IMG/VR virus record: IMGVR_UViG_3300043788_000134
Location: 1-64,000 of that record
DNA from: a virus
Reading direction: 5' to 3' (one strand)
DNA length: 64,000 bases
The notes below the pieces were generated by a model. The model saw only the letters and a list, made by a program, of their open reading frames with translations. It ran no database searches and was not told the DNA's origin. The position numbers were made by a program, and so were the translations under genes. Of the stretch, positions 1 through 64,000 are shown in pieces. How positions within the stretch are numbered: position 1 is the stretch's first letter; each line of letters opens with the position of its first letter.

Positions 1-1
1 T

Positions 2-304
2 GTAGCGCCGCGATTCGTTCTGCATTCCGTAATTCAGAACTACGGAAGCGTCCAAGATCATTACCGTCTGCGGTGTTACCGTGTAGGTCGCCTGTCCGCT
101 GACCAGCGTCGTTTGCGTTCTAACCACTTCCCATAGATTCGGAGTAAAATTGGATAGCTTTACCAACATCAAATTAAATTCTCGCCGCGCGGTAAGCATA
201 TGCTCTTGACGCAATTCAGGCGCGCGGATTTGGTCTCGCTCATAAGCAGCGAGCACAATTTCCCCGTTGGATGGTACGAATGAGTAGGTGCCGCTGCTCG
301 TCAT
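2..304 (-). CDS. virion (tail-associated?) protein, N-terminal fragment; ORF continues past left edge
   Basis: ATG at 304 with GGAG upstream. Open frame MTSSGTYSFVPSNGEIVLAAYERDQ... runs to position 2. Same strand and operon as the fibre-like genes. Confidence 0.45.
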   Translation of the reverse strand, partial: MTSSGTYSFVPSNGEIVLAAYERDQIRAPELRQEHMLTARREFNLMLVKLSNFTPNLWEVVRTQTTLVSGQATYTVTPQTVMILDASVVLNYGMQNESRRY

Positions 305-398
305 TCATCCGACTCCGCTTCTATCCTACCGCAAATAACCCACCCACACAACGTTATTGTGGTTCGCCTGGTATGCCGCGGTGCAGGTAGCGTCGTAG

Positions 399-3023
399 CT
401 ACGCCGCCTTCCCTATCTGCCCGAGCGGGATGTCGTCCTTGTCGTTGGCCGGTGCGCCGCGGTGCAGGTCGCCTTGTAGCAGGAATCCGGCATTGAAAGC
501 CGCTATCGCAATCCATTGAGGCGAGCCGGGATCGGTGGCCGAATTGGTGGCTCCGTAAATGTCCGGTTGCCACACGCCCCATGATCCTGTCGCCAATTGG
601 AACATTGACGGGAACTCGCCGCCGTTAGCCACGATGTTATCATAGATTTGCAGGTTTTGTGTCCCAACGGCTTGCGAAGAATAAGACGCCGAACGGATTG
701 CATTAACATAGGTTTTCGAGCCGTCGTAATCGAGCGTCGCACTAGAGAAAGTTTGGAATGCGGAGCAATTGAGATTTATGGTGATGCTGTTGGTGGATGC
801 TGACTGTACGGTGTAGGTATTGCCGGACCCGACGATTGATGACCACGCCGTGCCGCTGCCGGTTCCTGCTGCTGCCGACAAGTAGATTGTTTGCCCGGCA
901 ACGCCACCGGCGCCGTTCCCTGCGGCGGTCCCCATAATGCAATTGGCACCGCTCGCCGTGGCGCTCGTAATCGCCACCGTTACATCACCATTGAGGTAAG
1001 GCGTGCCACCGAGATTGAAGCCGCCTTCGTAGGGGTCCACCTGCGAAAGCCCATAATTCCCAAGCCACGCGACGACATTTGCAGTAGGGGCGCTATAAGA
1101 CGCACTATTATAGCCGACATAGGTGTTCATCGTCGCGGTCAATGGCGATACCGAATAATTGTAGGCGTCTGCTACCTCCGCTTGCGTTCCTTGGTGCGTT
1201 GGCGACCAATAATTCGCCAGCGTCGAACCCGTGACCCAATTCAATGCCGCGCTCTTTGTGTAGCCAGATTGCGCTGGCGCAGACTGAGCCAAATAACTTG
1301 TGGACGCCAAGCTGGCGTCGAAGATCGTTGGCTGGCCGCTTGTGGCGTAGGCCGTCTGGATGGCGTCAATGACCTTGTATTTCGTGGCGCTATAGCCGCC
1401 GTAAGCCGCCGCGACATCCTGGCCAACCGTCGAATTGTATTTGCCCTCTTCCTCCGTAATATCGCCCTGCGATCCGCAGTGGATGTTCGCTGTCACGCCC
1501 CAATTAAAATACGACTTGGCCGATAGGTAGCAGGTCAGCAGGGAACTGAAATTCCACGGCTCATCTGCCGGTTCATAACGCGCCACCATCCATGACGGCT
1601 GATTTGCGACAACGTAAGCGGCAAGCTGCTTTGTAAAGTCCGTCATCGGGTCGAGCGAAAGATACGGCAGCACAAACCATGGATGCAGGTGCATTTCTTG
1701 GGTAAATTGCAGAAATACTTCCGGCGGCATTCCGCAATTGACGCCTTCGAAAGCATCGCTGCCGGTCGCGCCTTGCATGATCCATTCGTTAAGACCGGCA
1801 TCGTACATGAAAAGGCCGGTCGCGCCCGTGGCCGTTTGCGATGGAGTTTCCGCTCCGACTCCCGTGACCGTCACTGCCCCGCTTCCGTTGACGTTCAGCG
1901 TTATCGTCGTGTTGGTCGAACCGCCTCCGGTCGGAATTGTGGCGATGACCAACTGCTTGTCGACCGGCCCACCCGTATAGCCGCCATTGACGTTATTCAC
2001 GTATGTCGACGGCAGCGTGATCGAGTAATCGTTGGAACTGCCGTTGAGCGTGTAGGTCAACGTCCCGGCATAGAGACTCGGCCGCATTTCCGTGCCGCCC
2101 CACGACACATAATGCGGAGACAGGCGGGTATTCCAGGTCGTGCAGTTCTGATTATTGGCGTTGACCCAATTCAGATCGCGATAGACACCAAAGCCACCTG
2201 ATGAAACGCGCGACCTGAAAAGCGTTCCCCAGATTTCGCCGCCGGCATAGAGCGTGGCATCATTGATGTGGTAGAAGCCAAGATTACCGACAGTCTGTGG
2301 ATTGGTGCCGTCGATATAGACCCACCATTCTACATAGGGGTTCGTTTCGTCGGCACCGACAGGCTGGAATACGTAGAGGCCGCCCCCCTGTAACGATTGC
2401 GAGGGCACTGTCTGATTTATATTTACGCTATAAGTGCCGACGCCCCCACTGCCGCTGCCCAGCGCCGTGATAATCGTGGGCGCGTCGGATAAAACGCTGA
2501 CGGCAGCAGGCGAAATCGGCTCGCCGACTTGCAGGGCACAGCCTGTTCCGGTCGGCGCAACTGTAACGGTGAGCGTCTTGCCCGAAATTGACCCAGTAAA
2601 TGCAGAGCACCCGGTGTTATCACATGCGCCGCTGCTATAGCTGCCGGTGCAGCTTACCTCGGTTGTCGTCGTTCCATAGAGTTGATAGAAAACATGGATT
2701 TTAGCTTGCCCGGTCCAGCTAATGACCTGTTCGCCGGGGCGCTCCGTCTGGCCCGGCGCAAAAATCAGCCATCCGCCGCCCTGACTTGTTCCTGGGTATC
2801 CGTATGAATTAAGCGACGCCGGCGGCGGGTTGCCACCGGAGAAAAGCTGAATAGCGCCCCCGGTTTTCATGAGATTGATTGTCGCGTAATCGAGGCCGCC
2901 GCCCAGGAAAGACGATTGCCCCTGCGACTTGCCGCCATTAAATCCGGGAACGTAGAACTGCCCCATCATCTGAGCGTGAACCGGGGACAGCAAAAGTGCG
3001 GATGCGAGAACGAGCCACCGCAT
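399..3023 (-). CDS. large beta-rich fibre-like/secreted protein (874 aa), possible glycanase core
   Basis: ORF track. N-terminal Sec-like signal MRWLVLASALLLSPVHAQ. G/T/S/N-rich. The YEPADEPWNF segment weakly resembles a TIM-barrel glycosidase motif. Confidence 0.6.
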   Translation of the reverse strand: MRWLVLASALLLSPVHAQMMGQFYVPGFNGGKSQGQSSFLGGGLDYATINLMKTGGAIQLFSGGNPPPASLNSYGYPGTSQGGGWLIFAPGQTERPGEQVISWTGQAKIHVFYQLYGTTTTEVSCTGSYSSGACDNTGCSAFTGSISGKTLTVTVAPTGTGCALQVGEPISPAAVSVLSDAPTIITALGSGSGGVGTYSVNINQTVPSQSLQGGGLYVFQPVGADETNPYVEWWVYIDGTNPQTVGNLGFYHINDATLYAGGEIWGTLFRSRVSSGGFGVYRDLNWVNANNQNCTTWNTRLSPHYVSWGGTEMRPSLYAGTLTYTLNGSSNDYSITLPSTYVNNVNGGYTGGPVDKQLVIATIPTGGGSTNTTITLNVNGSGAVTVTGVGAETPSQTATGATGLFMYDAGLNEWIMQGATGSDAFEGVNCGMPPEVFLQFTQEMHLHPWFVLPYLSLDPMTDFTKQLAAYVVANQPSWMVARYEPADEPWNFSSLLTCYLSAKSYFNWGVTANIHCGSQGDITEEEGKYNSTVGQDVAAAYGGYSATKYKVIDAIQTAYATSGQPTIFDASLASTSYLAQSAPAQSGYTKSAALNWVTGSTLANYWSPTHQGTQAEVADAYNYSVSPLTATMNTYVGYNSASYSAPTANVVAWLGNYGLSQVDPYEGGFNLGGTPYLNGDVTVAITSATASGANCIMGTAAGNGAGGVAGQTIYLSAAAGTGSGTAWSSIVGSGNTYTVQSASTNSITINLNCSAFQTFSSATLDYDGSKTYVNAIRSASYSSQAVGTQNLQIYDNIVANGGEFPSMFQLATGSWGVWQPDIYGATNSATDPGSPQWIAIAAFNAGFLLQGDLHRGAPANDKDDIPLGQIGKAA

Positions 3024-3934
3024 TAGAAATTCCAGCCATTCGTCGCGCTGTGCATGTTCGAATTAAGAGACGAATATCCACTAGAGTAAAGGTTTGCCGG
3101 CACGATACCGCCCTCGCAAAAATTACCCACCAACCCTAAGTTTGCGCTGGTGTCATTCATTAGATACAACAAGCCAGCTAAAGCCGACGAGCCGGGTGTT
3201 CCGGTTGTGGCGGTTCCGTCAACTATCAGCGCGGCATTCGACGAGGCAACCGCCCCAATCAAAGCGTGAAATGCCGCGTCGGTCGCCGTCGCAAGCAACG
3301 AACTACTGCCACCATTAAGTGACGCAGTATTCGCCGCGTTACTGAAAGCCAATCTAGTCCCGTTTGTCGCACTATAAAAAATTCGGCTGACGACGCTCGT
3401 GCCGGAAGTTCTCTCTGCGACCGACATAAACGTATAGGGCGCACTCAAAGCCAAGGCATTAGCGGTCGCATACAAAAATGTGACACCATTAGAATTTCCG
3501 CACGGCCAACCATTCAACGAATTGGCTGTCCATACTATCCTATCTGCGTCTGTTGCCTGCGTCAGATCGCACGCCGTACTCCCTGCACACGCTAAATTGC
3601 CGGTCTGATCGTAAAAGGTAACGTATTTGCATGTCGCCCCTATGCAAAAAGTTGCGGGGGTTACTGTATCAGGCAATCCATTCGATAATGTATTGATGTC
3701 TGTTTGGAGGGTCGTCGTTTCATTTATTAAACGATAGGCTTTATTGCCCGCCTTAGCCGCGCTATAGGCCCGCGCAGAGTAAAACGTAGCGAAGCTAAAA
3801 AGATTACCCGGACCTTGATAGGTCGCTCGCGGTCCCCCAAAATTCACAATCGGCATCAGCATCTGCGCGCTGGCTTGCCATGCGCCGAACAGCGCAGCGC
3901 AGATAAAGAGCCACGTCAGGAACAACCTGCGCAT
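3023..3934 (-). CDS. fibre-like protein with signal peptide
   Basis: ORF 3023-4006. Likely start is ATG 3934, 2 nt after the upstream stop, giving MRRLFLTWLFICAALFGAWQASAQ. G/T/S/A/N-rich. Confidence 0.6.
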   Translation of the reverse strand: MRRLFLTWLFICAALFGAWQASAQMLMPIVNFGGPRATYQGPGNLFSFATFYSARAYSAAKAGNKAYRLINETTTLQTDINTLSNGLPDTVTPATFCIGATCKYVTFYDQTGNLACAGSTACDLTQATDADRIVWTANSLNGWPCGNSNGVTFLYATANALALSAPYTFMSVAERTSGTSVVSRIFYSATNGTRLAFSNAANTASLNGGSSSLLATATDAAFHALIGAVASSNAALIVDGTATTGTPGSSALAGLLYLMNDTSANLGLVGNFCEGGIVPANLYSSGYSSLNSNMHSATNGWNF

Positions 3935-3936
3935 GG

Positions 3937-4770
3937 CTAACTTGCCGTCCATGTGCCTACATAGGTCGGCGTCAGATAGTGCGTCGCATCGCGCCCGACG
4001 ATGCACGCCATATCCGCCGCGGCGCCTCCGCTCGACAGCGTTCCGGTTCCGGCCGTTCCATAAGCCGTTCGCGCCGGCCCTTCGTATCGCGCGCTAGAGC
4101 CCAATGCCCCGAGCGTGATGACCGTGCTCACGTTGTCGTCGTTCATGACGCAAAACTGATAGCCCGGAGCCGGAACCGGCGGGGTCACCGTGCAAGTGGA
4201 AGTGCAGATGAAGTACCCCGCATAGGGTGTAAACGTGTTGCCGGTGCTCGATCCAGTCTGAAACGAGACCGCGCCTGTTGCTCCGGTCCAATGATAATTG
4301 GTGCCGTCCGACTGGAATGAGAACGTCCCGCCGGGACCGATGTTGAATGCAGAGAAGCCGCCGAGCGTATCGGTCGTAATCGCAACGGCGACGTTTAAGC
4401 CCGATTCGTTAGTGACCGTTCCGTAAGCGCCGCTGCCAAAACCGGATGTAGAAGTGGCCGGGATCGTCAGCGTGCCGGAATAGCCGGACTTGAGAACGAG
4501 ATTCGTGCAAAGGTCGGAAGCTGCGACCGTATAGCCGCCGGACGACGATGGCGAATTGGCGCTTTCGACAAGCTGCGTCGAGATCGTCCCGCTCGTCGTA
4601 ATCGTTCCGCCGGTCGCCTGACAGCCGGTGGCGATGGAGGTGACGGTGCCGGAGCCGCCTCCCGCGTTTGGATTGGTATTATTCCCCGGTGGTACGCTAC
4701 CTTGGCCAATAGCCGCATAATTCCATAATAGAATTAGCGCCGCCGCAGTAATCCGCCCCAGCCTTCTCAT
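3937..4770 (-). CDS. fibre-like protein with signal peptide
   Basis: ORF track. MRRLGRITAAALILLWNYAAIGQG signal-like N-terminus. G/T/S-rich beta-type composition. Confidence 0.6.
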   Translation of the reverse strand: MRRLGRITAAALILLWNYAAIGQGSVPPGNNTNPNAGGGSGTVTSIATGCQATGGTITTSGTISTQLVESANSPSSSGGYTVAASDLCTNLVLKSGYSGTLTIPATSTSGFGSGAYGTVTNESGLNVAVAITTDTLGGFSAFNIGPGGTFSFQSDGTNYHWTGATGAVSFQTGSSTGNTFTPYAGYFICTSTCTVTPPVPAPGYQFCVMNDDNVSTVITLGALGSSARYEGPARTAYGTAGTGTLSSGGAAADMACIVGRDATHYLTPTYVGTWTAS

Positions 4771-5466
4771 CTAGGCCCCCGCGATGCCAGCCTGGATGCC
4801 GGTCGCCGACACCAAGCCAGTTCCGGCCGAGATATAAAGCCGCCAGGCCGTCAGCGGGTCATTAGAGAAACCATCAATCGAGGTTGTAGCGTTGACGATA
4901 GTCGGATGACTGAATGGCTGAGGATAGGCCACACCGACAGGCAACTTATTCGGATCGTCGTAGGTGTATTGGATCGTCCAAGTCGCTGCCCCGGAGCGCA
5001 ACACTGTAGCGTAGGAGATATTAGACGGCGTGTTATGCCAGTTGACGATATTCCACAACGACGACCCAACGCCATTAGTGCCGGCACTGACCGTGGAGGC
5101 CGTGGTCGCCAAGCTCTGCGCCACGGACGATGCGGACGGCTGAATCGAGATGATGGTACGATAATCCAAGTTCGATTGCACCGTCGAACCCGCCGCGCCG
5201 CCCACAAGATATTCCTGCACCGTGAAACCGGCGGCGTTCAACCCGACGATGTGATAATAAATCCCGGTGTCGCTCGATCCCGACGTGATGGTGATACGCT
5301 GCTGGATTCCGGTCGTGGCAAGAACGCCGGGGCCGAACGGCGATGACGTACCGAACGTGCCGTTCAACTGCAGAATCGTCGAAATACCAGCCGACGACGA
5401 CGCCAGCGAAAGCGAGGTCGTACCGACGGTACTGGAAAGCTGATAGTTGACGACGACCGGAATCAT
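4771..5466 (-). CDS. virion structural protein (unknown role)
   Basis: ORF track, 231 aa, S/T/G-rich. Its stop directly abuts the next start at 4770. Confidence 0.55.
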   Translation of the reverse strand: MIPVVVNYQLSSTVGTTSLSLASSSAGISTILQLNGTFGTSSPFGPGVLATTGIQQRITITSGSSDTGIYYHIVGLNAAGFTVQEYLVGGAAGSTVQSNLDYRTIISIQPSASSVAQSLATTASTVSAGTNGVGSSLWNIVNWHNTPSNISYATVLRSGAATWTIQYTYDDPNKLPVGVAYPQPFSHPTIVNATTSIDGFSNDPLTAWRLYISAGTGLVSATGIQAGIAGA

Positions 5467-5478
5467 GCGCGGGTCCCT

Positions 5479-5742
5479 TTAGTGCCGGCGCGCTCTGTCC
5501 GCCCGATGCTTGACCGCGCCGCCGTCCATTTTCATACGCGATTCGTCGTGTTGCTTGATGCCTGGAAACTTCTTGTGCACCTTGGCGCGAATCTTTGCCT
5601 TCAAAGCTGACGAAGCGTGCTGACTTGCTCTTGCCAAGGCATTACGGGCGTGACTTGCGTCGGGGATCGGATAGGATCGGTCAGGGCCGGCAAAGGTTGA
5701 GGCCGGCAGCGAATTCCGATGTTTTGCCGTAAGCTTCGCCAT
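5479..5742 (-). CDS. small conserved phage protein with basic GGAVKHRADR tail
   Basis: ORF track. GGAG upstream of the ATG. N-terminal ...SYPIPDASHARNALARASQ... motif. C-terminus shares the GG-basic motif with 5813-6160 and 19912-20712. Confidence 0.55.
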   Translation of the reverse strand: MAKLTAKHRNSLPASTFAGPDRSYPIPDASHARNALARASQHASSALKAKIRAKVHKKFPGIKQHDESRMKMDGGAVKHRADRARRH

Positions 5743-5766
5743 TGTTTTAGCGTCTCCAGATGGAAC

Positions 5767-5812
5767 GGTGACCGATAGTCCTCACAGCACCGCTCCGCTC
5801 TCATGACCCAAC
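5767..5812 (+). repeat. TGACC-box intergenic element, class B1
   Basis: GGTGACCGATAGTCCTCACAGCACCGCTCCGCTCTCATGACCCAAC. Its CCAAC end abuts the stop of 5813-6160. Antisense to the local genes. Confidence 0.85.
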
Positions 5813-6160
5813 CTATTCCGGCGAAGCCCCGCCCTCTTGTTCCTTCGGCAATTTCTCCGATCCTTTTTGCGGCGTGAACGCACTCGACATCGGGTTGCGA
5901 TCCGATCCGACGCGCCCACCGGATTTCCGCGCCGGACGATCCATCCGCGGCTTCACAGCGCCGCCGGTCATGAGACCCAACACCTTGCCGCCCGCAGCGC
6001 GCCTGTGATGCTTCGCCCGGCCGCCGCGCTTTTTCTCGTCACCCTTGGCGTAATCCTCCTCGCCCTTGGCTTCCTTCAAAACGTCGGGATTGCCCTCGGC
6101 GACCAATTCGGTGCGGCCGCCAGAGGCCTTCTTGTGGTGATGTCCCTTGTGGCCTTTCAT
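5813..6160 (-). CDS. highly basic GG-motif protein (virion-internal/DNA-associated?)
   Basis: ORF 5813-6244. Start ATG 6160 has AGGAGG upstream. Sequence MKGHKGHHHKK...RGGRAKHH...GGAVKPRMDRPARKSGGR. Confidence 0.6.
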   Translation of the reverse strand: MKGHKGHHHKKASGGRTELVAEGNPDVLKEAKGEEDYAKGDEKKRGGRAKHHRRAAGGKVLGLMTGGAVKPRMDRPARKSGGRVGSDRNPMSSAFTPQKGSEKLPKEQEGGASPE

Positions 6161-6174
6161 CTGAAAGCCTCCTG

Positions 6175-7470
6175 TTAGGTCGAAGATTGCGCATTGCCGA
6201 AGATCGGCACGGTATTGAGCGGCGTACCCGAAATCATGTTCCACACGCCGACGTTCGATATCACAGTCAGCCGCACAACGCCATTAGTCGTGGCGGCATT
6301 GGTGATCGGCGTTCCACCCCCGGCCGCGGATAGTTGGATCGTACCGCGCACGTCGCCCGTGGTATTGGTGGCAGGCGAACCCGTGGTGGACACTGCGGCC
6401 GTAAAGCCGACGTTGGACACGACCGCCGTTGCACCGGCATAGACCAAAACCTGCGAGGCAAAATCAGCCCGGATCGGGAAGCCAAACACATCGCCCACCC
6501 CGACCGTGACCGTCGAAGTCGTGCCAAGCACCGTGTTGCTGATCGACGAAATGTATTTGAACGCCTTCTTGCCATAAGCAATTGCCGTCGTGGTGTTCAA
6601 TTCGACCGCGATTTGTTCGGTCATAAGTTGCCGCCACACGTCGTAGCCGGTCACGAGAATTGTCGCGGTGCCGACCGAGGTCCCTGACGGCTGGACTTCA
6701 AGATAAACATTACGCGCCAAGGCTTCGGCCGGATTGTGCATCCGGTATAACCCAGCTTGGATGTTTGGATTGACCGAAACCGGCACCGGACTTTGCGGGC
6801 CATAATTTGCCGTCGGCGGATAGAGTGTCGCACCATACAAGGCCGCTTGCCCAACCGGAGCGGAAATCGCGGTCGCGGGCGCATTCGACACCGTGATCGT
6901 CGTAAAGTTGGTCGAAGAAATTCCCAGGACCTGGGTGAATAGACCGGTCGTTCCCGCGGTATTGCCGCAGTTCGCGATGTAAATCCACTGACCCAGCGTG
7001 AACTTGGTGTTGTCGTACACCTGGACGGTCGTGGAATTCGCAGTCGTGGTGGCACCGGTAAAACCAAAGTCAAGCGCGATCGGAACGGTAACGACGCTGC
7101 TCGTGCCCTGCGGCACAATCGGCACGTTCAAGGCAATCGCGCAGGCCGGCGACGAAGCATTCTGCACCGGAGCCGAAACCAGCGTCAGCAAGCCGGTCGC
7201 GGCCACGCTCGCCGCCGCGACGATGATGTTGGACGCCGTCGCCATCGGAATAGCGTCGATGGTGGGCGGCGTCGGCAAGCCCATGAACGCTGGCTGGCGC
7301 CCAGGCGCAGTGCCATCCTTGGCAAACGGGAATGCGCGGATATCCTGAAAACCCGCGCCTTGGTAGAACGCCGACGGCCCATCCAGCGGGCCGACGCTGG
7401 CGGTCGTGCCGGCATCAACCTCCAGCGCGCCCATCGCGCTCAGGGGACCGCGGAAGTTTGAATCAGCCAT
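6175..7470 (-). CDS. virion structural protein (431 aa; capsid-associated by position)
   Basis: ORF track. Lies directly downstream of the capsid candidate. A/T/G/V-rich. Confidence 0.6.
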   Translation of the reverse strand: MADSNFRGPLSAMGALEVDAGTTASVGPLDGPSAFYQGAGFQDIRAFPFAKDGTAPGRQPAFMGLPTPPTIDAIPMATASNIIVAAASVAATGLLTLVSAPVQNASSPACAIALNVPIVPQGTSSVVTVPIALDFGFTGATTTANSTTVQVYDNTKFTLGQWIYIANCGNTAGTTGLFTQVLGISSTNFTTITVSNAPATAISAPVGQAALYGATLYPPTANYGPQSPVPVSVNPNIQAGLYRMHNPAEALARNVYLEVQPSGTSVGTATILVTGYDVWRQLMTEQIAVELNTTTAIAYGKKAFKYISSISNTVLGTTSTVTVGVGDVFGFPIRADFASQVLVYAGATAVVSNVGFTAAVSTTGSPATNTTGDVRGTIQLSAAGGGTPITNAATTNGVVRLTVISNVGVWNMISGTPLNTVPIFGNAQSST

Positions 7471-7508
7471 CGCTCAAGCTCCGTTTGATGTGTTGCTGCG
7501 CATGAGCT

Positions 7509-8423
7509 TTACGATGTTGGAAATTCGCCCCACGCCGCGCGAGGGTCGTTATATCCGAATGAATAGCGCTCGTAAGCTTTCACGAGGAGGTTGTCGGTGA
7601 TGTTGTCTACCCACATATCGCTTTCATACGGGATACGCATCATGTGAATCAGCCCCTCGATATTCGTGGTCAGGAACCACGCGAAGTTCGAGGTCAAGAA
7701 GTCAAGCACGATATGCCCTTCCGGCAGGCCGCCGCTCAAGGTCAAGATCGCGTTCACGTCGTTGTCCGCAGTGCCGGGCCGCAGTTCGGTTTTGGTCAGG
7801 CGGATCGCGATGGCTTCCAGGTTCGGCGGCACGACGAGCCGGCGGGCGCGAGACATGATGCGCAGCCCGCGTTCATTGACGAACTGGGTGCGGACGTTGG
7901 TCATGTCAGCGAGCAGCGTCGATTCGTTCAGGCTTTTCGGCGTCGATGACGTATTGGCCCAGGTGCCACCGTCGAATGGATGCGCGGTGGAAAACAGCGA
8001 CACGCCGTCGCCAATGATCGAGGAATTGTACACGTTGCCGAGATTGAGGATATTGGCGCCCTGGATTTCCTTGAACTGGGCGAACGCTTCCTGCAGTTTC
8101 AGATTGGTTGGATTGAACTGCGCCTTGTAGAGATTGTCGTCGATCATCTTGCGGGTGACGGCGTAACCCAGCGCGACTTCGATATGCACGAACGCCCAGG
8201 TCCAGCGTTCGCCGGGGTTGTTGTCGAACTGGGTGGCGGCGCCTTCGTCTTTCAAAAACGGCAGCGCGACAAACGCCATCTGGGTCGAGCGTTCCACCGC
8301 CATGTTGGACTTGTGGGTGGTGAACACTTTGTCCCATTGTCTCGGAATCATTTCGTATGAGCCGCGGACATCGAACAGTCCCGGCAGGAGTTCCGAACGA
8401 ATATTTGCTAATGCGACGGGCAT
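7509..8423 (-). CDS. major capsid protein candidate
   Basis: ORF track, 304 aa. Size and position in the head module fit, and the sequence looks like tailed-phage major capsid families from memory. No search was run. Confidence 0.55.
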   Translation of the reverse strand: MPVALANIRSELLPGLFDVRGSYEMIPRQWDKVFTTHKSNMAVERSTQMAFVALPFLKDEGAATQFDNNPGERWTWAFVHIEVALGYAVTRKMIDDNLYKAQFNPTNLKLQEAFAQFKEIQGANILNLGNVYNSSIIGDGVSLFSTAHPFDGGTWANTSSTPKSLNESTLLADMTNVRTQFVNERGLRIMSRARRLVVPPNLEAIAIRLTKTELRPGTADNDVNAILTLSGGLPEGHIVLDFLTSNFAWFLTTNIEGLIHMMRIPYESDMWVDNITDNLLVKAYERYSFGYNDPRAAWGEFPTS

Positions 8424-8437
8424 TGTTCTCTAGCTCC

Positions 8438-9040
8438 TTACAGGCCGGAACGAAGGATTTGATTGTTGAAGCGGACAATGACCCAGTTGTAGTTCGTCGT
8501 CGGGTCGGAACCGTTGCCGACGCCGGGGAACAGCGAATAGACCACGAAGGGCAAGCCGGAGGCCGTGGTGCCCGTGGTCGTGGCGATGGTCGATTGATCG
8601 ACCGTCATTACCGAATAGCCTTGGCCGGTCTGTGACGCGGTAAAGCCGCCCGTGGTGTAGTTGATGAAATTCCCGATGTTCGACGAGACGATGGCGGTGG
8701 CCAGCGTTGCGACCTTGAACAACGCGCCGGGCGAATCGATCACGTAGGCGGTGGCGTCCTGGGCTGCGGCGTTGCCGGGCCAGAACGGCGACCATTGCGG
8801 GGTTTGGCCCGACAGCTGATAAACGCAACCGACGAAGATGCCCTCGATCGGAAGCGTGGTCGATGAATTGCCCTGGATGATATAAGCCGACGTGGCGTTG
8901 GCGCGCTGCACGACATCGCCGAATTGGATGGCCGTCGTATTGCTTTTGAGGATGCCGCGCGTCGATTGCTGATAGTCGGCCATAAAGCCGGGGAGGTAGC
9001 CCCAATGTTCAAAGCCGAACTGTGATTGAGTATTTGCCAC
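8438..9040 (-). CDS. capsid-module structural protein (decoration/second capsid protein?)
   Basis: ORF track, 200 aa. GTG start with GGAG upstream. Immediately upstream of the capsid candidate. Confidence 0.55.
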   Translation of the reverse strand: MANTQSQFGFEHWGYLPGFMADYQQSTRGILKSNTTAIQFGDVVQRANATSAYIIQGNSSTTLPIEGIFVGCVYQLSGQTPQWSPFWPGNAAAQDATAYVIDSPGALFKVATLATAIVSSNIGNFINYTTGGFTASQTGQGYSVMTVDQSTIATTTGTTASGLPFVVYSLFPGVGNGSDPTTNYNWVIVRFNNQILRSGL

Positions 9041-9144
9041 GGCAAACTCCGAGCGGGGTTTTTATGACCCGACCCGGCAGGCGCTGCCAAGGCATCGAGG
9101 GGGTGGAATCGAACCGGCGCGGCTCGATCAGATAATGATGGATG

Positions 9145-9171
9145 AAGATATTATTTGCGGGCGAGTGTCAA
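9145..9171 (-). promoter_or_regulatory. sigma70-like promoter candidate (TTGACA-N15-TATCTT)
   Basis: Minus strand reads cTTGACActcgcccgcaaataaTATCTTc. It sits between element 9202-9251 and the start at 9040. The spacer is short. Confidence 0.3.
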
Positions 9172-9201
9172 GCGGGTTGTGGATAAGTTTTTTGGATCAC
9201 G

Positions 9202-9251
9202 CTTTGGGTCACGAGAGGGCCTTCGTGGAAGCAGCACCGGATTCGGTCAAC
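9202..9251 (-). repeat. TGACC-box intergenic element, class B2
   Basis: Reverse complement is GTTGACCGAATCCGGTGCTGCTTCCACGAAGGCCCTCTCGTGACCCAAAG. An extra partial terminal motif tttggatcacg lies at 9191-9201. Sense to 8438-9040. Confidence 0.85.
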
Positions 9252-9252
9252 G

Positions 9253-11052
9253 TCACGCCGCCACGCCAAACGTCGCGGTTTCCAGATCGCTCACGGCAAG
9301 CCCGAACGCCGCGAATCGATCGGCCCAGTACGGCGACGTGTGCAATCGCTCGCGCAATCGCGCGATAAGCTGCACCGGCACTCTGCCGTGCAAGCGATAT
9401 TCGAGGACGCCCAAGAAATAGAGCGCAAAACCGTTTTCTGGCGAGATCACTTCCGACAGCACCGTGAGATTTTGCATCTGTTGCTTGATCTTGACCGGCC
9501 GCGTTTCGTTCAAGAGCCGCCGAAAATTCAAATGATAGTTCATGTAGAACCAGATATCGGTTATCTGCTCGCCGGTCGGAATATCGTCTGGCTTGATTTT
9601 GGCGAAGGCTTCGCGAAAGCCGAGATGCGCGAGTATCAGACCTTGTTCGATCTCGGTTTGCTTGCCGTAAGAGCCGCCGGCAAAGCGCAACTCCTTCGAT
9701 CCCACGTCCTGGATAAGACCTTGCGCCACCATCGCATCATAAATAGGCGTATTCGGGAGCGGTTGCAGAGGGCTGATTCGATACCAATCACAGTCCATCT
9801 CGCGCGCCACATTGATCGTGTCGTGGACCATGCCGAGGGTTTCATTCGGAAAGCCCACCATCAAAAGGACGGACGTGTGAATTTGCTCATGCTCGCGGAA
9901 AATTTGCGCCGCCTCGATGAAGTTTTCGAGCGTGCCTGGTTTTTTGACTTGGCGCAAGATCGTCCGGTTGCCTGATTCCATGCCGATATTAACCGCGATA
10001 CAGCCAGACTCGGCCATCGCGGCAACAAGAGCCGGCGTACACGACGACGCGATGATGCCGTTGGTGGCGTCCCAGGTGACATCGATCTTTCTGCGGACAA
10101 TCTCATTGAACATTTGCGTGGCGCGGTGCTCGTCCTTCAAAAGATCGTCATCGAGCCACATGAAGTGGCCGACGCCGTAATCGTTCACCAGCATTTCGAT
10201 TTCATCGACGACGTTCGTATAGTCGCGTTGGCGCACGCCCTTGCCGTTGAAATTCCGCACCGAGCAGAACGTGCACTGCGCGCGGCATCCGCGATTGGAC
10301 AACACCGTGGCAAAAACCGTATCCTTGGGCTTGAAGCAATAAAACGCGCCGATCGTGCCGTGCTTGGAATGTTCGGGAATGTCGAGGAGGTCGAATGCCG
10401 GGATGATCGAGATATCTTCGGGCACGCAGTCGGCCGTTAGATGGATGCGTTCGGGTTTGTTGATGATGAGTTGAGCAAGGTCGGTCACGGGACGCAGCCG
10501 ATTCACGGCTTGGACAAAGCGCGGCAACGACTCGTCGGCTTCGCGAAGGAACGCGGCGGAGACACAGGGAATGTCATCAAGCACACGCTCCACGTCGTTC
10601 GTCACATGCACGCCACCGATGGCGACAGGAGCGTAAGCCGCGGCGAAGGTGCACACGTCCTTGAGCGACTGATGACTCATGGTGAACATGCAGCCGACGC
10701 CGATCAGGTCCGGTGCGGTGTCATAGATGGCCTTGAACAAAGCCCACTTCCACGTCGCCGTGTGGTCAAAGGCCCCGCTTCCCCGCGCCGCCTTGAGCAC
10801 GATATGATTCAGGTTCAGAATCTGCATATCCACGTCGATGGCGCGAAGCTGTTGCGCCAGCAACGCCAGTCCGTAGGGAGGGTAATTGGTGTAGCGACCG
10901 CGCTTGGCGATTTCAGGACGGAACAGGTTGGCATCCGCGTCGGGGGGGTTGACCAGAAGCACGCGGCGGATTTGGCGGGCGGGAAATAGCGCAGAGAGAG
11001 CCGCGTCCACAGCGGTTGGGTCATGAGAGCGGAGTGGCGGGGATAGGGTCAT
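9253..11052 (-). CDS. B12-binding-domain radical SAM enzyme (class B-like)
   Basis: 599 aa. N-terminal RVLLVNPP...YPPYGLALLA resembles a cobalamin-binding domain. CRAQCTFC is a CxxxCxxC cluster motif. The ATG lies inside element 11015-11060. Confidence 0.8.
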   Translation of the reverse strand: MTLSPPLRSHDPTAVDAALSALFPARQIRRVLLVNPPDADANLFRPEIAKRGRYTNYPPYGLALLAQQLRAIDVDMQILNLNHIVLKAARGSGAFDHTATWKWALFKAIYDTAPDLIGVGCMFTMSHQSLKDVCTFAAAYAPVAIGGVHVTNDVERVLDDIPCVSAAFLREADESLPRFVQAVNRLRPVTDLAQLIINKPERIHLTADCVPEDISIIPAFDLLDIPEHSKHGTIGAFYCFKPKDTVFATVLSNRGCRAQCTFCSVRNFNGKGVRQRDYTNVVDEIEMLVNDYGVGHFMWLDDDLLKDEHRATQMFNEIVRRKIDVTWDATNGIIASSCTPALVAAMAESGCIAVNIGMESGNRTILRQVKKPGTLENFIEAAQIFREHEQIHTSVLLMVGFPNETLGMVHDTINVAREMDCDWYRISPLQPLPNTPIYDAMVAQGLIQDVGSKELRFAGGSYGKQTEIEQGLILAHLGFREAFAKIKPDDIPTGEQITDIWFYMNYHLNFRRLLNETRPVKIKQQMQNLTVLSEVISPENGFALYFLGVLEYRLHGRVPVQLIARLRERLHTSPYWADRFAAFGLAVSDLETATFGVAA

Positions 11053-11060
11053 CGGTCACC
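11015..11060 (-). repeat. TGACC-box intergenic element, class B1
   Basis: Reverse complement is GGTGACCGATGACCCTATCCCCGCCACTCCGCTCTCATGACCCAAC. It contains the ORF start of 9253-11052. Confidence 0.85.
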
Positions 11061-11072
11061 GTTCTATTGAGC

Positions 11073-11285
11073 TCAAACTACGCCGATGTAAGCGGCCTTA
11101 AACCGTTGATAACTATCCTCCAGTACAGCCGCATCCAGATGATCAAAGGCGTTGAACCGTAAATGGGGATATTTCTCTAGGGTTGCCTCATGGCCACATT
11201 TGCCATCCTCTGGAACGCCGCGACGCAGTTCTTCGAGGCAAAAGGGGCACACGTCGTTGAACGGATCGAACGCGGTCATTGCCAT
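11073..11285 (-). CDS. small Zn-ribbon-like protein
   Basis: ORF 11073-11417. Start ATG 11285 follows GGGGGAGG. CPFC...C.H motif. C-terminal similarity to 15655-15930 (YPHL/FPHL...Y motif). Confidence 0.5.
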   Translation of the reverse strand: MAMTAFDPFNDVCPFCLEELRRGVPEDGKCGHEATLEKYPHLRFNAFDHLDAAVLEDSYQRFKAAYIGVV

Positions 11286-11319
11286 TACTGTGCCTCCCCC
11301 TGATTTTACCATGGTCAGC

Positions 11320-11357
11320 GTTGACCGCACCGGAATCCCTGCGGTTCCGTGACCAAA
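11320..11357 (+). repeat. TGACC-box intergenic element, class A2
   Basis: GTTGACCGCACCGGAATCCCTGCGGTTCCGTGACCAAA. It ends 2 nt from the stop of 11360-12280. Antisense. Confidence 0.85.
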
Positions 11358-11359
11358 TC

Positions 11360-12280
11360 TTAATTCACCGGGAGACGTTCCGCAACACGTCCGCCGAACG
11401 ATTGCCGGAATCGCCACCGATCGATGCGTGCCACCTTGTAGGCAATAACATCAATCGACGGCGTGAATTTCGTCGCCATACCTCCGGTCGGCTTCAACGA
11501 CGCCCGCAACGGCCGAGGTTCGCTATAGACGATTTCGGAGAACGGCACCGGCTCAAACGCCATCCGGGCGCCCAACAGGCTTTGCTCTTTGACCATTTGC
11601 GCCAATTCCGCCCGCGACACCGCCGGTTGACTGACCAGATGATAAATCCGTCGCGTCACGGGCTTTGTCGCAATTTCCAATAAGCCTCTCGCCGTATCGT
11701 TCACGTCCGATACATTGAAAATATTATCCACCGCCATGCGCGCGTTCGGTTTGAGCAGCGTTTCATAGCATTGCGCCACCGGGCAGTGCTGGCCTTGGAC
11801 CCATCCCACGTTCCATCCCGTGCGCGCCACGACGCCGCGCGGCGTGCACAGCACATGACTTTCCACGGCAGCTTTCAATGCGCCGTAGACATTGAGCGGG
11901 CGTCGTGCGGTATCTTCGGAGCAATCCCCCGCTTTACCGTCAAACACCTGGTCGGTAGATAAAAACACCACCCGCGCGCCGGCGTCGTCCGCATCATCGA
12001 CGAGGTTCTTGCTGGCGTGCAGATTCAAAAGCCACGCCGCTTCCTGATTCGCGTAAATCCACGCAGGAGCGATATAGCCCGCAAGCAGCACCACCACATC
12101 GTCAGCATTCAAGTCGGGAACCACGGTGCGCAGCGACGCGGTTCGCATGTCGAACGGCACGAGGCCGTAGCGCACACGGCTTAAAGCGGTGCCAATGGCT
12201 GGTACACGCGCGGTGCGGGCCTCTTGGTGAAGCACACTGCCGATGACGCCGGAGGCACCGACGATGATGATTCGGGTCAT
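11360..12280 (-). CDS. NAD(P)-dependent sugar-nucleotide reductase/epimerase, RmlD-like
   Basis: MTRIIIVGASGVIGS Rossmann motif at the N-terminus. STDQVFDG and YGALK (YxxxK) motifs. The ATG is the ATG of the element's CATGACCC end. Confidence 0.75.
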   Translation of the reverse strand: MTRIIIVGASGVIGSVLHQEARTARVPAIGTALSRVRYGLVPFDMRTASLRTVVPDLNADDVVVLLAGYIAPAWIYANQEAAWLLNLHASKNLVDDADDAGARVVFLSTDQVFDGKAGDCSEDTARRPLNVYGALKAAVESHVLCTPRGVVARTGWNVGWVQGQHCPVAQCYETLLKPNARMAVDNIFNVSDVNDTARGLLEIATKPVTRRIYHLVSQPAVSRAELAQMVKEQSLLGARMAFEPVPFSEIVYSEPRPLRASLKPTGGMATKFTPSIDVIAYKVARIDRWRFRQSFGGRVAERLPVN

Positions 12281-12317
12281 GAGAGCGGAGCGGCGAGTGA
12301 GAGGATTATCGGTCACC
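12271..12317 (-). repeat. TGACC-box intergenic element, class B1
   Basis: Reverse complement is GGTGACCGATAATCCTCTCACTCGCCGCTCCGCTCTCATGACCCGAA. Its ATG is the start codon of 11360-12280. Confidence 0.85.
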
Positions 12318-12329
12318 GTTGCTCACAAA

Positions 12330-12575
12330 TTATTGCGGCCGACTTCGACGACAACAATCTTGCTCGGATCGACCATTTCGCTCAGCGTCTCGACGGCGTT
12401 CTTGTCCCGGTCGTACGGCTTTGATCGCCGCTTCGGCGCGTCTGCCATAGAACGCCAGATCGTGAGTGTAGGCAGCGCGGCCGATCAGGAACGAAATGAC
12501 AGAATAGATACCGCCAATGTCGCCCAAGAGGCGGCCGGTGGAAGTTCCGAGAACGGCGTGAGTTGGAAATTTCAT
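12330..12575 (-). CDS. small hypothetical phage protein
   Basis: ORF 12330-12614. ATG 12575 follows AGGAGGG. Sequence MKFPTHAVLGTSTGRLLGDIGGIYSVISFLIG... Confidence 0.5.
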   Translation of the reverse strand: MKFPTHAVLGTSTGRLLGDIGGIYSVISFLIGRAAYTHDLAFYGRRAEAAIKAVRPGQERRRDAERNGRSEQDCCRRSRPQ

Positions 12576-12603
12576 AGCTTCCCTCCTATTACAAACAACC
12601 GCG

Positions 12604-12642
12604 GTTGACCGCACCGTAATCCCGGCCTCTCGTGATCCAAAG
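12604..12642 (+). repeat. TGACC-box intergenic element, class A1
   Basis: GTTGACCGCACCGTAATCCCGGCCTCTCGTGATCCAAAG. It ends 1 nt from the stop of 12644-13594. Antisense. Confidence 0.9.
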
Positions 12643-12643
12643 A

Positions 12644-13594
12644 CTACTCCGCCGCAACCTCAAATCCCCGATGCAGATCGCTCGCCGGCTTATTCCACAC
12701 CGTACAGCCGGAGCACATATCGATCCGATCGCGATTCCCCGCAAGATGGAGTTCGCGCCGCTCATTCTGCAGCTTGCTTTGCCACAACTCCGCGATGGAA
12801 TGCGTCGCCACATCGCCCAGCGGATGTTTGTTGTTGTAATCGACATTGCACATCGGCACCTTGCCGTCGGCAAAGATCACCATGAGCGACCACAGCGCCA
12901 CGCAAGGCAGTTTGTTCGGCCTTTCCGGATCAAAGCCAGCCAACTGGCCGCCCCAATTGTGAATATTGAGAAAATAGCAGCGGTCATTATCGCGCAACAA
13001 CGGTTTCCAATAGGCATAGAACGCCGGAAACTCATCGCGATTGGATTCCTGGCGAATCATCCGCACCCAGATCGAGCATGACGGGCGGATTTTGTCGCGC
13101 ATTTTGATAAACCGCAGAGCGTTCTTCATCACGGTCTCAAAATTAAGCCGCACGCGGATTGCTTCAAACACGGCCTTGTCGAGACTGTCAATCGACAGCA
13201 CCACTTCATCGATTCCAGCCTCAAGAATCGCCGTGGCGCGATCCTCGTCCAGCAATTCGACGTTGGTGGAAATGCCGACGTTCTTGATGCCGCCGCCCTT
13301 CAATCGCTTGATGCGCTTCGGCAGCTTCTTGTCCAAAAGCGGTTCGCCGTCGCGATAAAGCGCCACGCGCTTGACATCGTGCTTGTGCGCGCAAATCTCC
13401 GCCGCGATGACCTCGAACAGCGCGTCGTTCATGCTCGGCGTATGGCGCGTCCAATCGTCGATCGTGCACATCGGACAGCGCGCGTTGCAGGCGTTCACCG
13501 TCTCGATCTCGAAATAGAGCGGAAAATCGGAAAGCGACGCGAACGGCCGCTCCGGCGCGATGCGATTTGACAGGTAGGTTTCGAGCGGCGTCAT
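12644..13594 (-). CDS. radical SAM enzyme with SPASM/twitch-like C-terminal Cys cluster
   Basis: ORF 12644-13834. Start ATG 13594 overlaps the upstream stop (ATGA). CNARCPMC is a CxxxCxxC motif. C-terminal C...C...CSGC cysteines. Confidence 0.8.
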   Translation of the reverse strand: MTPLETYLSNRIAPERPFASLSDFPLYFEIETVNACNARCPMCTIDDWTRHTPSMNDALFEVIAAEICAHKHDVKRVALYRDGEPLLDKKLPKRIKRLKGGGIKNVGISTNVELLDEDRATAILEAGIDEVVLSIDSLDKAVFEAIRVRLNFETVMKNALRFIKMRDKIRPSCSIWVRMIRQESNRDEFPAFYAYWKPLLRDNDRCYFLNIHNWGGQLAGFDPERPNKLPCVALWSLMVIFADGKVPMCNVDYNNKHPLGDVATHSIAELWQSKLQNERRELHLAGNRDRIDMCSGCTVWNKPASDLHRGFEVAAE

Positions 13595-14424
13595 TCCGCC
13601 GCCACCGCCTGTGGCTGCTGTTGCGGCTGCGCTTCGACCTGCTGCGCGGGAGGAAACGGCGTCGCCACCTGGAAGATTTGCTTTTGCATCGCCTCTTGCA
13701 TGGCCGCCTGTGCTTCGGCTTGCGCCTGCTGCTGCGTAATGTGCTGCAGGTAGCACGCCGAATAATCGTGCATCCCGACGTGCGAAATCGGATAGGCGAT
13801 GGCCGCCCACACCTGACCGCCGCAACGGTTCCAACGGATGCAGAACGATAAATCCTCCGACACGATCCCGCGTTCGGGAATGTCCAGCTTCTCAAAGGCG
13901 CGAATCAATCGCGTGGCGCCGGCCTGTTTCATAAGGCTTGCGGCCGGATGAAGATCGAGCCGCGTATCCACGAGTTCGGGAAATTGCTGCAGCATCTTCG
14001 TCACAACATCGCGACGAATCAGCGTGCAGCCCATGCCGACGCCTTCCACCAGCATAAAATTACCCCGGCGTTCCGTGGTCGGACCGCCGGAGCCCGATCC
14101 CGCCCATGACGTGGGATAGCGCCGTTGCGGATAGATCGTGCCGACCACGGGTTCGTCGAACAAAATCATGTCGAGAACCATTTCGGGCGAAAAGCCCATA
14201 TCGGAATCGATCTGCAGGAAATAATCGACTTGCGGCATCGTATCGTACCAGATCGTCAGTGCCATCGATCGCAGTTCGGCGATGTCGGGGAATGACAGCG
14301 CGGACACTGAGGCATTGATCGCCTTCGCCGCGAGCATCTGTTGCAATTGCAGCGTGGTCAGGAACGTCGTCGTCGTCAGCGTGTTGCCGAAGGCGGGGAT
14401 GAAGGTGAAAACGTGCTTTGCCAT
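13591..14424 (-). CDS. glycosyltransferase-like protein (GT-A type)
   Basis: ORF 13591-14565. Start ATG 14424 (MAKHVFTFIPAFG...). LQIDSDMGF is a DxD-like motif. The ORF's upstream extension is just element translation. Confidence 0.55.
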   Translation of the reverse strand: MAKHVFTFIPAFGNTLTTTTFLTTLQLQQMLAAKAINASVSALSFPDIAELRSMALTIWYDTMPQVDYFLQIDSDMGFSPEMVLDMILFDEPVVGTIYPQRRYPTSWAGSGSGGPTTERRGNFMLVEGVGMGCTLIRRDVVTKMLQQFPELVDTRLDLHPAASLMKQAGATRLIRAFEKLDIPERGIVSEDLSFCIRWNRCGGQVWAAIAYPISHVGMHDYSACYLQHITQQQAQAEAQAAMQEAMQKQIFQVATPFPPAQQVEAQPQQQPQAVAAE

Positions 14425-14439
14425 TTTATGCTCGGTTTT

Positions 14440-14478
14440 GTTTGGGTCACGAGAGGCCGGGATTACGGTGCGGTCAAC
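14440..14478 (-). repeat. TGACC-box intergenic element, class A1
   Basis: Reverse complement is GTTGACCGCACCGTAATCCCGGCCTCTCGTGACCCAAAC. It lies 16 nt upstream of ATG 14424. It is a near-perfect inverted copy of 12604-12642. Confidence 0.9.
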
Positions 14479-15421
14479 CGGCGTAAGCGCGAGGAAACGA
14501 AACAATCGTATTCGACGGCGACAGCGCCTCGCGGAACGCGCTCGCTTGCGCCTTGTCCATCCCAAAATCGTCGAGCAGATGCGGAATCATGTCGATGGCG
14601 CGCTGCTTGATGCGCAGATAGCGCTCGTCTTTCGGATTAAGCCCGGACATCATGTCGAGTTGCCGCGACTGGGCCCGCACGGTGTCGTTGACCCACTTGG
14701 AACGGTATTCGATCAGCGGATGATGCCGCAGCAGAATGTCCTTATGCCATTGCGGCGTATTGAAGTCAGGATCATTGATGATCTTGTGCGCTTCGGCGCG
14801 GCGCTTGAGATAAGCCGCATCGAACCACGTCGCCCACCAGCCCGGCTCGCGCATTTCCATGGTTTTGCCGGCACCGGATTGGTCTGTCCCCACATCGGCA
14901 AACGAAATACGCCCGATCATTCGCCCCACGTCGTCGGTCCAATGGTCGGCAAACCAATACGGGAAATATTCCGGCTGCAGCTTGTTGTCGTTTTTCTCCG
15001 CCCATTTTGCGGTATAGGCGATCACGCTCGGAAACGAAGCGTTTGCCATCCGGCCATAGACAATGCCGATGCCGTCAGGAAAACGTAACGCGGCCTCCAG
15101 CAGCAATTCGTCGGTATTCGGCGTGATATAAACGTCATCGTCGGACGCATTGAGGTAAAGATCGCCAGGCTCCGACAATCCGCGATTCCATTTTCCGGCT
15201 ACGGTATCGTCGCGCTTTTTGACGTTGATCGTAATGCGCGGATCGAGCTTGCCTTCGTCGTATGCCGCGCCAAGCATCGCCACCGTAGCGAAGTCGTCCG
15301 AATCACACTGCACGATGACCTTGGTATCCGCCCGCGAAAAGCACGCCATGTGGCGCGGCAGCGTCCCCATCAACTGTTGCGCACGATTGCGCGTCGCCAC
15401 GCTTACAACAAGTCGCGCCAT
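14474..15421 (-). CDS. glycosyltransferase family 2-like protein
   Basis: 315 aa. N-terminal LVVSVATRNR strand and NASDDDVY acidic motif are typical of the GT-A fold. Confidence 0.55.
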   Translation of the reverse strand: MARLVVSVATRNRAQQLMGTLPRHMACFSRADTKVIVQCDSDDFATVAMLGAAYDEGKLDPRITINVKKRDDTVAGKWNRGLSEPGDLYLNASDDDVYITPNTDELLLEAALRFPDGIGIVYGRMANASFPSVIAYTAKWAEKNDNKLQPEYFPYWFADHWTDDVGRMIGRISFADVGTDQSGAGKTMEMREPGWWATWFDAAYLKRRAEAHKIINDPDFNTPQWHKDILLRHHPLIEYRSKWVNDTVRAQSRQLDMMSGLNPKDERYLRIKQRAIDMIPHLLDDFGMDKAQASAFREALSPSNTIVSFPRAYAG

Positions 15422-15432
15422 GTTTTACCTCC

Positions 15433-15645
15433 CTATTTCCAACGTCCAAGGTCTAGCTGTTCCGGCGGCGCCGTAGGCGCTTCCATGACCACACCATCGA
15501 TCACCATAGGTGGTCGCGCCAATTGCGGCCCGCACTTCACGACACAATAGCCGTCGGCATCATACGTGCCGACAAAATATTTTCGCTCGCTATTGAACGG
15601 CATTAAGAGACACGGAGTTCCAACTAACTCGGCAGGGAACGGCAT
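15433..15645 (-). CDS. hypothetical protein
   Basis: ORF track, 70 aa, within the sugar-modification cluster. Confidence 0.4.
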   Translation of the reverse strand: MPFPAELVGTPCLLMPFNSERKYFVGTYDADGYCVVKCGPQLARPPMVIDGVVMEAPTAPPEQLDLGRWK

Positions 15646-15654
15646 AAACGACTC

Positions 15655-15930
15655 CTACGATTGGGGACTCAAATAGTGTGTATCCGTTGCACGTTCCACA
15701 CCGTACAGTGATTTATAAAAATCATCCGCTTGCTTCATCAGGTGCGGGAATACCTCTTTGGTGCAATCAAAACACCATAAATCCTCGCCACACACGCCAA
15801 CAGATGCACCACCGAAACAGGGTGATACATTAATCTTCCATGCGGTCATGAGTGTTGTCTCGGCACGACATCGGTCACAGTAATATGACGCTGGCACTTC
15901 CCGCTTGGCTATTTTTTTATCAAGAAACAT
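15655..15930 (-). CDS. small Cys-rich Zn-ribbon-like protein
   Basis: ORF 15655-16026. Start ATG 15930 (MFLDKKIAKRE...). CDRC...CFDC motifs. Paralog-like to 11073-11285. Confidence 0.5.
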   Translation of the reverse strand: MFLDKKIAKREVPASYYCDRCRAETTLMTAWKINVSPCFGGASVGVCGEDLWCFDCTKEVFPHLMKQADDFYKSLYGVERATDTHYLSPQS

Positions 15931-15951
15931 CGCACATCCCTTCCACGATTG

Positions 15952-16000
15952 GGTGACCGTGATGCGGCTATGCTTGCACCGCGAGTGAATGATCCACAAC
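15952..16000 (+). repeat. TGACC-box intergenic element, degenerate class B
   Basis: GGTGACCGTGATGCGGCTATGCTTGCACCGCGAGTGAATGATCCACAAC. It overlaps the stop of 15968-16546. Antisense. Confidence 0.6.
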
Positions 16001-16546
16001 CTTTTTTTGCGACCGCCACGGATCAAAAAAGCTTCCGTTCCATCGCGTCAGTCCGACCTTGCGCGCCACACCGATATCGACGACCATTCCCGCGAAATCC
16101 TCAACGTCCTCGCTGGAAATCCGCGAGGGCCGCACGATCGCCGCAGGGACCGTGCGCAGATACGACTCAACATGTGCCTTTTGCCGTCCATAAGCCGTGG
16201 CACCAGCTTTCTCCACGGCCTCCGACGAAATGAATACAATAAATGCGCCGGTTTGCACATAATGTTGCGCAATCTCTATCTGCGCGTCCACATTCACCCG
16301 CCACGATAACGGATTCGATTCACAGTCCACAAATTTGCTCATCGCGCCGACCAGATAAATCGTGCCACTCGTTATCATCGGCAGATATTGCCAATCGATC
16401 GCCGCGAGATCAAGAAACACCGGATCGGGCCAAGATGGAAAGGCGCCGACCTTGCGGCTCGTCGCTTGCCACGCCAAGTGACGGCGCTGTAATTCCTGTC
16501 GCAATGCCATTCCGACCAGGCCATCACCCCCAATCACGAAATGCAC
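15968..16546 (-). CDS. short NAD(P)-binding SDR/epimerase-like protein
   Basis: MHFVIGGDGLVGMAL Rossmann motif and YGRQK (YxxxK). 192 aa. Confidence 0.6.
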   Translation of the reverse strand: MHFVIGGDGLVGMALRQELQRRHLAWQATSRKVGAFPSWPDPVFLDLAAIDWQYLPMITSGTIYLVGAMSKFVDCESNPLSWRVNVDAQIEIAQHYVQTGAFIVFISSEAVEKAGATAYGRQKAHVESYLRTVPAAIVRPSRISSEDVEDFAGMVVDIGVARKVGLTRWNGSFFDPWRSQKKVVDHSLAVQA

Positions 16547-16549
16547 GGG

Positions 16550-17170
16550 TCACTCTCCGGGTTCGGCGAGCGGCAAGGACGGCGATGGAATATCGAGCGC
16601 CGGATCAATCGACATGCGGAGATTGCCGCCGGTGCCGCGATATTTTGGATTCATCGAGTCCTCGGGCATATTGCGCGCCAGCCCCGCTTTGCCGCCCATC
16701 AGCGATTCGTCGCGGTCGCGCATCTGTCGCCGCGCCGCCGCTTCTTCTTCCTGCGCCGCTTCCAACGTCATGCTCAGCGGCCGTTCTTCGAGCCTCATGC
16801 CGTCGCGGATGATGTCGCCTTTTTTGCCGACAGGCACGAAGCGGCCGGGATGTCGCTCCGCCGGCACGGGGCGCCAGCCGTTTTCGTACATCTGCATCGC
16901 CTGACCGACCGTCAAATCCTCGCGGTTATAGACGGTCACCGTGTTCCATTGGTAGCTGTAGCCCTTGGGAATCAGTTCCTTGGGGATGTGGAATTGATCG
17001 ATGCCGGCTTGACGATGACGTGTCAGCACATTGCCGTCACGGTCGCGATGCACGACTTTCGCCTCACGCGTCGGCTGGCGCGTCGAACCGCGAGGGCGCC
17101 CGCGGCGTGGCGCAGTTGGCTGTTCCGCGGTTTCGAGCGCGGCTTCGTCGATGCTTTCGGCTTCGGTCAT
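16550..17170 (-). CDS. head-module protein, paralog-like to 17167-17529
   Basis: ORF 16550-17215. ATG 17170 overlaps the upstream stop. Shared motif YQWN...GW.PVPA..HP. RGRPRGS basic stretch. Confidence 0.5.
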   Translation of the reverse strand: MTEAESIDEAALETAEQPTAPRRGRPRGSTRQPTREAKVVHRDRDGNVLTRHRQAGIDQFHIPKELIPKGYSYQWNTVTVYNREDLTVGQAMQMYENGWRPVPAERHPGRFVPVGKKGDIIRDGMRLEERPLSMTLEAAQEEEAAARRQMRDRDESLMGGKAGLARNMPEDSMNPKYRGTGGNLRMSIDPALDIPSPSLPLAEPGE

Positions 17171-17529
17171 GAGCAGGTTTCCTTTGAGATAAGATCGAAC
17201 AACCATCGAAGCCACAGCCGGCGGGCTACGCGGCGAACAATCACGACTTGCGTTACCGTAACTGGCTGCGGCTTTTCGACAATGATCGGGGACGTTTCCA
17301 CAATACGCGCGGCGGTTTTGTCATCCCCAATCCGTCTGAATTCCGGCGGGGGCTTGTTCGGATGCCACTTCGCCGGTACTGGCACCCAGCCGTCGGCAAG
17401 CATCCTAAAATAGCTTTCTTGCACTTCGCCCAGAACTTTTTTAGCATTCCATTGATAGGTCATCCCCACAGGCACCATGCTTTTTGGAAAGTCAAACGGA
17501 TCACTGCGTTTAACTGGCGTAAGACTCAT
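17167..17529 (-). CDS. head-module protein with YQWN...GWVPVPAKWHP motif
   Basis: ORF track, 120 aa. Confidence 0.5.
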   Translation of the reverse strand: MSLTPVKRSDPFDFPKSMVPVGMTYQWNAKKVLGEVQESYFRMLADGWVPVPAKWHPNKPPPEFRRIGDDKTAARIVETSPIIVEKPQPVTVTQVVIVRRVARRLWLRWLFDLISKETCS

Positions 17530-17535
17530 GACCGC

Positions 17536-18540
17536 CTACTGCTGAATGAAATTCATCGGATCGTAGCGGCCTTCTGCGGTCATGGCCTGCTTGCGGCGGG
17601 CCATCTCCTGGACCCCGATAGGATCGCCTTTCTTGAACCGCTTCTGCCCCGACGGATCGTCGTAGTTCCACGTCAAGGTGCCGTCGGTCGCCGCTGCGGC
17701 CTCGCCTTTGCTCAATCGCACCACGCTTCCGCCTCCCGTGGTTTCACCCGCTGTGGTATTGACCGGCGCAACCGGGGCCGGCTTGGCGCGTGTCTTGCCA
17801 TTAGTTGCCCCATTCGTCTTGTTGGTTGCGTCCTTCAAACCCAAAAACTTTTCGATATGGGCGAAGTATTCCGGCGTATCCCGCGCATAGCCCTCCGCCA
17901 CCGCGTCGCTGTCGGCTGCGTTGATCTTCGCGGCGCGCCGCGAATCGGTGCCGAGTGCAAGCGCGCGGGCTTCCACTGGATGCTCGCGGAGCCATTTCTG
18001 TGTCTCGGGGGTGCGTGTGGAAAGAAATATTTCAAGCGGATCGCCCTGCGGCTGGCGCTGCGTTTCCTGCTGGCGTTGCTCCGGCTTTTGCGTCTTGGCG
18101 ATTTCCAGATCGCTCTTGGCTTCGTCGAATCTAACGATGCGTGCCTGCGCCGCCGCAAGCCTCTCTTGTGCCTCGGCGGCGCGCTTCCAGTCGCCCGCCT
18201 CTTGCGCGGCAATGTAATCCGCCTTTGCCGCCGCCGATTCCGTCTTGGCAGCTTCCAGTCCGGTTTCGACGGCGCCGAGTCGCGATTCGACTACTTCCGT
18301 CCGTGAGGTTTCGACCTCGCGCTCCGCCGCCTGGCGGCCGCGTTCGGCTTCGCCGGCGCGGCGTTCCGCCGCCTCGCGCGCCGCACGTTGGCGCTCGCTC
18401 TCAGCCTGCAGTTCGTCGTACTGCGCCTTGAGCTCGGCGACAGGATCGGGCGCGGTCTTCGCCTGGGTCTTTCCCGTTTCGCCTGCGTTTTCTTCCGGCG
18501 CGGGCGCTTCGATTTCGACGACAATATCTTCGTCAGCCAT
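17536..18540 (-). CDS. scaffolding-like coiled-coil protein
   Basis: ORF 17536-18555. ATG 18540 follows GAGGA. The E/A/R/Q-rich N-terminal half is typical of scaffolds. Lies between portal and capsid genes. Confidence 0.55.
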   Translation of the reverse strand: MADEDIVVEIEAPAPEENAGETGKTQAKTAPDPVAELKAQYDELQAESERQRAAREAAERRAGEAERGRQAAEREVETSRTEVVESRLGAVETGLEAAKTESAAAKADYIAAQEAGDWKRAAEAQERLAAAQARIVRFDEAKSDLEIAKTQKPEQRQQETQRQPQGDPLEIFLSTRTPETQKWLREHPVEARALALGTDSRRAAKINAADSDAVAEGYARDTPEYFAHIEKFLGLKDATNKTNGATNGKTRAKPAPVAPVNTTAGETTGGGSVVRLSKGEAAAATDGTLTWNYDDPSGQKRFKKGDPIGVQEMARRKQAMTAEGRYDPMNFIQQ

Positions 18541-18720
18541 TGCGGTCCTCATCATCCTCGCGCGTCAATTGCGCGGTAAAGCCGATTGCGTTAATTCGCT
18601 CGTCGCGGCGCAGGCGCGGACAAATAAAACCGTCTCGCACCGGATTGGAATAGCCATAGCACACACGGTTATCCCTTTTGGTCGGACGCCCGCTTGGATG
18701 TCTTGTTTTTGGCGCACCAT

Positions 18721-19155
18721 TCACCAGAAAATCTCCGGGTCGGACACGACCATTTTCACGTTGACATCCTCGAACAGCCGGCACGGCACTTCGCGGATGT
18801 AAAGTTGCAGTCCGTCGGAGGGGCGAGTCAACACCCAATCGCCTTCTTTCACCGCCTTTCCGTGAAAGAATACGCCGCGCGGCGGATCATCCTTGAACGC
18901 GCCGGGGCCGACCTTGATGACGAGGCCGATCGATCCTTGAAATTGGTCTTCCTGCAGGTTCTTGTCGGTGCGGAGAATCTTCGTGCCAGCGTGATATTTT
19001 GATCCCGCATAAGTCGTTACCAACACCTGCGAGTGCAGCACTTGTTCATCGGCGATGTTGCCGAGTTCCTTGAGAATCGCCATCTTGGGCGACTTCCCGT
19101 CGGACACCGCCTCCACAATATCGCGGAGCTTACCGACCGCATTTGAACGCGCCAT
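18721..19155 (-). CDS. GroES/Cpn10-like co-chaperonin candidate
   Basis: 144 aa. ...VLVTTYAG...IGLVIKVGPGAF...KEGDWVL... resembles the GroES beta-barrel pattern. No search was run. Confidence 0.45.
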   Translation of the reverse strand: MARSNAVGKLRDIVEAVSDGKSPKMAILKELGNIADEQVLHSQVLVTTYAGSKYHAGTKILRTDKNLQEDQFQGSIGLVIKVGPGAFKDDPPRGVFFHGKAVKEGDWVLTRPSDGLQLYIREVPCRLFEDVNVKMVVSDPEIFW

Positions 19156-19373
19156 TATCTGTCCTTCAATTCGTTTTCGGTTTCGATGCAGATTTGAATT
19201 GCGGTCTCAATGCCGCGGATTTCAGCGGCGCGTGATGGCATCTTGTCGTCCGGTAGGAGCACAATACCGTCCAATAATTCAGCGCGGCGGGCTTCCAGCT
19301 TGGCCTTGACGGTATTCGCAAGGCGCGGATGATCGGGCGCGAAGAATGTAACGGCGGAGGGGCGTTGTGTCAT
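19155..19373 (-). CDS. hypothetical protein
   Basis: ORF track, 72 aa. The ATG is 7 nt downstream of element 19381-19422. Confidence 0.5.
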   Translation of the reverse strand: MTQRPSAVTFFAPDHPRLANTVKAKLEARRAELLDGIVLLPDDKMPSRAAEIRGIETAIQICIETENELKDR

Positions 19374-19380
19374 TTGGACT

Positions 19381-19422
19381 CACTGGATCACGAGAGACAG
19401 GGATTACGGTGCGGTCACCAAC
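19381..19422 (-). repeat. TGACC-box intergenic element, class A
   Basis: Reverse complement is GTTGGTGACCGCACCGTAATCCCTGTCTCTCGTGATCCAGTG. Sense to 19155-19373. Confidence 0.85.
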
Positions 19423-19649
19423 AGCTTGTCGCGGTCAAAAACAACAGCAACAAATTCCCAGTTAGTGCCCGGCACTTTAAGCTCCATCATCCCTCTGGCA
19501 ATAGCTATCAGTTCGTTCCTTATCATTAGAGCGGATGGTGTTGGGCGACGACAAAAACTCACTCGGAATCGTGCGGTGATTTGAACGATCGCGCGCGTCC
19601 ACCAACAGCCAGTACAATGTGTACATTTCGATCACCATATTCCACTCAA

Positions 19650-19889
19650 TCACGGATAGCAGTCTTTTCGAGCCTTCTTCGCACCAAGTAGAAGTAATGC
19701 CCGTGCTTCATTTAGATCATACCGCTCAAAATCCCCGGTATCCTGTGACGCTGACGCAATATTTTTAATTCGCTTCCATGGCCGTCCCTCACTATCGATA
19801 TACACGGTGATCGGGACATGCTCCAACTGTGGACTCCAACAATAAGCTGGGTGACCCGGAGGTATTTCGCAGATCGTCTGCTTCGTCAC
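19650..19889 (-). CDS. hypothetical protein in AT-richer islet
   Basis: ORF 19650-20042. Likely GTG start at 19889 after GGAGG (VTKQTICEIPPGHPAYCW...). The upstream part overlaps 19912-20712 and looks non-coding. Confidence 0.4.
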   Translation of the reverse strand: MTKQTICEIPPGHPAYCWSPQLEHVPITVYIDSEGRPWKRIKNIASASQDTGDFERYDLNEARALLLLGAKKARKDCYP

Positions 19890-19911
19890 GGCACGCCTCC
19901 GTTTGCGCTCA

Positions 19912-20712
19912 TCACGCCTTCGCGTAATCTCGCGCCGCGCGACGTTCCTTGAACAGCCGCGCTTTGGCGCCGCCGCCGCCGCCCGGCATCTCCGTAGCCG
20001 GAGCGACACCTTCCGGCGATTCGACCTTACCGCCATGCGCACGTTTCTTCACGCCACCGCCGGCCCAGAACGTCACCACGCGACCGCGCCCGATATTGGC
20101 GCCGTCGCTTTTGCCGTCGGCGTGCTGGACTTGCGTGCCATTCCGATTGCCGTCTTTCCAGGCTGGGCCATCCTTGACCGATCCGCCGCGCGCACGTTGC
20201 GGCTTCGCAATCATCGGGTGACCGCTCATGACCCTTTTCATCTTGCCGACAGGCTCGCTCGGATCGGCCGTTCCAGAAGAAATCCTGCCACCCTTCGCTC
20301 GAATTGGCACGGCGCCTGGAGGTGGCATCGGCATACCTCCACCAGGAGGCATCGCGCCCTGCGGCGGCGGCATCGGGGGTGCCATCGGCGGCCGTGGCGG
20401 CATCGGCGCCCCACCGGGAGGCATCATCCCCGGCGCTCCGCCCATGGCGTGGCCCGGCGTGTTGATGACGTTGACGACAGTCCCCTTGCCCTTCGATTTG
20501 GTACGGCCGCCCCGCGCGCGCCGGTCCATGCGATGCTTGGACTTTTCGCCCTCGATCTTTATGGCCGATTTCTTCACCATGCGTTTGACGAGTTTCTTGT
20601 CCTGTTTCTCGTCCTCATGCACAGCGCCGCCCGATGCGTAGCCCTTGATGCGCTCGGGCACGCGGCGTTTTTCGACCTTGTGCGCGCGATGTTCAGAATG
20701 AGGATGTGCCAT
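19912..20712 (-). CDS. basic GG-motif / Pro-Met-rich protein (virion-internal?)
   Basis: 266 aa. Repeated [KR]xxGG[KR] motifs (ARGGRTK, AKGGRIS, RARGGSV, RAHGGKV) and a PPMPPP-rich centre. Confidence 0.6.
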   Translation of the reverse strand: MAHPHSEHRAHKVEKRRVPERIKGYASGGAVHEDEKQDKKLVKRMVKKSAIKIEGEKSKHRMDRRARGGRTKSKGKGTVVNVINTPGHAMGGAPGMMPPGGAPMPPRPPMAPPMPPPQGAMPPGGGMPMPPPGAVPIRAKGGRISSGTADPSEPVGKMKRVMSGHPMIAKPQRARGGSVKDGPAWKDGNRNGTQVQHADGKSDGANIGRGRVVTFWAGGGVKKRAHGGKVESPEGVAPATEMPGGGGGAKARLFKERRAARDYAKA

Positions 20713-20728
20713 TTATTTGCTCCAGATT

Positions 20729-20974
20729 TCAGGTGACCGATTCCGGTCTCTCAACCGCCCAAAACTCGCGTGACACAAGAGGCACCGCGCCGGCCGCGTC
20801 CATCTCGGCAACAATCTCTTGGTGTGTCGCCTCGCGCCATTGAAGCGGTGGAAACGCTCGCAGACCGTTTGGGGTAAAGAACGCCTTGCCGACCTTGCGG
20901 TATGGCACCCATTCATCGTGGATTTTGCCCATCGCATTACACTTGCGCAAGTAGTTCGATTGCTCCGGCGTCAC
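20729..20974 (-). CDS. hypothetical protein
   Basis: ORF track. The GTG start overlaps the portal stop (GTGA). The 3' end reads through element 20732-20779. Confidence 0.5.
   Translation of the reverse strand: MTPEQSNYLRKCNAMGKIHDEWVPYRKVGKAFFTPNGLRAFPPLQWREATHQEIVAEMDAAGAVPLVSREFWAVERPESVT
20732..20779 (+). repeat. TGACC-box intergenic element, class B2
   Basis: GGTGACCGATTCCGGTCTCTCAACCGCCCAAAACTCGCGTGACACAAG. Its left half is almost identical to copy 30501-30548. Antisense. Confidence 0.8.
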
Positions 20975-23190
20975 GAGCTACCTCCATTTCCACCGCCCGA
21001 ATCAGCCGTCGCGGGAGGCTGCAACGCTTGATGCACATTCAAGGCATGTTCCGCAAGGTCCATCTGGCGGTCATGCACGCCTTGCACAGCCTCCAAACCA
21101 GCGGTCTTTTGCGCGTTCGCGGCGTCCGCCTTGTGGATAACCATTTCCTTGGCAAGATTGACCGTAGCTATATTCTGTTCGGTGGCGAGTTCGGCCTGTT
21201 TGATTTGGTTTTCCTGCTGCGCATTTTGCGCATCTGCTTGCGCCTTTTGCGCGCCCGTCGTGGCCTGGGTCATCTTCGCCTCCGCGGCGATCAATTGCGG
21301 ATTCGGCTGCGGCGCGGCGGCAGGCGGTGCCTGGATCAATCCCGCCGGGTCTTCGCGAATCACCGCCAAGATGCGCTGCAAGGTTTCGGTCGGATTCATG
21401 ATCGGCGTGAATGCGGGAATAGCGATCAATTGCGCGAGCGCCACGCCTTTTGCCACACGATGAATGTGCGACGGCGTATTGGGATCGGAGCGCGGCACCA
21501 AGTTACAATCGTTTAGCGCCTGCAAGAACTTTTGCTCGTTCCAAAAATCCTTGCCGCAAATCTTATTGGACTTCCAGAAGTCCTCCGGGTTTTGTTTGAA
21601 CAATTCGACAATCAATTCGATTTCCTCGGCCTGGGCCTGGTGCATGCCTTTGAACGCCGCCGACATGACCTTGGTTGCCTGCTCGATCTGCGCCATCATC
21701 GTGCCGACCGGGACGTTTTGAATGCCCTCCGCCGTCGGGGTATCGGCCACGCCGCCGACGGCTTGGGCTTGCGACGTAATCTTGTCGATCAGCGCAAGAA
21801 GGCCCGGCGTCACGTCCTTGTAGGGCAAGCCCTGAATCACTTGATTGATCGGCTGTCCATTCGTCTCGATCGGCATGAACGTGCCTGCGGCCAAGCGAAA
21901 GTCCGATGTGTTTTGTCGCCCTCCCAGTTTTGAAATCACCCCCGACGGAAAATTCGCATACATGCCGGCGTCAAGCGCCTCGCGCCACGCCGCGGTCATC
22001 GCCATTGACGAGTTACCCAGAATATTCAGCATCCCCGTGCCGTAGAATCCAGGTCCAGGCACATACGGATATTTGACGTACATCCGCTTGCGCTCGCACT
22101 CGTCGTCATCCTCTTTCCAGTCGCGGCGAATCGCAAGAATCTCTTTGGAATCCTTGTCCATCGTTACGATATAGGGCAGCGGAATACCTTCGTCCTTGAA
22201 CTTGCCGGGCGCGTACTGACGCAGATCAAGCTCGCACTGCGTTTCCCACAAATTGTACGGCTGGTCTTCCGGCCGCCTCTGATTCGTTTGCGTACCTTGC
22301 TGCTGTTCTATTTGCTCATTGACGGCATTAGGCGCCGCCGCCATCGGCTGCGGTAACGACACATCGCGATAGGCGCCGAGCAATTGCATGCGTTTCATGA
22401 CCGAAGGACGCATCTGAATTTCGTGCGTGATGCGCGAGCACGAGCGCAAATCCTTGATGGTGTCAGAGACGATCAAATCCTTCGCATCGACGCTTTCCGA
22501 AACTGGCCGCCGGCGCATCGGGCAGCGGTAGACTTTCTTAAATCCCGATCCTCCAAAATAGGTACCCCACAACAGCATGTGCGACGTGTCGGGATAATAT
22601 TCCGACGCCGTCGTCGTCAGATAATAATTCATGTCGCGCTCGAACGCTTCGGCCAGTTCATCTTCGCCCTGCGTATCGGCACCGTCGTTGCCATCGTCGG
22701 CTATTTTAACTGGACCTTCGGACGGCAACAGTTCGGCTTGCGCGTTTGCCCATCCCTTCAAAACCGCTTCAAGCAACAGCGGATTGGTGACCGTCGAAAG
22801 TCCTTCGACTGCCGCAGACGTATCGGCCGCGTTCGCGCGCGGTTCCTTGATCTCCAGTCCGAGCAGTTCGATGCCGCGGGCACGGATGGCAAGATAATTG
22901 GCGCGCGATTGATTGTCGGCATTGACCTGGTCCCAAAGTTCGACAGAAATTTTGCCGAGTTCAATGGCTGGTATTCGTTCGGCGAGATTTTCGTAAAATG
23001 GATCGTCGTCCGCGTCTGTTGCTTTGGGACGCCGCGCGTCCAACTGCACGATCACGCCACCATCGTCGGCCGGACTTGTGACGGTGCCGGTCACGGGATC
23101 GACGCTCTCCACGTTGTCGTCATCGTCAATGACGACGGAAACGCCTGAGACTCCCGCGGCGTCAGCCATGGAAGTCACTTTCGGCATCAC
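20971..23190 (-). CDS. portal protein
   Basis: About 740 aa, located a few small genes downstream of the terminase. Q/A-rich C-terminus. The earliest plausible start is the GTG at 23190 inside element 23180-23228 (alternative ATG at 23169). Confidence 0.7.
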   Translation of the reverse strand: MMPKVTSMADAAGVSGVSVVIDDDDNVESVDPVTGTVTSPADDGGVIVQLDARRPKATDADDDPFYENLAERIPAIELGKISVELWDQVNADNQSRANYLAIRARGIELLGLEIKEPRANAADTSAAVEGLSTVTNPLLLEAVLKGWANAQAELLPSEGPVKIADDGNDGADTQGEDELAEAFERDMNYYLTTTASEYYPDTSHMLLWGTYFGGSGFKKVYRCPMRRRPVSESVDAKDLIVSDTIKDLRSCSRITHEIQMRPSVMKRMQLLGAYRDVSLPQPMAAAPNAVNEQIEQQQGTQTNQRRPEDQPYNLWETQCELDLRQYAPGKFKDEGIPLPYIVTMDKDSKEILAIRRDWKEDDDECERKRMYVKYPYVPGPGFYGTGMLNILGNSSMAMTAAWREALDAGMYANFPSGVISKLGGRQNTSDFRLAAGTFMPIETNGQPINQVIQGLPYKDVTPGLLALIDKITSQAQAVGGVADTPTAEGIQNVPVGTMMAQIEQATKVMSAAFKGMHQAQAEEIELIVELFKQNPEDFWKSNKICGKDFWNEQKFLQALNDCNLVPRSDPNTPSHIHRVAKGVALAQLIAIPAFTPIMNPTETLQRILAVIREDPAGLIQAPPAAAPQPNPQLIAAEAKMTQATTGAQKAQADAQNAQQENQIKQAELATEQNIATVNLAKEMVIHKADAANAQKTAGLEAVQGVHDRQMDLAEHALNVHQALQPPATADSGGGNGGSS

Positions 23191-23228
23191 GAGAGGTTGT
23201 GCCGTTTGCAGCACCGGATTCGGTCACC
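23180..23228 (-). repeat. TGACC-box intergenic element, class B2
   Basis: Reverse complement is GGTGACCGAATCCGGTGCTGCAAACGGCACAACCTCTCGTGATGCCGAA. Sense to the portal gene. Back-to-back with 23244-23283. Confidence 0.85.
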
Positions 23229-23243
23229 GTTACTCCGCGCGAC

Positions 23244-23283
23244 GTTGACCGTACCGTAATCGCTCCGCTCTCGTGATCCAAAG
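23244..23283 (+). repeat. TGACC-box intergenic element, class A
   Basis: GTTGACCGTACCGTAATCGCTCCGCTCTCGTGATCCAAAG. Its end abuts the stop of 23284-23463. Antisense. Confidence 0.85.
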
Positions 23284-23463
23284 TCATTGCAAACTAATCC
23301 CCGCCATCACTCTGCGCTTTTGTCCATACCGCATCCGATCATTAAACGCCTTCCAACATTTCTGGCACAAGTCATGATCGGGTTTAGGTGCTTTTATCAT
23401 ACCGATGCGTTTCGATTTCCGCGCGACAATCGAGCGACCGCATTCGCAAACCTGTCGCGGCAT
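23284..23463 (-). CDS. small Zn-finger protein
   Basis: ORF 23284-23601. Likely ATG 23463 (MPRQVCECGRS...CQKCW). Confidence 0.45.
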   Translation of the reverse strand: MPRQVCECGRSIVARKSKRIGMIKAPKPDHDLCQKCWKAFNDRMRYGQKRRVMAGISLQ

Positions 23464-23467
23464 GGCA

Positions 23468-23689
23468 TCACGCAGGGTTGTCTTCCGTAAGCGTCTTTTC
23501 GTGGTTCTTGGCTTGCGCCTTGACATCGGCAAACGTAAAGCCGCGCGAGACTTTGCCGGCGACGAGACGCAGGTGTTTGATTTCGGCAATGGCTTCACCA
23601 AGCATGACCGCTAGCGGCCCTTCGTGGTCCAGGCTCTCCTGCCGTAACGAGGCGCGATAGGTTTCGAGTTGCTGGACGATGTCCGTCAT
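23468..23689 (-). CDS. hypothetical protein
   Basis: ORF 23468-23869. ATG 23689 overlaps the upstream stop (MTDIVQQLETYR...). Confidence 0.5.
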   Translation of the reverse strand: MTDIVQQLETYRASLRQESLDHEGPLAVMLGEAIAEIKHLRLVAGKVSRGFTFADVKAQAKNHEKTLTEDNPA

Positions 23690-23925
23690 GATTTGAGCAC
23701 CCGTTTGAGGATAGTCGTTTTCAAGTCGTCGCACGCGAGGTTGAGCGCGCCCGCCTGGGTTCCAGCCATCACCGAAGCAAATCCGTTCGCCATGCAGCAC
23801 ACGATAGCGATCGTCGAAAACTTGCCGCGCCGCGCTTCGGCCAACGCCTCCTCCAGAAGATCGACACACGCCTGCTGATCGTCGGACAATTCGGCTTTTG
23901 GCACAATAAGAGTCGGTTTGTTCAC
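23686..23925 (-). CDS. hypothetical protein
   Basis: ORF track, 79 aa. Confidence 0.5.
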   Translation of the reverse strand: MNKPTLIVPKAELSDDQQACVDLLEEALAEARRGKFSTIAIVCCMANGFASVMAGTQAGALNLACDDLKTTILKRVLKS

Positions 23926-24018
23926 AATCTCACCATGAAAAATTCGGCGGCCATTGGCGACCGCCAGTCTAGGCGGGTTCTCGACAGGTACGCTACGCGG
24001 CGGATGATAGGCACTAAA

Positions 24019-25806
24019 TCAGACCGGATACAACGCCTTCATGCGCGGCCTGTGCATGACGCGCTCGCGTTCCTCGTGATGGACCTCCTCCTGCGTCTGG
24101 GCAAGGCCTGTATCGCGCAGATATTTAAGCGCCTGCGTCATGGAGTCCACCAGGTCGTCGTGGCGCGACCGCGGAAACATCTCCGCTTCCTCGATCACCA
24201 TTTCCGACCACTCCCGATCGGGCGCCCACACCAAGCCCTGGGAGAATGAGGGTTGCACGGCAAGCGCACGCGCCACCTTGTCGCCCTTCACCGGCATAAG
24301 CTGAATAGCCCAATCCTGCAGCCCGAAGCGGTTCTGCAATTCCTGCGCTGCACTGATTCCCGACGCCTTGGCCTCGATCAACAGCTTGTCCACTTTGCGG
24401 CGGTTGCAGGTATCCTCAACCCACTCCATCAAGCCCCAATCCTTTGACGTGCGCGAGCGAAACATCGCCCGCCGGCGCTGCACTTCGCTTTGCGCCATGC
24501 CGGGCAGCAAGAGTTCATTTGGCAATCGCTCAACCCGAACCGCGGAAAACGCCAAATGCTTGCGCCACGCATCGACCAGCATGATCCCGCGCTTCCCTTC
24601 TTGCGTGAACACGCCCCACACCGTCATGGCCGAGGGATCGTTTTCTTCGTCCTCGGTATACGCGCCATCCAGCGAGGCGATAAGATAATCGAACATCGGA
24701 AACTTGCCGTCGTCGGGCGCCCACAACTGCCACCACTCACGTTTGAAGATGCCTTCGCCGCGCGGTACCGGCGCCTGCTGAAATTGTGAGCTCCAACTAT
24801 AGGGACCCATTTCCGCGCGCAGCCGGGCAATGGCATCTTCCGAGAATCGCTCGGTCCACGCCGGCTCGTTATCATTGGCGTCGGGATCGTCTTCATCCGC
24901 GCGCGGGTCCGACCAGCCAATCTGATTGGTGACGAGATTACCGTCTTTATCGAAGGCTCGACTCGGATCGAAAAACCACGGGATGCACAAATGGCAATAA
25001 TTGAATTCAGGCGACAGCGCCACGCCGGACACGTCTTCATAGTGAACGCGCTGCATGATGATGATGAGCGCGCCGACATCGAGATTATCGAACCGCGACG
25101 ACACCGCCTCGCGAAACCACCTGATCGTCTCGTTGCGCACACGCTCCGATTCCGCTTCCACCACCGAATGCGGATCGTCGATGATGACGCGCGTCGCGCG
25201 CTCGCCGGTCGCGACACCGCCCACAGAGGATGCGAGCTTCCATCCGGTGCGCGTATTCATGACCTTGATCGTGGTCTTGTTGCGCAGCACGACTTTGCCT
25301 AATTCGTCGCGTTCCTCGAAAGGCACTTCTTCGGTTTTAATTTTTGTTTGAATCGGCCCGTATAGTTTCTGATATTTGGACGACGTAATCAGCGTGCGAA
25401 ACCGATCGTTGTCGCGTTCCGTCAATGATGCGGAATATGAAAAAGAAATGTAACGGTAATGCGTGCGCTTCATCGGTCCCCATTCCCAGGCAGGGTAAAA
25501 CACTTCGGTCATCAAACTTTTCATGGCGCCCGGAAACACGTTGATGAGTACGCGATTTATTTCACCGAATGTGACGGCCTCCAAATGCTCACAAATGGCC
25601 CACAGCACCCACCCATCAACAAACGGTGTTTCCGGCTCCAGCACGTCCCAGAAATAGCGCACGAACGCGATCAGGCCGCCTTGCCGCACGCCGTTTTCAT
25701 CGTACCAGCCGCGCTGCGATTGCTCGCGTTTGGCCTCGCGGGAGCGATACTCGGCGAGCAGTTTGCCGAAGCGTTCAAGCTTGGTGCGGGCGAATGGGGC
25801 GTTCAT
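24019..25806 (-). CDS. terL: terminase large subunit
   Basis: 595 aa. VIIDDPHS Walker-B-like motif. IIIMQRVHYEDVSG and C-terminal HDDLVDS nuclease-type motifs. Follows the small subunit. Confidence 0.85.
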   Translation of the reverse strand: MNAPFARTKLERFGKLLAEYRSREAKREQSQRGWYDENGVRQGGLIAFVRYFWDVLEPETPFVDGWVLWAICEHLEAVTFGEINRVLINVFPGAMKSLMTEVFYPAWEWGPMKRTHYRYISFSYSASLTERDNDRFRTLITSSKYQKLYGPIQTKIKTEEVPFEERDELGKVVLRNKTTIKVMNTRTGWKLASSVGGVATGERATRVIIDDPHSVVEAESERVRNETIRWFREAVSSRFDNLDVGALIIIMQRVHYEDVSGVALSPEFNYCHLCIPWFFDPSRAFDKDGNLVTNQIGWSDPRADEDDPDANDNEPAWTERFSEDAIARLRAEMGPYSWSSQFQQAPVPRGEGIFKREWWQLWAPDDGKFPMFDYLIASLDGAYTEDEENDPSAMTVWGVFTQEGKRGIMLVDAWRKHLAFSAVRVERLPNELLLPGMAQSEVQRRRAMFRSRTSKDWGLMEWVEDTCNRRKVDKLLIEAKASGISAAQELQNRFGLQDWAIQLMPVKGDKVARALAVQPSFSQGLVWAPDREWSEMVIEEAEMFPRSRHDDLVDSMTQALKYLRDTGLAQTQEEVHHEERERVMHRPRMKALYPV

Positions 25807-25809
25807 TCG

Positions 25810-26511
25810 TCAAGCCACGGAATTTCCCATGCGATAGTTCAGGTCAATTTCAATTCCCAGTTCCTTCGCCTGCTGCGCGAGTTGCGCGATTAATTCAGCA
25901 TCCGTCAAACGCCGCAAATCGCCATCGTCGCGAGAGACAATACCGATTCCCAAAAGCTTTCTCAATTCCTGATTTGCCGCCATGCGCGAGTAAGCCTTAG
26001 GCACCACACGGCCGCGCTCGTCGATCGAACAGGCCTCGATGCACCGCTGTGCGTCTTCTGAAAGCTCCGACAACAATTTCGGCCGCTGAATTTTCTTTTT
26101 CAGCGGTTCGCCGTCCTCGCCGAGAATAGGATTGCCCTGCTTATCGGTGCGATCGACCTCCACCGTCTCCCACAAATCCGCGTAATTGAATTCGTGCATC
26201 GACCACAGCACTTCCTCCAGCCGCCGGCGCTTTTGCTGTAGGATTTCTTCCTCCTGCCGCGACAAATAGGCTACGCGATCTTGGATATCGATGCGCGCCA
26301 GCAAGCGTGATGCGTTGCCTTCCGCAGTGTGATCCGTGGTTGCCTTGAACCGGCAGGAGCGATAGGCCTCGCCCTTCGGCCGCAATTGGGCGATCAGCCA
26401 GCAGAATCGCTCGTGGCGCCGATTGCGCAGTGGATTGGCACCGGGCAACGCCGAAACCGGCACCAAAGCCGTTGATTTATCGAGGTTTTCCGGCTCGGTT
26501 ACGGCGTCCAT
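25810..26511 (-). CDS. terS: terminase small subunit
   Basis: 233 aa, immediately upstream of terL. The N-terminal NPLRNRRHERFCWL... pattern is typical of small-terminase families. Confidence 0.65.
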   Translation of the reverse strand: MDAVTEPENLDKSTALVPVSALPGANPLRNRRHERFCWLIAQLRPKGEAYRSCRFKATTDHTAEGNASRLLARIDIQDRVAYLSRQEEEILQQKRRRLEEVLWSMHEFNYADLWETVEVDRTDKQGNPILGEDGEPLKKKIQRPKLLSELSEDAQRCIEACSIDERGRVVPKAYSRMAANQELRKLLGIGIVSRDDGDLRRLTDAELIAQLAQQAKELGIEIDLNYRMGNSVA

Positions 26512-26530
26512 TGTGCGGATTCACAACGAT

Positions 26531-26776
26531 TCACTCCGCCACAATCGGCGGTTCTTCACAAGATAGCGCATTTTGCGGGGAATTTCTAGCCTCGCCGAGA
26601 ATCGCGTCGTCCCGGCGCTTGCTTTCGGGGGTTCCCGGCACGTCGTAGTTCTGCCCGCTCGCACAAACGCGGCGACGCACAACGCCGCGGTCAAGTGACT
26701 CGCGGCGATCGGCGGCCCATTGCGCGCGCTCGGCGTCGGAGATGGGCAAAAGGCCTGAGTAAAATCGGTCAGCCAT
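26531..26776 (-). CDS. hypothetical protein
   Basis: ORF 26531-26842. Likely ATG 26776 (MADRFYSGLLPISDAERAQW...). Confidence 0.45.
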   Translation of the reverse strand: MADRFYSGLLPISDAERAQWAADRRESLDRGVVRRRVCASGQNYDVPGTPESKRRDDAILGEARNSPQNALSCEEPPIVAE

Positions 26777-27500
26777 ACGCTTTCTTCTTTTTCGGCTCCG
26801 TTGATGCACCCGCTCTATAAAACCAATTGCCGCCGCCGCCAAGGCGGAACTCGACGGCGCGCGCGGATCCGTTTACTGCCACATCATCGCGGCTGTAGTG
26901 GTGCCATTCGGCAAGCCCATGGTCACACCAAATCCACTTGTGGTCTCCGCTTATGCTCAAATGCCGGGGTTTGGGTAAAGGTTTCTTCCCGCCAGACTCT
27001 TTATGATTGTATTGGTTACTTGTTTCGGCGTGATATTCTTCAATCCCCAAAGGCAGTTGCGGCAATGGTTGGCCCGCTTTTTGGCCCGCTTTTTGGCCCG
27101 GTATGGCTTTGACTGCAGCCTGATAAACGTCGTATTTACAAATGGTTATCCTCGTTCTGGCATAGCCCGGAATAGGCCCGTTTATCGTACCGTTTTTTGG
27201 CCCGTTTTGCGCAGCGCCGAGCGAAACCATTGATTCTGCTGCTAATCTCTCAAGAAAACGATCCACTTTTGATTTGGTCCAGCGCCACGCTTTCGCCAGT
27301 TCGCGCCGAGTTATGCACAGTTGACCTCGCTCATTGTGCATAACTCCGAACTTGTTCCGCGTACCGGACCGCTTCCAGGCCGCGGCCTCAATCAGCCATT
27401 GCCAAGCTTCCAAACGGGACAGAGGACGATTTGTCTTGAACAAAGGATGATCGATAATCCCCCGCGCAATCGCCACATAACCGCGCTTAGTGGGCTTCAT
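26769..27500 (-). CDS. winged-helix/HTH replication-organiser-like protein
   Basis: ORF 26769-27575. ATG 27500 overlaps the upstream stop. The N-terminal YVAIARGIIDHPLF...RGQLCITRRELAKAW pattern is common in phage replication initiators. Contains GQKAGQKAGQ, a short tandem repeat. Confidence 0.5.
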   Translation of the reverse strand: MKPTKRGYVAIARGIIDHPLFKTNRPLSRLEAWQWLIEAAAWKRSGTRNKFGVMHNERGQLCITRRELAKAWRWTKSKVDRFLERLAAESMVSLGAAQNGPKNGTINGPIPGYARTRITICKYDVYQAAVKAIPGQKAGQKAGQPLPQLPLGIEEYHAETSNQYNHKESGGKKPLPKPRHLSISGDHKWIWCDHGLAEWHHYSRDDVAVNGSARAVEFRLGGGGNWFYRAGASTEPKKKKAYG

Positions 27501-27781
27501 TCCCCGCCCCTGCAGACCGGCGCCGCAGCTGCGCCGAGCCACACCGCGCCCTCCGGCGTGCGCCATTCGTGCCACGGGTTGGCGTGCGGCGGCATTACGG
27601 TGATTCGCATCATGCCGCAGAAATAGCAGGATTTAATGTTGCGGGCGTTGCCGTCGATCGCGTCGCAGGCAGCGATTCGCTTTTCGTTGTCGTGATCCCA
27701 CCGGTGGGAGCGCGCCATCGCCGGGATGATTGTGGGAAGGTCGTTGGAGGGGAGGAGTGTTTGAGTCATTGTGTGGGTCAC
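27497..27781 (-). CDS. hypothetical Cys/His-containing protein
   Basis: ORF track. Its GTG start is the GTG of element 27771-27810. An in-frame ATG lies 12 nt later. Confidence 0.5.
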   Translation of the reverse strand: MTHTMTQTLLPSNDLPTIIPAMARSHRWDHDNEKRIAACDAIDGNARNIKSCYFCGMMRITVMPPHANPWHEWRTPEGAVWLGAAAAPVCRGGE

Positions 27782-27810
27782 GAGAGGGAAGCGATTACGG
27801 TGCGGTCAAC
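27771..27810 (-). repeat. TGACC-box intergenic element, class A
   Basis: Reverse complement is GTTGACCGCACCGTAATCGCTTCCCTCTCGTGACCCACAC. Sense to 27497-27781. Confidence 0.85.
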
Positions 27811-27831
27811 CTTTGTTTGTTTGGTCGCCAT

Positions 27832-28080
27832 TCATGCGTGAGCGCGCTTAAGAACGGCACCAAACGTGTAGGGTGCCCCCTGGCACGGGAAATCCATTTG
27901 GCAGATAAGTCCAACGCCGCTTGGTCCGCTGCGCCATAAATCATTCCAAGTCGTTCCAATAGACTTGAGGTACTGTCCAACAGCGCAGTTATCCCTGTCA
28001 CGCCAACAATATTTTTTCTCCGGATTCTGTTTCTTGACCCAGGAAATGAAGCCTTTGTAACTCGGAGTTCTCTTTGCCAT
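27832..28080 (-). CDS. hypothetical protein (AT-richer)
   Basis: ORF track, 82 aa (MAKRTPSYKGFISWVKKQNPEKKYCW...). Confidence 0.5.
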   Translation of the reverse strand: MAKRTPSYKGFISWVKKQNPEKKYCWRDRDNCAVGQYLKSIGTTWNDLWRSGPSGVGLICQMDFPCQGAPYTFGAVLKRAHA

Positions 28081-28097
28081 AGTTTACTCTGCCGTTA

Positions 28098-28382
28098 TCA
28101 CCGACTCAAATGCGTTGGCGCGGGCCGCGCATCGCGTTGTGCTGAAACATCGTCCACACAAACCGCGCCGCTCGATCCAGTGAAAGATCGCGCCATCATT
28201 TCGCGCGCAAAGTGCGTCGGCGAAAACGGCGTATGGTCCTTGACGACGCCCTCGTGAAAACTTTCGAGCCCGGCGCGCTTCGCGGCGCGCATCGCTTCGG
28301 CGAAATTGTCGTCCATCTCGCGAACCTGCCTATAGGTGAAATAAGCGCCCTTGCCGCCGTCCCATCCGTCTTCGTCGTCCAT
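28098..28382 (-). CDS. hypothetical protein
   Basis: ORF track, 94 aa. GAGGAA RBS upstream of the ATG. Confidence 0.5.
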   Translation of the reverse strand: MDDEDGWDGGKGAYFTYRQVREMDDNFAEAMRAAKRAGLESFHEGVVKDHTPFSPTHFAREMMARSFTGSSGAVCVDDVSAQRDARPAPTHLSR

Positions 28383-28399
28383 CGTGTTTCCTCGTTGCT

Positions 28400-28690
28400 T
28401 TATGGCGTGAGTAGATTGCAGCGTTGGGTCATGCGAGCGGAGTGTGTGACGAGAGAATCATCGGTCACCGTCTCGCTTTGCACAGTCGCGGTTGACCGCA
28501 CCGTACCCACATATCCCTCGTGACCCAACTCTTTCTTCACGGCTTGGTCTAACTCCTTCCGCCACCGCATCACCCGCTCTCCCGCCGCAACGATAGTAGC
28601 ATGGCGCCCTTCGTAGCTCTTGGCGAATGCAACAAACAAATAATCAAACGACGCCTTTTCAAGCTCACGCTCGGCCTCTTGACGCCACAT
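28400..28690 (-). CDS. hypothetical protein; 3' end reads through two elements
   Basis: ORF 28400-28702 (MWRQEAERELEKASF...). The last ~45 codons are the translation of elements 28492-28530 and 28424-28470. Confidence 0.45.
   Translation of the reverse strand: MWRQEAERELEKASFDYLFVAFAKSYEGRHATIVAAGERVMRWRKELDQAVKKELGHEGYVGTVRSTATVQSETVTDDSLVTHSARMTQRCNLLTP
28424..28470 (-). repeat. TGACC-box intergenic element, class B1
   Basis: Reverse complement is GGTGACCGATGATTCTCTCGTCACACACTCCGCTCGCATGACCCAAC. Sense to 28098-28382. Confidence 0.85.
28492..28530 (+). repeat. TGACC-box intergenic element, class A (divergent middle)
   Basis: GTTGACCGCACCGTACCCACATATCCCTCGTGACCCAAC. Back-to-back with 28424-28470. 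Confidence 0.8.
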
Positions 28691-29909
28691 CGCTGTCTCC
28701 ACGGTTACGCACCAAAAAATCGGGAATGTCGATGACTTCGGAAAGGGACGAACCCGCGCCGTCGGGGTGAGTGGCTGGGGGAGGCTGAGACGGCGCGGGT
28801 TCTACCGCCACGGGGCTCTCATGATCCGCGGCGGGTTGGTGATTCTTCTTTTGAACGGGATGTTGCGTGAAACAATGGGTGTCATCGCCATAAGTAAGTC
28901 GCTCGCGCTGGCCGGGCGGAATCCAAAACGGCGGCTGCGGCGCGCGATCTTTCAACCAAACAAGCCAGCAGTAAGCGGTAGCCGTCGTTCCGTTTGGATT
29001 CCATTGGCCTTTGCAGAGATTGACGCGTTCAACAAAAAAAGCGCAAAGCGTCGGTGGCGTATCGCGAAATATCTGCTCGTAACGCTCGATTCCTTCGACC
29101 GCCCATTGCGATCTGAAAAACATCGCCACGTTGTCGGCCACGGTTAATGCACGATCGACGAATTGCAATGCTTTTTCGCGGAACGGAGGATTTGTTATGA
29201 CCCACTCTGTCGTTTTTCCGAGCTCAATTGGTTCGAGAAAATCTTTTACGGCCCCATACCCCCATTCGTATTTATCCGTCGCCGTGACGCGCTGGGAATA
29301 TTCGCACAAAACCTCTGCCATGTGCCCGAATCCGCACGCCGGCTCCCACACGAGGCGCAAAGGCAATTCGACTCCCAGATGCGGCAGCACGCATTCCATA
29401 AGCGCCCTGGTAGCCCACGGTGGAGTCGGGAAAAGATCGGCCGAATCGCCAGGCTCCAGACGGCTACCCATGATCGATCGTGCCCCCCCGACTTCGGTCG
29501 CATGATCGGCGGCGATATGCTCGCATTCAGCCGTTATCATAAGCTCAAAATCCCGTTCGGGAATTTCGGCGCGTTTTTTTGCCTTGGCCGCCAAAGTTTT
29601 ATCAACGCCAGCTTCCTCCAGCGTCGGCCGCGAAAAATCCTCACCATCGGATTTTTCTTTTTGACGCCCCTGCCGGAACAAGCCGGCTTTTTGCGCCTCT
29701 TGGATCACTTCGCCCAAGCGCCGTTCGGCGCGCATTTGAAACGCGGTGGCTTGGGCGAGCAAGACGTGGTCCTTGATCTGCTTCGCGCGCAGCTTGACAA
29801 GCTCAAATTCGTCCAAAAGCGGCAAAACCTCATCGATCTGTGTGGCTTCCGCGAGCGCGGCACAAGCGCGATCATATTGGGCAAGCGTCGTCACGCCACC
29901 GCCCCCCAA
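28665..29909 (-). CDS. DNA N6-adenine methyltransferase with N-terminal helical domain
   Basis: 414 aa. EPACGFGHM (SAM-binding motif I-like) followed by TNPPF (motif IV, N/DPP[FY]). Confidence 0.7.
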   Translation of the reverse strand: MGGGGVTTLAQYDRACAALAEATQIDEVLPLLDEFELVKLRAKQIKDHVLLAQATAFQMRAERRLGEVIQEAQKAGLFRQGRQKEKSDGEDFSRPTLEEAGVDKTLAAKAKKRAEIPERDFELMITAECEHIAADHATEVGGARSIMGSRLEPGDSADLFPTPPWATRALMECVLPHLGVELPLRLVWEPACGFGHMAEVLCEYSQRVTATDKYEWGYGAVKDFLEPIELGKTTEWVITNPPFREKALQFVDRALTVADNVAMFFRSQWAVEGIERYEQIFRDTPPTLCAFFVERVNLCKGQWNPNGTTATAYCWLVWLKDRAPQPPFWIPPGQRERLTYGDDTHCFTQHPVQKKNHQPAADHESPVAVEPAPSQPPPATHPDGAGSSLSEVIDIPDFLVRNRGDSDVASRGRA

Positions 29910-30268
29910 GGCAAAGTGCGGCGCACCATTTTCAGCGATTCGGGGTCGAGGTCGAATATCGGCCGGTGCGACCGCTCGAAAGCCTTGATTTCATAGGCAA
30001 TTCCGTCCGATTCATCCCACCCGTCCAAATGCGCCACGATCAGCACATCGCAACGGTCCATCATTAAGTCATTGAAAAGATACCATATTCCGAGGTCGAG
30101 CGGATCGAGATTACTGTGGGTCGAAATGGCGTGGCCGTGAACGATCGGCGAAAAGCATTTAACGCCGGATGCCACGAGCCGCGCGGTCAGCCGGCAGGCA
30201 TCGTAAAACGCAGCGTTAAGCCCGGCGCGGTATTTTGTGTAGGGGGTCCCAAGATAGGCCAGCGTCAT
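29891..30268 (-). CDS. DUF1937-like / nucleoside 2-deoxyribosyltransferase-like protein
   Basis: ORF 29891-30547. ATG 30268 overlaps the upstream stop (MTLAYLGTPYTKY...CFSPIVHGH...). The family call is from memory. Confidence 0.5.
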   Translation of the reverse strand: MTLAYLGTPYTKYRAGLNAAFYDACRLTARLVASGVKCFSPIVHGHAISTHSNLDPLDLGIWYLFNDLMMDRCDVLIVAHLDGWDESDGIAYEIKAFERSHRPIFDLDPESLKMVRRTLPWGAVA

Positions 30269-30510
30269 GATTGCCCCTCCAAAAGCTTGCCGAGGGCGGA
30301 CTGGGGCAGCGGCGGGTCGCCGAATAGCACCATGGCGCGGGTGAGAGGAACCGATTCGCGGCGCGCACGGTCGGCTAGAACTTCGGGAGGAGGTGGTTCT
30401 TGGGGGGTGGAACGGAGGAAATCGGGGGGGATATAGCGGTGTTGGGCGTTGACGCGGGCGCGATGTAACCGGCGCCGTTCGGCGGCTATGGCGGGAGGAA
30501 GCGGCATCAC
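30265..30510 (-). CDS. hypothetical protein
   Basis: ORF 30265-30522. Starts at GTG-ATG inside element 30501-30548 (VMPLPPAIAAERRRL...). Confidence 0.5.
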   Translation of the reverse strand: MMPLPPAIAAERRRLHRARVNAQHRYIPPDFLRSTPQEPPPPEVLADRARRESVPLTRAMVLFGDPPLPQSALGKLLEGQS

Positions 30511-30548
30511 GAGAGGCCCCACCGGCTGAGAGACCGGAATCGGTCACC
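30501..30548 (-). repeat. TGACC-box intergenic element, class B2
   Basis: Reverse complement is GGTGACCGATTCCGGTCTCTCAGCCGGTGGGGCCTCTCGTGATGCCGC. It contains the start of 30265-30510. Confidence 0.85.
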
Positions 30549-30565
30549 GTTGCGTCGGTACAGCA

Positions 30566-30775
30566 TCATTCGGCGGCCTCGAAAAACCAGGAATCGCGCC
30601 ATTTAAGTCCGCGAATCAAAGCTTCGGCGCGAATTCGGTCCATTTCATCGCGGCTAGGCTCGGCATCCCCGCTTTCCCACCGCGAAACGGTGGCTTGATT
30701 GACCAAGGCAATAGCCGCCATGGCGGCCTGCGAAATGTGGAAAACCTCCCGCCGTATGTATTCCATTGGGCGCAT
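30566..30775 (-). CDS. XRE-family HTH regulator (CI/Cro-like)
   Basis: 69 aa. ISQAAMAAIALVNQATVSRWESGDAEPS is a classic XRE helix-turn-helix. Divergent from the plus-strand early genes. Confidence 0.7.
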   Translation of the reverse strand: MRPMEYIRREVFHISQAAMAAIALVNQATVSRWESGDAEPSRDEMDRIRAEALIRGLKWRDSWFFEAAE

Positions 30776-30829
30776 AGCCCATTAAATGCACAGACGCATA
30801 GGGTTGGCAAGGTTCCGGTGGATCACGAA

Positions 30830-30840
30830 GTTGTGATAAT
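30830..30840 (-). repeat. isolated terminal half-motif of the TGACC-box element
   Basis: Minus strand reads CTTCGTGATCC, preceded by TTATTATCACAA. No GTGACCG end is present. It lies about 55 nt upstream of the repressor start. Confidence 0.4.
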
Positions 30841-30863
30841 AAGGCGGCTGTTTTATGTTGCTC

Positions 30864-30881
30864 CGCATAACAGGCTATGCG
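30864..30881. promoter_or_regulatory. candidate operator palindrome CGCATA-N6-TATGCG
   Basis: cgcataacaggctatgcg lies in the divergent intergenic region. Related CGCATAG half-sites occur at 30771 and 30795. Confidence 0.35.
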
Positions 30882-30912
30882 AGAGTGCATCATCGCACAA
30901 AGGGAGTAGCAG

Positions 30913-31272
30913 ATGGACCCCACCGAACACGATCCGGCACGCGAAGCTGCCGACGATTTCAAGGAACTCGCCCCGATGGGCAATTCTCCTGTCGCGCCGG
31001 CCCATGTTGTGGCCTCTATCGCCCTCAATATGGCGATGAAATACCACGACATGAGTATCGTGAAAGACGGCGCGCTTTACCAGCAATACAAGCTTGAAGG
31101 CAGGAATATCCGCACAATCGGTCTCGATGATATTTTTGCCGACGCCGTGAGGATCGAAGCATGGCTTCTCGGTTCGTCTGATCGTATCGCTAAACTCATT
31201 GTCGATGCCATCAACGACGGTCCCGAGGGCGACGAGTCATCCGGCGATTCGACTCCATCGGCCGAAGGTTGA
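30913..31272 (+). CDS. hypothetical early protein
   Basis: ORF track, 119 aa. GGGAG RBS. First plus-strand gene opposite the repressor. Confidence 0.55.
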   Translation: MDPTEHDPAREAADDFKELAPMGNSPVAPAHVVASIALNMAMKYHDMSIVKDGALYQQYKLEGRNIRTIGLDDIFADAVRIEAWLLGSSDRIAKLIVDAINDGPEGDESSGDSTPSAEG

Positions 31273-31307
31273 CCGCACCGTAATCACTCCGCCATCGTGA
31301 CCCAAAG
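31268..31307 (+). repeat. TGACC-box intergenic element, class A
   Basis: GTTGACCGCACCGTAATCACTCCGCCATCGTGACCCAAAG, followed by GGAG and ATG 31318. Sense. Confidence 0.85.
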
Positions 31308-31317
31308 GGAGCGCACC

Positions 31318-31746
31318 ATGTCCGACCTGTTAGGCAAATTCTTCCGCGATTTGGAAGGCACCTTCACCGCTATTCCACCATCGTCGAAACTGGCGTCGCC
31401 GACTTCCCAAAATCCGATCGCCAAGGCGCACTTCGCGATGATTCGCGAACTGGCGCGGATGCACGTTCCGCAGATCGGCGTCTCGCCGGAGCCGGAGGAA
31501 TTCGAGGATACCGCGGACTATCTGTTGCGGGTGGCGGCCGTGGTGGATGCGTTCGTGCGCGAGGTCGGCTTGGAAGTGAAGTGCAATGCGCTTTGTTTGG
31601 TGGACCTCAAGGATTTTGAAGGCGTGCTGCTCAATGGCATGGAAGGCTATTGCCTGGCGTCTATCGACCAGGCGGCCGAAGCGGCAAGAGAAGCGCAGAA
31701 CGAAGGCGACGCGGGAGATCGGCGGTACGACGAGGCGCGGTGGTAG
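31318..31746 (+). CDS. hypothetical protein (bracketed by inverted elements)
   Basis: ORF 31297-31746. ATG 31318 follows GGGAG. The element's GTG at 31297 is in frame upstream. Confidence 0.6.
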   Translation: MSDLLGKFFRDLEGTFTAIPPSSKLASPTSQNPIAKAHFAMIRELARMHVPQIGVSPEPEEFEDTADYLLRVAAVVDAFVREVGLEVKCNALCLVDLKDFEGVLLNGMEGYCLASIDQAAEAAREAQNEGDAGDRRYDEARW

Positions 31747-31747
31747 C

Positions 31748-31787
31748 CTTTGTGTCACGAAGCCGCAGGGATTCCGGTGCGGTCAAC
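31748..31787 (-). repeat. TGACC-box intergenic element, class A2
   Basis: Reverse complement is GTTGACCGCACCGGAATCCCTGCGGCTTCGTGACACAAAG. It starts 1 nt after the stop at 31746. Antisense. Confidence 0.85.
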
Positions 31788-31814
31788 CGAGGTTGTTTGT
31801 AATAGGAGCCGAGA

Positions 31815-32006
31815 GTGAAGATAGCGCAGGCAATTCAGATTTGGTTGCTGTTCGGTATTATAACAAGCATCAGCTATGTGAGCGCCGTTCAGCGATCTTG
31901 CGGTTTCTGGCCGCCTAGTGATCGGGTAATTATCGCTGCAGTGGCCGGTCCAATGTACGGCGTTGTGTTTGCCTTCGATCCTCCTATCGAGTGCAAAGGC
32001 ATGTAG
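31815..32006 (+). CDS. small membrane protein
   Basis: ORF track. GTG start after AGGAG. Hydrophobic segments IQIWLLFGIITSISYV and VIIAAVAGPMYGVVFAF. Confidence 0.45.
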   Translation: MKIAQAIQIWLLFGIITSISYVSAVQRSCGFWPPSDRVIIAAVAGPMYGVVFAFDPPIECKGM

Positions 32007-32044
32007 TGGAAGTGAACGCGATCCCTTCCAATAGGCAACGAAAC

Positions 32045-32236
32045 ATGAAACAACTTCATCCATTTTTATGCGGCATGATCGTTTTTTTGTTACTGTTATA
32101 TTTAGGGTGGATGCTTGCCAAGCTTCCTTCCCCGGCAGAAGATTTGCTTCATGCGCTTGTGTACGCCACGGCGGCTTGTGCGGTTGTTGCGTTAATTATT
32201 TTTTTGTCACTTTATACCTTTCGGAAAACAAAATAG
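32045..32236 (+). CDS. small membrane protein
   Basis: ORF 31991-32236. ATG 32045 (MKQLHPFLCGMIVFLLLLYLGWML...). Two hydrophobic helices. Confidence 0.5.
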   Translation: MKQLHPFLCGMIVFLLLLYLGWMLAKLPSPAEDLLHALVYATAACAVVALIIFLSLYTFRKTK

Positions 32237-32282
32237 GGTGACCGATGACCCTCTCCCCCTCACTCCCCTCTCGTGATCCAAC
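32237..32282 (+). repeat. TGACC-box intergenic element, class B1
   Basis: GGTGACCGATGACCCTCTCCCCCTCACTCCCCTCTCGTGATCCAAC. Its GTG at 32273 opens the long ORF 32273-33214. Confidence 0.85.
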
Positions 32283-32413
32283 GGACTTCTCTACCTCCTA
32301 CGAACTTCTATGGGCCTGTTTCCTATCGGGTCAAATCAACAGCCGCCAATGGAACGAACACTTGCAAGACGAACACTTCGCGGCGTGGGTCGAAAAACAG
32401 GAAGGTACGCGTC

Positions 32414-33214
32414 ATGCTTGAACAGAAATATACGCGCGCCGAGCAGGAAATGGCAGAACGCGACGCCTACCCCGACCGCTTTGCTACTGCAGGCCACAAC
32501 AATCCGCCTAACGCCATCGACTCCGCCCAGGAAGCGATGGCTGAGCTTGCCAAGTTTGCCGAGGACAATCCCGCCATTCAGTCTTTCGCCGAGGCCAAGC
32601 TTTACGCCGGCATGATCGAGCGCACGCGCGTTGCCATGCAGGATTTGGAGAACGAGCGCGAGCCGCAAGTGCGCCCGCTCAATGCGGCGCTTAAGGCCAT
32701 CAACGACCGCTATCGCTTGGTGCGCCAGCCCCTGGAGAAGCTTTACGATCTGGTCAAGGCGCGTCTGACCAAATACAACAACGCGGTGGAAGCGGCGCGT
32801 TTGAAGGAAGCGCAGCGGTTGCGCGAGGAAGCCGAAGCGGCCGAGCGCGCAGCCCGCAAAGCCGAAGCGCGTGAGAAAGATGCTATGGCGTGTGCCGACG
32901 TGGGCGAATGTACCGATGTTGGCGGCGCCATCGCGCAAGCCGACGTGGCATTCAAGGGCTATCAGAAAGCCGACCGCGCCGCGGCAACCGCCGAGCGCAA
33001 CGTGCCGGTGCGGATTGCGAGCGTCATGGGCGGCAAAAGCCTCTCCATGCGAACGACCGAAGTCTTTATCGTGGAGGATGCCTGTGCCGCCATTACCGCA
33101 ATGGGACTATCCGAAGCTGCGCGCCAACAGCTTATTAAGGACGCAAAGCGATTCCGCGAAGCTACTGGCGAACTGCCGGAAGGTATCACGTCGCGCTTTG
33201 AGCGGAGTTTTTAG
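32414..33214 (+). CDS. coiled-coil protein of unknown function
   Basis: ORF 32273-33214. ATG 32414 follows AGGAAGG (MLEQKYTRAEQE...). The alternative start is the in-frame GTG at 32273 in the element. Confidence 0.6.
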   Translation: MLEQKYTRAEQEMAERDAYPDRFATAGHNNPPNAIDSAQEAMAELAKFAEDNPAIQSFAEAKLYAGMIERTRVAMQDLENEREPQVRPLNAALKAINDRYRLVRQPLEKLYDLVKARLTKYNNAVEAARLKEAQRLREEAEAAERAARKAEAREKDAMACADVGECTDVGGAIAQADVAFKGYQKADRAAATAERNVPVRIASVMGGKSLSMRTTEVFIVEDACAAITAMGLSEAARQQLIKDAKRFREATGELPEGITSRFERSF

Positions 33215-33250
33215 GGGTCACGGAACCGCAGGGATTACGGTGCGGTCAAC
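33211..33250 (-). repeat. TGACC-box intergenic element, class A2
   Basis: Reverse complement is GTTGACCGCACCGTAATCCCTGCGGTTCCGTGACCCCTAA. It overlaps the stop codon of 32414-33214. Antisense. Confidence 0.85.
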
Positions 33251-33286
33251 CACGTCGGAACGAGCAAACATCGGAAGTGGACGTAA

Positions 33287-33499
33287 ATGACAACGCGTGA
33301 GAAACTGAGCAATTTGCAAATTGTCGTCATGCGCTCATTGGTGAAGCGCGGTGGCGCATACACGCCGATTTCGCTTTTAGCGTGGCAGCGAAGATCGACG
33401 TTGAATCTTTGGCATCGCGGCTTTGTCGAGATTTGGTATAAACAAGCAGCGGGGGGGCAGGGAATCGGCCACCCAATCTTTGCGCGGGCCATTTTATAG
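33287..33499 (+). CDS. hypothetical protein
   Basis: ORF track, 70 aa. Confidence 0.45.
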   Translation: MTTREKLSNLQIVVMRSLVKRGGAYTPISLLAWQRRSTLNLWHRGFVEIWYKQAAGGQGIGHPIFARAIL

Positions 33500-33580
33500 T
33501 TTAACCATCGCTGGCGCGGATTTGGCGCAGCGATTTATATACCGTGCGCCTCGGCGGTTCTCAGGGGCAGGAGAAACGAA

Positions 33581-33870
33581 GTGACCAGCCATCCTAATCG
33601 CGGCAACAAAGAATGTGCTGTACTTGTGACGACATCGCACCGAGGGGTATTCTTTGGCTACGCCAAAGATATTGAAGGCGACATCATCAAACTTCGCGCA
33701 GGCCGGAACTGCCTTTATTGGAGCAGCGACGTGAAGGGGTTCGCTGGCCTAGCGGCGACCGGACCGAGCCCATCATGTCGCGTTGGACCTGCGGTGGATA
33801 TCCAGCTTCGCGATATTACAAGCGTTTCTCTTGTCACCGCCGAGGCCGCAAAGGCATGGGAGGCGGCACC

Positions 33871-33880
<10 letters not shown>
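33581..33880 (+). CDS. hypothetical protein
   Basis: ORF track, 99 aa. GTG start after CAGGAG. Confidence 0.55.
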
Positions 33881-34566
<686 letters not shown>

Positions 34567-34586
34567 TCCTTTTATTGCAGCGAAAC

Positions 34587-34635
34587 GTTGACCGAATCCG
34601 GTAACGCCAACGGCACAACCTATCGTGATCCAGAG
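34587..34635 (+). repeat. TGACC-box intergenic element, class B2
   Basis: GTTGACCGAATCCGGTAACGCCAACGGCACAACCTATCGTGATCCAGAG, followed by a duplicated terminal motif AATGATCCAAAGGGAG and ATG 34660. Confidence 0.85.
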
Positions 34636-34659
34636 AATGATCCAAAGGGAGCACCAACC

Positions 34660-35091
34660 ATGACACAGACCGCAACCATTGAAGTGAAGCACGTCTATCC
34701 CCCGAAAGACGGCAAACAGTACGGTGCGATCCGCGGTGCCAACAACGATTCCTATCCGGTCAAGAAAGACCGCATCCACGAATTTATGCCGGGCAACCGC
34801 TACGAGATCGCATGGACCGAGGGCAATAACGGCTTCAAGAACATCATCGGCGTCAAGCCGCTCAATGTGCCGGCGCCGCAAGCGCAAGGAACATTTTCCG
34901 CCATTCCGCCGCAGACCAACGGCCACGCTCATGCGGCCACTCAAGTTTCCAAGTCGGAAGAAATCTTCGTCTGCGGCGGTCTCTATCGCGACATCGAAAG
35001 CAATCGCGTCGGCGCATCGGAAGATGAACTTGTCGAGCGCACGATTTTGTGGCGTAACGTGTGGCGTCGTGCGTTTATGGATGCGGTGTGA
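34660..35091 (+). CDS. hypothetical protein (bracketed by inverted elements)
   Basis: ORF 34588-35091. ATG 34660 follows AAGGGAG (MTQTATIEVKHVYPPKDGKQYG...). Confidence 0.6.
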   Translation: MTQTATIEVKHVYPPKDGKQYGAIRGANNDSYPVKKDRIHEFMPGNRYEIAWTEGNNGFKNIIGVKPLNVPAPQAQGTFSAIPPQTNGHAHAATQVSKSEEIFVCGGLYRDIESNRVGASEDELVERTILWRNVWRRAFMDAV

Positions 35092-35168
35092 TAAGCACCG
35101 CGTGACCTGCGGCGGCGGGATGGCGTGCTCCCCGCTGATGGCTCGCCGCCGCAGGAGCTTAGGAAAGC

Positions 35169-35207
35169 GATGGGTCACGAGAGGGGAGGGATTACGGTGC
35201 GGTCAAC
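35169..35207 (-). repeat. TGACC-box intergenic element, class A
   Basis: Reverse complement is GTTGACCGCACCGTAATCCCTCCCCTCTCGTGACCCATC. Antisense, 78 nt after the stop at 35091. Confidence 0.85.
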
Positions 35208-35229
35208 GGATCATCTTAAAGACCGCTGA

Positions 35230-35511
35230 ATGAGGACAACAATGTATACTTGGGGTACAGAGAAGGATGGCCACGCTTACCTTAGCGATGAATGGCTGCG
35301 CACTCTTGATAATAGTTCTCTTGATCCGTGCCCCGCAGCGGCCGAAGAAATAAGGTATCTGCGAGCGAGCAATGACAACTTGCGCCGGATGCTAAAAACT
35401 ATGGTTCGCGGTTGGAAATATGCCGACCTCACAGAGTCAGAATTTATTGACGCTTGGGGGGCGTGTGGTGGAATCGACACACTACCTCCCACAGAGGGCG
35501 GTGAAAAATGA
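35230..35511 (+). CDS. hypothetical protein
   Basis: ORF track, 93 aa. Confidence 0.5.
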   Translation: MRTTMYTWGTEKDGHAYLSDEWLRTLDNSSLDPCPAAAEEIRYLRASNDNLRRMLKTMVRGWKYADLTESEFIDAWGACGGIDTLPPTEGGEK

Positions 35512-35840
35512 GCAGACAAAAAGTTATCGATGGCCTCAGGGACGCCGTGTCCGGTAATCTGTCACGAGTCACCATTGAGGGTCAGGTTTGGCAGCGCACA
35601 TCGGCCGATCCAAACCCGATCCCACCGTTTTACTGTTCGCGCACGTTGCTTGGGTTTGCTGGCGGACCAGATCTCAATCGCATTACGCTCCAAATGCCGG
35701 GTCGCTATCACGACAGCAACCAAATCGTGCTATGCGAAATGAATGCAGCGCGCACCGACGATGACATAAAGCGCTGGAATAAACTTGCGGCGGAGTTGTC
35801 GCGCGTCTGGATCGAACTGAATCCACTAAAAAGACCTTAA
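35508..35840 (+). CDS. hypothetical protein
   Basis: ORF track, 110 aa. ATGA start/stop overlap with 35230-35511. Confidence 0.5.
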   Translation: MSRQKVIDGLRDAVSGNLSRVTIEGQVWQRTSADPNPIPPFYCSRTLLGFAGGPDLNRITLQMPGRYHDSNQIVLCEMNAARTDDDIKRWNKLAAELSRVWIELNPLKRP

Positions 35841-35931
35841 TGGACAAACAACGGTGACCGCGTATTTATCCCTTCACAGCATTTAAAGGTTGTGGTAGTG
35901 GGTAAGTGCGGTCTCGCTAGGAGATCGCTAA

Positions 35932-36975
35932 ATGCGCGAATGTACAGGTTGGTACAACTTAGACCATTTAAATTGGGTCTACGAAATCGAGGCCGCGGAG
36001 GCAGGGATGCGCGTTTCAGACAAGGTTCTGAAATGTGTGGTTTTCATTGGCGTTGAGAAGCCGGGTGGCTTCGAGCCAGTGGGGACCGGCTTCGTTGTAA
36101 TGGTGCCGCAAGGACAGGTTGGCTTCCAATACGTCGTGACAGCGCAGCATGTGCTTGATGGCCTCAGAGAGCCAATTTCAATCCGCGTCAATAGAAAGAA
36201 CGGCGAAGCCGAGCCCATCAAGCCACCATTTGGATGGTATTACCATCCAGATAACAGTCGCTTTGTTGATGTTGCTGTCGCGCCAATTCTCCTGCAATTG
36301 GATACGTATGACGTTATCCACATTAAGATGAAGGATTTTTGTGATTTGCAGTTTTTGCTTGAACGTGACGTCGGAGTTGGAGACGAACTTTTTTATCCGA
36401 GTCTTTTTATGCACCGTCGCGGATTACACAGAAACCATCCAGTTATGCGGTTTGGTGAACTTGCAGCGATGCCGTTAGAGCCGGTCATAACAAGGTCAGG
36501 ACCTATTTTGGCATACCTAATGGAAGGTCGCTCTATCGGGGGCCATAGCGGCGCGCCGGTTTTTATCAATTTTCTAGCACCCCGCACCTATTATTCAGAT
36601 CAGGTTGTACAGCTTCCACATCCCAATCAGGCGCAAGGCTACCGATTACTGGGGCTGATTCGCGGCTTTCTAAAAGCGAAGGATACGGGCGAGTACATAA
36701 CCGATGATCCGAAAGCAGAAGATTTGTGGATAAACTCTGGAATCTCAACTATCATTCCAACGTCAGAGATTTTTGAAACACTCATGCAGGATGATCTTGT
36801 GCAGCAACGAAACGAACACGCAAAGAGAGTTATAGACGGTCTCGCCGACGTACCAGCAAGTGCGCGTCCCGCAAGCGATTCGAAGCCTTTGGACGGCGAC
36901 GCCAATCCCAATCACCTAGCGGATTTCACACGTCTTGTAGACGTGGCAGCCCGAAAGCGGCCACAAGACGATTAA
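35932..36975 (+). CDS. trypsin-like (S1/Trypsin_2-type) serine protease, IS passenger
   Basis: The 347-aa ORF lies inside the IS. VVTAQHV (His), a later Asp, and GGHSGAPVF (GxSGxP Ser motif). The start may be the internal ATG at 36007. Confidence 0.65.
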   Translation: MRECTGWYNLDHLNWVYEIEAAEAGMRVSDKVLKCVVFIGVEKPGGFEPVGTGFVVMVPQGQVGFQYVVTAQHVLDGLREPISIRVNRKNGEAEPIKPPFGWYYHPDNSRFVDVAVAPILLQLDTYDVIHIKMKDFCDLQFLLERDVGVGDELFYPSLFMHRRGLHRNHPVMRFGELAAMPLEPVITRSGPILAYLMEGRSIGGHSGAPVFINFLAPRTYYSDQVVQLPHPNQAQGYRLLGLIRGFLKAKDTGEYITDDPKAEDLWINSGISTIIPTSEIFETLMQDDLVQQRNEHAKRVIDGLADVPASARPASDSKPLDGDANPNHLADFTRLVDVAARKRPQDD

Positions 36976-37822
36976 ACATCGCTTCATGTGAATTGCGGTA
37001 GTTGCGTCGATAGGTGAACTCGGCGACGTATTTCCACATGTGTTTCGCCGAAATATGGACGTGAGTGCCGCGTACTGCGCGCTTGAAATGTCCCCACTGT
37101 CCTTCAATCGTATTCGTGTGGTGGACGCCAGCAACCCATTGCTTCTTGCTGTGGTTGACGCGGCCAAGATCGAAGCCGTGCTTTAGATCGTTGTAGGAAT
37201 CCCATTCATCCGCCGTGAGGCGAGTGCCTTCCTTGACGTGGCCACGCACGATGGACTCCAATGTGTCTTGCGAAAGGTTCGGAATCGGGCCAGCGCGCAT
37301 TTTGCCGTCCCGTTCCACCATCCCGAACACAAGGCTCTTGTTCGATCCTTTAGTGCGGCGCTCGCGGTTGCTCTGATAACCGCCCATAACCGTTTCGTCG
37401 ATTTCAACGTGCTTGCCATCGCCACCGAGAGGGCCGCCAAAGTCGGCCGACGCCATCAGCTTCCGCAGTTCGTGGCACATCCGCCAAGCGCACTTATAGG
37501 TCACGCCTAGCTGCCTCTGGACCTCCGCAGCGGCCACGCCATGGCGGGTGCTGGTCATGAGGTACATCGCGAAAAACCACTTGGTGAGGTTCGTGCGGCT
37601 CTTGTGGAAGATCGTACCGGCAGCCGGGTAAATGTGGTGGCCGCAATGCTGGCACACGAACGCCCGGCGCTTGGCGAGGGGATGGAATTTCGAATCGGCG
37701 CCGCAGCCCGGGCAGGTGATTTCGGTCCCGCCGTAGTTCACCTCCATCAATTTACGGAGGCAGGCCGCGTCGTCCGGGTAAATCGCCTGGAAGGCCTTAA
37801 AAGTGTGGGTTCCTGGCTTCAT
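36926..37822 (-). CDS. IS1595-family (ISXO2-like DDE) transposase
   Basis: 298 aa. N-terminal Zn-ribbon CPGCG...CQHCG. C-terminal NTIEGQWGHFKR...HISAKHMWKYVAEFTYRRNYR is typical of the family. Confidence 0.85.
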   Translation of the reverse strand: MKPGTHTFKAFQAIYPDDAACLRKLMEVNYGGTEITCPGCGADSKFHPLAKRRAFVCQHCGHHIYPAAGTIFHKSRTNLTKWFFAMYLMTSTRHGVAAAEVQRQLGVTYKCAWRMCHELRKLMASADFGGPLGGDGKHVEIDETVMGGYQSNRERRTKGSNKSLVFGMVERDGKMRAGPIPNLSQDTLESIVRGHVKEGTRLTADEWDSYNDLKHGFDLGRVNHSKKQWVAGVHHTNTIEGQWGHFKRAVRGTHVHISAKHMWKYVAEFTYRRNYRNSHEAMFNRLVAAFGLPRLQDV

Positions 37823-37893
37823 GACTATCCCCTACCCTCGATTGTGGGGATACCCTATCAACCCTTATAAATGCTGTCAAGGGATAAATACGC

Positions 37894-37940
37894 GGTGACC
37901 GATGATCCCCTCAGCAATCGCTCCGCGCAGATGACCCAAC
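37894..37940 (+). repeat. TGACC-box intergenic element, class B1 (IS inserted at its GGTGACC end)
   Basis: GGTGACCGATGATCCCCTCAGCAATCGCTCCGCGCAGATGACCCAAC. The duplicated GGTGACC at 35853-35859 is the other half of the target site. Confidence 0.85.
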
Positions 37941-38374
37941 CTAAACCCCAACGCATCACCCCGCCGGCGGCCCCAGGCGCATTGCTCAAGCGTGCCTTCG
38001 GCCTCGCCCAGCGCATCAAACTCCGCGACAGCAACGATCGCGATCCAGTCTATCTGGCCTTAGTCCGGCAGTGTCCTTGCCTCAAATGCGGAATGGACCC
38101 GTGTGGCGAAGCGGCTCACGTCCGATTCAACTCCGGCGCCCACGGCAAGCACAACGGCTTAGGCAAAAAGCCTGCCGATCGCTTCGCGCTGCCGCTTTGC
38201 GCCGGCTGTCACCGCGAAGATAACGACGCGCAACACAAAATCGGGGAACTTGAATTCTGGAACCGCGTCGGGCTTAATCCAATTCTCACCGCGGCAAAGC
38301 TTTACGCCGCCAAAGGCGACATCGTGCGAATGCGTGCGGTCGTGTTTGCTGTAGTAGCATCGCGACGATCCTGA
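37931..38374 (+). CDS. HNH/Zn-binding nuclease-like protein (DUF968/Ref-like)
   Basis: ORF 37871-38374. The only plausible ATG is 37931, inside the element (MTQPKPQRITPP...). CLKCG...AAHV...PLCAGCHR...H pattern. Confidence 0.55.
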   Translation: MTQPKPQRITPPAAPGALLKRAFGLAQRIKLRDSNDRDPVYLALVRQCPCLKCGMDPCGEAAHVRFNSGAHGKHNGLGKKPADRFALPLCAGCHREDNDAQHKIGELEFWNRVGLNPILTAAKLYAAKGDIVRMRAVVFAVVASRRS

Positions 38375-38421
38375 TTGAGGATCACGGCGAGTTGGCCATA
38401 CATACCGGGGGAGATTGAAGG

Positions 38422-38661
38422 ATGTTGAATAAGTCCGCGCATAAGACCAAGGCGCAGATTAAACGGTCGCACGACGACATGGCCCGCTTTATTCGCGCGT
38501 TGTGTCAGCGGAGTGACGAGATTCATTATTGCCGAGCCGATGATGCCGAGGAACGATATCAAAGGGCGCTTGTCCTTTTGCGCCGCGCTGGTTTCCCGTA
38601 TGAACGTAAAGTACCGGATGTTCCCGTACATGCGTCTGCAAAGAGCGGAGAGTCGAAGTGA
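38422..38661 (+). CDS. hypothetical protein (AT-richer region)
   Basis: ORF track, 79 aa, GGGGGAG RBS. It competes with the minus-strand ORF 38302-38721, so strand choice is uncertain. Confidence 0.35.
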   Translation: MLNKSAHKTKAQIKRSHDDMARFIRALCQRSDEIHYCRADDAEERYQRALVLLRRAGFPYERKVPDVPVHASAKSGESK

Positions 38662-38818
38662 TATTTCCTCGTGACGGTTCTGACTATCCTCTCTGGCTTT
38701 TGCTCTCCACCAAGAAAGCATTATTTCGTTGCATGGAGGACCCGGAGCTGGAAGATGCGCGATCCAGGAGCGTGAGTGAGGGGACTTTAGTCCTACGAAA
38801 ATAATTTGTATGGGCCTA

Positions 38819-38847
38819 TTGACTTGTTAGCGGACAACGCGTTTATA
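38819..38847 (+). promoter_or_regulatory. sigma70-like promoter candidate TTGACT-N17-TTTATA
   Basis: ttgacttgttagcggacaacgcgtttata lies about 27 nt upstream of a small ORF (ATG 38874) and the HTH gene 38984-39187. Confidence 0.45.
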
Positions 38848-38983
38848 GCGATTGTTGAGAACGGGAGAACGCGATGTCAAAGCCCAAGAAAACTCAAGCC
38901 CAGCGGTGGACCGAAGCGCAGTTGGCCGGTTGGACCGACGATCTCTTTCCGTTGTGGGCGACCATGGAAAAGGCGCAAGGCCG

Positions 38984-39187
38984 ATGAACGCTGATGCTGT
39001 GCGGGACCTCTTGGCGAAGGCAGTTGAGCGAGCTGGTACGCTTCGCCAATGGGCGCGCGATCACGAACTCTCGGCGGCCTATGTCAGCGATGTTCTAGCG
39101 AAGCGCCGGGAGCCGGGACCGTCTATCTGCGGCGCCCTTGGCGTGACGGCAGAGCGAGGCGAGACTATCTATCGCAAAGCGAAGTAA
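38984..39187 (+). CDS. small HTH-like regulator
   Basis: Frame of ORF 38852-39187. ATG 38984 overlaps the stop of a 37-codon upstream ORF. GTLRQWARDHELSAAYVSDVLAKRR is HTH-like. Confidence 0.5.
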   Translation: MNADAVRDLLAKAVERAGTLRQWARDHELSAAYVSDVLAKRREPGPSICGALGVTAERGETIYRKAK

Positions 39188-39234
39188 ACAAAGCTCGGCA
39201 TTGAGCCGGAAGTCAGCTACCGAAGGGTGAAGTC

Positions 39235-39474
39235 ATGACATGCGATCGACGGACTATTGGCGGAGTTTGCGCAGCCGGATTTCCGGTTAACTCAAAGGCG
39301 TGCCCGAAATGTGGTGCAACGTCGGAGCAGATGTGCGGGCAATTAGTGCCTCAGTTGCTCGCACTCAAAGCGATGGTAGAGGCTTACAAAGATAGCTGTC
39401 CTGATGCCGAGCAGCCTTCCATGGTGAAAAATGCCTCGGCGCTTTTGGCCGAGCAGATGGAAGCCACTCCGTGA
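39235..39474 (+). CDS. small Cys-containing protein
   Basis: ORF track, 79 aa. CPKCG motif. Confidence 0.5.
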   Translation: MTCDRRTIGGVCAAGFPVNSKACPKCGATSEQMCGQLVPQLLALKAMVEAYKDSCPDAEQPSMVKNASALLAEQMEATP

Positions 39475-39479
39475 TTTAA

Positions 39480-39506
39480 GCGCGGTCATCCGCAGTGAAT
39501 GAGGGA
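39480..39506 (+). repeat. gene-junction repeat GCGCGGTCATCCGCA(G/A)TGAA(T/C)GAGG, copy 1
   Basis: gcgcggtcatccgcagtgaatgaggga sits immediately upstream of 39499-39753. A second copy is at 39756-39780. Confidence 0.7.
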
Positions 39507-39753
39507 AGTCGTGGGTACGATCTGGATAACGAAATACGCTTTGACTGGTGGCATCAAGACAATCGAAGCGGAGCCAGATGGTCAGTATGTCGGCTGGAAA
39601 GCGAATGGCTATCAGTGTTCAGCATGGGGCGAAGGAAAGCAATGGACGCGCTCGCATGAGGCGGCCATAAAGCGGGCCGAAGAAATGAAGCGTTCCAAAA
39701 TCTCATCGCTCAAGAAGCAAATCGCGAAGCTCGAAAAGCTTTCATTTTCATGA
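39499..39753 (+). CDS. hypothetical protein
   Basis: ORF track, 84 aa. The start may instead be the GTG at 39511. Confidence 0.5.
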   Translation: MREVVGTIWITKYALTGGIKTIEAEPDGQYVGWKANGYQCSAWGEGKQWTRSHEAAIKRAEEMKRSKISSLKKQIAKLEKLSFS

Positions 39754-40064
39754 TTGCGCGGTCATCCGCAATGAACGAGGCAACAATCATGCTGACCCGT
39801 GCCGAAGTAAACGCGCTCTTTGCTGTTCGCGATGGGAAGGTAACACGCGTCTATCGAGCCAACGGCAACGTCATGCGTGGTCCAAAAGGCATCGGCGCGG
39901 CGACGCTGTGGCGCCTCGATGCGAAACGATTGATTGCGGATGGACGCTCGAACGGTGGCTGTTATGAGACTCGCTGCCCGATGGAGTTGACGAGCGCCGG
40001 CACCGCTGCGCTGGACTGGGCTGCGGCACATCAACCAGCAGCGTGCCGGCGCAGTAATCTATAA
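39750..40064 (+). CDS. hypothetical protein
   Basis: ORF track, 104 aa. The start may be an internal ATG (39771 or 39789). Confidence 0.5.
   Translation: MIARSSAMNEATIMLTRAEVNALFAVRDGKVTRVYRANGNVMRGPKGIGAATLWRLDAKRLIADGRSNGGCYETRCPMELTSAGTAALDWAAAHQPAACRRSNL
39756..39780 (+). repeat. gene-junction repeat, copy 2
   Basis: gcgcggtcatccgcaatgaacgagg. Confidence 0.7.
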
Positions 40065-40074
40065 TAGGTGACGA

Positions 40075-40383
40075 ATGTTTTACGTAGGCCAAAAAGTTGT
40101 GTGTATCAGGGAAGATTGGCGAGGCGGTTACGGAGACGAAGAACTGCCACGGAAAGGAAGAGTCTACACCATACGCGGAATTGATCTCATTAGAGGCACC
40201 TGTTCCGATCAGGTTGGCTTGTGGCTGGAAGAAATTGTAAACGAGCCGCGCATTTATGAAGGGGGACTTTGCGATGAAGTCAGCTTCGGGCATCAAAAAT
40301 TTCGCCCACTCGTTGTGCGTAGGACCGATATTTCTCTCTTTCAAAAGATGCTGACGCCGAAAAAGGAAAACGCTTATCTCTAA
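40075..40383 (+). CDS. hypothetical protein
   Basis: ORF track, 102 aa. Confidence 0.5.
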   Translation: MFYVGQKVVCIREDWRGGYGDEELPRKGRVYTIRGIDLIRGTCSDQVGLWLEEIVNEPRIYEGGLCDEVSFGHQKFRPLVVRRTDISLFQKMLTPKKENAYL

Positions 40384-40396
40384 TAGGAGCTGAGAC

Positions 40397-40654
40397 ATGA
40401 CGACGAACGGAAGCAATTACAGTCGAGTAATCAAACAACGGTGGGCAAACCCGGTTATGTATCTCGGGATAGCGTGCCCAACAGGAGCCGCAAGCTGGCT
40501 TCTCGCTACACACGTTGCATGGGGCGCTAGTGCCAACTTCACAGACCTGTGGCTCGGGCTCGTGTCCGTCATCGTGGGTATTGGTGCCGTCTGCGCCGGT
40601 GTCGGGGGCGTTCTTGAAACCATCGATGCAGTGAACAAAACGCTGCTCGACTAG
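40397..40654 (+). CDS. membrane protein
   Basis: ORF track, 85 aa. Two hydrophobic helices (YLGIACPTGAASWLLA and LGLVSVIVGIGAVCAGVGGVL). Confidence 0.5.
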   Translation: MTTNGSNYSRVIKQRWANPVMYLGIACPTGAASWLLATHVAWGASANFTDLWLGLVSVIVGIGAVCAGVGGVLETIDAVNKTLLD

Positions 40655-40680
40655 TCGCAATCCTTTCCAATGAATGAGGG

Positions 40681-40890
40681 ATGATGATGGGACTAGGACC
40701 ATGGGCACAGGGCGAGTTGATCCGCGACGTTCAGCGCGCGGAGCGCCAGCGATTTCATCGGCTGATCTTTGCCGCTCGAATGGAAATGCACCGCCGCGTG
40801 CCGCGCGGAAAGGCGCGAACGGACTTCGGCGAAGTGTTGGATAACCTCAAGACCAAGATCACCCCGAAGCGCAAGCGCGATAATTCGTGA
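40681..40890 (+). CDS. hypothetical protein
   Basis: ORF track, 69 aa. Preceded by AATGAATGAGGGA. Confidence 0.45.
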   Translation: MMMGLGPWAQGELIRDVQRAERQRFHRLIFAARMEMHRRVPRGKARTDFGEVLDNLKTKITPKRKRDNS

Positions 40891-40912
40891 AGAATGAGGA
40901 AAGGAAAAGATT

Positions 40913-41080
40913 ATGGGTAAGGTCAATGCACTATACCAGCAGCAACGCGAGGACAAGTTTAACGCCCTCGTAAAGCAATTTCGAGCGAACGGCTATTCGC
41001 GTGAGGAAGCCGAAAAAATGGCCGAGTACGATATGCGGCAAGACGACGAGGACAACAGCCAATTTGGAGTCGGTGCTTAA
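40913..41080 (+). CDS. hypothetical small protein (55 aa; below ORF-track cutoff)
   Basis: ATG 40913 follows GAGGAAAGGAAAAG. Sequence MGKVNALYQQQREDKFNALVKQFRANGYSREEAEKMAEYDMRQDDEDNSQFGVGA. TAA at 41078. Confidence 0.4.
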   Translation: MGKVNALYQQQREDKFNALVKQFRANGYSREEAEKMAEYDMRQDDEDNSQFGVGA

Positions 41081-41163
41081 TGACCCTCCCGGCGGTAACT
41101 CATAAGGAACGCGGACAGTGAGTAGACCGACCTTGATGCGCCGTGAAGGCTGAGGAGATCGAA

Positions 41164-42216
41164 ATGCCAAGCATTCAGCTTGCGGCGAAAGATCGAGACA
41201 TCGTCGCCTCCCTCTGGACAAAAGCGGACGGCGCATCCGAGAGCCAGCGCATCGACGCTATTGAGAAGCAGATCGGGCGTTCGCTTACACGCGGCTGGTG
41301 TCGCCTTCATTTCGGCTTTCCGGGAGGCAAGCAAACCGTTTTCCTAGCAAAGAAATCGCCTGCCGAAATTCGCAGGAAAAATGCTGGCCGATGGCCTTAC
41401 CAGCGCGCTGCTACCGGGGAAGTAATGCACGTCGGCATGAACTATTTGTCGGAGCTAGTCGTGCGTCCCGGCATTCGCAAATATCTTGAACCGCTCTGCC
41501 TCTACCGTGGACAAATGAGCCCAGGGCACGCGCACCGGTATTGGAATTTCGTTCTGCTTATGATGGCAGCCGAAGCCGAGACGCTTGCCGACGGGATTAG
41601 ACTTTACGGTAATGAGGCGTTCGCCCAACTGTGCGGCCCACAGCGGGCGCCATCTCGGATGACGCTGCATAGTTTCTTCGGGCGGCTTTGGGACAATCGA
41701 GACGTGACGGATGAAATATCCGGACTGACCGATTACGTTCGGTCTCTCGAAATCGGGCCGTGCCGCCTAGCGCCGGTCCCTCACGTCACTCAAGAACGCT
41801 ATTGCGCGTCATGGCGCATTTCCGATCATCCTGAATGGGACCCGAAGGCAGAACGTCCCGAGAGCGGCGTTCGTGCCCTTTATTATCCCTATCTGGCCCA
41901 CAATCCCAAGAAGCCGGACGACGGCCGCGACCTTGTCTTGCTTGCCAATTCGCTGGTCCCAACTTACTGGCCCGATTTTGCCCGCGCCGATCTGTGTCAG
42001 GAACTCATCGTCGCGATTCTCTCCAGCGAAACGACCAAAGAGAACGCTCACGACTACATGCAAAAGGCTAAGCGAAAATTCTTTAAGGATCAGCCGTTCC
42101 TTTATGAACAGGGTCAGCTTGCGCCAAAATCCATGGACGCTCCTTTCGGAGCAGAAGATGATCGAACACTACATGACGTTATAGCGGATCGTCTGACAAT
42201 GGACGTAGAGCCATGA
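41164..42216 (+). CDS. integrase-associated protein of unknown function
   Basis: ORF 41143-42216. ATG 41164 follows GAGGAG. Its stop overlaps the integrase ATG (ATGA). Confidence 0.55.
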   Translation: MPSIQLAAKDRDIVASLWTKADGASESQRIDAIEKQIGRSLTRGWCRLHFGFPGGKQTVFLAKKSPAEIRRKNAGRWPYQRAATGEVMHVGMNYLSELVVRPGIRKYLEPLCLYRGQMSPGHAHRYWNFVLLMMAAEAETLADGIRLYGNEAFAQLCGPQRAPSRMTLHSFFGRLWDNRDVTDEISGLTDYVRSLEIGPCRLAPVPHVTQERYCASWRISDHPEWDPKAERPESGVRALYYPYLAHNPKKPDDGRDLVLLANSLVPTYWPDFARADLCQELIVAILSSETTKENAHDYMQKAKRKFFKDQPFLYEQGQLAPKSMDAPFGAEDDRTLHDVIADRLTMDVEP

Positions 42217-43163
42217 ACCTCTCCGCGCTCATTCACGATTACCGTGCCGACACGGCATCGCCTTACGGCAAGCTGCGGATCGGCACGCGCCAGCGATACG
42301 ATTCGCTGCTGCGCCGGATCGAGCGTGATCTAGGCGAGCGCGATGTCAGCACGATCAAGGGCCGCGACCTGACGGTGGCCTACGAGGAATGGGCCAAGAG
42401 CGGTGTTCCCATGGCCCACGGCTTGATGCAGATGCTTCGGACGATAGCTGGCTACGGTGCCACGCTGCTCGATGACGAAGCCTGCGCGACGCTGGCAACG
42501 AAGATGCGGTTCCTTCGGTTCAAGATGGGCCAGCCGCGCCAGGTCAGGATCACGGCACCCCAAGTGGTCGCCATCCGCCGGCAAGCGCACCTGATGGGCC
42601 TGCACTCAATCGCCCGCGCGCAAGCCCTGCAATTCGAGGGGACGTTTCGCCAAAGGGACGTGATCGGGGAATGGGTGCCGATCTCCGAGCCCGGCGAAAG
42701 CTATGTGGAGTGGGAAGGCCGGAAGTGGCTTCGCGGGCTGCGGTGGGAAGAAATCGACGCCGACCGCGTGCTTCGCCACATCACTAGCAAGAAGCAAAAG
42801 GAAGTCGAGATCGACCTTAAGCTGGCCGATATGGTGATGCAGGAGTTCGGCGCCGTCGAGTGGCCGAAGCGCGGCCCCGTCATCACCGCCGAAGCGACCG
42901 GCAAGCCTTGGACCGCCGTCGAGTTCCGCCGCATGTGGCGCGTCGTGGCGCGCGAAGCGGGCATCCCTGATGAGATCAGGAACATGGACTCCAGGGCCGG
43001 CGCTATCAGCGAAGCCACCGACGCGGGCGCGAGCCTCGAAATGGTGCGCCACGCGGCAACGCACTCTGATGTGGCGACAACAGCGCGCTATAGCCGCAAC
43101 GCGCCGGACAAGATCAAGGAAGTTCAACGGCTACGATTGCAGCATAGGGAAACAACGCCATGA
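42213..43163 (+). CDS. int: tyrosine recombinase / phage integrase
   Basis: 316 aa. The C-terminal MVRHAATHSDVATTARYSRN (H-x-x-R ... Y) and upstream R residue are typical of the tyrosine recombinase catalytic domain. Confidence 0.8.
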   Translation: MNLSALIHDYRADTASPYGKLRIGTRQRYDSLLRRIERDLGERDVSTIKGRDLTVAYEEWAKSGVPMAHGLMQMLRTIAGYGATLLDDEACATLATKMRFLRFKMGQPRQVRITAPQVVAIRRQAHLMGLHSIARAQALQFEGTFRQRDVIGEWVPISEPGESYVEWEGRKWLRGLRWEEIDADRVLRHITSKKQKEVEIDLKLADMVMQEFGAVEWPKRGPVITAEATGKPWTAVEFRRMWRVVAREAGIPDEIRNMDSRAGAISEATDAGASLEMVRHAATHSDVATTARYSRNAPDKIKEVQRLRLQHRETTP

Positions 43164-44065
43164 CGCCGCTTTGCATCTATCACGGAAACTGCGCTGACGG
43201 ATTTACGGCGGCTTGGGCGGTTCATAAGGCACTCGGCCGCGACGTTGAATATCACGCCGGCGTCTATGGCAAAGAGCCGCCAGATGTGACCGGCCGGGAC
43301 GTAGTGATGGTCGATTTCAGCTACAAGCGCCCAGTGCTGGACACTATGACCGCCAAAGCCGGCTCAATCCTTATTCTCGATCACCACAAGACCGCCGCCG
43401 AGGACCTTGCCGGCTTCGCTGATGCGCCCTCGTTCGGCGGATGGCGAGCAGCAGCGTGGAATCAAAAGCTATCTGCCGGCATTCGCACCGTGACTGTATT
43501 TGATATGGGGCGAAGCGGAGCACAGATCACTTGGGACTATTTCCATGCGGAGCCGCGCCCATTGTTGGTCGATTATGTTGGCGACCGTGACCTTTGGCGC
43601 TTTAAGCTGCCGCAATCACGCGAGGTTAATGCCTACGTATTCGCCCACGAATACACCTTTGAGAATTGGGATAGCTTGGACCGCCTCATACAGGGTGGTC
43701 TTGGCGTCTCGGCTGTTGCCGATATGGGTGCGGCCATCGAGAAAAAGCATCACAAGGATGTAGCCGAACTCGTGGCGACGACCAAGCGACGCATGGTGAT
43801 CGGCGGCCATGAAATTTGGGTCGCCAACATCCCCTATACGCTGACGAGCGACGCCGGGAACCTCATGGCGCAGGGCGAGCCGTTTGCAGCTTGCTATTGG
43901 GACACGCCGAACGGCCGCGTGTTCTCGCTTCGCTCAACCGACGACGGCCTCGACGTGAGCGCCATCGCCAAGAGCTACGGCGGCGGCGGTCATGCTCACG
44001 CCAGCGGCTTTCAAAAGCCGCTCGGGTGGGAAGGCGATGTCCCCGCGATAAGGGAGGCAGAATGA
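43160..44065 (+). CDS. DHH/DHHA1-family phosphoesterase (NrnA/RecJ-like)
   Basis: 301 aa. HGNCADGFTAAW (motif I-like), ILDHHKT (DHH) and GGGGHAHASGF (DHHA1 GGGH). Confidence 0.75.
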   Translation: MTPLCIYHGNCADGFTAAWAVHKALGRDVEYHAGVYGKEPPDVTGRDVVMVDFSYKRPVLDTMTAKAGSILILDHHKTAAEDLAGFADAPSFGGWRAAAWNQKLSAGIRTVTVFDMGRSGAQITWDYFHAEPRPLLVDYVGDRDLWRFKLPQSREVNAYVFAHEYTFENWDSLDRLIQGGLGVSAVADMGAAIEKKHHKDVAELVATTKRRMVIGGHEIWVANIPYTLTSDAGNLMAQGEPFAACYWDTPNGRVFSLRSTDDGLDVSAIAKSYGGGGHAHASGFQKPLGWEGDVPAIREAE

Positions 44066-44346
44066 TGGAAGTTGATCCGGACGATGCGCTGGCATTCAAG
44101 AAATACGTCATGGAGCGTAGTCGCGATCCAAATGAGGTTCCGAGCGCGAGGCAGCGCGCCTTGATGGCCTGTCTCGTTATTCCCAATGAAATTCAGAAGT
44201 GGATGATCGAGGTTGGGGCCGTTGAACCATTGTTGGACAGCATCGAAGCCACAATTGTCGCGGCCGAGCAGGCGCAAAAATCAGCTCAGTCAGCACCGGA
44301 TCGCAATAGTGATTTTTGGAGATTTGTCGGTGATATAGGCCGCTAA
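44062..44346 (+). CDS. hypothetical protein
   Basis: Frame of ORF 43816-44346. ATG 44062 follows AGGGAGG and overlaps the DHH stop. Confidence 0.5.
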   Translation: MMEVDPDDALAFKKYVMERSRDPNEVPSARQRALMACLVIPNEIQKWMIEVGAVEPLLDSIEATIVAAEQAQKSAQSAPDRNSDFWRFVGDIGR

Positions 44347-44382
44347 AGTTTTAAGTCAGTCTGAACTCAAAGGAGCGGGAAG

Positions 44383-44736
44383 GTGAACCTACGAATCCTA
44401 AAAAAGCTTTCCAAGAGAGCCGCCCCGCTGCTGCTTAAGCTCGGCGATGAGCAGGAACAGTTCCGTGCAGAAAAGGGTGAGAATTACCACGGCGCCGCCC
44501 TGCCACATCCGCACCCCCTCAAAGGCACGATGATGGCCGGCGGGATGTCGGGGTATTACGAGCCTGAATGGAGCGAGGAATGCGCCTGGATGGCTTTGCG
44601 CGAACAGGTGTATTGGCACTTCACAAAGTACAACGAAAAAACGGAAGACTTGGAGCCAACGCGCGAGTTGCGTTTGCCGTCGCAGATTTTCCGGGCGGCC
44701 GAAGAAATGATCGCAGCCGACTTGCGGCGTTCGTAA
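44383..44736 (+). CDS. hypothetical protein
   Basis: ORF track, 117 aa. GTG start after AAAGGAG. Confidence 0.5.
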   Translation: MNLRILKKLSKRAAPLLLKLGDEQEQFRAEKGENYHGAALPHPHPLKGTMMAGGMSGYYEPEWSEECAWMALREQVYWHFTKYNEKTEDLEPTRELRLPSQIFRAAEEMIAADLRRS

Positions 44737-44748
44737 CGGGAGAATGAC

Positions 44749-45126
44749 GTGAAGCAGCGGGTTCTGGTCTGTGGTGGCCGAGACTATGATGATCGCGAGC
44801 GAGTATTCTCGATCCTGGATGTCGCACACATGGCGAATCCGATCATTGAGCTAATCCATGGTGGCGCGACCGGCGCCGACGCCTTGGCGGACGAATGGGC
44901 GCGCGGCAAAACGGCCATTCGCGAGTTTCCATATCCAAGCGCGCTAGGCCGTCGCGGCGGACCAATTCGGAACCAGAAGATGCTGGATGAGGGCAAGCCG
45001 CACATGGTCATTGCCTTCCCTGGCGGCGCGGGGACGGCCGATATGGTCAGACGCGCCGAGAAGGCCGGCGTTCCTGTCGTCCGCGTTCGGCGCCGAGCAG
45101 TCGCCGCGATAATGAATGGAGGTTGA
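44749..45126 (+). CDS. SLOG-superfamily protein (DUF2493/YspA-like)
   Basis: 125 aa. VLVCGGRDY...HGGATGADALADEWA...GPIRNQKML...AFPGGAGTADMV matches the DUF2493 pattern. Confidence 0.65.
   Translation: MKQRVLVCGGRDYDDRERVFSILDVAHMANPIIELIHGGATGADALADEWARGKTAIREFPYPSALGRRGGPIRNQKMLDEGKPHMVIAFPGGAGTADMVRRAEKAGVPVVRVRRRAVAAIMNGG
45103..45121 (+). repeat. duplicated translation-initiation region GCCGCGATAATGAATGGAG, copy 1
   Basis: An identical 19-mer recurs at 45194-45212. Each copy precedes an ATG (45129 and 45221). Confidence 0.7.
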
Positions 45127-45193
45127 CAATGCGATCTAAAAAACCCGGTTTTTGGGAATGGCTTTTCGGCTTTGGCGGCAAGCCCGGAAGATG

Positions 45194-45212
45194 GCCGCGA
45201 TAATGAATGGAG
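45194..45212 (+). repeat. duplicated translation-initiation region, copy 2
   Basis: gccgcgataatgaatggag, upstream of 45221-45628. Confidence 0.7.
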
Positions 45213-45220
45213 AGGGCTGA

Positions 45221-45628
45221 ATGGGAAACCACATGGCCGGCGACCTCATCGCCAAGTTTGCCGCCATCCAAAGCGCCCAACGGCGCCCCGGCGACAAGGC
45301 GCTCGACCTTTTAGATAAAGCCGTGGCCGAGGCCAAGTCGGTTTCAGGCTTCACGCCGGATGCCGAGTTCGAGGCATCACATCCAACGCAAGCCGGGATC
45401 GTACATCCGATCCTGGCCGATTGGACGGACCCCCATCCGCTGGCGCCGCTTGGGATGCTGATGGTGGAGGCTTTTGCCCCGAACGGTCTGCGCGATCTTC
45501 CGCGATACTGGTTTGCGAACGGCGTGCCTGACGATTACCCGGACGGAGAATGTCTGGAGGAGGAAGCAACCGAAGCTTGGTGGACCGAGATCAAAGAGCC
45601 GTTTCGTGATCGATACGGCCTTTGTTGA
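45221..45628 (+). CDS. hypothetical protein
   Basis: ORF track, 135 aa. Confidence 0.5.
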   Translation: MGNHMAGDLIAKFAAIQSAQRRPGDKALDLLDKAVAEAKSVSGFTPDAEFEASHPTQAGIVHPILADWTDPHPLAPLGMLMVEAFAPNGLRDLPRYWFANGVPDDYPDGECLEEEATEAWWTEIKEPFRDRYGLC

Positions 45629-45657
45629 TCCGCACATATAGGGAAGGAACGCCGACC

Positions 45658-45954
45658 GTGTTCAATCTGCCGCCGACCGCCGCCGTTGTCAGGCTCGCCC
45701 GCATTCGCGGGGACGACCTGATCTTTTGCGAGGCGATGCTTCTGCCCGGTGGAGCGACCGCGATTGACACCATACTCAGGCGCGCTCAGTTGTCTGGCAG
45801 GGTTGAAGTCGGTGGCGAAATCGCGAATCACTTTGCTGATATTCTCGATGAAGCCGGCGACATGGTGCAGACAGTGGCGCTCGACAGCAAGTCCTATAGT
45901 GCGATCAAAAATCGGTGGATGCGCTGCAAGGTCGAAAACTCAAATCAGTCTTGA
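45658..45954 (+). CDS. hypothetical protein
   Basis: ORF 45622-45954. Likely GTG 45658 after GGGAAGGA. Confidence 0.45.
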   Translation: MFNLPPTAAVVRLARIRGDDLIFCEAMLLPGGATAIDTILRRAQLSGRVEVGGEIANHFADILDEAGDMVQTVALDSKSYSAIKNRWMRCKVENSNQS

Positions 45955-45961
45955 TGAAGGG

Positions 45962-46153
45962 ATGACGACGATGGTTCGCACCGTGCAACGTCGATACGTT
46001 CTCGATGACCGGGATGTGCATGAAGCTATCTTAGCATACCTAAAGGCTAAGGACATTGTGACGCCGGAATATGTCGGCAACACGCCGACGTGCCAATGGG
46101 ATTGGGGTGAAGATACCATCACCGTATCGTGGACCGATGAACTGAAAGATTAA
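45962..46153 (+). CDS. hypothetical protein
   Basis: Frame of ORF 45749-46153. ATG 45962 (MTTMVRTVQRRYVLDD...). Confidence 0.45.
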   Translation: MTTMVRTVQRRYVLDDRDVHEAILAYLKAKDIVTPEYVGNTPTCQWDWGEDTITVSWTDELKD

Positions 46154-46298
46154 TCAGTAATGCGCCGGGAGGGCCGAGACATGGCTGAATTGCCTAAGAT
46201 CAACTGGACCGAGGCCATGAAACGGGCCATCGCCGAAGCAAAAGCCCGTGTCAGTTCGGCGGCAAAAGTATCACTCACGCGGCGGGAATGAGGACACC

Positions 46299-46430
46299 AT
46301 GGAAGCATACGTGATCGCTATGGGAGCCAGCATCATAGTGTGGGGGTTGCGAGATTGGCAAAGTCGCGCGCGTGGAGCAGTTCTTTTCTTTGCTGGTCTC
46401 GCTGCTGGCTTTTGCTTCTTCACGCGATAA
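46299..46430 (+). CDS. small membrane protein (43 aa)
   Basis: Frame of ORF 46248-46430. ATG 46299 follows GGGAATGAGGA. Sequence MEAYVIAMGASIIVWGL...LFFAGLAAGFCFF. Confidence 0.35.
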   Translation: MEAYVIAMGASIIVWGLRDWQSRARGAVLFFAGLAAGFCFFTR

Positions 46431-46443
46431 TGGGGAGAAAGTG

Positions 46444-46629
46444 ATGGGGCTTTGTTTGGACCCGACGCCGGAAATGGGCGAGTGGACAATCGAAATCAGA
46501 CGTGAATCGTTCTGGCTTCGCGGACCTACTGAGGATGACTATATCGAAATCCTTAAGGATGAACTGCCGAAGGTCAAGGCCGCACTGGCCCAAGTGGACG
46601 AATATCTGGCGCTAACGTGTCGGAAATGA
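46444..46629 (+). CDS. hypothetical protein
   Basis: Frame of ORF 46372-46629. ATG 46444 follows GGGGAG. Confidence 0.4.
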   Translation: MGLCLDPTPEMGEWTIEIRRESFWLRGPTEDDYIEILKDELPKVKAALAQVDEYLALTCRK

Positions 46630-46803
46630 GAGAAGATAATGCGATTCGAGCAACGAAACTTTCTGCCGCTACATTCGTTCCGTAGCATCCTCCCGCTATA
46701 TCAACGCTTCCGGCCAAACAACGGCAAGCGCCGATGGCAGTTCCGCGGCGCGTTGCTTCGACACAATAAACGCCGCGCGCCTTTACGCGCTATTCAGTAG
46801 GAA

Positions 46804-47055
46804 ATGACGATGCCAGAGGGCCACGAATTGGTATTGGCGTTCCGCGATCAATCGCCATCGTTCGCGCATGGCTTTACCTGCGGTAGAATATGGCAACAGA
46901 TGCGTGATCGAAGTGCGCCGTTCAGCGAAACCATCCCGGCTGAGCTACGAGAGGATGCGATTGCGCTCGCAACCGCTGCCGGCTGGATTGAGGAATTTTT
47001 GCCACTGGACGAGGCGGGCGAATGGCTGCGTGTTACTTTCATGAAGGATCACTAA
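46804..47055 (+). CDS. hypothetical protein
   Basis: ORF track, 83 aa. Confidence 0.5.
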   Translation: MTMPEGHELVLAFRDQSPSFAHGFTCGRIWQQMRDRSAPFSETIPAELREDAIALATAAGWIEEFLPLDEAGEWLRVTFMKDH

Positions 47056-47079
47056 CATCACAAGAACGAGGAAAAGCCA

Positions 47080-47316
47080 ATGTATATCTTTCATGATGAC
47101 GATGAGTGGGAAACGGTGTCCAGCTATCGAGCCTGTACCGCTTGTAACGGCGATATGAGCCGTTGTGACGGTCGTTGCAATGGCATGTCTAGCTGGGGCC
47201 TCAAGCGCCGCAATCCATCCGAAGTCAAGCGGATCAAGGCAGAACGCCAGCGGAAGCACGAGGATGATATTCTGGCGGAAGCCGAACTGATCCGTGCTCG
47301 CCGCGCTTGTACCTGA
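47080..47316 (+). CDS. small Cys-rich protein
   Basis: ORF track, 78 aa. CTACNG...CDGRCNG motif. Confidence 0.5.
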   Translation: MYIFHDDDEWETVSSYRACTACNGDMSRCDGRCNGMSSWGLKRRNPSEVKRIKAERQRKHEDDILAEAELIRARRACT

Positions 47317-47329
47317 TAGGAGCGGAGAT

Positions 47330-47539
47330 ATGCCGGATATTCACGGTACACGCCAGGAGTTGGTGCAATTCATTGGCGACCAAAATCGCGAGATCGAGCG
47401 GCTGCGGGCGCTGAATAACGGAATCATTAAGGCTTGGGAAAGCTTGCCAGAAGGCGACCACCCCATCGGAACAATTGAAAAGTGGCTTTCAGAAACAATG
47501 TTTCCGGCTATTGATGCTGCCCGCAGACTTGAGCAGTAA
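47330..47539 (+). CDS. hypothetical protein
   Basis: ORF 47294-47539. ATG 47330 follows AGGAGCGGAG. Confidence 0.5.
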   Translation: MPDIHGTRQELVQFIGDQNREIERLRALNNGIIKAWESLPEGDHPIGTIEKWLSETMFPAIDAARRLEQ

Positions 47540-47549
47540 AGGAGAAATC

Positions 47550-47741
47550 ATGGATGTTTGTACTCTGATCGTAACAGGTGCAATGGCCTTCGGCTGCTAT
47601 TCAGCCGATGAAGGCCATAAGTCTGTGCCTACCATGGCCTGCTCCAATCGTATTGCGCCCTCGTCGTGGTACAATTGTGTGAGGCCAGACGGTACGGTTT
47701 ATACACTGCCCTACAATATGGCCCGCGATTCTAAGCGATGA
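47550..47741 (+). CDS. hypothetical protein
   Basis: Frame of ORF 47475-47741. ATG 47550 follows AAAGGAG. Confidence 0.45.
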   Translation: MDVCTLIVTGAMAFGCYSADEGHKSVPTMACSNRIAPSSWYNCVRPDGTVYTLPYNMARDSKR

Positions 47742-47926
47742 ATGAACTTAATCGCATGATCGCCGAGGTGCAGGAGTGGCGCGAGTTTCACCAGGCGCAA
47801 TTCCAGCGTGGCATTAAGGGCGCCTCAATCGAGGCGGCGGCGTGCGCAATACGTGAACGGGCGCTTCTCGACGCCCGTGCCGCGCTCGTAGCTCAGGGGA
47901 TAGAGCAAGGGCCTTCTAAGCCCTAG
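47738..47926 (+). CDS. hypothetical protein; 3' end overlaps the tRNA
   Basis: ORF track, 62 aa. The last 15 codons are tRNA sequence, so the true C-terminus or the reality of the ORF is uncertain. Confidence 0.3.
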   Translation: MNELNRMIAEVQEWREFHQAQFQRGIKGASIEAAACAIRERALLDARAALVAQGIEQGPSKP

Positions 47927-47957
47927 GTCGGCAGTTCGATTCTGTCCGAGCGCACCA
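47882..47957 (+). tRNA. tRNA-Arg (anticodon UCU)
   Basis: Hand-folded 76 nt. Acceptor stem GCGCTCG/CGAGCGC plus A and CCA. D arm GCTC-AGGGGATA-GAGC. Anticodon arm AGGGC-CTTCTAA-GCCCT. T arm GGCAG-TTCGATT-CTGTC (one G-U pair). Confidence 0.85.
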
Positions 47958-47986
47958 ACTCTCCGTACATTTGGGCCATCGGTGCG

Positions 47987-48106
47987 CTAATCCCTCGGCG
48001 GCTTTTCCAACCACGGATGGCTCGGCTGCGGCCGTTCGGCATCCGTCGTATTCCAGGCAACAATGCAGGCGACGGCTGCGATGCAGAGTGCGCCGACGAT
48101 CCACAT
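47987..48106 (-). CDS. small membrane protein (39 aa; below ORF-track cutoff)
   Basis: ATG 48106 overlaps the stop of 48106-48690 (TGATG). Sequence MWIVGALCIAAVACIVAWNTTDAERPQPSHPWLEKPPRD. Confidence 0.35.
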   Translation of the reverse strand: MWIVGALCIAAVACIVAWNTTDAERPQPSHPWLEKPPRD

Positions 48107-48690
48107 CAACGTGCTGCGTAATGCCGATGATGACGGACAAAACCTCGTGCGTAATGAGCGTGGCCGTTAGGCGAGAAATCCATCCCGATATGTCCGCAGT
48201 CCCGCCGCGATCGAAACTCGCATCCGCTGACAAAGCCCCAACGATGGGCAAGCTCGGTTACCCGCTCCGTGTGCATGATAGTCGGCGCCCGATTCCATCC
48301 TGTCTGATCGAAGTCGCACGCCTTGCCGACGTGGTGCATAGAATTACGAATATGACCGGTGGCCGAATAGCATCCAATGTGCCGCGGATGATAGCCCATC
48401 GCCACAAGGCCGCGGATAAAACCCTGAAAATTCCCCGCCACAGAGGCCGCCACGGTAATGCGGATACCGGCAGCGGTCGGAACTGTCACTAGCCCGCCGC
48501 CGTAGGAATGCTCACGGGCGACCTCGTAATGGCGCTCGTGATGCCATCCCTTGCGGAGTGGCGCGATGATCTCGATCGGATAAGCCGGACGTGCCGCTAC
48601 GTCGCTATAGCTTTCCACCGGATGCCGCGCCGCCCAAGCCGGCGCTGTCAGCAGCGCCAATGCAATACTACCGAGCAAGAACATTCGCAT
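48106..48690 (-). CDS. LAS/M15-family Zn peptidase (endolysin-type) with signal peptide
   Basis: 194 aa. SMHHVGKACD matches the SxHxxGxAxD signature. N-terminal MRMFLLGSIALALLTAPAWA. Confidence 0.7.
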   Translation of the reverse strand: MRMFLLGSIALALLTAPAWAARHPVESYSDVAARPAYPIEIIAPLRKGWHHERHYEVAREHSYGGGLVTVPTAAGIRITVAASVAGNFQGFIRGLVAMGYHPRHIGCYSATGHIRNSMHHVGKACDFDQTGWNRAPTIMHTERVTELAHRWGFVSGCEFRSRRDCGHIGMDFSPNGHAHYARGFVRHHRHYAAR

Positions 48691-49099
48691 ATTCGCCTCC
48701 GTGGTTGACGCAAACGTAAAGCGTGTTGCGGCCGGTACCGAGACAATCCGACGCGCCAGACGACAGATCGAGTACGTCGCCCATCCTGCGCGCCAGGCCG
48801 TTCGGGCCAGTATCGTTTATTTCCACTTTGCAGCTTCGCCCGTTATGCGGATTGGTGACACCGATCATAGTGTGCATCGGATATTCCCACGACGCAGCAC
48901 TGATCTTGCCGCAGTCCATCCGGCCGCCGCCAGCAAGCGTACCGCCAGATTCGCAGTACCACGAGGCCATGACTTCGCGACCGCTGCCGCAGCGCCCAGT
49001 CGCATGAACGTAACGATGGACCGTTGCCCATCCGCCTGCCTGTGCCGCCGTCGCAAGCATGCAGCAAGACGCCGCCAGAAGCGGTGCCAAGAATTTCAT
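48668..49099 (-). CDS. RlpA-like double-psi beta-barrel (lytic transglycosylase-like) protein with signal peptide
   Basis: 143 aa. MASWYCE...AAS...IGVTNPHNGRSCKVEINDTGP matches the RlpA/3D DPBB pattern. Signal peptide MKFLAPLLAASCCMLATAAQA. Confidence 0.65.
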   Translation of the reverse strand: MKFLAPLLAASCCMLATAAQAGGWATVHRYVHATGRCGSGREVMASWYCESGGTLAGGGRMDCGKISAASWEYPMHTMIGVTNPHNGRSCKVEINDTGPNGLARRMGDVLDLSSGASDCLGTGRNTLYVCVNHGGEYANVLAR

Positions 49100-49123
49100 G
49101 ATGTGAGGAAGCCCGCGGCCCTC

Positions 49124-49201
49124 TTAATTGAGGCCGGTCGGCAAGGAGCCGCAGCCCGTCAGCGCGAGCAGAGAAAGCGCAATTGCAAGTCGTCGGATCA
49201 T
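49124..49201 (-). CDS. tiny lipoprotein (25 aa; below ORF-track cutoff)
   Basis: Sequence MIRRLAIALSLLALTGCGSLPTGLN with lipobox LTGC. GGGGA RBS. Lies downstream of promoter-like 49237-49266. Confidence 0.35.
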   Translation of the reverse strand: MIRRLAIALSLLALTGCGSLPTGLN

Positions 49202-49236
49202 GTCAGTCCCCGTGCTTGGTTGTGCCGATGTGACGG

Positions 49237-49266
49237 ATACTAGACGAGCCGAAGGCAGAAGGTCAA
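49237..49266 (-). promoter_or_regulatory. sigma70-like promoter candidate TTGACC-N18-TAGTAT
   Basis: Minus strand reads cTTGACCttctgccttcggctcgtcTAGTATcc. It sits between element 49273-49311 and ATG 49201. Confidence 0.4.
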
Positions 49267-49272
49267 GGCGGT

Positions 49273-49311
49273 ATTTGGGTCACGAGAGGCCGGGATTACG
49301 GTGCGGTCAAC
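49273..49311 (-). repeat. TGACC-box intergenic element, class A1
   Basis: Reverse complement is GTTGACCGCACCGTAATCCCGGCCTCTCGTGACCCAAAT. Nearly identical to copies 12604 and 14440. Confidence 0.9.
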
Positions 49312-49316
49312 GCGCG

Positions 49317-49835
49317 TTAGGGCACAATCTGAAACGTTGCTTCCGCCGACGTGCTGCTGATCGGCCACAGGTTTTCCCATGGATAGCAGATCGAATAGAC
49401 ATCAAGCCGCAGATTGTAGGTTCCGGGAGCGGTACCTAGAATTTTCGGGATCATGACCGGCCGGGGATCGTGCTGGATCGGGCCGACATCTTGCGGCACG
49501 TCGATGCGATGTTCGCCGCCGTGACCGACCTCAAAGCCGTCCTTGTCGTAGATCGTCTCGACTGCGTAGCTCGGACAAAGCCTGGTCCACTTTCCAGTCT
49601 TGGCGAGTTTGATTGGCGTGCGGTTCAGAACATCGCTGGCGCTGACCTGATCGGGGATGATGCGAATGGTTGTCAGGCTGACCGGCGAGACAATCCGGCT
49701 CGCGGTTTCCGCCATGAGAAATGCACAGACGAAAACTACCGCGCTCACAACAATCGCCGGCAAGCCGTGGCAGGCCTGAAGTTTGAGGCCCCACGGGAGC
49801 TCAATCGGGAGCGTTTTGTTCATGCTATCTGCCAT
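49317..49835 (-). CDS. membrane-anchored protein
   Basis: ORF track, 172 aa. TM segment LPAIVVSAVVFVCAFLMA. Confidence 0.5.
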   Translation of the reverse strand: MADSMNKTLPIELPWGLKLQACHGLPAIVVSAVVFVCAFLMAETASRIVSPVSLTTIRIIPDQVSASDVLNRTPIKLAKTGKWTRLCPSYAVETIYDKDGFEVGHGGEHRIDVPQDVGPIQHDPRPVMIPKILGTAPGTYNLRLDVYSICYPWENLWPISSTSAEATFQIVP

Positions 49836-50031
49836 GAAATGCGGTCCAGAAAGAGGTTATCGCTCCCAACAGGATAACGACGCCGGAGCCGATTCTGATC
49901 CATAGGGACCATGCCTCTTTCTGCGCCTTGTTGTAGGTCTGGGTCACAAGCCGTTCGGCCCATAGCACTTGAAGCTTTTGCCCATCTGCTGCTGTTGGAA
50001 CCCTTGGCTCGAAATCGCTCGGCTCTAACAT
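49825..50031 (-). CDS. small membrane protein
   Basis: ORF track, 68 aa. C-terminal TM segment WIRIGSGVVILLGAITSFW. Confidence 0.45.
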   Translation of the reverse strand: MLEPSDFEPRVPTAADGQKLQVLWAERLVTQTYNKAQKEAWSLWIRIGSGVVILLGAITSFWTAFHGR

Positions 50032-50097
50032 CCATTTAGCCCCAAGGTTCCATTTTTGGAACTTGCTTTAACGCTTATCTCCTATGCCGAATTCAGT

Positions 50098-50364
50098 TCA
50101 ATCCAGCTTGTCCAGATAGACCATATAAGTGTGTCCCTGAATCTTCGTTCCAAGGTATTCGACGGTACACTGACATTGCATCAAGGTGATCTTAGTTCCC
50201 GGCCCGATCGACACATGGGCATTCCCCGCGATCTGCGACTCGATCATCCGCACGAATTTGTCGGTGCGGAAGCCGTTAGCAGCGTGAGCGTAAACGATCA
50301 TCCACGCCAGCGCGATTGTAGCGCCGGCGGCGAGGAAGAACCAATTGGTGCGCAGCCAAGTCAT
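50098..50364 (-). CDS. membrane-anchored protein
   Basis: ORF track, 88 aa. N-terminal TM segment WFFLAAGATIALAWMIVYA. Confidence 0.5.
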   Translation of the reverse strand: MTWLRTNWFFLAAGATIALAWMIVYAHAANGFRTDKFVRMIESQIAGNAHVSIGPGTKITLMQCQCTVEYLGTKIQGHTYMVYLDKLD

Positions 50365-50648
50365 GACGCAGGCGGGGCGCCGGCAGCGGTCGCAGCCGCT
50401 TCGAAAGCGGCATCAAGTGCGGCTTCCTGTGTCTGCAACTGCGCCAACTGCGCTGCGGTCACCGATGAATTGCTCTGCAACGCGCTGATGATGTTCTGGA
50501 TGATCGGCCCGATATCCTCGATTTCGGTAATGCCGGATGTGATGATCTGTTCGAGCGTTGCGATGACACTACCGATCTGTGTCGCGTCGGTAAGTCCGCC
50601 GACGATCTCGACGAGAAGCGTGAGAAGCTGAGTAAGGGCCGCACTCAT
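50361..50648 (-). CDS. hypothetical helical protein
   Basis: ORF track, 95 aa. ATGA overlaps on both sides. Confidence 0.5.
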   Translation of the reverse strand: MSAALTQLLTLLVEIVGGLTDATQIGSVIATLEQIITSGITEIEDIGPIIQNIISALQSNSSVTAAQLAQLQTQEAALDAAFEAAATAAGAPPAS

Positions 50649-51034
50649 TGCGAGGCTCCGATGTTATACTGGCTGATGATGGCTTGCAGCGTGCCGGTCT
50701 GGGCAGTCAGCGCCGAATACAGACTGATCGGTGCGTCGTTTCCGGTGACCACGGAATTGATGAGTGTCGTGCGCGCGGCGTAGCCGATGCGGATAGCCGG
50801 GACGATAGCACCAACCGCCGTTGCAGATCGGCAGAGTGCCGAGCCGCCGGTGGCGCACGGCGGCAGCTTCAAATAGTTTTCCGCCGTGACTTCGATGGCA
50901 TCGAACGCATTGGCCGCGATGTAGGCTTGCGAAGGAGTAACGCTGGCGCCGGTCACAACGCCGACGATATTGCTGAGAGTCGAACATGCGCCAAGCGACA
51001 GCGCGAGCACGGGAGCAAGAGGAAACTTTTTCAT
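50645..51034 (-). CDS. lipoprotein
   Basis: 129 aa. MKKFPLAPVLALSLGAC lipobox. Confidence 0.55.
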   Translation of the reverse strand: MKKFPLAPVLALSLGACSTLSNIVGVVTGASVTPSQAYIAANAFDAIEVTAENYLKLPPCATGGSALCRSATAVGAIVPAIRIGYAARTTLINSVVTGNDAPISLYSALTAQTGTLQAIISQYNIGASQ

Positions 51035-51282
51035 GAGGTTTTCACCGCGGGTCCGAGTGGGAATTCAGCCGCCCCAGCGGGGCCGGGCTGTGAGGGTATC
51101 ATGTGAAGCACGGCATTGATTGAATTACCGAGCGTAAGAACGATAGTGTCCACGGCTAGAACGCCCTTCACTTCGGCCGGCGTAAGGCCAAGATCGGCGA
51201 AGGAAGCACTAAGCCCAGTAATTGCCCCGCCGAAAGCAAGAATAATGCTCAGCCACATACCCCATTTCGGATTGATCGTCAC
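51031..51282 (-). CDS. small membrane protein (holin-like by context)
   Basis: 83 aa. TM segment WGMWLSIILAFGGAITGL. Located in the lysis region. Confidence 0.45.
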   Translation of the reverse strand: MTINPKWGMWLSIILAFGGAITGLSASFADLGLTPAEVKGVLAVDTIVLTLGNSINAVLHMIPSQPGPAGAAEFPLGPAVKTS

Positions 51283-51515
51283 GAATCGGCTCCTGTTTCA
51301 AACGGATTGCCTTTGACGGTATTACCCGGTTTTTCCATAGCACGAAACGCATCGAGCGTATCGACGGCAATCTTGGCGAGTTGGCCGCCAAGGATGTTGG
51401 CCTCATTGGCTGGAATCATTCCCTGTGCCCACGACGGCACCATCGCGTTGATGTCGCCCTGCAATGCCTTGGCAAGCGCATTCGCCACCGCAGTTAGTTC
51501 AGGCTGCGTTGCCAT
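51279..51515 (-). CDS. hypothetical protein
   Basis: ORF track, 78 aa. Confidence 0.5.
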   Translation of the reverse strand: MATQPELTAVANALAKALQGDINAMVPSWAQGMIPANEANILGGQLAKIAVDTLDAFRAMEKPGNTVKGNPFETGADS

Positions 51516-52074
51516 GCTCGATCACCCTTTGCATTTCGGCAAGAACCGTGTCTTGGCTGGTCACGTCGTAATCGCCGGGATGGGCGAGATGCGTTGTCGT
51601 GACGATCGGCTTTCCAGAACCGCCATTCGTGACCTTGTTTCCCGGCGCGCATATCCATTGGTACGCGCCAATGCCGGGCACAGGAACGACCGTGTCGGAA
51701 CTGAATAGATGAGCAAATAGCACGTTCGGCGTGATGCCGGGATACGAGGGCGTATTGCCGGCGTGTTCGCCGTAGATCGAGGCTTGAAAGCCCCAAATGC
51801 CGGCGATGATGCGTTTTGCATTTTGCAAAGCAACGTAAGCCGCGACTACCGGCGTGTTGTTTGCTCCCAATGACGTGCCCGCGATTACCACTGGATCGGT
51901 GATCGGAAGCGCCATGATTTCCGCGACGATGGTGTTCACGTCATAATCGCGGTACGGCGAGGCGTGCATGTTGATGCCGGTCAACTCCGTCGCCATGCGC
52001 TGCGTCATGGTGCGGGCGCCTGGGTCGGTGATCGGACCCCACATTCCATACAGAAAAAACCCATGCGCGGTCAT
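51499..52074 (-). CDS. putative serine hydrolase (GxSxG)
   Basis: ORF 51499-52083. ATG 52074 overlaps the GH25 stop. VVIAGTSLGANN is a GxSxG nucleophile-elbow-like motif. Confidence 0.45.
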   Translation of the reverse strand: MTAHGFFLYGMWGPITDPGARTMTQRMATELTGINMHASPYRDYDVNTIVAEIMALPITDPVVIAGTSLGANNTPVVAAYVALQNAKRIIAGIWGFQASIYGEHAGNTPSYPGITPNVLFAHLFSSDTVVPVPGIGAYQWICAPGNKVTNGGSGKPIVTTTHLAHPGDYDVTSQDTVLAEMQRVIEHGNAA

Positions 52075-52664
52075 ATCGCCCACTCGTTCGTAATCGTTGT
52101 CGAATCGACGCCCTCTGCCACGCTACTCACATCCGTAGGGTTGTGCAATCCCTGGATGACTCCACTCTCGCTGTATTGCCACAACCAAGGTGCTTTCCAG
52201 CTTTCTTGCACCTCGGCGACTGGGCCATATTCCGCGAGCCAAAGCCGATGCGCGCCGAAGAATGAATCGTTGCCCTGGACTTGCTCTTTCGCCGTAGCCC
52301 CGGAATAGAGAACCGCCGAACGATTAAGCGCGTTCTGGATTTCAGCGAGGAAGCTTTTCGCAATGGTTTCCGATGGTTGAGTCAGTTCCCAATCGAGCGC
52401 GACGAGCGTGGTGTCGTCGGAATCGGCAACCGACAGGAAGTGTTGCGCCTGCACTATCGGATCGCTCATATCCATGAAGTGATAGGCGCCAAATTTCAAA
52501 CCGGCGTTTAAGATCGCAGAACGTCTGGCGGCATAAGCGCCATCCACCATGGATGATCCCTGCGATGCCTTGTGGATAACACCAACAATGCCGGCCGCTT
52601 TGACCTGTGCAAAATCGTAAACGATGTTGCCGTGATAAAGATCGACGACGAGCGGCTGCATCAC
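52071..52664 (-). CDS. glycoside hydrolase family 25 lysozyme (endolysin)
   Basis: 197 aa. VVDLYHGN...GVIHKASQG...GAYHF...ALDWE is a typical GH25 pattern. Confidence 0.75.
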   Translation of the reverse strand: MMQPLVVDLYHGNIVYDFAQVKAAGIVGVIHKASQGSSMVDGAYAARRSAILNAGLKFGAYHFMDMSDPIVQAQHFLSVADSDDTTLVALDWELTQPSETIAKSFLAEIQNALNRSAVLYSGATAKEQVQGNDSFFGAHRLWLAEYGPVAEVQESWKAPWLWQYSESGVIQGLHNPTDVSSVAEGVDSTTITNEWAI

Positions 52665-53317
52665 GGCCCCTGGAATGTCGGACCGGCGGCGATGGCTGCG
52701 GTGCGCAGTTCGGCAATCGATTTCTCGAATTCCTGCGCGGTTCTTATCAGCGCCGGTAGCTGCTCGGGATCGGAAATTACAGACGCAATGACGGCCGGGA
52801 TATCGTCGGTGCCGTTCGGATTGAGCGCGTTGATAACCGCGGGCGGCAGGTTGTCTTCGGCGCCGTCGCTCACAACGCGAAGGCCTATGAAAGGGATATT
52901 TCGTATTTGCGCAAACTGCGCCACGGCGTAAGTTTCATCGTCGATCACTTCGCAGCCGGTTTGCGCGAAAAGTTGTGCCCGCTCCGCGATCGTGTTGGCC
53001 GTATTGAAGTTGCCGGACGACCAGCAGTGGCACTCGTAATATTTCGACGCCGCAAACAATCGCTTGCGCCACGCTACATCGCAAGTGAGGCTTTGTGCCG
53101 GCGTCACGACCGTATCGTAAATGAAAGCCTGACCGATCAGCGCGCGCTCGGAAAGACCGCCGCACAGGCCAAAGCTGATGATGCCTGTACAGGTATAAGG
53201 GATGTTGACGATGAGACTGGAGACGGTTTGTTCGCCGGTCAGAACCAGCACGTCCGGCGCGGCGTATTGCTTCGCCACGGCGTATTCCGAACTCATGCCG
53301 GTCTTGACCGCGATCAC
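52661..53317 (-). CDS. PNP_UDP_1-family phosphorylase/nucleosidase-like protein (MtnN/HpnG-like)
   Basis: ORF 52661-53404. The GTG at 53317 overlaps the upstream stop (VIAVKTGM...). GLCGGLS and VIDDETYAVAQ...IGLRVVSDGAEDNLP motifs. Confidence 0.6.
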   Translation of the reverse strand: MIAVKTGMSSEYAVAKQYAAPDVLVLTGEQTVSSLIVNIPYTCTGIISFGLCGGLSERALIGQAFIYDTVVTPAQSLTCDVAWRKRLFAASKYYECHCWSSGNFNTANTIAERAQLFAQTGCEVIDDETYAVAQFAQIRNIPFIGLRVVSDGAEDNLPPAVINALNPNGTDDIPAVIASVISDPEQLPALIRTAQEFEKSIAELRTAAIAAGPTFQGP

Positions 53318-53487
53318 CCGAACGCTCCGGTCAGTAAGCCAACGACGATGCCGGCGACAACGACCGCAAACGTAAAAATGATGCCGAGCACAATCCACAC
53401 CCATTCGTGGTTGGCATCTACGTCGGGATCGGAATTGACGGGCTTGGCCGTTGTGCCAAGCCGCTCGAATTTTGTGATTTCAGCCAT
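53314..53487 (-). CDS. small membrane protein (57 aa; below ORF-track cutoff)
   Basis: ATG 53487. Sequence MAEITKFERLGTTAKPVNSDPDVDANHEWVWIVLGIIFTFAVVVAGIVVGLLTGAFG. Its stop overlaps the next start. Confidence 0.4.
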   Translation of the reverse strand: MAEITKFERLGTTAKPVNSDPDVDANHEWVWIVLGIIFTFAVVVAGIVVGLLTGAFG

Positions 53488-53752
53488 CGAGCTTATCCGG
53501 ACGATCGCGTTCGACGTAATTCGCGGTCACACCGCGCTCATAGCGTTCCAAAACCTGCACGTGCTGCGACAATAGATGATCGCCGTACATGGTCAATTGC
53601 TGGCCCGCGAACGTCGCCTGCAGCGGCCCCATGAGAACATGGAATTCGTGGCCGTCTTCGGAGAAGAACACGAGCGTCACCTTGTCGGAACCTTTCTCAA
53701 CCCCGACATAGGCCATCGGGTCTTCGATCATGGTAATGTGGCGGTTTTTCAT
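53480..53752 (-). CDS. hypothetical protein
   Basis: ORF track, 90 aa. First gene downstream of element 53791-53839. Confidence 0.5.
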   Translation of the reverse strand: MKNRHITMIEDPMAYVGVEKGSDKVTLVFFSEDGHEFHVLMGPLQATFAGQQLTMYGDHLLSQHVQVLERYERGVTANYVERDRPDKLDG

Positions 53753-53790
53753 GGGTCATGGGGTGACTCTTTGGGGAGTGATTCGCAAGC

Positions 53791-53839
53791 CTTTGGATCA
53801 CGAGAGGGGAGAACGTGTGGATAGTCCGGTTCGGTCACC
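53791..53839 (-). repeat. TGACC-box intergenic element, class B2
   Basis: Reverse complement is GGTGACCGAACCGGACTATCCACACGTTCTCCCCTCTCGTGATCCAAAG, followed by further TCAC..CCAAAG-like iterations before ATG 53752. Confidence 0.85.
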
Positions 53840-54006
53840 GTTCGGTTGTACAAAAAATGGCCGCGCGGGGAACGCACTACGTTCCAACGCCGCTTCTTTT
53901 TCCCCGACAGCGGCGGTTTCCTAAGACCAGAGCATCCGAGCCAGTTACGGGGATGTGATAGTCCGGGGAGGTGTCGGCCGGTTGGTTACGGCTTCCGCGC
54001 GATTCC

Positions 54007-54252
54007 TTAATCTTTCTTCGGCCCCATTCGCCGCAAGCGGTCCACCATGCCGATCAGTTCATGACCGCCCATCGGCGCGTTCCACTGCCCGGTGCCGAAG
54101 AATCTGTCGGCCGGGATTTCGATAGAGCGGCGGCGGCCTTTCTTGCCATTCGCGCCCCAGTAAGCGACCAGTTCCAAGGTGTGCGGCCACTCGTCGTTGG
54201 CTTCATGCGTGACCGCGCGGGCAAGCTGGCCCTCGTTTGTTGCTCGGCTCAT
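54007..54252 (-). CDS. hypothetical protein
   Basis: ORF track, 81 aa. Confidence 0.45.
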   Translation of the reverse strand: MSRATNEGQLARAVTHEANDEWPHTLELVAYWGANGKKGRRRSIEIPADRFFGTGQWNAPMGGHELIGMVDRLRRMGPKKD

Positions 54253-54373
54253 GACTTCCTCTCTTTCTTCTTTGACGGTTTCTTGCGCGGTGGCTTTACC
54301 CGCGCAATACGCGCCATTATTTCCTCAAATCTCATGCCGGCGCGAAATGGCGAACGCGCGACGATGCCCTTGG

Positions 54374-55270
54374 TCACGCGATCAGTCCTTTATAGGTCAG
54401 ACGACCTTCGACTTCGGAGCAAAATTGTTTGATGCGCTCCCCGCCGCTCATACCGCGTCGACTCATGCGCCATGCCATTTCGTCAAGGTATTTTTGCAAA
54501 TGTTTTGGCGATACCCAATGATGGGTGCCATTAATTTGCCGCTTCAATTGCGACCAAACGGCCTCAATCGTTTGTGTGTTTGCTTCTCCACTCCGGCCTT
54601 CACCCTTAGAATGATTGACCATCGCGTGCTTTGCAACATCTAAACTGCGATAGGCGCGTCCCGAATCCGTCACCAACTCAGCATCGGGTGACACGATATC
54701 GTCGACAAACTGCTGCGCTTCCGGCTTACCAAGACCTAGCGGCGCAACCCGCGCCACAACCCGACCCTTACGTTCGGCCGCAGCGATGACTTGCGTTTTG
54801 CCGTAGGCACTTTTGCCGCCGCTACCGAAAAAACCATCATCCACTTCAACAACTCCAGAAAGCGGCTTATTAAACGACTTGTTTCGCGCGGCGTAGCGAA
54901 GACGGTGAAGAACAAACCACGCGCTAGGCTGAGAAATGCCTAAATCCTTAGCCAGGGTCGTAGATGCAATCCCTTTTGGGTGATTAGCCAAAAGCCATAT
55001 CGCGCCGAACCATATCCGCAGCGGCAATTTGGTATCGCCAAAGATCGTTCCGACGGTCACAGAAAAATTGCTGCGGCATTTGCTGCACTTATAGGCTTTT
55101 TTTCCTGCCTTTTGTATTGTGTAGATTTTCTCACGAGAAGCACAGTAGGGGCAGAACTTGCCGTCTTTCCATCGGATGGCCGCAAAATATTCCACGGCGG
55201 CTTCTGGCTTGCGAAAAGCAATCATCAAATCCGGCAGCGTTTTGAATTGGTCAATCATCGTCCGCTCCAC
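54374..55270 (-). CDS. IS1595-family (ISXO2-like DDE) transposase, second and divergent copy
   Basis: 298 aa. Zn-ribbon CPYC...CSKC. NTQTIEAVWSQLKRQINGTHHWVSPKHLQKYLDEMAWRMSRR. The element's ends were not resolved. Confidence 0.85.
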   Translation of the reverse strand: MERTMIDQFKTLPDLMIAFRKPEAAVEYFAAIRWKDGKFCPYCASREKIYTIQKAGKKAYKCSKCRSNFSVTVGTIFGDTKLPLRIWFGAIWLLANHPKGIASTTLAKDLGISQPSAWFVLHRLRYAARNKSFNKPLSGVVEVDDGFFGSGGKSAYGKTQVIAAAERKGRVVARVAPLGLGKPEAQQFVDDIVSPDAELVTDSGRAYRSLDVAKHAMVNHSKGEGRSGEANTQTIEAVWSQLKRQINGTHHWVSPKHLQKYLDEMAWRMSRRGMSGGERIKQFCSEVEGRLTYKGLIA

Positions 55271-55524
55271 TCTGTTTACGCAATCATAATACCGCGAAAA
55301 AGCCCGGTGTCAACATCTATCTAGGCCTGTATCGCGGTATTGCCACCAGTCCACCGCTGTCCTAGCCTTACGATATTCCGTCGATTCGCCCTCGGCAGCG
55401 CCTGCCGGGCCTGCGGAAGTCTAAACCCGCCTCACTTTGCGCGCCGCGAAGGGACGGGCTTCACCTGCAACCCGCAGGATGGGGCCGCGTACTTGGCGGC
55501 TATCCTGCCTCATTGGAGGCCCAA

Positions 55525-55818
55525 ATGGACCCGACCGACGAACGCTGGAATGAGTTCGAACGCCTTGAAGAAATCCAAGTCCGCAAAAACCTAGCAAACC
55601 GCATTTATAGCGAAGAAAAAACATTGCTTGCCGAGCAATGGCTAGCTCATTCTGACGGACTTCGACGCGCTGCTGAGTTTGCCAAGATTGACGCTTCCAA
55701 TCTGGAGCAAATTCGCGTGGCGCGCAGTGCAAAAAATGCAGCGTGGACAGCAGCAATCACGGCGATAATTGCAGCAATAATTGCGGCGATTTGCGCTGTC
55801 ATCGCCGCCACTCACTAG
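55525..55818 (+). CDS. hypothetical membrane-anchored protein (opposite strand to neighbours)
   Basis: ORF 55513-55818. ATG 55525 follows TTGGAGG. C-terminal TM segment AAWTAAITAIIAAIIAAICAVIAA. Confidence 0.45.
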   Translation: MDPTDERWNEFERLEEIQVRKNLANRIYSEEKTLLAEQWLAHSDGLRRAAEFAKIDASNLEQIRVARSAKNAAWTAAITAIIAAIIAAICAVIAATH

Positions 55819-55893
55819 GAGTCTGTCCCGACTCGCCATTCTGGCCTTTGGGTGCAACTGCGCGATAGTCGCCATTCTCATCATTTTTCATGG

Positions 55894-57441
55894 TTAGCCT
55901 TTCCTAAAACGACCATTCGGGTGACCGTGTTGCGCCCCACTATCCACAGGCCTCTCATGACCCACATCTTCCTTGCCCTTTCGCCCCGATTCAGGCTTAA
56001 TCCCTCCCCCATGCGCAAAGCCCTGCTTTTGGCGTACTGCACCGCCTGTATTTTGCTGTTGTTCTACCCCTGGAACGCTGTTTTGCTGGGCCTGTGCTTC
56101 TACCGCAGCCGGGCCTTGGACGAATGGGCGTACCGCCTGTGCCAAGGGCGGAAGCGCCAAGCGCCCTCCGCTCAAGTCGGGCCGCGCCGTCTGGGCCATA
56201 GCAGCGGCTTGCCGCTGCTGTCCCAGGGGCGACCGCATACGGATCGATTCACCGAGATCGGCGGCTTTTCCCATCGCCATGGAATTCGACATCTTGCGGA
56301 GCGCCCAACCGGCGATCGGAGCTAAGGCAGTCACCCCATGAGTCGCTAGTGCTCCCATGCCGTACATCGCCGTCAGCAATCCGCCGCCGCCGCCCAAGAT
56401 ATTTCCCGCGTGGCGCATGGTATTTTCAAGCGGCGTTCCCTCCGCGATTTGCCTAACCTGATCCATTTCATCGGGTGTTAGGCCCCGTCCGAGCTTCGGA
56501 TTGCTCGCAATATCGACCATGCGCTGGCGAATCGTATTGGCGATATTCATCCCGGAGTTTGCCGCCTTGGCGCGCAAATACGCCTTGGTCATCCGCTGAT
56601 CCAAATCCGCCGCCCGCGCCATGGCCGCATAGTTGCCATTGGCTTGCTGTAGGATTTGCGCCGCAGCTTGCGGATTACCTTGAATCACGTCCGCAGCGGG
56701 CAGATTGGATAGAAACTCGTCAAGGTGTTGTTGCGCCGACTTAGCCGCCAGCCGTTCAGTCGGATCAATTGAGCCGGCCGCATTTCCCAACGTGCGGCGC
56801 AGACTACGCAGATTATCCACCGTCAAGAACGGCTGCGGACCTCCATCATCGCCTTGGGGCACTTTTTCAAGCTTGCCGAGGATGCCAAAGGTTTTCGGCG
56901 CGAGATTTTCGTCGATCCCAGCTTCATTCAAATTGGTTTGGATTTCTTGACTGAGGCGCGGCCCCGCCGCCGCGTGAATCTGCACGTTTGCGACCGTCGG
57001 CGATTCGTAGCCGGCAACGGCCGCACCCTTTAATTCCGGGATAGTTGGTGCTGTTGCTTCTCCGACGGAACGCGGCGTCAAAGCAACACCGGCAACACCT
57101 TCGCCCGCCCGGGCGGCCACTGACGAAGGACTGGTAAAGCCCGCTAGGCTGCTCGCCCTGTCAGCTATTTCTGCATTCGTTGCTTGCAGCCGAGCCTCAT
57201 CTTCGTCCGACCACATGCCGGGCTTGCTTGGCACAACATCGGTCGCGCCCGACGCGACATCACCCGGCAATGTTGCTCCTTGATAGGCACTTTTGACCAA
57301 TTGCGCCGGCCACGTCTGCATGAGCTTCTGGCCGACCGACGGTGCCTGTGCCGCGGGTTCCGAAGGAGAATCGCTCGGCAACGTAAAAGCCTGCGGTGCC
57401 GCGGGCGCGTCGCTCGGCAATACAAAATCGTCGGGCATCAC
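55894..57441 (-). CDS. virion/ejection-associated protein (515 aa)
   Basis: ORF track. ATGA overlap with the upstream 1146-aa gene. The 3' end reads through element 55920-55966. Confidence 0.6.
   Translation of the reverse strand: MMPDDFVLPSDAPAAPQAFTLPSDSPSEPAAQAPSVGQKLMQTWPAQLVKSAYQGATLPGDVASGATDVVPSKPGMWSDEDEARLQATNAEIADRASSLAGFTSPSSVAARAGEGVAGVALTPRSVGEATAPTIPELKGAAVAGYESPTVANVQIHAAAGPRLSQEIQTNLNEAGIDENLAPKTFGILGKLEKVPQGDDGGPQPFLTVDNLRSLRRTLGNAAGSIDPTERLAAKSAQQHLDEFLSNLPAADVIQGNPQAAAQILQQANGNYAAMARAADLDQRMTKAYLRAKAANSGMNIANTIRQRMVDIASNPKLGRGLTPDEMDQVRQIAEGTPLENTMRHAGNILGGGGGLLTAMYGMGALATHGVTALAPIAGWALRKMSNSMAMGKAADLGESIRMRSPLGQQRQAAAMAQTARPDLSGGRLALPPLAQAVRPFVQGPAAVEAQAQQNSVPGVEQQQNTGGAVRQKQGFAHGGGIKPESGRKGKEDVGHERPVDSGAQHGHPNGRFRKG
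55920..55966 (+). repeat. TGACC-box intergenic element, class B
   Basis: GGTGACCGTGTTGCGCCCCACTATCCACAGGCCTCTCATGACCCACA. Antisense. Lies within the 3' end of 55894-57441. Confidence 0.75.
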
Positions 57442-60400
57442 TGTGTTCCCAACAGCCGAGCCGCCGTTCCTTGGCCGTATTTCCTATCGATCGCCGCGAC
57501 AGCAGCAGGATTGTTGGCATTGGCCTTAAGTGCTGCGGCATCGCGCGGATCAATGCCGCGCCCAGCCTCGGTAGGCGCGGGCGCTTCCTCACCCATCCTT
57601 GAGAAGATTGCTCTTGCTTTAGGCGACACAAAGAAATCAGAAGGAACGCTGGTGCCAAATCCACGGTTCCATTGGTCAGCAACAGAATCCATCTGACCCC
57701 GAATGATATTGACGAGACGGCCGTTTATGGTTCGCCGTTCGTCGGACGCTAGACCTGGCGTCATGTTAGAACGCCATTCTTTTATTTGCGACTCCGTACC
57801 TGGAGCGCCCTTCAATGCAAGCGCCGTTTCGCCAGATACGGCGTCCGCGTCAAGGTTGACAGCACCAATACGCGGGTCTTGCTCCGCACCAAGCCACGCA
57901 GCCCTTCCGCGATTAGCCACGCCAGTTAACGGACCAAAGGTTCCAGATTGCCAGTTGTTCAAAGACTCTTGGTCCCTGTCCAACTGATCCAGATGGTTGG
58001 CTACCGTATTGAAACGACGAATCACGTTACGCGCCGTGATTCCAGAAGTCATTTCCTTTAACAGCGCGTTTCGTTGCGACCATTTTGCCGCATCGAAGCC
58101 GTCTGGGTCATAGAGCGCAGCCGCAGAAAGCATATTTTGCCAAAACGGCTTTGCCAGAGCAAACGAAGTAGGTGGCGAAATTTTTCCCTGCACCATCAAA
58201 TGCACTAAGGCTTTTTGTCCGGGTGTTAGTCCATCCAATGCCTGTTCGTTGAGCTGTTTGCCTTGTAATGGGTTTTGATAAAGTTCCGGCGACAGGTCTG
58301 GACTCGGAGATACCACACCACTGCGAATGCCGCCCTGTTGCAGGATTTGCGAAAGTTCCGCCTGCGCCTGCGGCGTGTTATCCTCGTTCATCGCCAGTTG
58401 GACCGGCTTGCCGTTTGGTCCCGTCTGCGTTGCCTGCCCTATTGGTCCCGTCTGTCCGCTTGGCGAAACCGCCCCAGGTACTCCAAGCGACGTGCCCGTG
58501 ATCGGCTTCATTGTGATAGGATCAAGAAAGCCGCCACCATTGGGAGCGCGAACTCCCATGATCGGATTGCCCATCATGTCATGTCCGACCGTGACAGGCT
58601 GCGATTCCTCTCTCTGTTCTGCCCGCTGCTTGAATTCCAGGTCGGCCTTTTGCGCTGCCGTCATCTCGCTATACGGCCGCGTTTCCGCGGCGACCTTATC
58701 CTGCTCCGCCTTGGCCGCCTGATCGAGTTGCCGGACTTTCAATGCAATGTCGGACTGCTGCTCTTGCTCCGATTGATGTTGTTTCTGTAGCGCGCCGTAT
58801 TCCGAAAGACCCGTTTCAACGCCCTGTCCAATACCTACACCGGCATAGGGCGAGCGTGATGCCAGCGCGCCGGCACCGGCCGCCATCAGCGATTGATAGA
58901 AGTCTGGCGAGAGACCGAGAAAACCCGGTTGCTGTTGACCGCGCACCGGGGCAACCGCTCCGCTCGGCGCGGTTTCCTGTGGCGCGAGTTCTTGCGGTGC
59001 AGCTAAGCCGCCTGTGGGCTGACCCTCGGCGTAGCCCATGGCGGGAGACGCCGCTTGGGTTGTTGGCGACCCAAGAATTTCAGGCGGCAGCGCATCGGGA
59101 GCGCCAACGCCTGCCGTTGATTGTGCCGGCGCGTAGGGATTCTGCTGCCCATAGGCCGCACCAGAACCTATATTGGGATACTCCAAAGCCGCATCCTGCG
59201 CCGCCGCCGCATGGTAAGCCTGCATGGTGCTCGGATTGGACACGATGTCGCGCTGCGGCGAACTCAAACCGCCGGGTGGCACCAGCACTTGCGGATTTGA
59301 TCCAAACGCCGCGTCAAAATATTCCTGATCGTAGGGCGTACCGCCATCGGCAAAGCCACCGCGCGCTCGGCGAAGAAACGACGGCAAGCCCAAACCTGCG
59401 CGTACCGGCACGCCGCCGCCGCGATTATAGATCATGTTGTCGCTGATATCGCCGGTCGGTTCGGCAACTGGCGAAAACCCCAAATTCTGCGATGGATTGG
59501 ACGATGGCAAAATGCCTGTGCTGCCGCTGCCGAACCCGCTGGCAAGCCCCGCGGCGTTCTTGAACATCTGCTGCGCCGACTGGACACCGCTTTGTCCCTG
59601 GTTTTGATTCGGGATTTGCGGCGGACGCGGCGGACCGGGACCGCGCGTGATACCCAAGCCGGGAATCCAGCTTGGACCACCCGTGTAAGGCGTTGACGGC
59701 GTACCATAACCGCCGCCGAACAGCGGATAAGCCGCATTGCCGCCCGTCGCCAAACCTTTGACGGGACCGCCCAACGCCCGCCGCACCGCCTCTTTGGTTG
59801 CGGCGTCATAATCGACCACTTTCAAACCATCGCCGGTCGAGACAGCTTCGGGATGTTTTTTCTCGACCTCCTGCGCGATCAAGCCGATGCGGGTAGCAGT
59901 ATCGCCCTTGTAATTGAAGCGGTAGATGTTCTGCCCGTCATGCAGCTTGCCGATTTTTTTGATATTTTCCTTGGCGCGTTTATCGGACAAGAATGCGCCG
60001 AGTCCGGCGATGGCGCTTGTGCCGCCCGCGCTTGACGAAAACAGACTGCCGAGCGAGCCGAGTCCCAACGCCCCATAACCGAAATCCTGCGCAAGTTGGC
60101 TTGGCGCCGGGGCCGTTGTTTCCGACGTACCGCCAAGTTGCGACCCGACGCCGGTATCGATGCCCGCCTCAAACGAAAGCTGCTGATAGGGATAGGCCTG
60201 CTGCTGCAAGAACTGCTGATAAGCCGCCGTGTCCTGCGCCTGCTGCGTTTGCTGTTCAAGCGTTCCCGCGCCGACTTGTGCGTTGGCTCCCGTAAGCGCC
60301 GCATTCTCTCCCGACACACCAAGATTGCCGAGCGAATAAGCGCCCTGCGCCTGCGCTTGCTGTTCCTGCAACGCCGTGGAAAGCGCCGTGTTGTAGCCTT

Positions 60401-60878
60401 GGCTTTCCAGTCCTGCAATCACGGGCGCCTCTTGCGCCTGCTGCTGGCCCGCAAGTACCGATTGGGCCACCGCCGTTCGATCGCCGCCAAGCGCACCCTG
60501 CGCTGCCGCATTACCCAATACCTGTTGCTGCTGCTGCGCATTGGTGTTGGCGAATTGTTGCTCGGTCGAATTGACGACCTGCTGCGTATAAGGATTTTCG
60601 TAGTTCTGAATCTGCTGGCCGGTTATAGGCGAAGCGGCGGCCGTCGCCAGCCCGGCGGCCTGCTGGATATAGGGCTGCGCGTACTGCGCATATTGGTTGA
60701 TGCCGCCTATGCCGGCCTGCTGCTGTTGGTTGACAGGTGCCGTCAATTCGCCAGTGTAGGGCGTGTACGGCGTGGCCGCGACTTGACCCGCCTGTGAAAT
60801 CAAATTCTGATACGCCGCCCCGGCAACCGGATTAGGCGCGGTCGATGTGGTGGTGGTGTTGCTGCCCTTTGAGCCCAC
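57438..60878 (-). CDS. large Q/G/A-rich fibre/ejection protein with internal Peptidase_S74 (intramolecular chaperone) domain
   Basis: ORF 57438-60908. Likely GTG 60878 after AGGATAGG. LSDKRAKENIKKIG...IGLIAQEVEKKHPEAV, at about nt 59783-59990, matches the S74 auto-processing chaperone motif. Confidence 0.7.
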   Translation of the reverse strand: MGSKGSNTTTTSTAPNPVAGAAYQNLISQAGQVAATPYTPYTGELTAPVNQQQQAGIGGINQYAQYAQPYIQQAAGLATAAASPITGQQIQNYENPYTQQVVNSTEQQFANTNAQQQQQVLGNAAAQGALGGDRTAVAQSVLAGQQQAQEAPVIAGLESQGYNTALSTALQEQQAQAQGAYSLGNLGVSGENAALTGANAQVGAGTLEQQTQQAQDTAAYQQFLQQQAYPYQQLSFEAGIDTGVGSQLGGTSETTAPAPSQLAQDFGYGALGLGSLGSLFSSSAGGTSAIAGLGAFLSDKRAKENIKKIGKLHDGQNIYRFNYKGDTATRIGLIAQEVEKKHPEAVSTGDGLKVVDYDAATKEAVRRALGGPVKGLATGGNAAYPLFGGGYGTPSTPYTGGPSWIPGLGITRGPGPPRPPQIPNQNQGQSGVQSAQQMFKNAAGLASGFGSGSTGILPSSNPSQNLGFSPVAEPTGDISDNMIYNRGGGVPVRAGLGLPSFLRRARGGFADGGTPYDQEYFDAAFGSNPQVLVPPGGLSSPQRDIVSNPSTMQAYHAAAAQDAALEYPNIGSGAAYGQQNPYAPAQSTAGVGAPDALPPEILGSPTTQAASPAMGYAEGQPTGGLAAPQELAPQETAPSGAVAPVRGQQQPGFLGLSPDFYQSLMAAGAGALASRSPYAGVGIGQGVETGLSEYGALQKQHQSEQEQQSDIALKVRQLDQAAKAEQDKVAAETRPYSEMTAAQKADLEFKQRAEQREESQPVTVGHDMMGNPIMGVRAPNGGGFLDPITMKPITGTSLGVPGAVSPSGQTGPIGQATQTGPNGKPVQLAMNEDNTPQAQAELSQILQQGGIRSGVVSPSPDLSPELYQNPLQGKQLNEQALDGLTPGQKALVHLMVQGKISPPTSFALAKPFWQNMLSAAALYDPDGFDAAKWSQRNALLKEMTSGITARNVIRRFNTVANHLDQLDRDQESLNNWQSGTFGPLTGVANRGRAAWLGAEQDPRIGAVNLDADAVSGETALALKGAPGTESQIKEWRSNMTPGLASDERRTINGRLVNIIRGQMDSVADQWNRGFGTSVPSDFFVSPKARAIFSRMGEEAPAPTEAGRGIDPRDAAALKANANNPAAVAAIDRKYGQGTAARLLGTQ

Positions 60879-60888
60879 GGCGCCTATC

Positions 60889-61479
60889 CTAATTTGTAAG
60901 AGCCACAACTGGCATCATCGGCACCGCCGATGTAGTCACCGTAGCGGGTGGTAACCGATCGTTTCCGTTTCGCACCTTGCGCTCACGATCGCGCGTGTGA
61001 CCGCGCCACAAGTACAAGTCTGGCGCCGTTTCAGTTTCCTTGCCATAAACAAAGAACGCTCCTGCCGGATTCCCCAGGGATTTGTGATAAAGGCGCACCT
61101 TCGCTTCCATGCGCTTACTCGTCAAAACACCTATCACCAATGGTATTTTTATCTCGTCGGAACATTTCTTCGCGAATTCAACCAACGAGAGTGCGTAATC
61201 GGATTTTCGGTAGGGTGCTCGAATAAAATTGAACAATTCTTCAAGATGATTGTCGCGGCTGTACCAGAACGAACTAATCAGCATGTAGATCGCACCGGCA
61301 ATCTCGCTTTTGCCGTCAATCACTCCGATGATTCCGCCGTTGCGGTTAAAAGCGCGATCCAACATCTCGCGCACCATGCTATCATCCATCTCAAAGATGC
61401 CATTATCGGCGTGCAATTCCTTGCACAGCCGCATCAAATCGGCTTCGTCGGCGCGCGTGGCGAGACGGACTACGGTCAT
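60889..61479 (-). CDS. GNAT-family N-acetyltransferase
   Basis: ORF 60889-61545. ATG 61479 overlaps the upstream stop. MTVVRLATRADEADLMRL...GGIIGVIDG...AGAIYML is a GNAT-like pattern. Confidence 0.6.
   Translation of the reverse strand: MTVVRLATRADEADLMRLCKELHADNGIFEMDDSMVREMLDRAFNRNGGIIGVIDGKSEIAGAIYMLISSFWYSRDNHLEELFNFIRAPYRKSDYALSLVEFAKKCSDEIKIPLVIGVLTSKRMEAKVRLYHKSLGNPAGAFFVYGKETETAPDLYLWRGHTRDRERKVRNGNDRLPPATVTTSAVPMMPVVALTN
60950..61012 (+). repeat. possible degenerate TGACC-box element
   Basis: GGTAACCGATCGTTTCCG...GCGCGTGTGACCGCGCCACAAG lies within the 3' tail of the GNAT ORF. Both ends match only weakly. Confidence 0.3.
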
Positions 61480-62273
61480 GACTTTGCCGGCCCCGGCAAC
61501 TTCCGAAGCGTGCGGATGTGCTCCCTGCGATTGGCTTTCACCCATTCATCCAGAATCCGATGTCCACGATCGATATCGCCACCGCCCACCGCGGCAACAT
61601 CGGTCGGACTGATCGAGAATTCTCCGCCCGCCGCCATGATCGGCACATTGCCGCCGCCGCTTCCGCGAGCACCGCCACGGTCGCTCATCGTTCGCGGCGG
61701 CATCGCGCCACGTCCCATCGGCGCCGAACGCTGCACCGAATTTGGAAACATGCGGCTCAGGATTTTCATACCTGCGAGCGTATTGCCTTGACCGAGCGAA
61801 CTGACGTGATCCGCAGGCAGTATATACGAAGACGAAGGAACATCGATGGCGTGATTATCAGTTCGCCCCGGCACCGCGCTCAGTATCGGCCCGGTATGAG
61901 CCAGACTCTGCGCTTCGTTGCGGACATAAAACGGCATCTGCCCCACGCCTGCGGTAGCTCCGCCATCGGCCTTGAGCGCCGACAAGTTCGGCCGCGAGAA
62001 ACCAAGACCGCGGGCTTCGTTGCGGACGAAGAAAGGCGGCGACGCCGTCGGCGGCTTGAACGGCGCCACCGGTTTCGGGATGGAGATTTTAGGAGCGGTG
62101 CCGCCCATGGCGCGCGTGGCTTTGCGTGCCACGTTCAAAGCGATAGCCACGGCCTGCTTGTCGGCTTTTTCTTTTCCGAACTTCGCTGCCGTATGAGCGA
62201 ACGTTTTTCCCGTATGCAGTTCACGGATGTTTTCCGACACTGCGTTTTTACTTCCTGATTTAATCAATGGCAT
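61476..62273 (-). CDS. GG-motif protein (virion-internal?)
   Basis: 265 aa. AMGGTAP, KADGGATAG, DRGGARGSGGG and MAAGGEF motifs. Duplicated FFVRNEARGLGF / FYVRNEAQSLAH segment. The ATG abuts the GTGACC end of element 62276-62315. Confidence 0.55.
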   Translation of the reverse strand: MPLIKSGSKNAVSENIRELHTGKTFAHTAAKFGKEKADKQAVAIALNVARKATRAMGGTAPKISIPKPVAPFKPPTASPPFFVRNEARGLGFSRPNLSALKADGGATAGVGQMPFYVRNEAQSLAHTGPILSAVPGRTDNHAIDVPSSSYILPADHVSSLGQGNTLAGMKILSRMFPNSVQRSAPMGRGAMPPRTMSDRGGARGSGGGNVPIMAAGGEFSISPTDVAAVGGGDIDRGHRILDEWVKANRREHIRTLRKLPGPAKS

Positions 62274-62275
62274 GT

Positions 62276-62315
62276 GGTGACCGCACCGTTATCGCTCCGC
62301 GTTCGTGATCCAAAG
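62276..62315 (+). repeat. TGACC-box intergenic element, class A
   Basis: GGTGACCGCACCGTTATCGCTCCGCGTTCGTGATCCAAAG. It ends 3 nt from the stop of 62319-62723. Antisense. Confidence 0.85.
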
Positions 62316-62318
62316 CAA

Positions 62319-62723
62319 CTACGCCGGATTCACAATGCCATATAGAAACGTCTCCGATCCCGACGCCACGCCCGTTGCCGTGGACACCACGAATCCCGAT
62401 CCTGCGGTGACCACCGACAGATAAAGCCCGTGATTGAGCACTGTCAACGCTGCCGTGAGATTCGTCGGCGCCCATAGGGGAAAACCTCCGCTTTTCAAGC
62501 CGGTCTGGCTGATCGTCGTGGTAGTGGCGTTGGCAAGCGTGAACGATCCCATGGCCTGCGGGAATACGTTGATGATCGCGGTCGCTACCGCGGCGATGGC
62601 GGCGACGAGATTGGCGTTGCCGGTGACAAGCGAAGTTCCCAACGCCTGGATTTGCGCCGCCTCGTTCGAGATATTGGTGACGATGCCCTTGAGCGTCGAA
62701 TTGATGTCGTCGGGGGAGGCCAT
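62319..62723 (-). CDS. small fibre-like structural protein (bracketed by inverted elements)
   Basis: ORF track, 134 aa, A/T/G/N-rich. Confidence 0.55.
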   Translation of the reverse strand: MASPDDINSTLKGIVTNISNEAAQIQALGTSLVTGNANLVAAIAAVATAIINVFPQAMGSFTLANATTTTISQTGLKSGGFPLWAPTNLTAALTVLNHGLYLSVVTAGSGFVVSTATGVASGSETFLYGIVNPA

Positions 62724-62733
62724 GGCTCAGGTT

Positions 62734-62772
62734 TTATGGGTTACGAGAGACAGGGATTATGGTGCGGTCAAC
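62734..62772 (-). repeat. TGACC-box intergenic element, class A
   Basis: Reverse complement is GTTGACCGCACCATAATCCCTGTCTCTCGTAACCCATAA. Sense to 62319-62723. It directly abuts 62773-62822. Confidence 0.8.
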
Positions 62773-62822
62773 GTTGACCGAATCCGGCGCAATTCCAACG
62801 AAAGCCCTCTCGTGATCCAAAG
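62773..62822 (+). repeat. TGACC-box intergenic element, class B2
   Basis: GTTGACCGAATCCGGCGCAATTCCAACGAAAGCCCTCTCGTGATCCAAAG. Its end abuts the stop at 62823. With the previous copy it forms the GTCAACGTTGAC junction. Confidence 0.85.
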
Positions 62823-64000
62823 CTACCTCCTGCCTACTGACTGCTGGTACCGATATCTTACCTTACCCAATCGCCAGAAGCTTCCCGTATCTAAGTTCTG
62901 CACTTCAATCGCCATCTGCCGTCCCCGCATCCGCGTGGTAAAAAACTCCGTGCTTGACGTGACGCTATAGGGTCCAAACACCTGCGGCGAATCGCCTGGA
63001 TAATTTACGACATAGAACGTCATGAGGATAGTCGCACCGCTTGTTCCGGGATAAAATCCCCACTTGAAATCCGGGTAAATCTGATCGACCATCACGAAGT
63101 CTTCGCCTTCGGCAATCATGAAATACCCCGTCGTAAACGAGGCATTGAGCGCCGCACCGGCGGCATCGTTGGTCGTTTCGTGCTGATAGACGTTGCCTTG
63201 CGGCGTCGCTGCGATCGGCATTCCCAACGCGCCCTGATCGATCCAAGCCGAGCGCGACAACGACCCGTAGTCCCATGGCGCATTCGGTTCGGTGATGTTC
63301 ATCTTGACGTAGGAATCGCATTCGCCGGTCGCCGAGGCGCTTGACGGAAACAGCCAGCCGCATTCGTTAAACGGCGTATTCGGCATGGCACGCACATTTT
63401 GCGTATAATTCAGGTTTATGTTCTGAAACACAAAATCCCATACCGAACACGGCAGCACCGCTACACCATTTGACGTGAGCGCATAGAAATTATTCTGCCC
63501 CATCCAATAGACATTCCCGCGCAAACTTTGCACCGCATGCGAGGAAATCGCCCCAGCCCCAGCCCCGATTTGGTTGAAGCCAAACACATCGGGAGGCCCT
63601 ATATAATTCATCGCCCACAAGTCCAAATCCGTCCAGATCAAGTCCTGGTTGGCAACTGCTGCCCCTGCCATGATCTTCGAGCCGCGCGGAATACGGAACG
63701 ATCCGGCTTGGTCGGTCGCCAGTACGGCAAAATTCGTATAGTCGCCAACCGTGGACCACTTGACCAGCAACGGGTCCTGAATCACGCCGATATCTTCATT
63801 CGTGGTGGAAGCCCAGCAGATCAAAACTTGCTGTGTCGTCGAAACGAAAATGCCGCCATTGAACGGCGGTGCTGTTGCGACCAATCCGGCATTACTGAAT
63901 CCGCCAGTCGGATCGTATTGATAGACACCGCCGCCCTTGGGACACTCCAAAAGAATCTCGCCCCAATTGTCGGATGTCCAATCGGCCGCCGTGATCGGCG
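62823..64000 (-). CDS. tail/virion structural protein, C-terminal part (ORF open to right edge)
   Basis: ORF 62823-63950 in the track starts at a TTG, but the frame stays open to 64000 (...PITAADWTSDNWGEILLECPKGGG...). Confidence 0.6.
   Translation of the reverse strand, partial: PITAADWTSDNWGEILLECPKGGGVYQYDPTGGFSNAGLVATAPPFNGGIFVSTTQQVLICWASTTNEDIGVIQDPLLVKWSTVGDYTNFAVLATDQAGSFRIPRGSKIMAGAAVANQDLIWTDLDLWAMNYIGPPDVFGFNQIGAGAGAISSHAVQSLRGNVYWMGQNNFYALTSNGVAVLPCSVWDFVFQNINLNYTQNVRAMPNTPFNECGWLFPSSASATGECDSYVKMNITEPNAPWDYGSLSRSAWIDQGALGMPIAATPQGNVYQHETTNDAAGAALNASFTTGYFMIAEGEDFVMVDQIYPDFKWGFYPGTSGATILMTFYVVNYPGDSPQVFGPYSVTSSTEFFTTRMRGRQMAIEVQNLDTGSFWRLGKVRYRYQQSVGRR

Follow-up and report, generated by a model that had tools for sequence, protein, structure and literature searches.

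An uncultured phage (IMG/VR record IMGVR_UViG_3300043788_000134) carries, at positions 9253-16546 of the 64,000-nt stretch analyzed here (the window), a block of radical SAM (rSAM), reductase and glycosyltransferase genes within its head-morphogenesis region, in a slot that is a hypervariable cassette site across the whole phage lineage. We propose that the sugar-modifying enzymes and the two glycosyltransferases most likely coat the capsid with an unusual sugar, and we give virion-surface glycosylation with a phage-tailored sugar, whose target is suggested by genomic context, a probability of about one in two. The phage has no cultured relative, and its hosts are probably Gram-negative alphaproteobacteria of soil or freshwater.

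Organization of the Island

Families were assigned with Pfam and NCBIfam, and phage families with PHROGs (Table 1). The island comprises ten open reading frames, all on the minus strand and with next to no intergenic space, encoding a B12-binding rSAM, an RmlD-like reductase, a SPASM/twitch rSAM, two GT-A-type proteins (GT1 and GT2), a truncated SDR and four small proteins. It is flanked upstream by genes for a GroES-like protein, a scaffold-like protein and the portal, and downstream by those for p200 (a decoration-like protein of 200 aa), for the major capsid protein and for p431, a protein of 431 aa. The preliminary description, which had placed ten same-strand genes inside the head region, is thus borne out, and its gene identities are essentially correct according to Pfam/NCBIfam and structure prediction: both CxxxCxxC proteins match Pfam Radical_SAM, the reductase is RmlD-like, and the short SDR is a truncated RmlD/epimerase-like Rossmann protein. 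Refined starts shortened several of the frames (RmlD-like, SPASM, GT1, DUF7736, Zn1 and Zn2) to the coordinates in Table 1, the first three from 11360-12316, 12644-13834 and 13591-14565, respectively.

In base composition and GC3, the island matches the remaining phage. Island and head genes are co-oriented and densely packed, with overlapping or adjacent stops and starts, and terminator-like sites do not exceed their frequency in shuffled sequence. The island genes are under purifying selection (dN/dS of 0.10-0.31 against the sister phage). None of their products has a transmembrane-like segment, and neither a nucleotidyltransferase nor a 4,6-dehydratase is encoded within the island.

Table 1. 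Features of the island and the adjoining head genes (window coordinates).
Feature	Position	Strand	Size and evidence
p431, second candidate acceptor or surface protein	6175..7470	-	Ser/Thr/Ala/Gly-rich (translation)
Major capsid protein, HK97-like	7509..8423	-	phrog_371, Mu-like_gpT; Phage_capsid_4 on orthologues
p200, gpD/SHP-like capsid decoration (cement) protein, candidate glycan acceptor	8438..9040	-	AlphaFold2 and Foldseek
TGACC-box element, 47-nt class	9204..9250	-	in 213-nt gap before decoration-protein gene
B12-binding (class B) rSAM enzyme	9253..11052	-	599 aa (JGI: 585 aa); CRAQCTFC; Pfam B12-binding and Radical_SAM
TGACC boxes flanking Zn1	11016-11059 and 11321-11357		
Zn1, small Cys-rich protein	11073..11285	-	70 aa from ATG at 11285; CPFC...CGH; RBS
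RmlD-like NAD(P)-dependent sugar-nucleotide ketoreductase	11360..12280	-	306 aa from ATG at 12280; RmlD_sub_bind E 1.5e-27
DUF7736 small protein	12330..12575	-	81 aa; Pfam DUF7736 6e-10, phrog_15963; start and RBS
rSAM with SPASM/twitch auxiliary-cluster domain	12644..13594	-	316 aa; CNARCPMC; Radical_SAM 1.3e-14, SPASM 1.6e-11
GT1, GT-A-fold glycosyltransferase	13591..14424	-	277 aa; phrog_1574; alignments A2, A4; AlphaFold2
TGACC-box element, 36-nt class	14442..14477	-	GT2/GT1 junction; GT2 stop codon inside box 1
GT2, probable GT-A/GT2-family-like glycosyltransferase	14474..15421	-	315 aa; invariant DDD at residues 94-96
70-aa protein	15433..15645	-	ORF with RBS
Zn2, small Cys-rich protein	15655..15930	-	~91 aa from ATG at 15930; CDRC...CFDC; RBS
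Short SDR, RmlD/epimerase-type Rossmann	15968..16546	-	192 aa; RmlD_sub_bind 1.6e-7, Epimerase 1.5e-4

Sugar-Tailoring Enzymes

The B12-rSAM scores above the Pfam cut-offs for B12-binding (38.8 against 32.1 bits) and Radical_SAM (73 against 29.5 bits), and falls far short of the cut-off of every NCBIfam subfamily. It has more than 1400 homologues, with metagenomic ones up to 75% identical and the closest of confirmed cellular context at 73%. The RmlD-like protein reaches 83.8 bits against a cut-off of 224 for TIGR01214, and its sequence matches in the PDB are MAT2B and RmlD. Alphaproteobacterial clusters (L003, L004 and L071) share the B12-rSAM at 61-73% identity, and the gene directly upstream of its orthologue in L003 and L004 encodes a product 36-43% identical to the RmlD-like protein. 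An RmlD-like gene immediately precedes the B12-rSAM gene in all three cellular contexts examined, which are nucleotide-sugar/polysaccharide clusters with HldE-like, GmhA-like, transketolase, DegT, DUF6016 and methyltransferase genes. The pair is a cassette, taken up as a unit from alphaproteobacterial polysaccharide clusters.

These contexts also bear on an earlier suggestion of a lipid or hopanoid-type modification, which the B12-rSAM would carry out in the manner of HpnJ, HpnR or ladderane-type enzymes. The many partial NCBIfam matches include HpnJ (86 bits), a B12-rSAM family of lipid biosynthesis (89 bits) and, at 27.6 bits, HpnR; however, the respective cut-offs of 577.6, 360 and 650 bits are far above these scores, and neither the window nor the cellular contexts contain lipid or hopanoid genes, leaving this role with a very small probability.

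In the case of the SPASM enzyme, no NCBIfam subfamily attains its cut-off, and among PDB sequences the C-terminal domain matches BtrN best (E 8.3e-11). The translated short SDR has the GxxGxxG and YxxxK motifs and is without the C-terminal substrate-binding half; it is conserved in the P0004 contig and in the sister phage L002, where its counterpart is 41% identical. The SDR and SPASM genes are also paired in unrelated viral contigs (L006-L009), and the pair occurs without the GT1/GT2 families (tblastn) in viral contigs with a P22-like portal, which counts against a virion-surface role.

Both rSAM enzymes could instead act on protein, with the B12-rSAM C-methylating, and the SPASM enzyme cross-linking or oxidizing, a small peptide (RiPP-like) or a head protein, while the glycosyltransferases add a simple host sugar. 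Peptide maturation is typical of SPASM enzymes, RiPP-type families (ApyD, rSAM_ocin_1 and WgkB) are among the weaker NCBIfam matches, and small ORFs adjoin both rSAM genes. In addition, the best PDB match of the B12-rSAM, ahead of AprD4, is MgmA (9ccb), which C-methylates glutamine in a protein (PMC11796369); together with the MAT2B match of the RmlD-like protein, this speaks against the virion-glycan explanation. However, the B12-rSAM orthologues are joined in operon order to the RmlD-like gene in nucleotide-sugar clusters, BtrN has a carbohydrate-like substrate, the neighboring small ORFs vary among phages, and the alternative cargos of the slot (HldE, GmhA, DegT, acyltransferase) clearly belong to sugar pathways. 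We therefore consider protein maturation unlikely.

Glycosyltransferases and Candidate Acceptors

GT1 has no Pfam match, and its AlphaFold2 model (pLDDT 92.8) adopts a GT-A fold. The DxD motif (D73, D75) and E190-D191 are invariant, and the C-terminal tail is Q/A/P-rich and variable. The top Foldseek matches are STIV A197, the LH3 GT domain, COLGALT1, Mimivirus R699 and PBCV-1 A64R; LH3 and COLGALT1 are collagen hydroxylysine transferases, and A64R is annotated as glycosylating the major capsid protein. The solved structures nearest to this model are virus-encoded and protein-directed GT-A enzymes, with the proviso that A64R and R699 resemble GT1 at the level of the fold only (10-14% identity) and that the acceptor class does not follow from the structural neighbors of a GT-A fold. 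Genomic neighborhoods likewise point to a protein acceptor, since each of the five closest long-flank cellular GT1 homologues adjoins an ORF of 2400-3260 aa, which in Bradyrhizobium lablabi is a LapA/RTX adhesin accompanied by a type I secretion system and a LapG-like protease. Most of the phage relatives have GT1 immediately upstream of the p200 and capsid genes.

The assignment of GT2 is more tentative. Pfam Glycos_transf_2 matches this phage's protein weakly (E 0.0098), and four of the seven family members match it below threshold, at best with 8.3e-4. The acidic motifs are invariant; there is no other family match, and none in PDB sequences or GenBank phages. Thus, of the two GT-A-type proteins named previously, GT1 is firm and GT2 probable. 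GT2 is found in several island variants of the lineage.

The top Foldseek matches to the AlphaFold2 model of p200 (pLDDT 80.8, pTM 0.81) are short chains (~150-165 aa) from capsid reconstructions of Pam3, Sf11 and T1, taken here to be decoration/cement proteins, together with the TW1 entry, which covers the major capsid protein and a capsid stabilizing protein; matches to gpD and SHP are weak. Across the lineage, p200 evolves faster than the capsid protein (46-77% vs 89-94% identity). The latter shares 60% identity with the capsid protein annotated in MW202675.1. Directly after the capsid gene lies that of p431, which is also fast-evolving (37-64% identity) and has no match in family profiles or the PDB.

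The glycosyltransferases could also act on phage DNA, building a hypermodified base with an unusual sugar for restriction evasion. Virus-encoded enzymes are known to put diverse glycans on 5hmC or 5hmU DNA (bioRxiv 10.1101/2023.12.21.572611, PMC13326640), and the phage encodes a DNA methyltransferase (phrog_799). We nevertheless consider this highly improbable, as the island belongs to the head block rather than the replication block, the GT1 neighbors are protein- or glycan-directed GT-A enzymes and not DNA glucosyltransferases, and Pfam and PHROGs reveal no TET/JBP-type dioxygenase, dCMP/dUMP hydroxymethylase or thymidylate-synthase-like protein in the 43 other ORFs scanned.

Cargo Variability and the Host Envelope

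In relatives with 89-94% identical capsid proteins, the slot is filled with differing cargo: HldE/GmhA/SPASM/ThDP-enzyme/methyltransferase, E1/transketolase, an extra GT-B, DegT/DUF6016/acyltransferase, or rSAM/RmlD. Broadly, these are cargos of heptose-pathway, ThDP-enzyme, amino-sugar or rSAM type. Every variant has GT1, and GT2 too wherever the contig extends far enough upstream. This hypervariability is the most informative fact about the island, and one not visible to the preliminary description. In the relative MW202675.1, homologues of p200 and the capsid protein are present and the island is absent, so that the glycan, if any, is dispensable for assembly.

Serotype-like variability of cargo is also what would be expected of surface-antigen genes, and the main rival to virion glycosylation, a live if rather doubtful one, is accordingly the modification of host surface polysaccharide that had also been put forward. 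Here, the tailored sugar would be placed at the cytoplasmic face onto LPS/O-antigen units, exopolysaccharide or a surface adhesin, leaving the virion undecorated, and receptor masking would cause superinfection exclusion in lysogens or keep progeny from adsorbing to lysing cells. Temperate-phage glycosyltransferases are known to alter host serotype (PMC12619734). The cassette derives, on the evidence above, from bacterial polysaccharide clusters, surface adhesins accompany cellular GT1 homologues, the phage encodes a tyrosine recombinase, which makes lysogenic conversion conceivable, and the lineage is represented in a Rhizobiales MAG contig. However, this contig, at 67 kb, is about the size of a whole phage genome and hence no proof of integration. 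Furthermore, the island encodes no membrane protein of GtrA/GtrB/GtrC, Wzx/Wzy or acetyltransferase type, has phage-like composition with terminator-like sites at chance frequency, and lies in the head block ~26 kb from the recombinase gene, rather than in an attachment-site-proximal moron position.

Small ORFs and TGACC Boxes

The small island ORFs differ in size and number among three phages. Zn1 sits between the RmlD-like and B12-rSAM genes, where no gene is called in L002 or the bacterial cassettes and where an ORF of 62 aa is found in the P0004 contig. The DUF7736 gene is bracketed by two TGACC-box elements, and its position is taken by ORFs of 72 aa in L002 and 123 aa in P0004, which may or may not be homologous to it. 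The preliminary description took Zn1 and Zn2 for Zn-ribbon paralogs; they have no BLASTP match to each other and have only a CxxC...[Y/F]PHL pattern in common. Of its two small unknown proteins, one carries Pfam DUF7736, while the 70-aa protein, like Zn2, has no family match in Pfam, PHROGs or NCBIfam. It also counted seven TGACC-box elements subdividing the island; such elements are present, with six rather than seven being fully bipartite, and they belong to a ~24-copy family spread across the whole window rather than to the island as such.

Proposed Function

Taking these observations together, the island may be a phage-borne glycan-tailoring and glycosylation module, expressed alongside the head genes. 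A host-supplied nucleotide-sugar would be remodeled, with the BtrN-like SPASM/twitch rSAM and short SDR possibly carrying out a radical oxidation or epimerization of a sugar hydroxyl, and the B12-rSAM/RmlD-like pair a C-methylation or some other radical reaction of an unactivated carbon, after which the keto group would be reduced. Soluble GT2 and GT1 would then transfer the product, in the cytoplasm and during head assembly, onto exposed virion proteins, most likely the gpD-like p200, the major capsid protein or the Ser/Thr-rich p431. As alternative sugar pathways occupy the same slot across the lineage, related phages would show different capsid glycans.

Among the three roles offered previously, virion-protein glycosylation is the best supported, in light of the capsid and protein glycosyltransferases among the GT1 neighbors, the position beside p200 and the capsid gene, the adhesin-side homologues, the origin of the sugar cassette, the slot variability, the dN/dS values, the lack of transmembrane-like segments, and precedent in mycobacteriophages. 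We note, however, that the 213-nt gap before the p200 gene carries a leader conserved in L002. A leader or promoter-like region thus stands between the island and the genes for p200 and the capsid protein, such that their co-expression with the island is an assumption.

Comparison with Known Systems

Bacterial O-antigen/capsule clusters (L003, L004, L071) have the same RmlD-like/B12-rSAM order, recurrent HldE, GmhA, transketolase, DegT and DUF6016 modules, and similar serotype-like cassette variability. The phage islands, in contrast, are without the defining genes of such clusters, namely those for export (Wzx/Wzy or ABC), the priming transferase and chain length, and this island's products are all soluble and its genes in the head-morphogenesis block. 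The gtrABC-type O-antigen glucosylation systems are also phage-encoded and change a surface glycan, and the present phage has a recombinase; however, gtr systems consist of integral membrane proteins and are located beside int/att, whereas the island has no membrane protein and is positioned in the head block.

At the level of single enzymes, BtrN is a twitch-domain rSAM dehydrogenase, and AprD4 is an rSAM with a B12-like domain that deoxygenates a sugar together with a partner reductase, such that AprD4/AprD3 mirrors the rSAM-plus-reductase pairing of the island. Their substrates are, however, pseudo-oligosaccharide antibiotics and not NDP-sugars for glycoconjugates, and scores are far short of family cut-offs; such matches would not imply equivalence of reaction.

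In mimiviruses, clade-specific gene clusters yield different glycans, and no giant-virus glycosylation cluster is known to use B12-dependent or SPASM rSAM enzymes. Giant viruses (PBCV-1 A64R, Mimivirus) likewise encode a GT-A enzyme and nucleotide-sugar pathways, with glycosylation of capsid and fibrils (reviewed in PMC9614988), but they infect eukaryotes and have large genomes, unlike this phage.

A close parallel in tailed phages is provided by mycobacteriophages (Che8, cluster F), in which, as far as the citing articles describe it, virions are glycosylated by phage-encoded glycosyltransferases (Freeman et al. 2023, Cell Host Microbe, as cited in PMC12619734 and PMC11256854) that are taken to act on capsid and tail-tube subunits, are non-essential accessory genes and yield virion-surface glycans. 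By comparison, the island's glycosyltransferase families are unrelated and of unnamed type, its likely host is a Gram-negative alphaproteobacterium, and its glycan is predicted; moreover, the island adds sugar-tailoring enzymes, two of them radical SAM, and its cargo is swapped between close relatives.

Organization of the Island and Its Surroundings

The window is a fragment of a tailed-phage genome from a parent JGI contig of 69,881 bp, and the island lies within its head genes, between the scaffold region and p200, a decoration-like protein. Family searches against Pfam, PHROGs and NCBIfam bear out the gene list of the preliminary description, with a small DUF7736 protein and a 70-aa protein without a family among the island's members. 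The two small Cys-rich proteins Zn1 and Zn2, which had been described as paralogous, show no match to each other by BLASTP. In GC content and GC3, the island matches the remaining phage, and none of the ten island proteins contains a transmembrane-like segment (Kyte-Doolittle 19-residue window maximum <1.9 for all), such that the island carries no membrane components. Several island start codons were revised after inspection of the gene junctions, and promoter and terminator scans were indistinguishable from those of shuffled sequences.

Positions of the features discussed in the text.
Feature	Position	Strand	Remark
p431	6175-7470	minus	431 aa, Ser/Thr-rich
Major capsid protein	7509-8423	minus	
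p200	8438-9040	minus	200 aa
Leader upstream of p200	9041-9252		non-coding
Island	9253-16546	minus	ten tightly packed ORFs, then 213-nt gap before p200
Zn1	11073-11285	minus	
RmlD-like protein	11360-12280	minus	
GT1	13591-14424	minus	
GT2	14474-15421	minus	
Zn2	15655-15930	minus	
Two paralogous small proteins	16550-17215, 17167-17529	minus	between scaffold gene and island
Scaffold-like protein	17536-18555	minus	
GroES-like protein	18721-19155	minus	
Portal	20971-23214	minus	
Large terminase	24019-25806	minus	
Low-complexity ORF	33718-34566		repeats at 33881-34279
Probable IS1595-family insertion	35849-37904		
Passenger ORF of insertion	35932-36975		347 aa, low GC3
Transposase of insertion	36926-37822		
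Tyrosine recombinase	42213-43163		
DHH/DHHA1 phosphoesterase	43160-44065		
tRNA-Arg	47882-47957		anticodon TCT
Second IS1595 transposase	54374-55270		
TGACC-box sites (examples out of ~24)	5768-5811, 9204-9250, 11016-11059, 11321-11357, 12272-12316, 12605-12640, 14442-14477, 19383-19438, 23245-23281, 27773-27809, 28424-28528, 31269-31305, 31750-31786, 32238-32281, 35170-35206, 49275-49310, 62277-62313, 62774-62820		

A Hypervariable Slot in an Uncultured Phage Lineage

A megablast search with 15 kb of the window found no match among GenBank phages. The best protein matches there (portal, 46%; capsid protein, 60%) both belong to MW202675.1, an uncultured Manatee Spring phage, and the nearest isolates are podophages of Pelagibacter, Roseobacter and Caulobacter, at ≤38.5%. 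Metagenomes hold hundreds of homologues of GT1 and p200 at ≥50% identity, many on 65-73-kb contigs, and the window's phage is thus a member of an abundant uncultured lineage. Orthologues in this lineage match the Pfam families SU10_portal and SU10_adaptor; one member was binned in a Rhizobiales MAG, and the hosts are probably Rhizobiales. We note that a "YQWN...GW.PVP" domain is common to the two paralogous proteins whose genes separate the scaffold gene from the island (BLASTP, 4e-11), and that this pair is kept throughout the lineage and in MW202675.1.

In MW202675.1, the slot between the scaffold-region genes and the p200/capsid homologues holds only ~1.6 kb of small ORFs, and the island is therefore accessory. 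Both GT1 and GT2 occur between the scaffold-region and decoration/capsid genes in the window and in ~15 related contigs; known phage virion glycosylation systems likewise have transferase genes placed with structural genes. The same island type is found in the same place in L002, a sister phage with a 94% identical capsid protein, and in the P0004 contig. Other relatives, with capsid proteins that are 89-93% identical, keep GT1, as well as GT2 wherever the contig extends far enough upstream, and carry different sugar-pathway cargo. This comprises an HldE-like kinase/nucleotidyltransferase, a GmhA-like isomerase, a different SPASM radical SAM enzyme and an acetolactate-synthase-like ThDP enzyme in four relatives (L012, L014, L019 and L020), of which all except L012 also encode a SAM methyltransferase. 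The ThDP enzyme is replaced by E1/transketolase-like subunits in L015, L021 and L069, an extra GT-B-type protein is present in L068, and L070 carries a DegT aminotransferase, a DUF6016 protein and a hexapeptide acyltransferase. The cargo is arranged in one of two architectures, GT2-cargo-GT1 or GT2-GT1-cargo, and the slot is hypervariable across the lineage. Comparison of the island genes of the window with those of L002 gives dN/dS values of 0.10-0.31, and the genes are therefore maintained by purifying selection.

TGACC Boxes at Gene Junctions

The TGACC box is bipartite (box 1, [G/T]TGACCG; box 2, CTC[G/A]TGA[C/T]CCAA), with three spacer classes of 36-37, 44-45 and 46-47 nt, and occurs ~24 times in the window vs 0-2 times in shuffled sequences. 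The preliminary description had seven of these elements subdividing the island: boxes are indeed present there, in six copies, but as part of this window-wide set rather than as an island-specific feature. Every box that was checked is situated at a gene junction; both orientations with respect to transcription occur, and a box often contains a stop or start codon. RNA folding finds no significant structure, and we thus rejected the boxes as terminators or hairpins. Among relatives their distribution is patchy: a 14-kb stretch of L070 contains nine, and a strict pattern finds none in other relatives or in the bacterial loci.

The Zn1 and DUF7736 genes are each flanked by an inverted pair of boxes, and neither L002 nor the bacterial cassettes have an equivalent of Zn1, which together argue that the boxes mark insertion or junction points. 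The boxes could be bound by a protein or be junctions of recombination, and they resemble the PeSL cassettes of T4-type phages.

As a separate observation, the ends of a probable IS1595-family insertion abut TGACC-type boxes. The terminal inverted repeats of this element, 50 nt long and 82% complementary, enclose a transposase (DDE_Tnp_IS1595, 3.3e-35) and a passenger ORF, and a second IS1595 transposase is encoded elsewhere in the window. The window also contains a tRNA-Arg gene and an ORF with a long Gly-Ser/Gly-Tyr/Gly-Asp low-complexity repeat (GSGDGYGYGYGDG...), made up of 12- and 18-nt tandem units and with a weak TrAA12-like match.

Radical SAM Enzymes and Their Partners

The B12-rSAM protein carries the CxxxCxxC motif as CRAQCTFC, with a PF04055 score of 73 bits (cut-off 29.5), and a predicted N-terminal cobalamin-binding domain at residues 55-178 (PF02310, 38.8 bits vs 32.1), and by sequence it belongs among class B (B12-binding) radical SAM enzymes. 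At NCBIfam cut-offs, it falls into none of the characterized PhpK, BchE, HpnJ, HpnR, BzaD, MgmA, TsrM and AprD4 subfamilies, with PhpK scoring best (97 bits vs 600), followed by BchE (91 vs 481), HpnJ (86 vs 578) and AprD4 (37 vs 500). Its best solved relative is 9ccb, which is MgmA (PMC11796369), with AprD4 and TsrM weaker.

The SPASM enzyme (motif CNARCPMC) combines, by profile, a Radical_SAM core (PF04055, 55.1 bits) with a C-terminal auxiliary Fe-S (SPASM) domain (PF13186, 44.7 bits), both over the cut-off. We count five Cys in the translated C-terminal domain; a full SPASM motif has seven Cys and two auxiliary clusters, and a twitch domain has one cluster. Among solved structures, this domain is matched best by BtrN, a twitch enzyme that works as a radical SAM dehydrogenase on an aminocyclitol. 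When compared with the SPASM enzymes encoded in heptose-type islands, the window's enzyme is similar at superfamily level only (24.7% identity, E 0.002-0.004). The radical SAM enzyme is not a constant island component.

The short SDR is a 192-aa truncated RmlD/epimerase-like Rossmann protein that retains GxxGxxG and YxxxK. Its family travels with the SPASM family in unrelated IMG/VR viral contigs with P22-like portals (L006-L009), upstream of the terminase and portal genes, together with a PhyH-like dioxygenase or a CmcI-like/rhamnosyl-O-methyltransferase-like protein. The GT1 and GT2 families are absent from these four contigs by tblastn. That the short SDR and SPASM enzyme recur together suggests that they act jointly as a pair.

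The RmlD-like protein belongs to the RmlD substrate-binding-domain family (PF04321, 96.8 bits, with YGALK as its YxxxK motif), and scores below the RmlD equivalog cut-off (TIGR01214, 83.8 bits vs 224). The NTP-transferase, dehydratase and epimerase families of an rmlA/B/C pathway were not found among the other ORFs of the window. Its best PDB sequence matches are to MAT2B (5.5e-13), the regulatory beta subunit of methionine adenosyltransferase, slightly above genuine RmlD. Because of this match, and of its fixed pairing with a SAM-consuming enzyme, the protein may have a non-reductase role.

Origin of the Cassette in Bacterial Polysaccharide Clusters

B12-rSAM has >1400 homologues, with the closest metagenomic ones outside confirmed phage contigs at 73-75% identity, and those from named MAGs or genomes (Tagaea, Paramagnetospirillum and Magnetovibrio) at 60-66%. 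In each of the three cellular contexts examined, as in the phages, the B12-rSAM gene immediately follows an RmlD-like gene, and the cellular RmlD-like proteins are 36-43% identical to that of the phage in the two contexts compared. The surrounding clusters encode HldE-like and GmhA-like proteins, a split transketolase, DUF6016, a methyltransferase and DegT, as well as UDP-glucose dehydrogenase, NTP-transferase, carbamoyl-/sulfotransferase, GLF, an ABC exporter and GT2 genes. The cellular homes of the pair are thus nucleotide-sugar/polysaccharide clusters, and from this order and setting it follows that the pair is a sugar-tailoring cassette taken from host-type polysaccharide loci. Gene families of these clusters reappear among the alternative phage cargos. 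This lineage-wide cassette exchange illustrates cleanly how phages capture polysaccharide genes from hosts.

Two other targets for the radical chemistry have to be considered beside this sugar-tailoring origin. Lipid or hopanoid chemistry, which had been proposed from the sequence, is effectively ruled out by the profile scores and the gene context, and we consider it unlikely that the chemistry is directed at a protein or peptide.

DUF6016 is repeatedly found beside the RmlD-like/B12-rSAM pair in bacterial clusters (L003, L004 and L071), and in the L070 island variant its gene is flanked by those of the DegT aminotransferase and the acyltransferase. It is probably an uncharacterized sugar-nucleotide-modifying enzyme.

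Two Predicted Glycosyltransferase Families without Names

GT1 has an invariant DxD motif (D73-x-D75, across 52 sequences) and an invariant ED motif, and its predicted structure (pLDDT 92.8) gives 80 PDB structure matches at E≤0.001, of which the best 50 are almost all GT-A glycosyltransferases. The model thus has a GT-A fold with a DxD motif. The nearest solved structures are STIV A197, the human LH3 GT domain, COLGALT1, Mimivirus R699 and PBCV-1 A64R; the LH3 domain and COLGALT1 are collagen hydroxylysine glycosyltransferases, and A64R is annotated as a capsid-protein glycosyltransferase. By sequence, GT1 has no Pfam or NCBIfam match and falls only into phrog_1574 ("unknown function"), and tblastn against GenBank phages returns only homologues of <30% identity, mostly from cyanophages. 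GT2 has no match in the same search; it has conserved acidic motifs and scores 16.3 bits against PF00535, under the gathering score of 23.3. Four of seven GT2 orthologues match PF00535, all below threshold, and no other family was matched. PDB sequence searches with GT1, GT2 and p431 gave nothing usable. Profile comparison (hhalign) shows no relationship between GT1 and GT2, and we thus rejected them as paralogues at a detectable level.

The closest cellular homologues of GT1 (31-37% identical) are from Bradyrhizobium, Xanthobacteraceae and related MAGs, and adjoin a 2400-3260-aa ORF in all five loci with adequate flanks (L022, L024, L025, L026 and L028; near position 10000 in each). In B. lablabi, the giant ORF encodes a LapA/RTX/VWA/cadherin adhesin, accompanied by a LapG-like protease as well as TolC-like, ABC and HlyD components. 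Such a setting is contextual evidence that the acceptor may be a protein, and suggests that the cellular homologues form an undescribed adhesin-glycosylating GT-A family. Glycosylation of DNA by the island, a use for which phage glycosyltransferases are known, as they are for serotype conversion, seems very improbable: no TET/JBP dioxygenase or dNMP hydroxymethylase that would yield 5hmC, 5hmU or 5-hydroxycytosine was found among the 43 other ORFs (Pfam E≤1e-4, PHROGs E≤1e-5), at which thresholds remote homologues may escape.

Candidate Acceptors on the Virion

The model of p200 (pLDDT 80.8, pTM 0.81) matches short non-capsid chains in the Pam3, Sf11 and T1 capsid structures, which we take to be decoration or cement proteins, as well as an entry for TW1, one component of which is a capsid stabilizing protein, and, weakly, gpD and SHP. 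The gene of lambda gpD has the same position as that of p200. The capsid protein evolves far more slowly than p200 and p431, whose rapid change is what one would expect of proteins that are exposed. The S/T-rich loop of p200 was rejected as an obligatory acceptor, in that the loop-less variant P0334 apparently co-occurs with both glycosyltransferases.

The non-coding leader upstream of p200 is conserved in L002 (12338-12591), and contains CTTATCCACA..CTTGAC(A/C)C and TTGGCAGCGCCTGCCGGGTCGGG...CCCCGCTCGGAG. This region probably supplies the highly expressed decoration/capsid genes with their promoter and 5' UTR. Given a conserved leader at this point, joint transcription of island and capsid genes is an assumption.

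A Proposed Model for Virion Glycosylation

In the best-supported model, for which we infer chemistry, donor and acceptor, the SPASM/short-SDR and B12-rSAM/RmlD-like pairs would tailor a host-supplied nucleotide-sugar, GT2 and GT1 would then transfer the tailored sugar, and the acceptors would be virion surface proteins, modified while the head assembles. At the level of the ~65-73-kb lineage, probably on Rhizobiales, we tentatively propose (at roughly one chance in three) that a cassette-swapping slot and two unnamed GT-A families give rise to strain-specific "capsid serotypes". Here, a recombination-prone slot in the head operon would exchange whole nucleotide-sugar cassettes captured from host polysaccharide clusters, for heptose, ThDP-branched, amino-sugar or B12/SPASM radical-SAM-tailored sugars, and the gpD-like decoration protein or the capsid would receive the products through the two dedicated GT-A families.

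Modification of the host envelope by the island is a more doubtful possibility, which would fit both the presence of a tyrosine recombinase gene and the origin of the cargo in polysaccharide clusters; however, the island has no membrane components, its position is atypical for conversion genes, and the recombinase gene is ~26 kb away. In gtrABC-type/O-antigen serotype conversion, an integral-membrane flippase, a bactoprenol-GT and a serotype-specific GT are encoded beside int/att, and the island is without these. The recombinase itself (Phage_integrase, 6e-8) is encoded among replication-type genes and adjoins a DHH/DHHA1 phosphoesterase; it may point to a temperate phage, or may instead serve in dimer resolution.

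If the product of virion glycosylation is on the capsid, the particles bear variable, host-like exotic glycans, with a bearing on adsorption, grazing, immune/defence recognition and the stability of particles in soil and water. This would also provide a testable acceptor for two uncharacterized GT-A families, in phages and beside Bradyrhizobium-type giant adhesins, and a compact model system for the widespread RmlD-like/B12-rSAM cassette of alphaproteobacterial polysaccharide clusters.

Comparison with Known Systems

We found no description in the literature of phage heptose or radical SAM capsid-glycosylation islands, of the window's B12-rSAM family in polysaccharide synthesis, of a head-operon slot that swaps whole sugar-pathway cassettes across a phage lineage, of B12-dependent and SPASM radical SAM enzymes in a virion-glycosylation module, or of two unnamed putative GT-A families in such a module, one of them common to adhesin loci. 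Virus-encoded virion glycosylation is known from chloroviruses, mimiviruses and mycobacteriophages, and in tailed phages it is documented mainly in mycobacteriophages, which use a small number of glycosyltransferases together with sugars of the host. In the present case, a dedicated head-operon slot is kept by a whole lineage: its two transferases are conserved, and its sugar-tailoring pathways, B12-dependent and SPASM radical SAM enzymes among them, are interchangeable. If the capsid-serotype proposal is true, the lineage would provide the first instance of radical SAM sugar chemistry dedicated to a virion, and its capsid variation would be the phage equivalent of O-antigen diversity.
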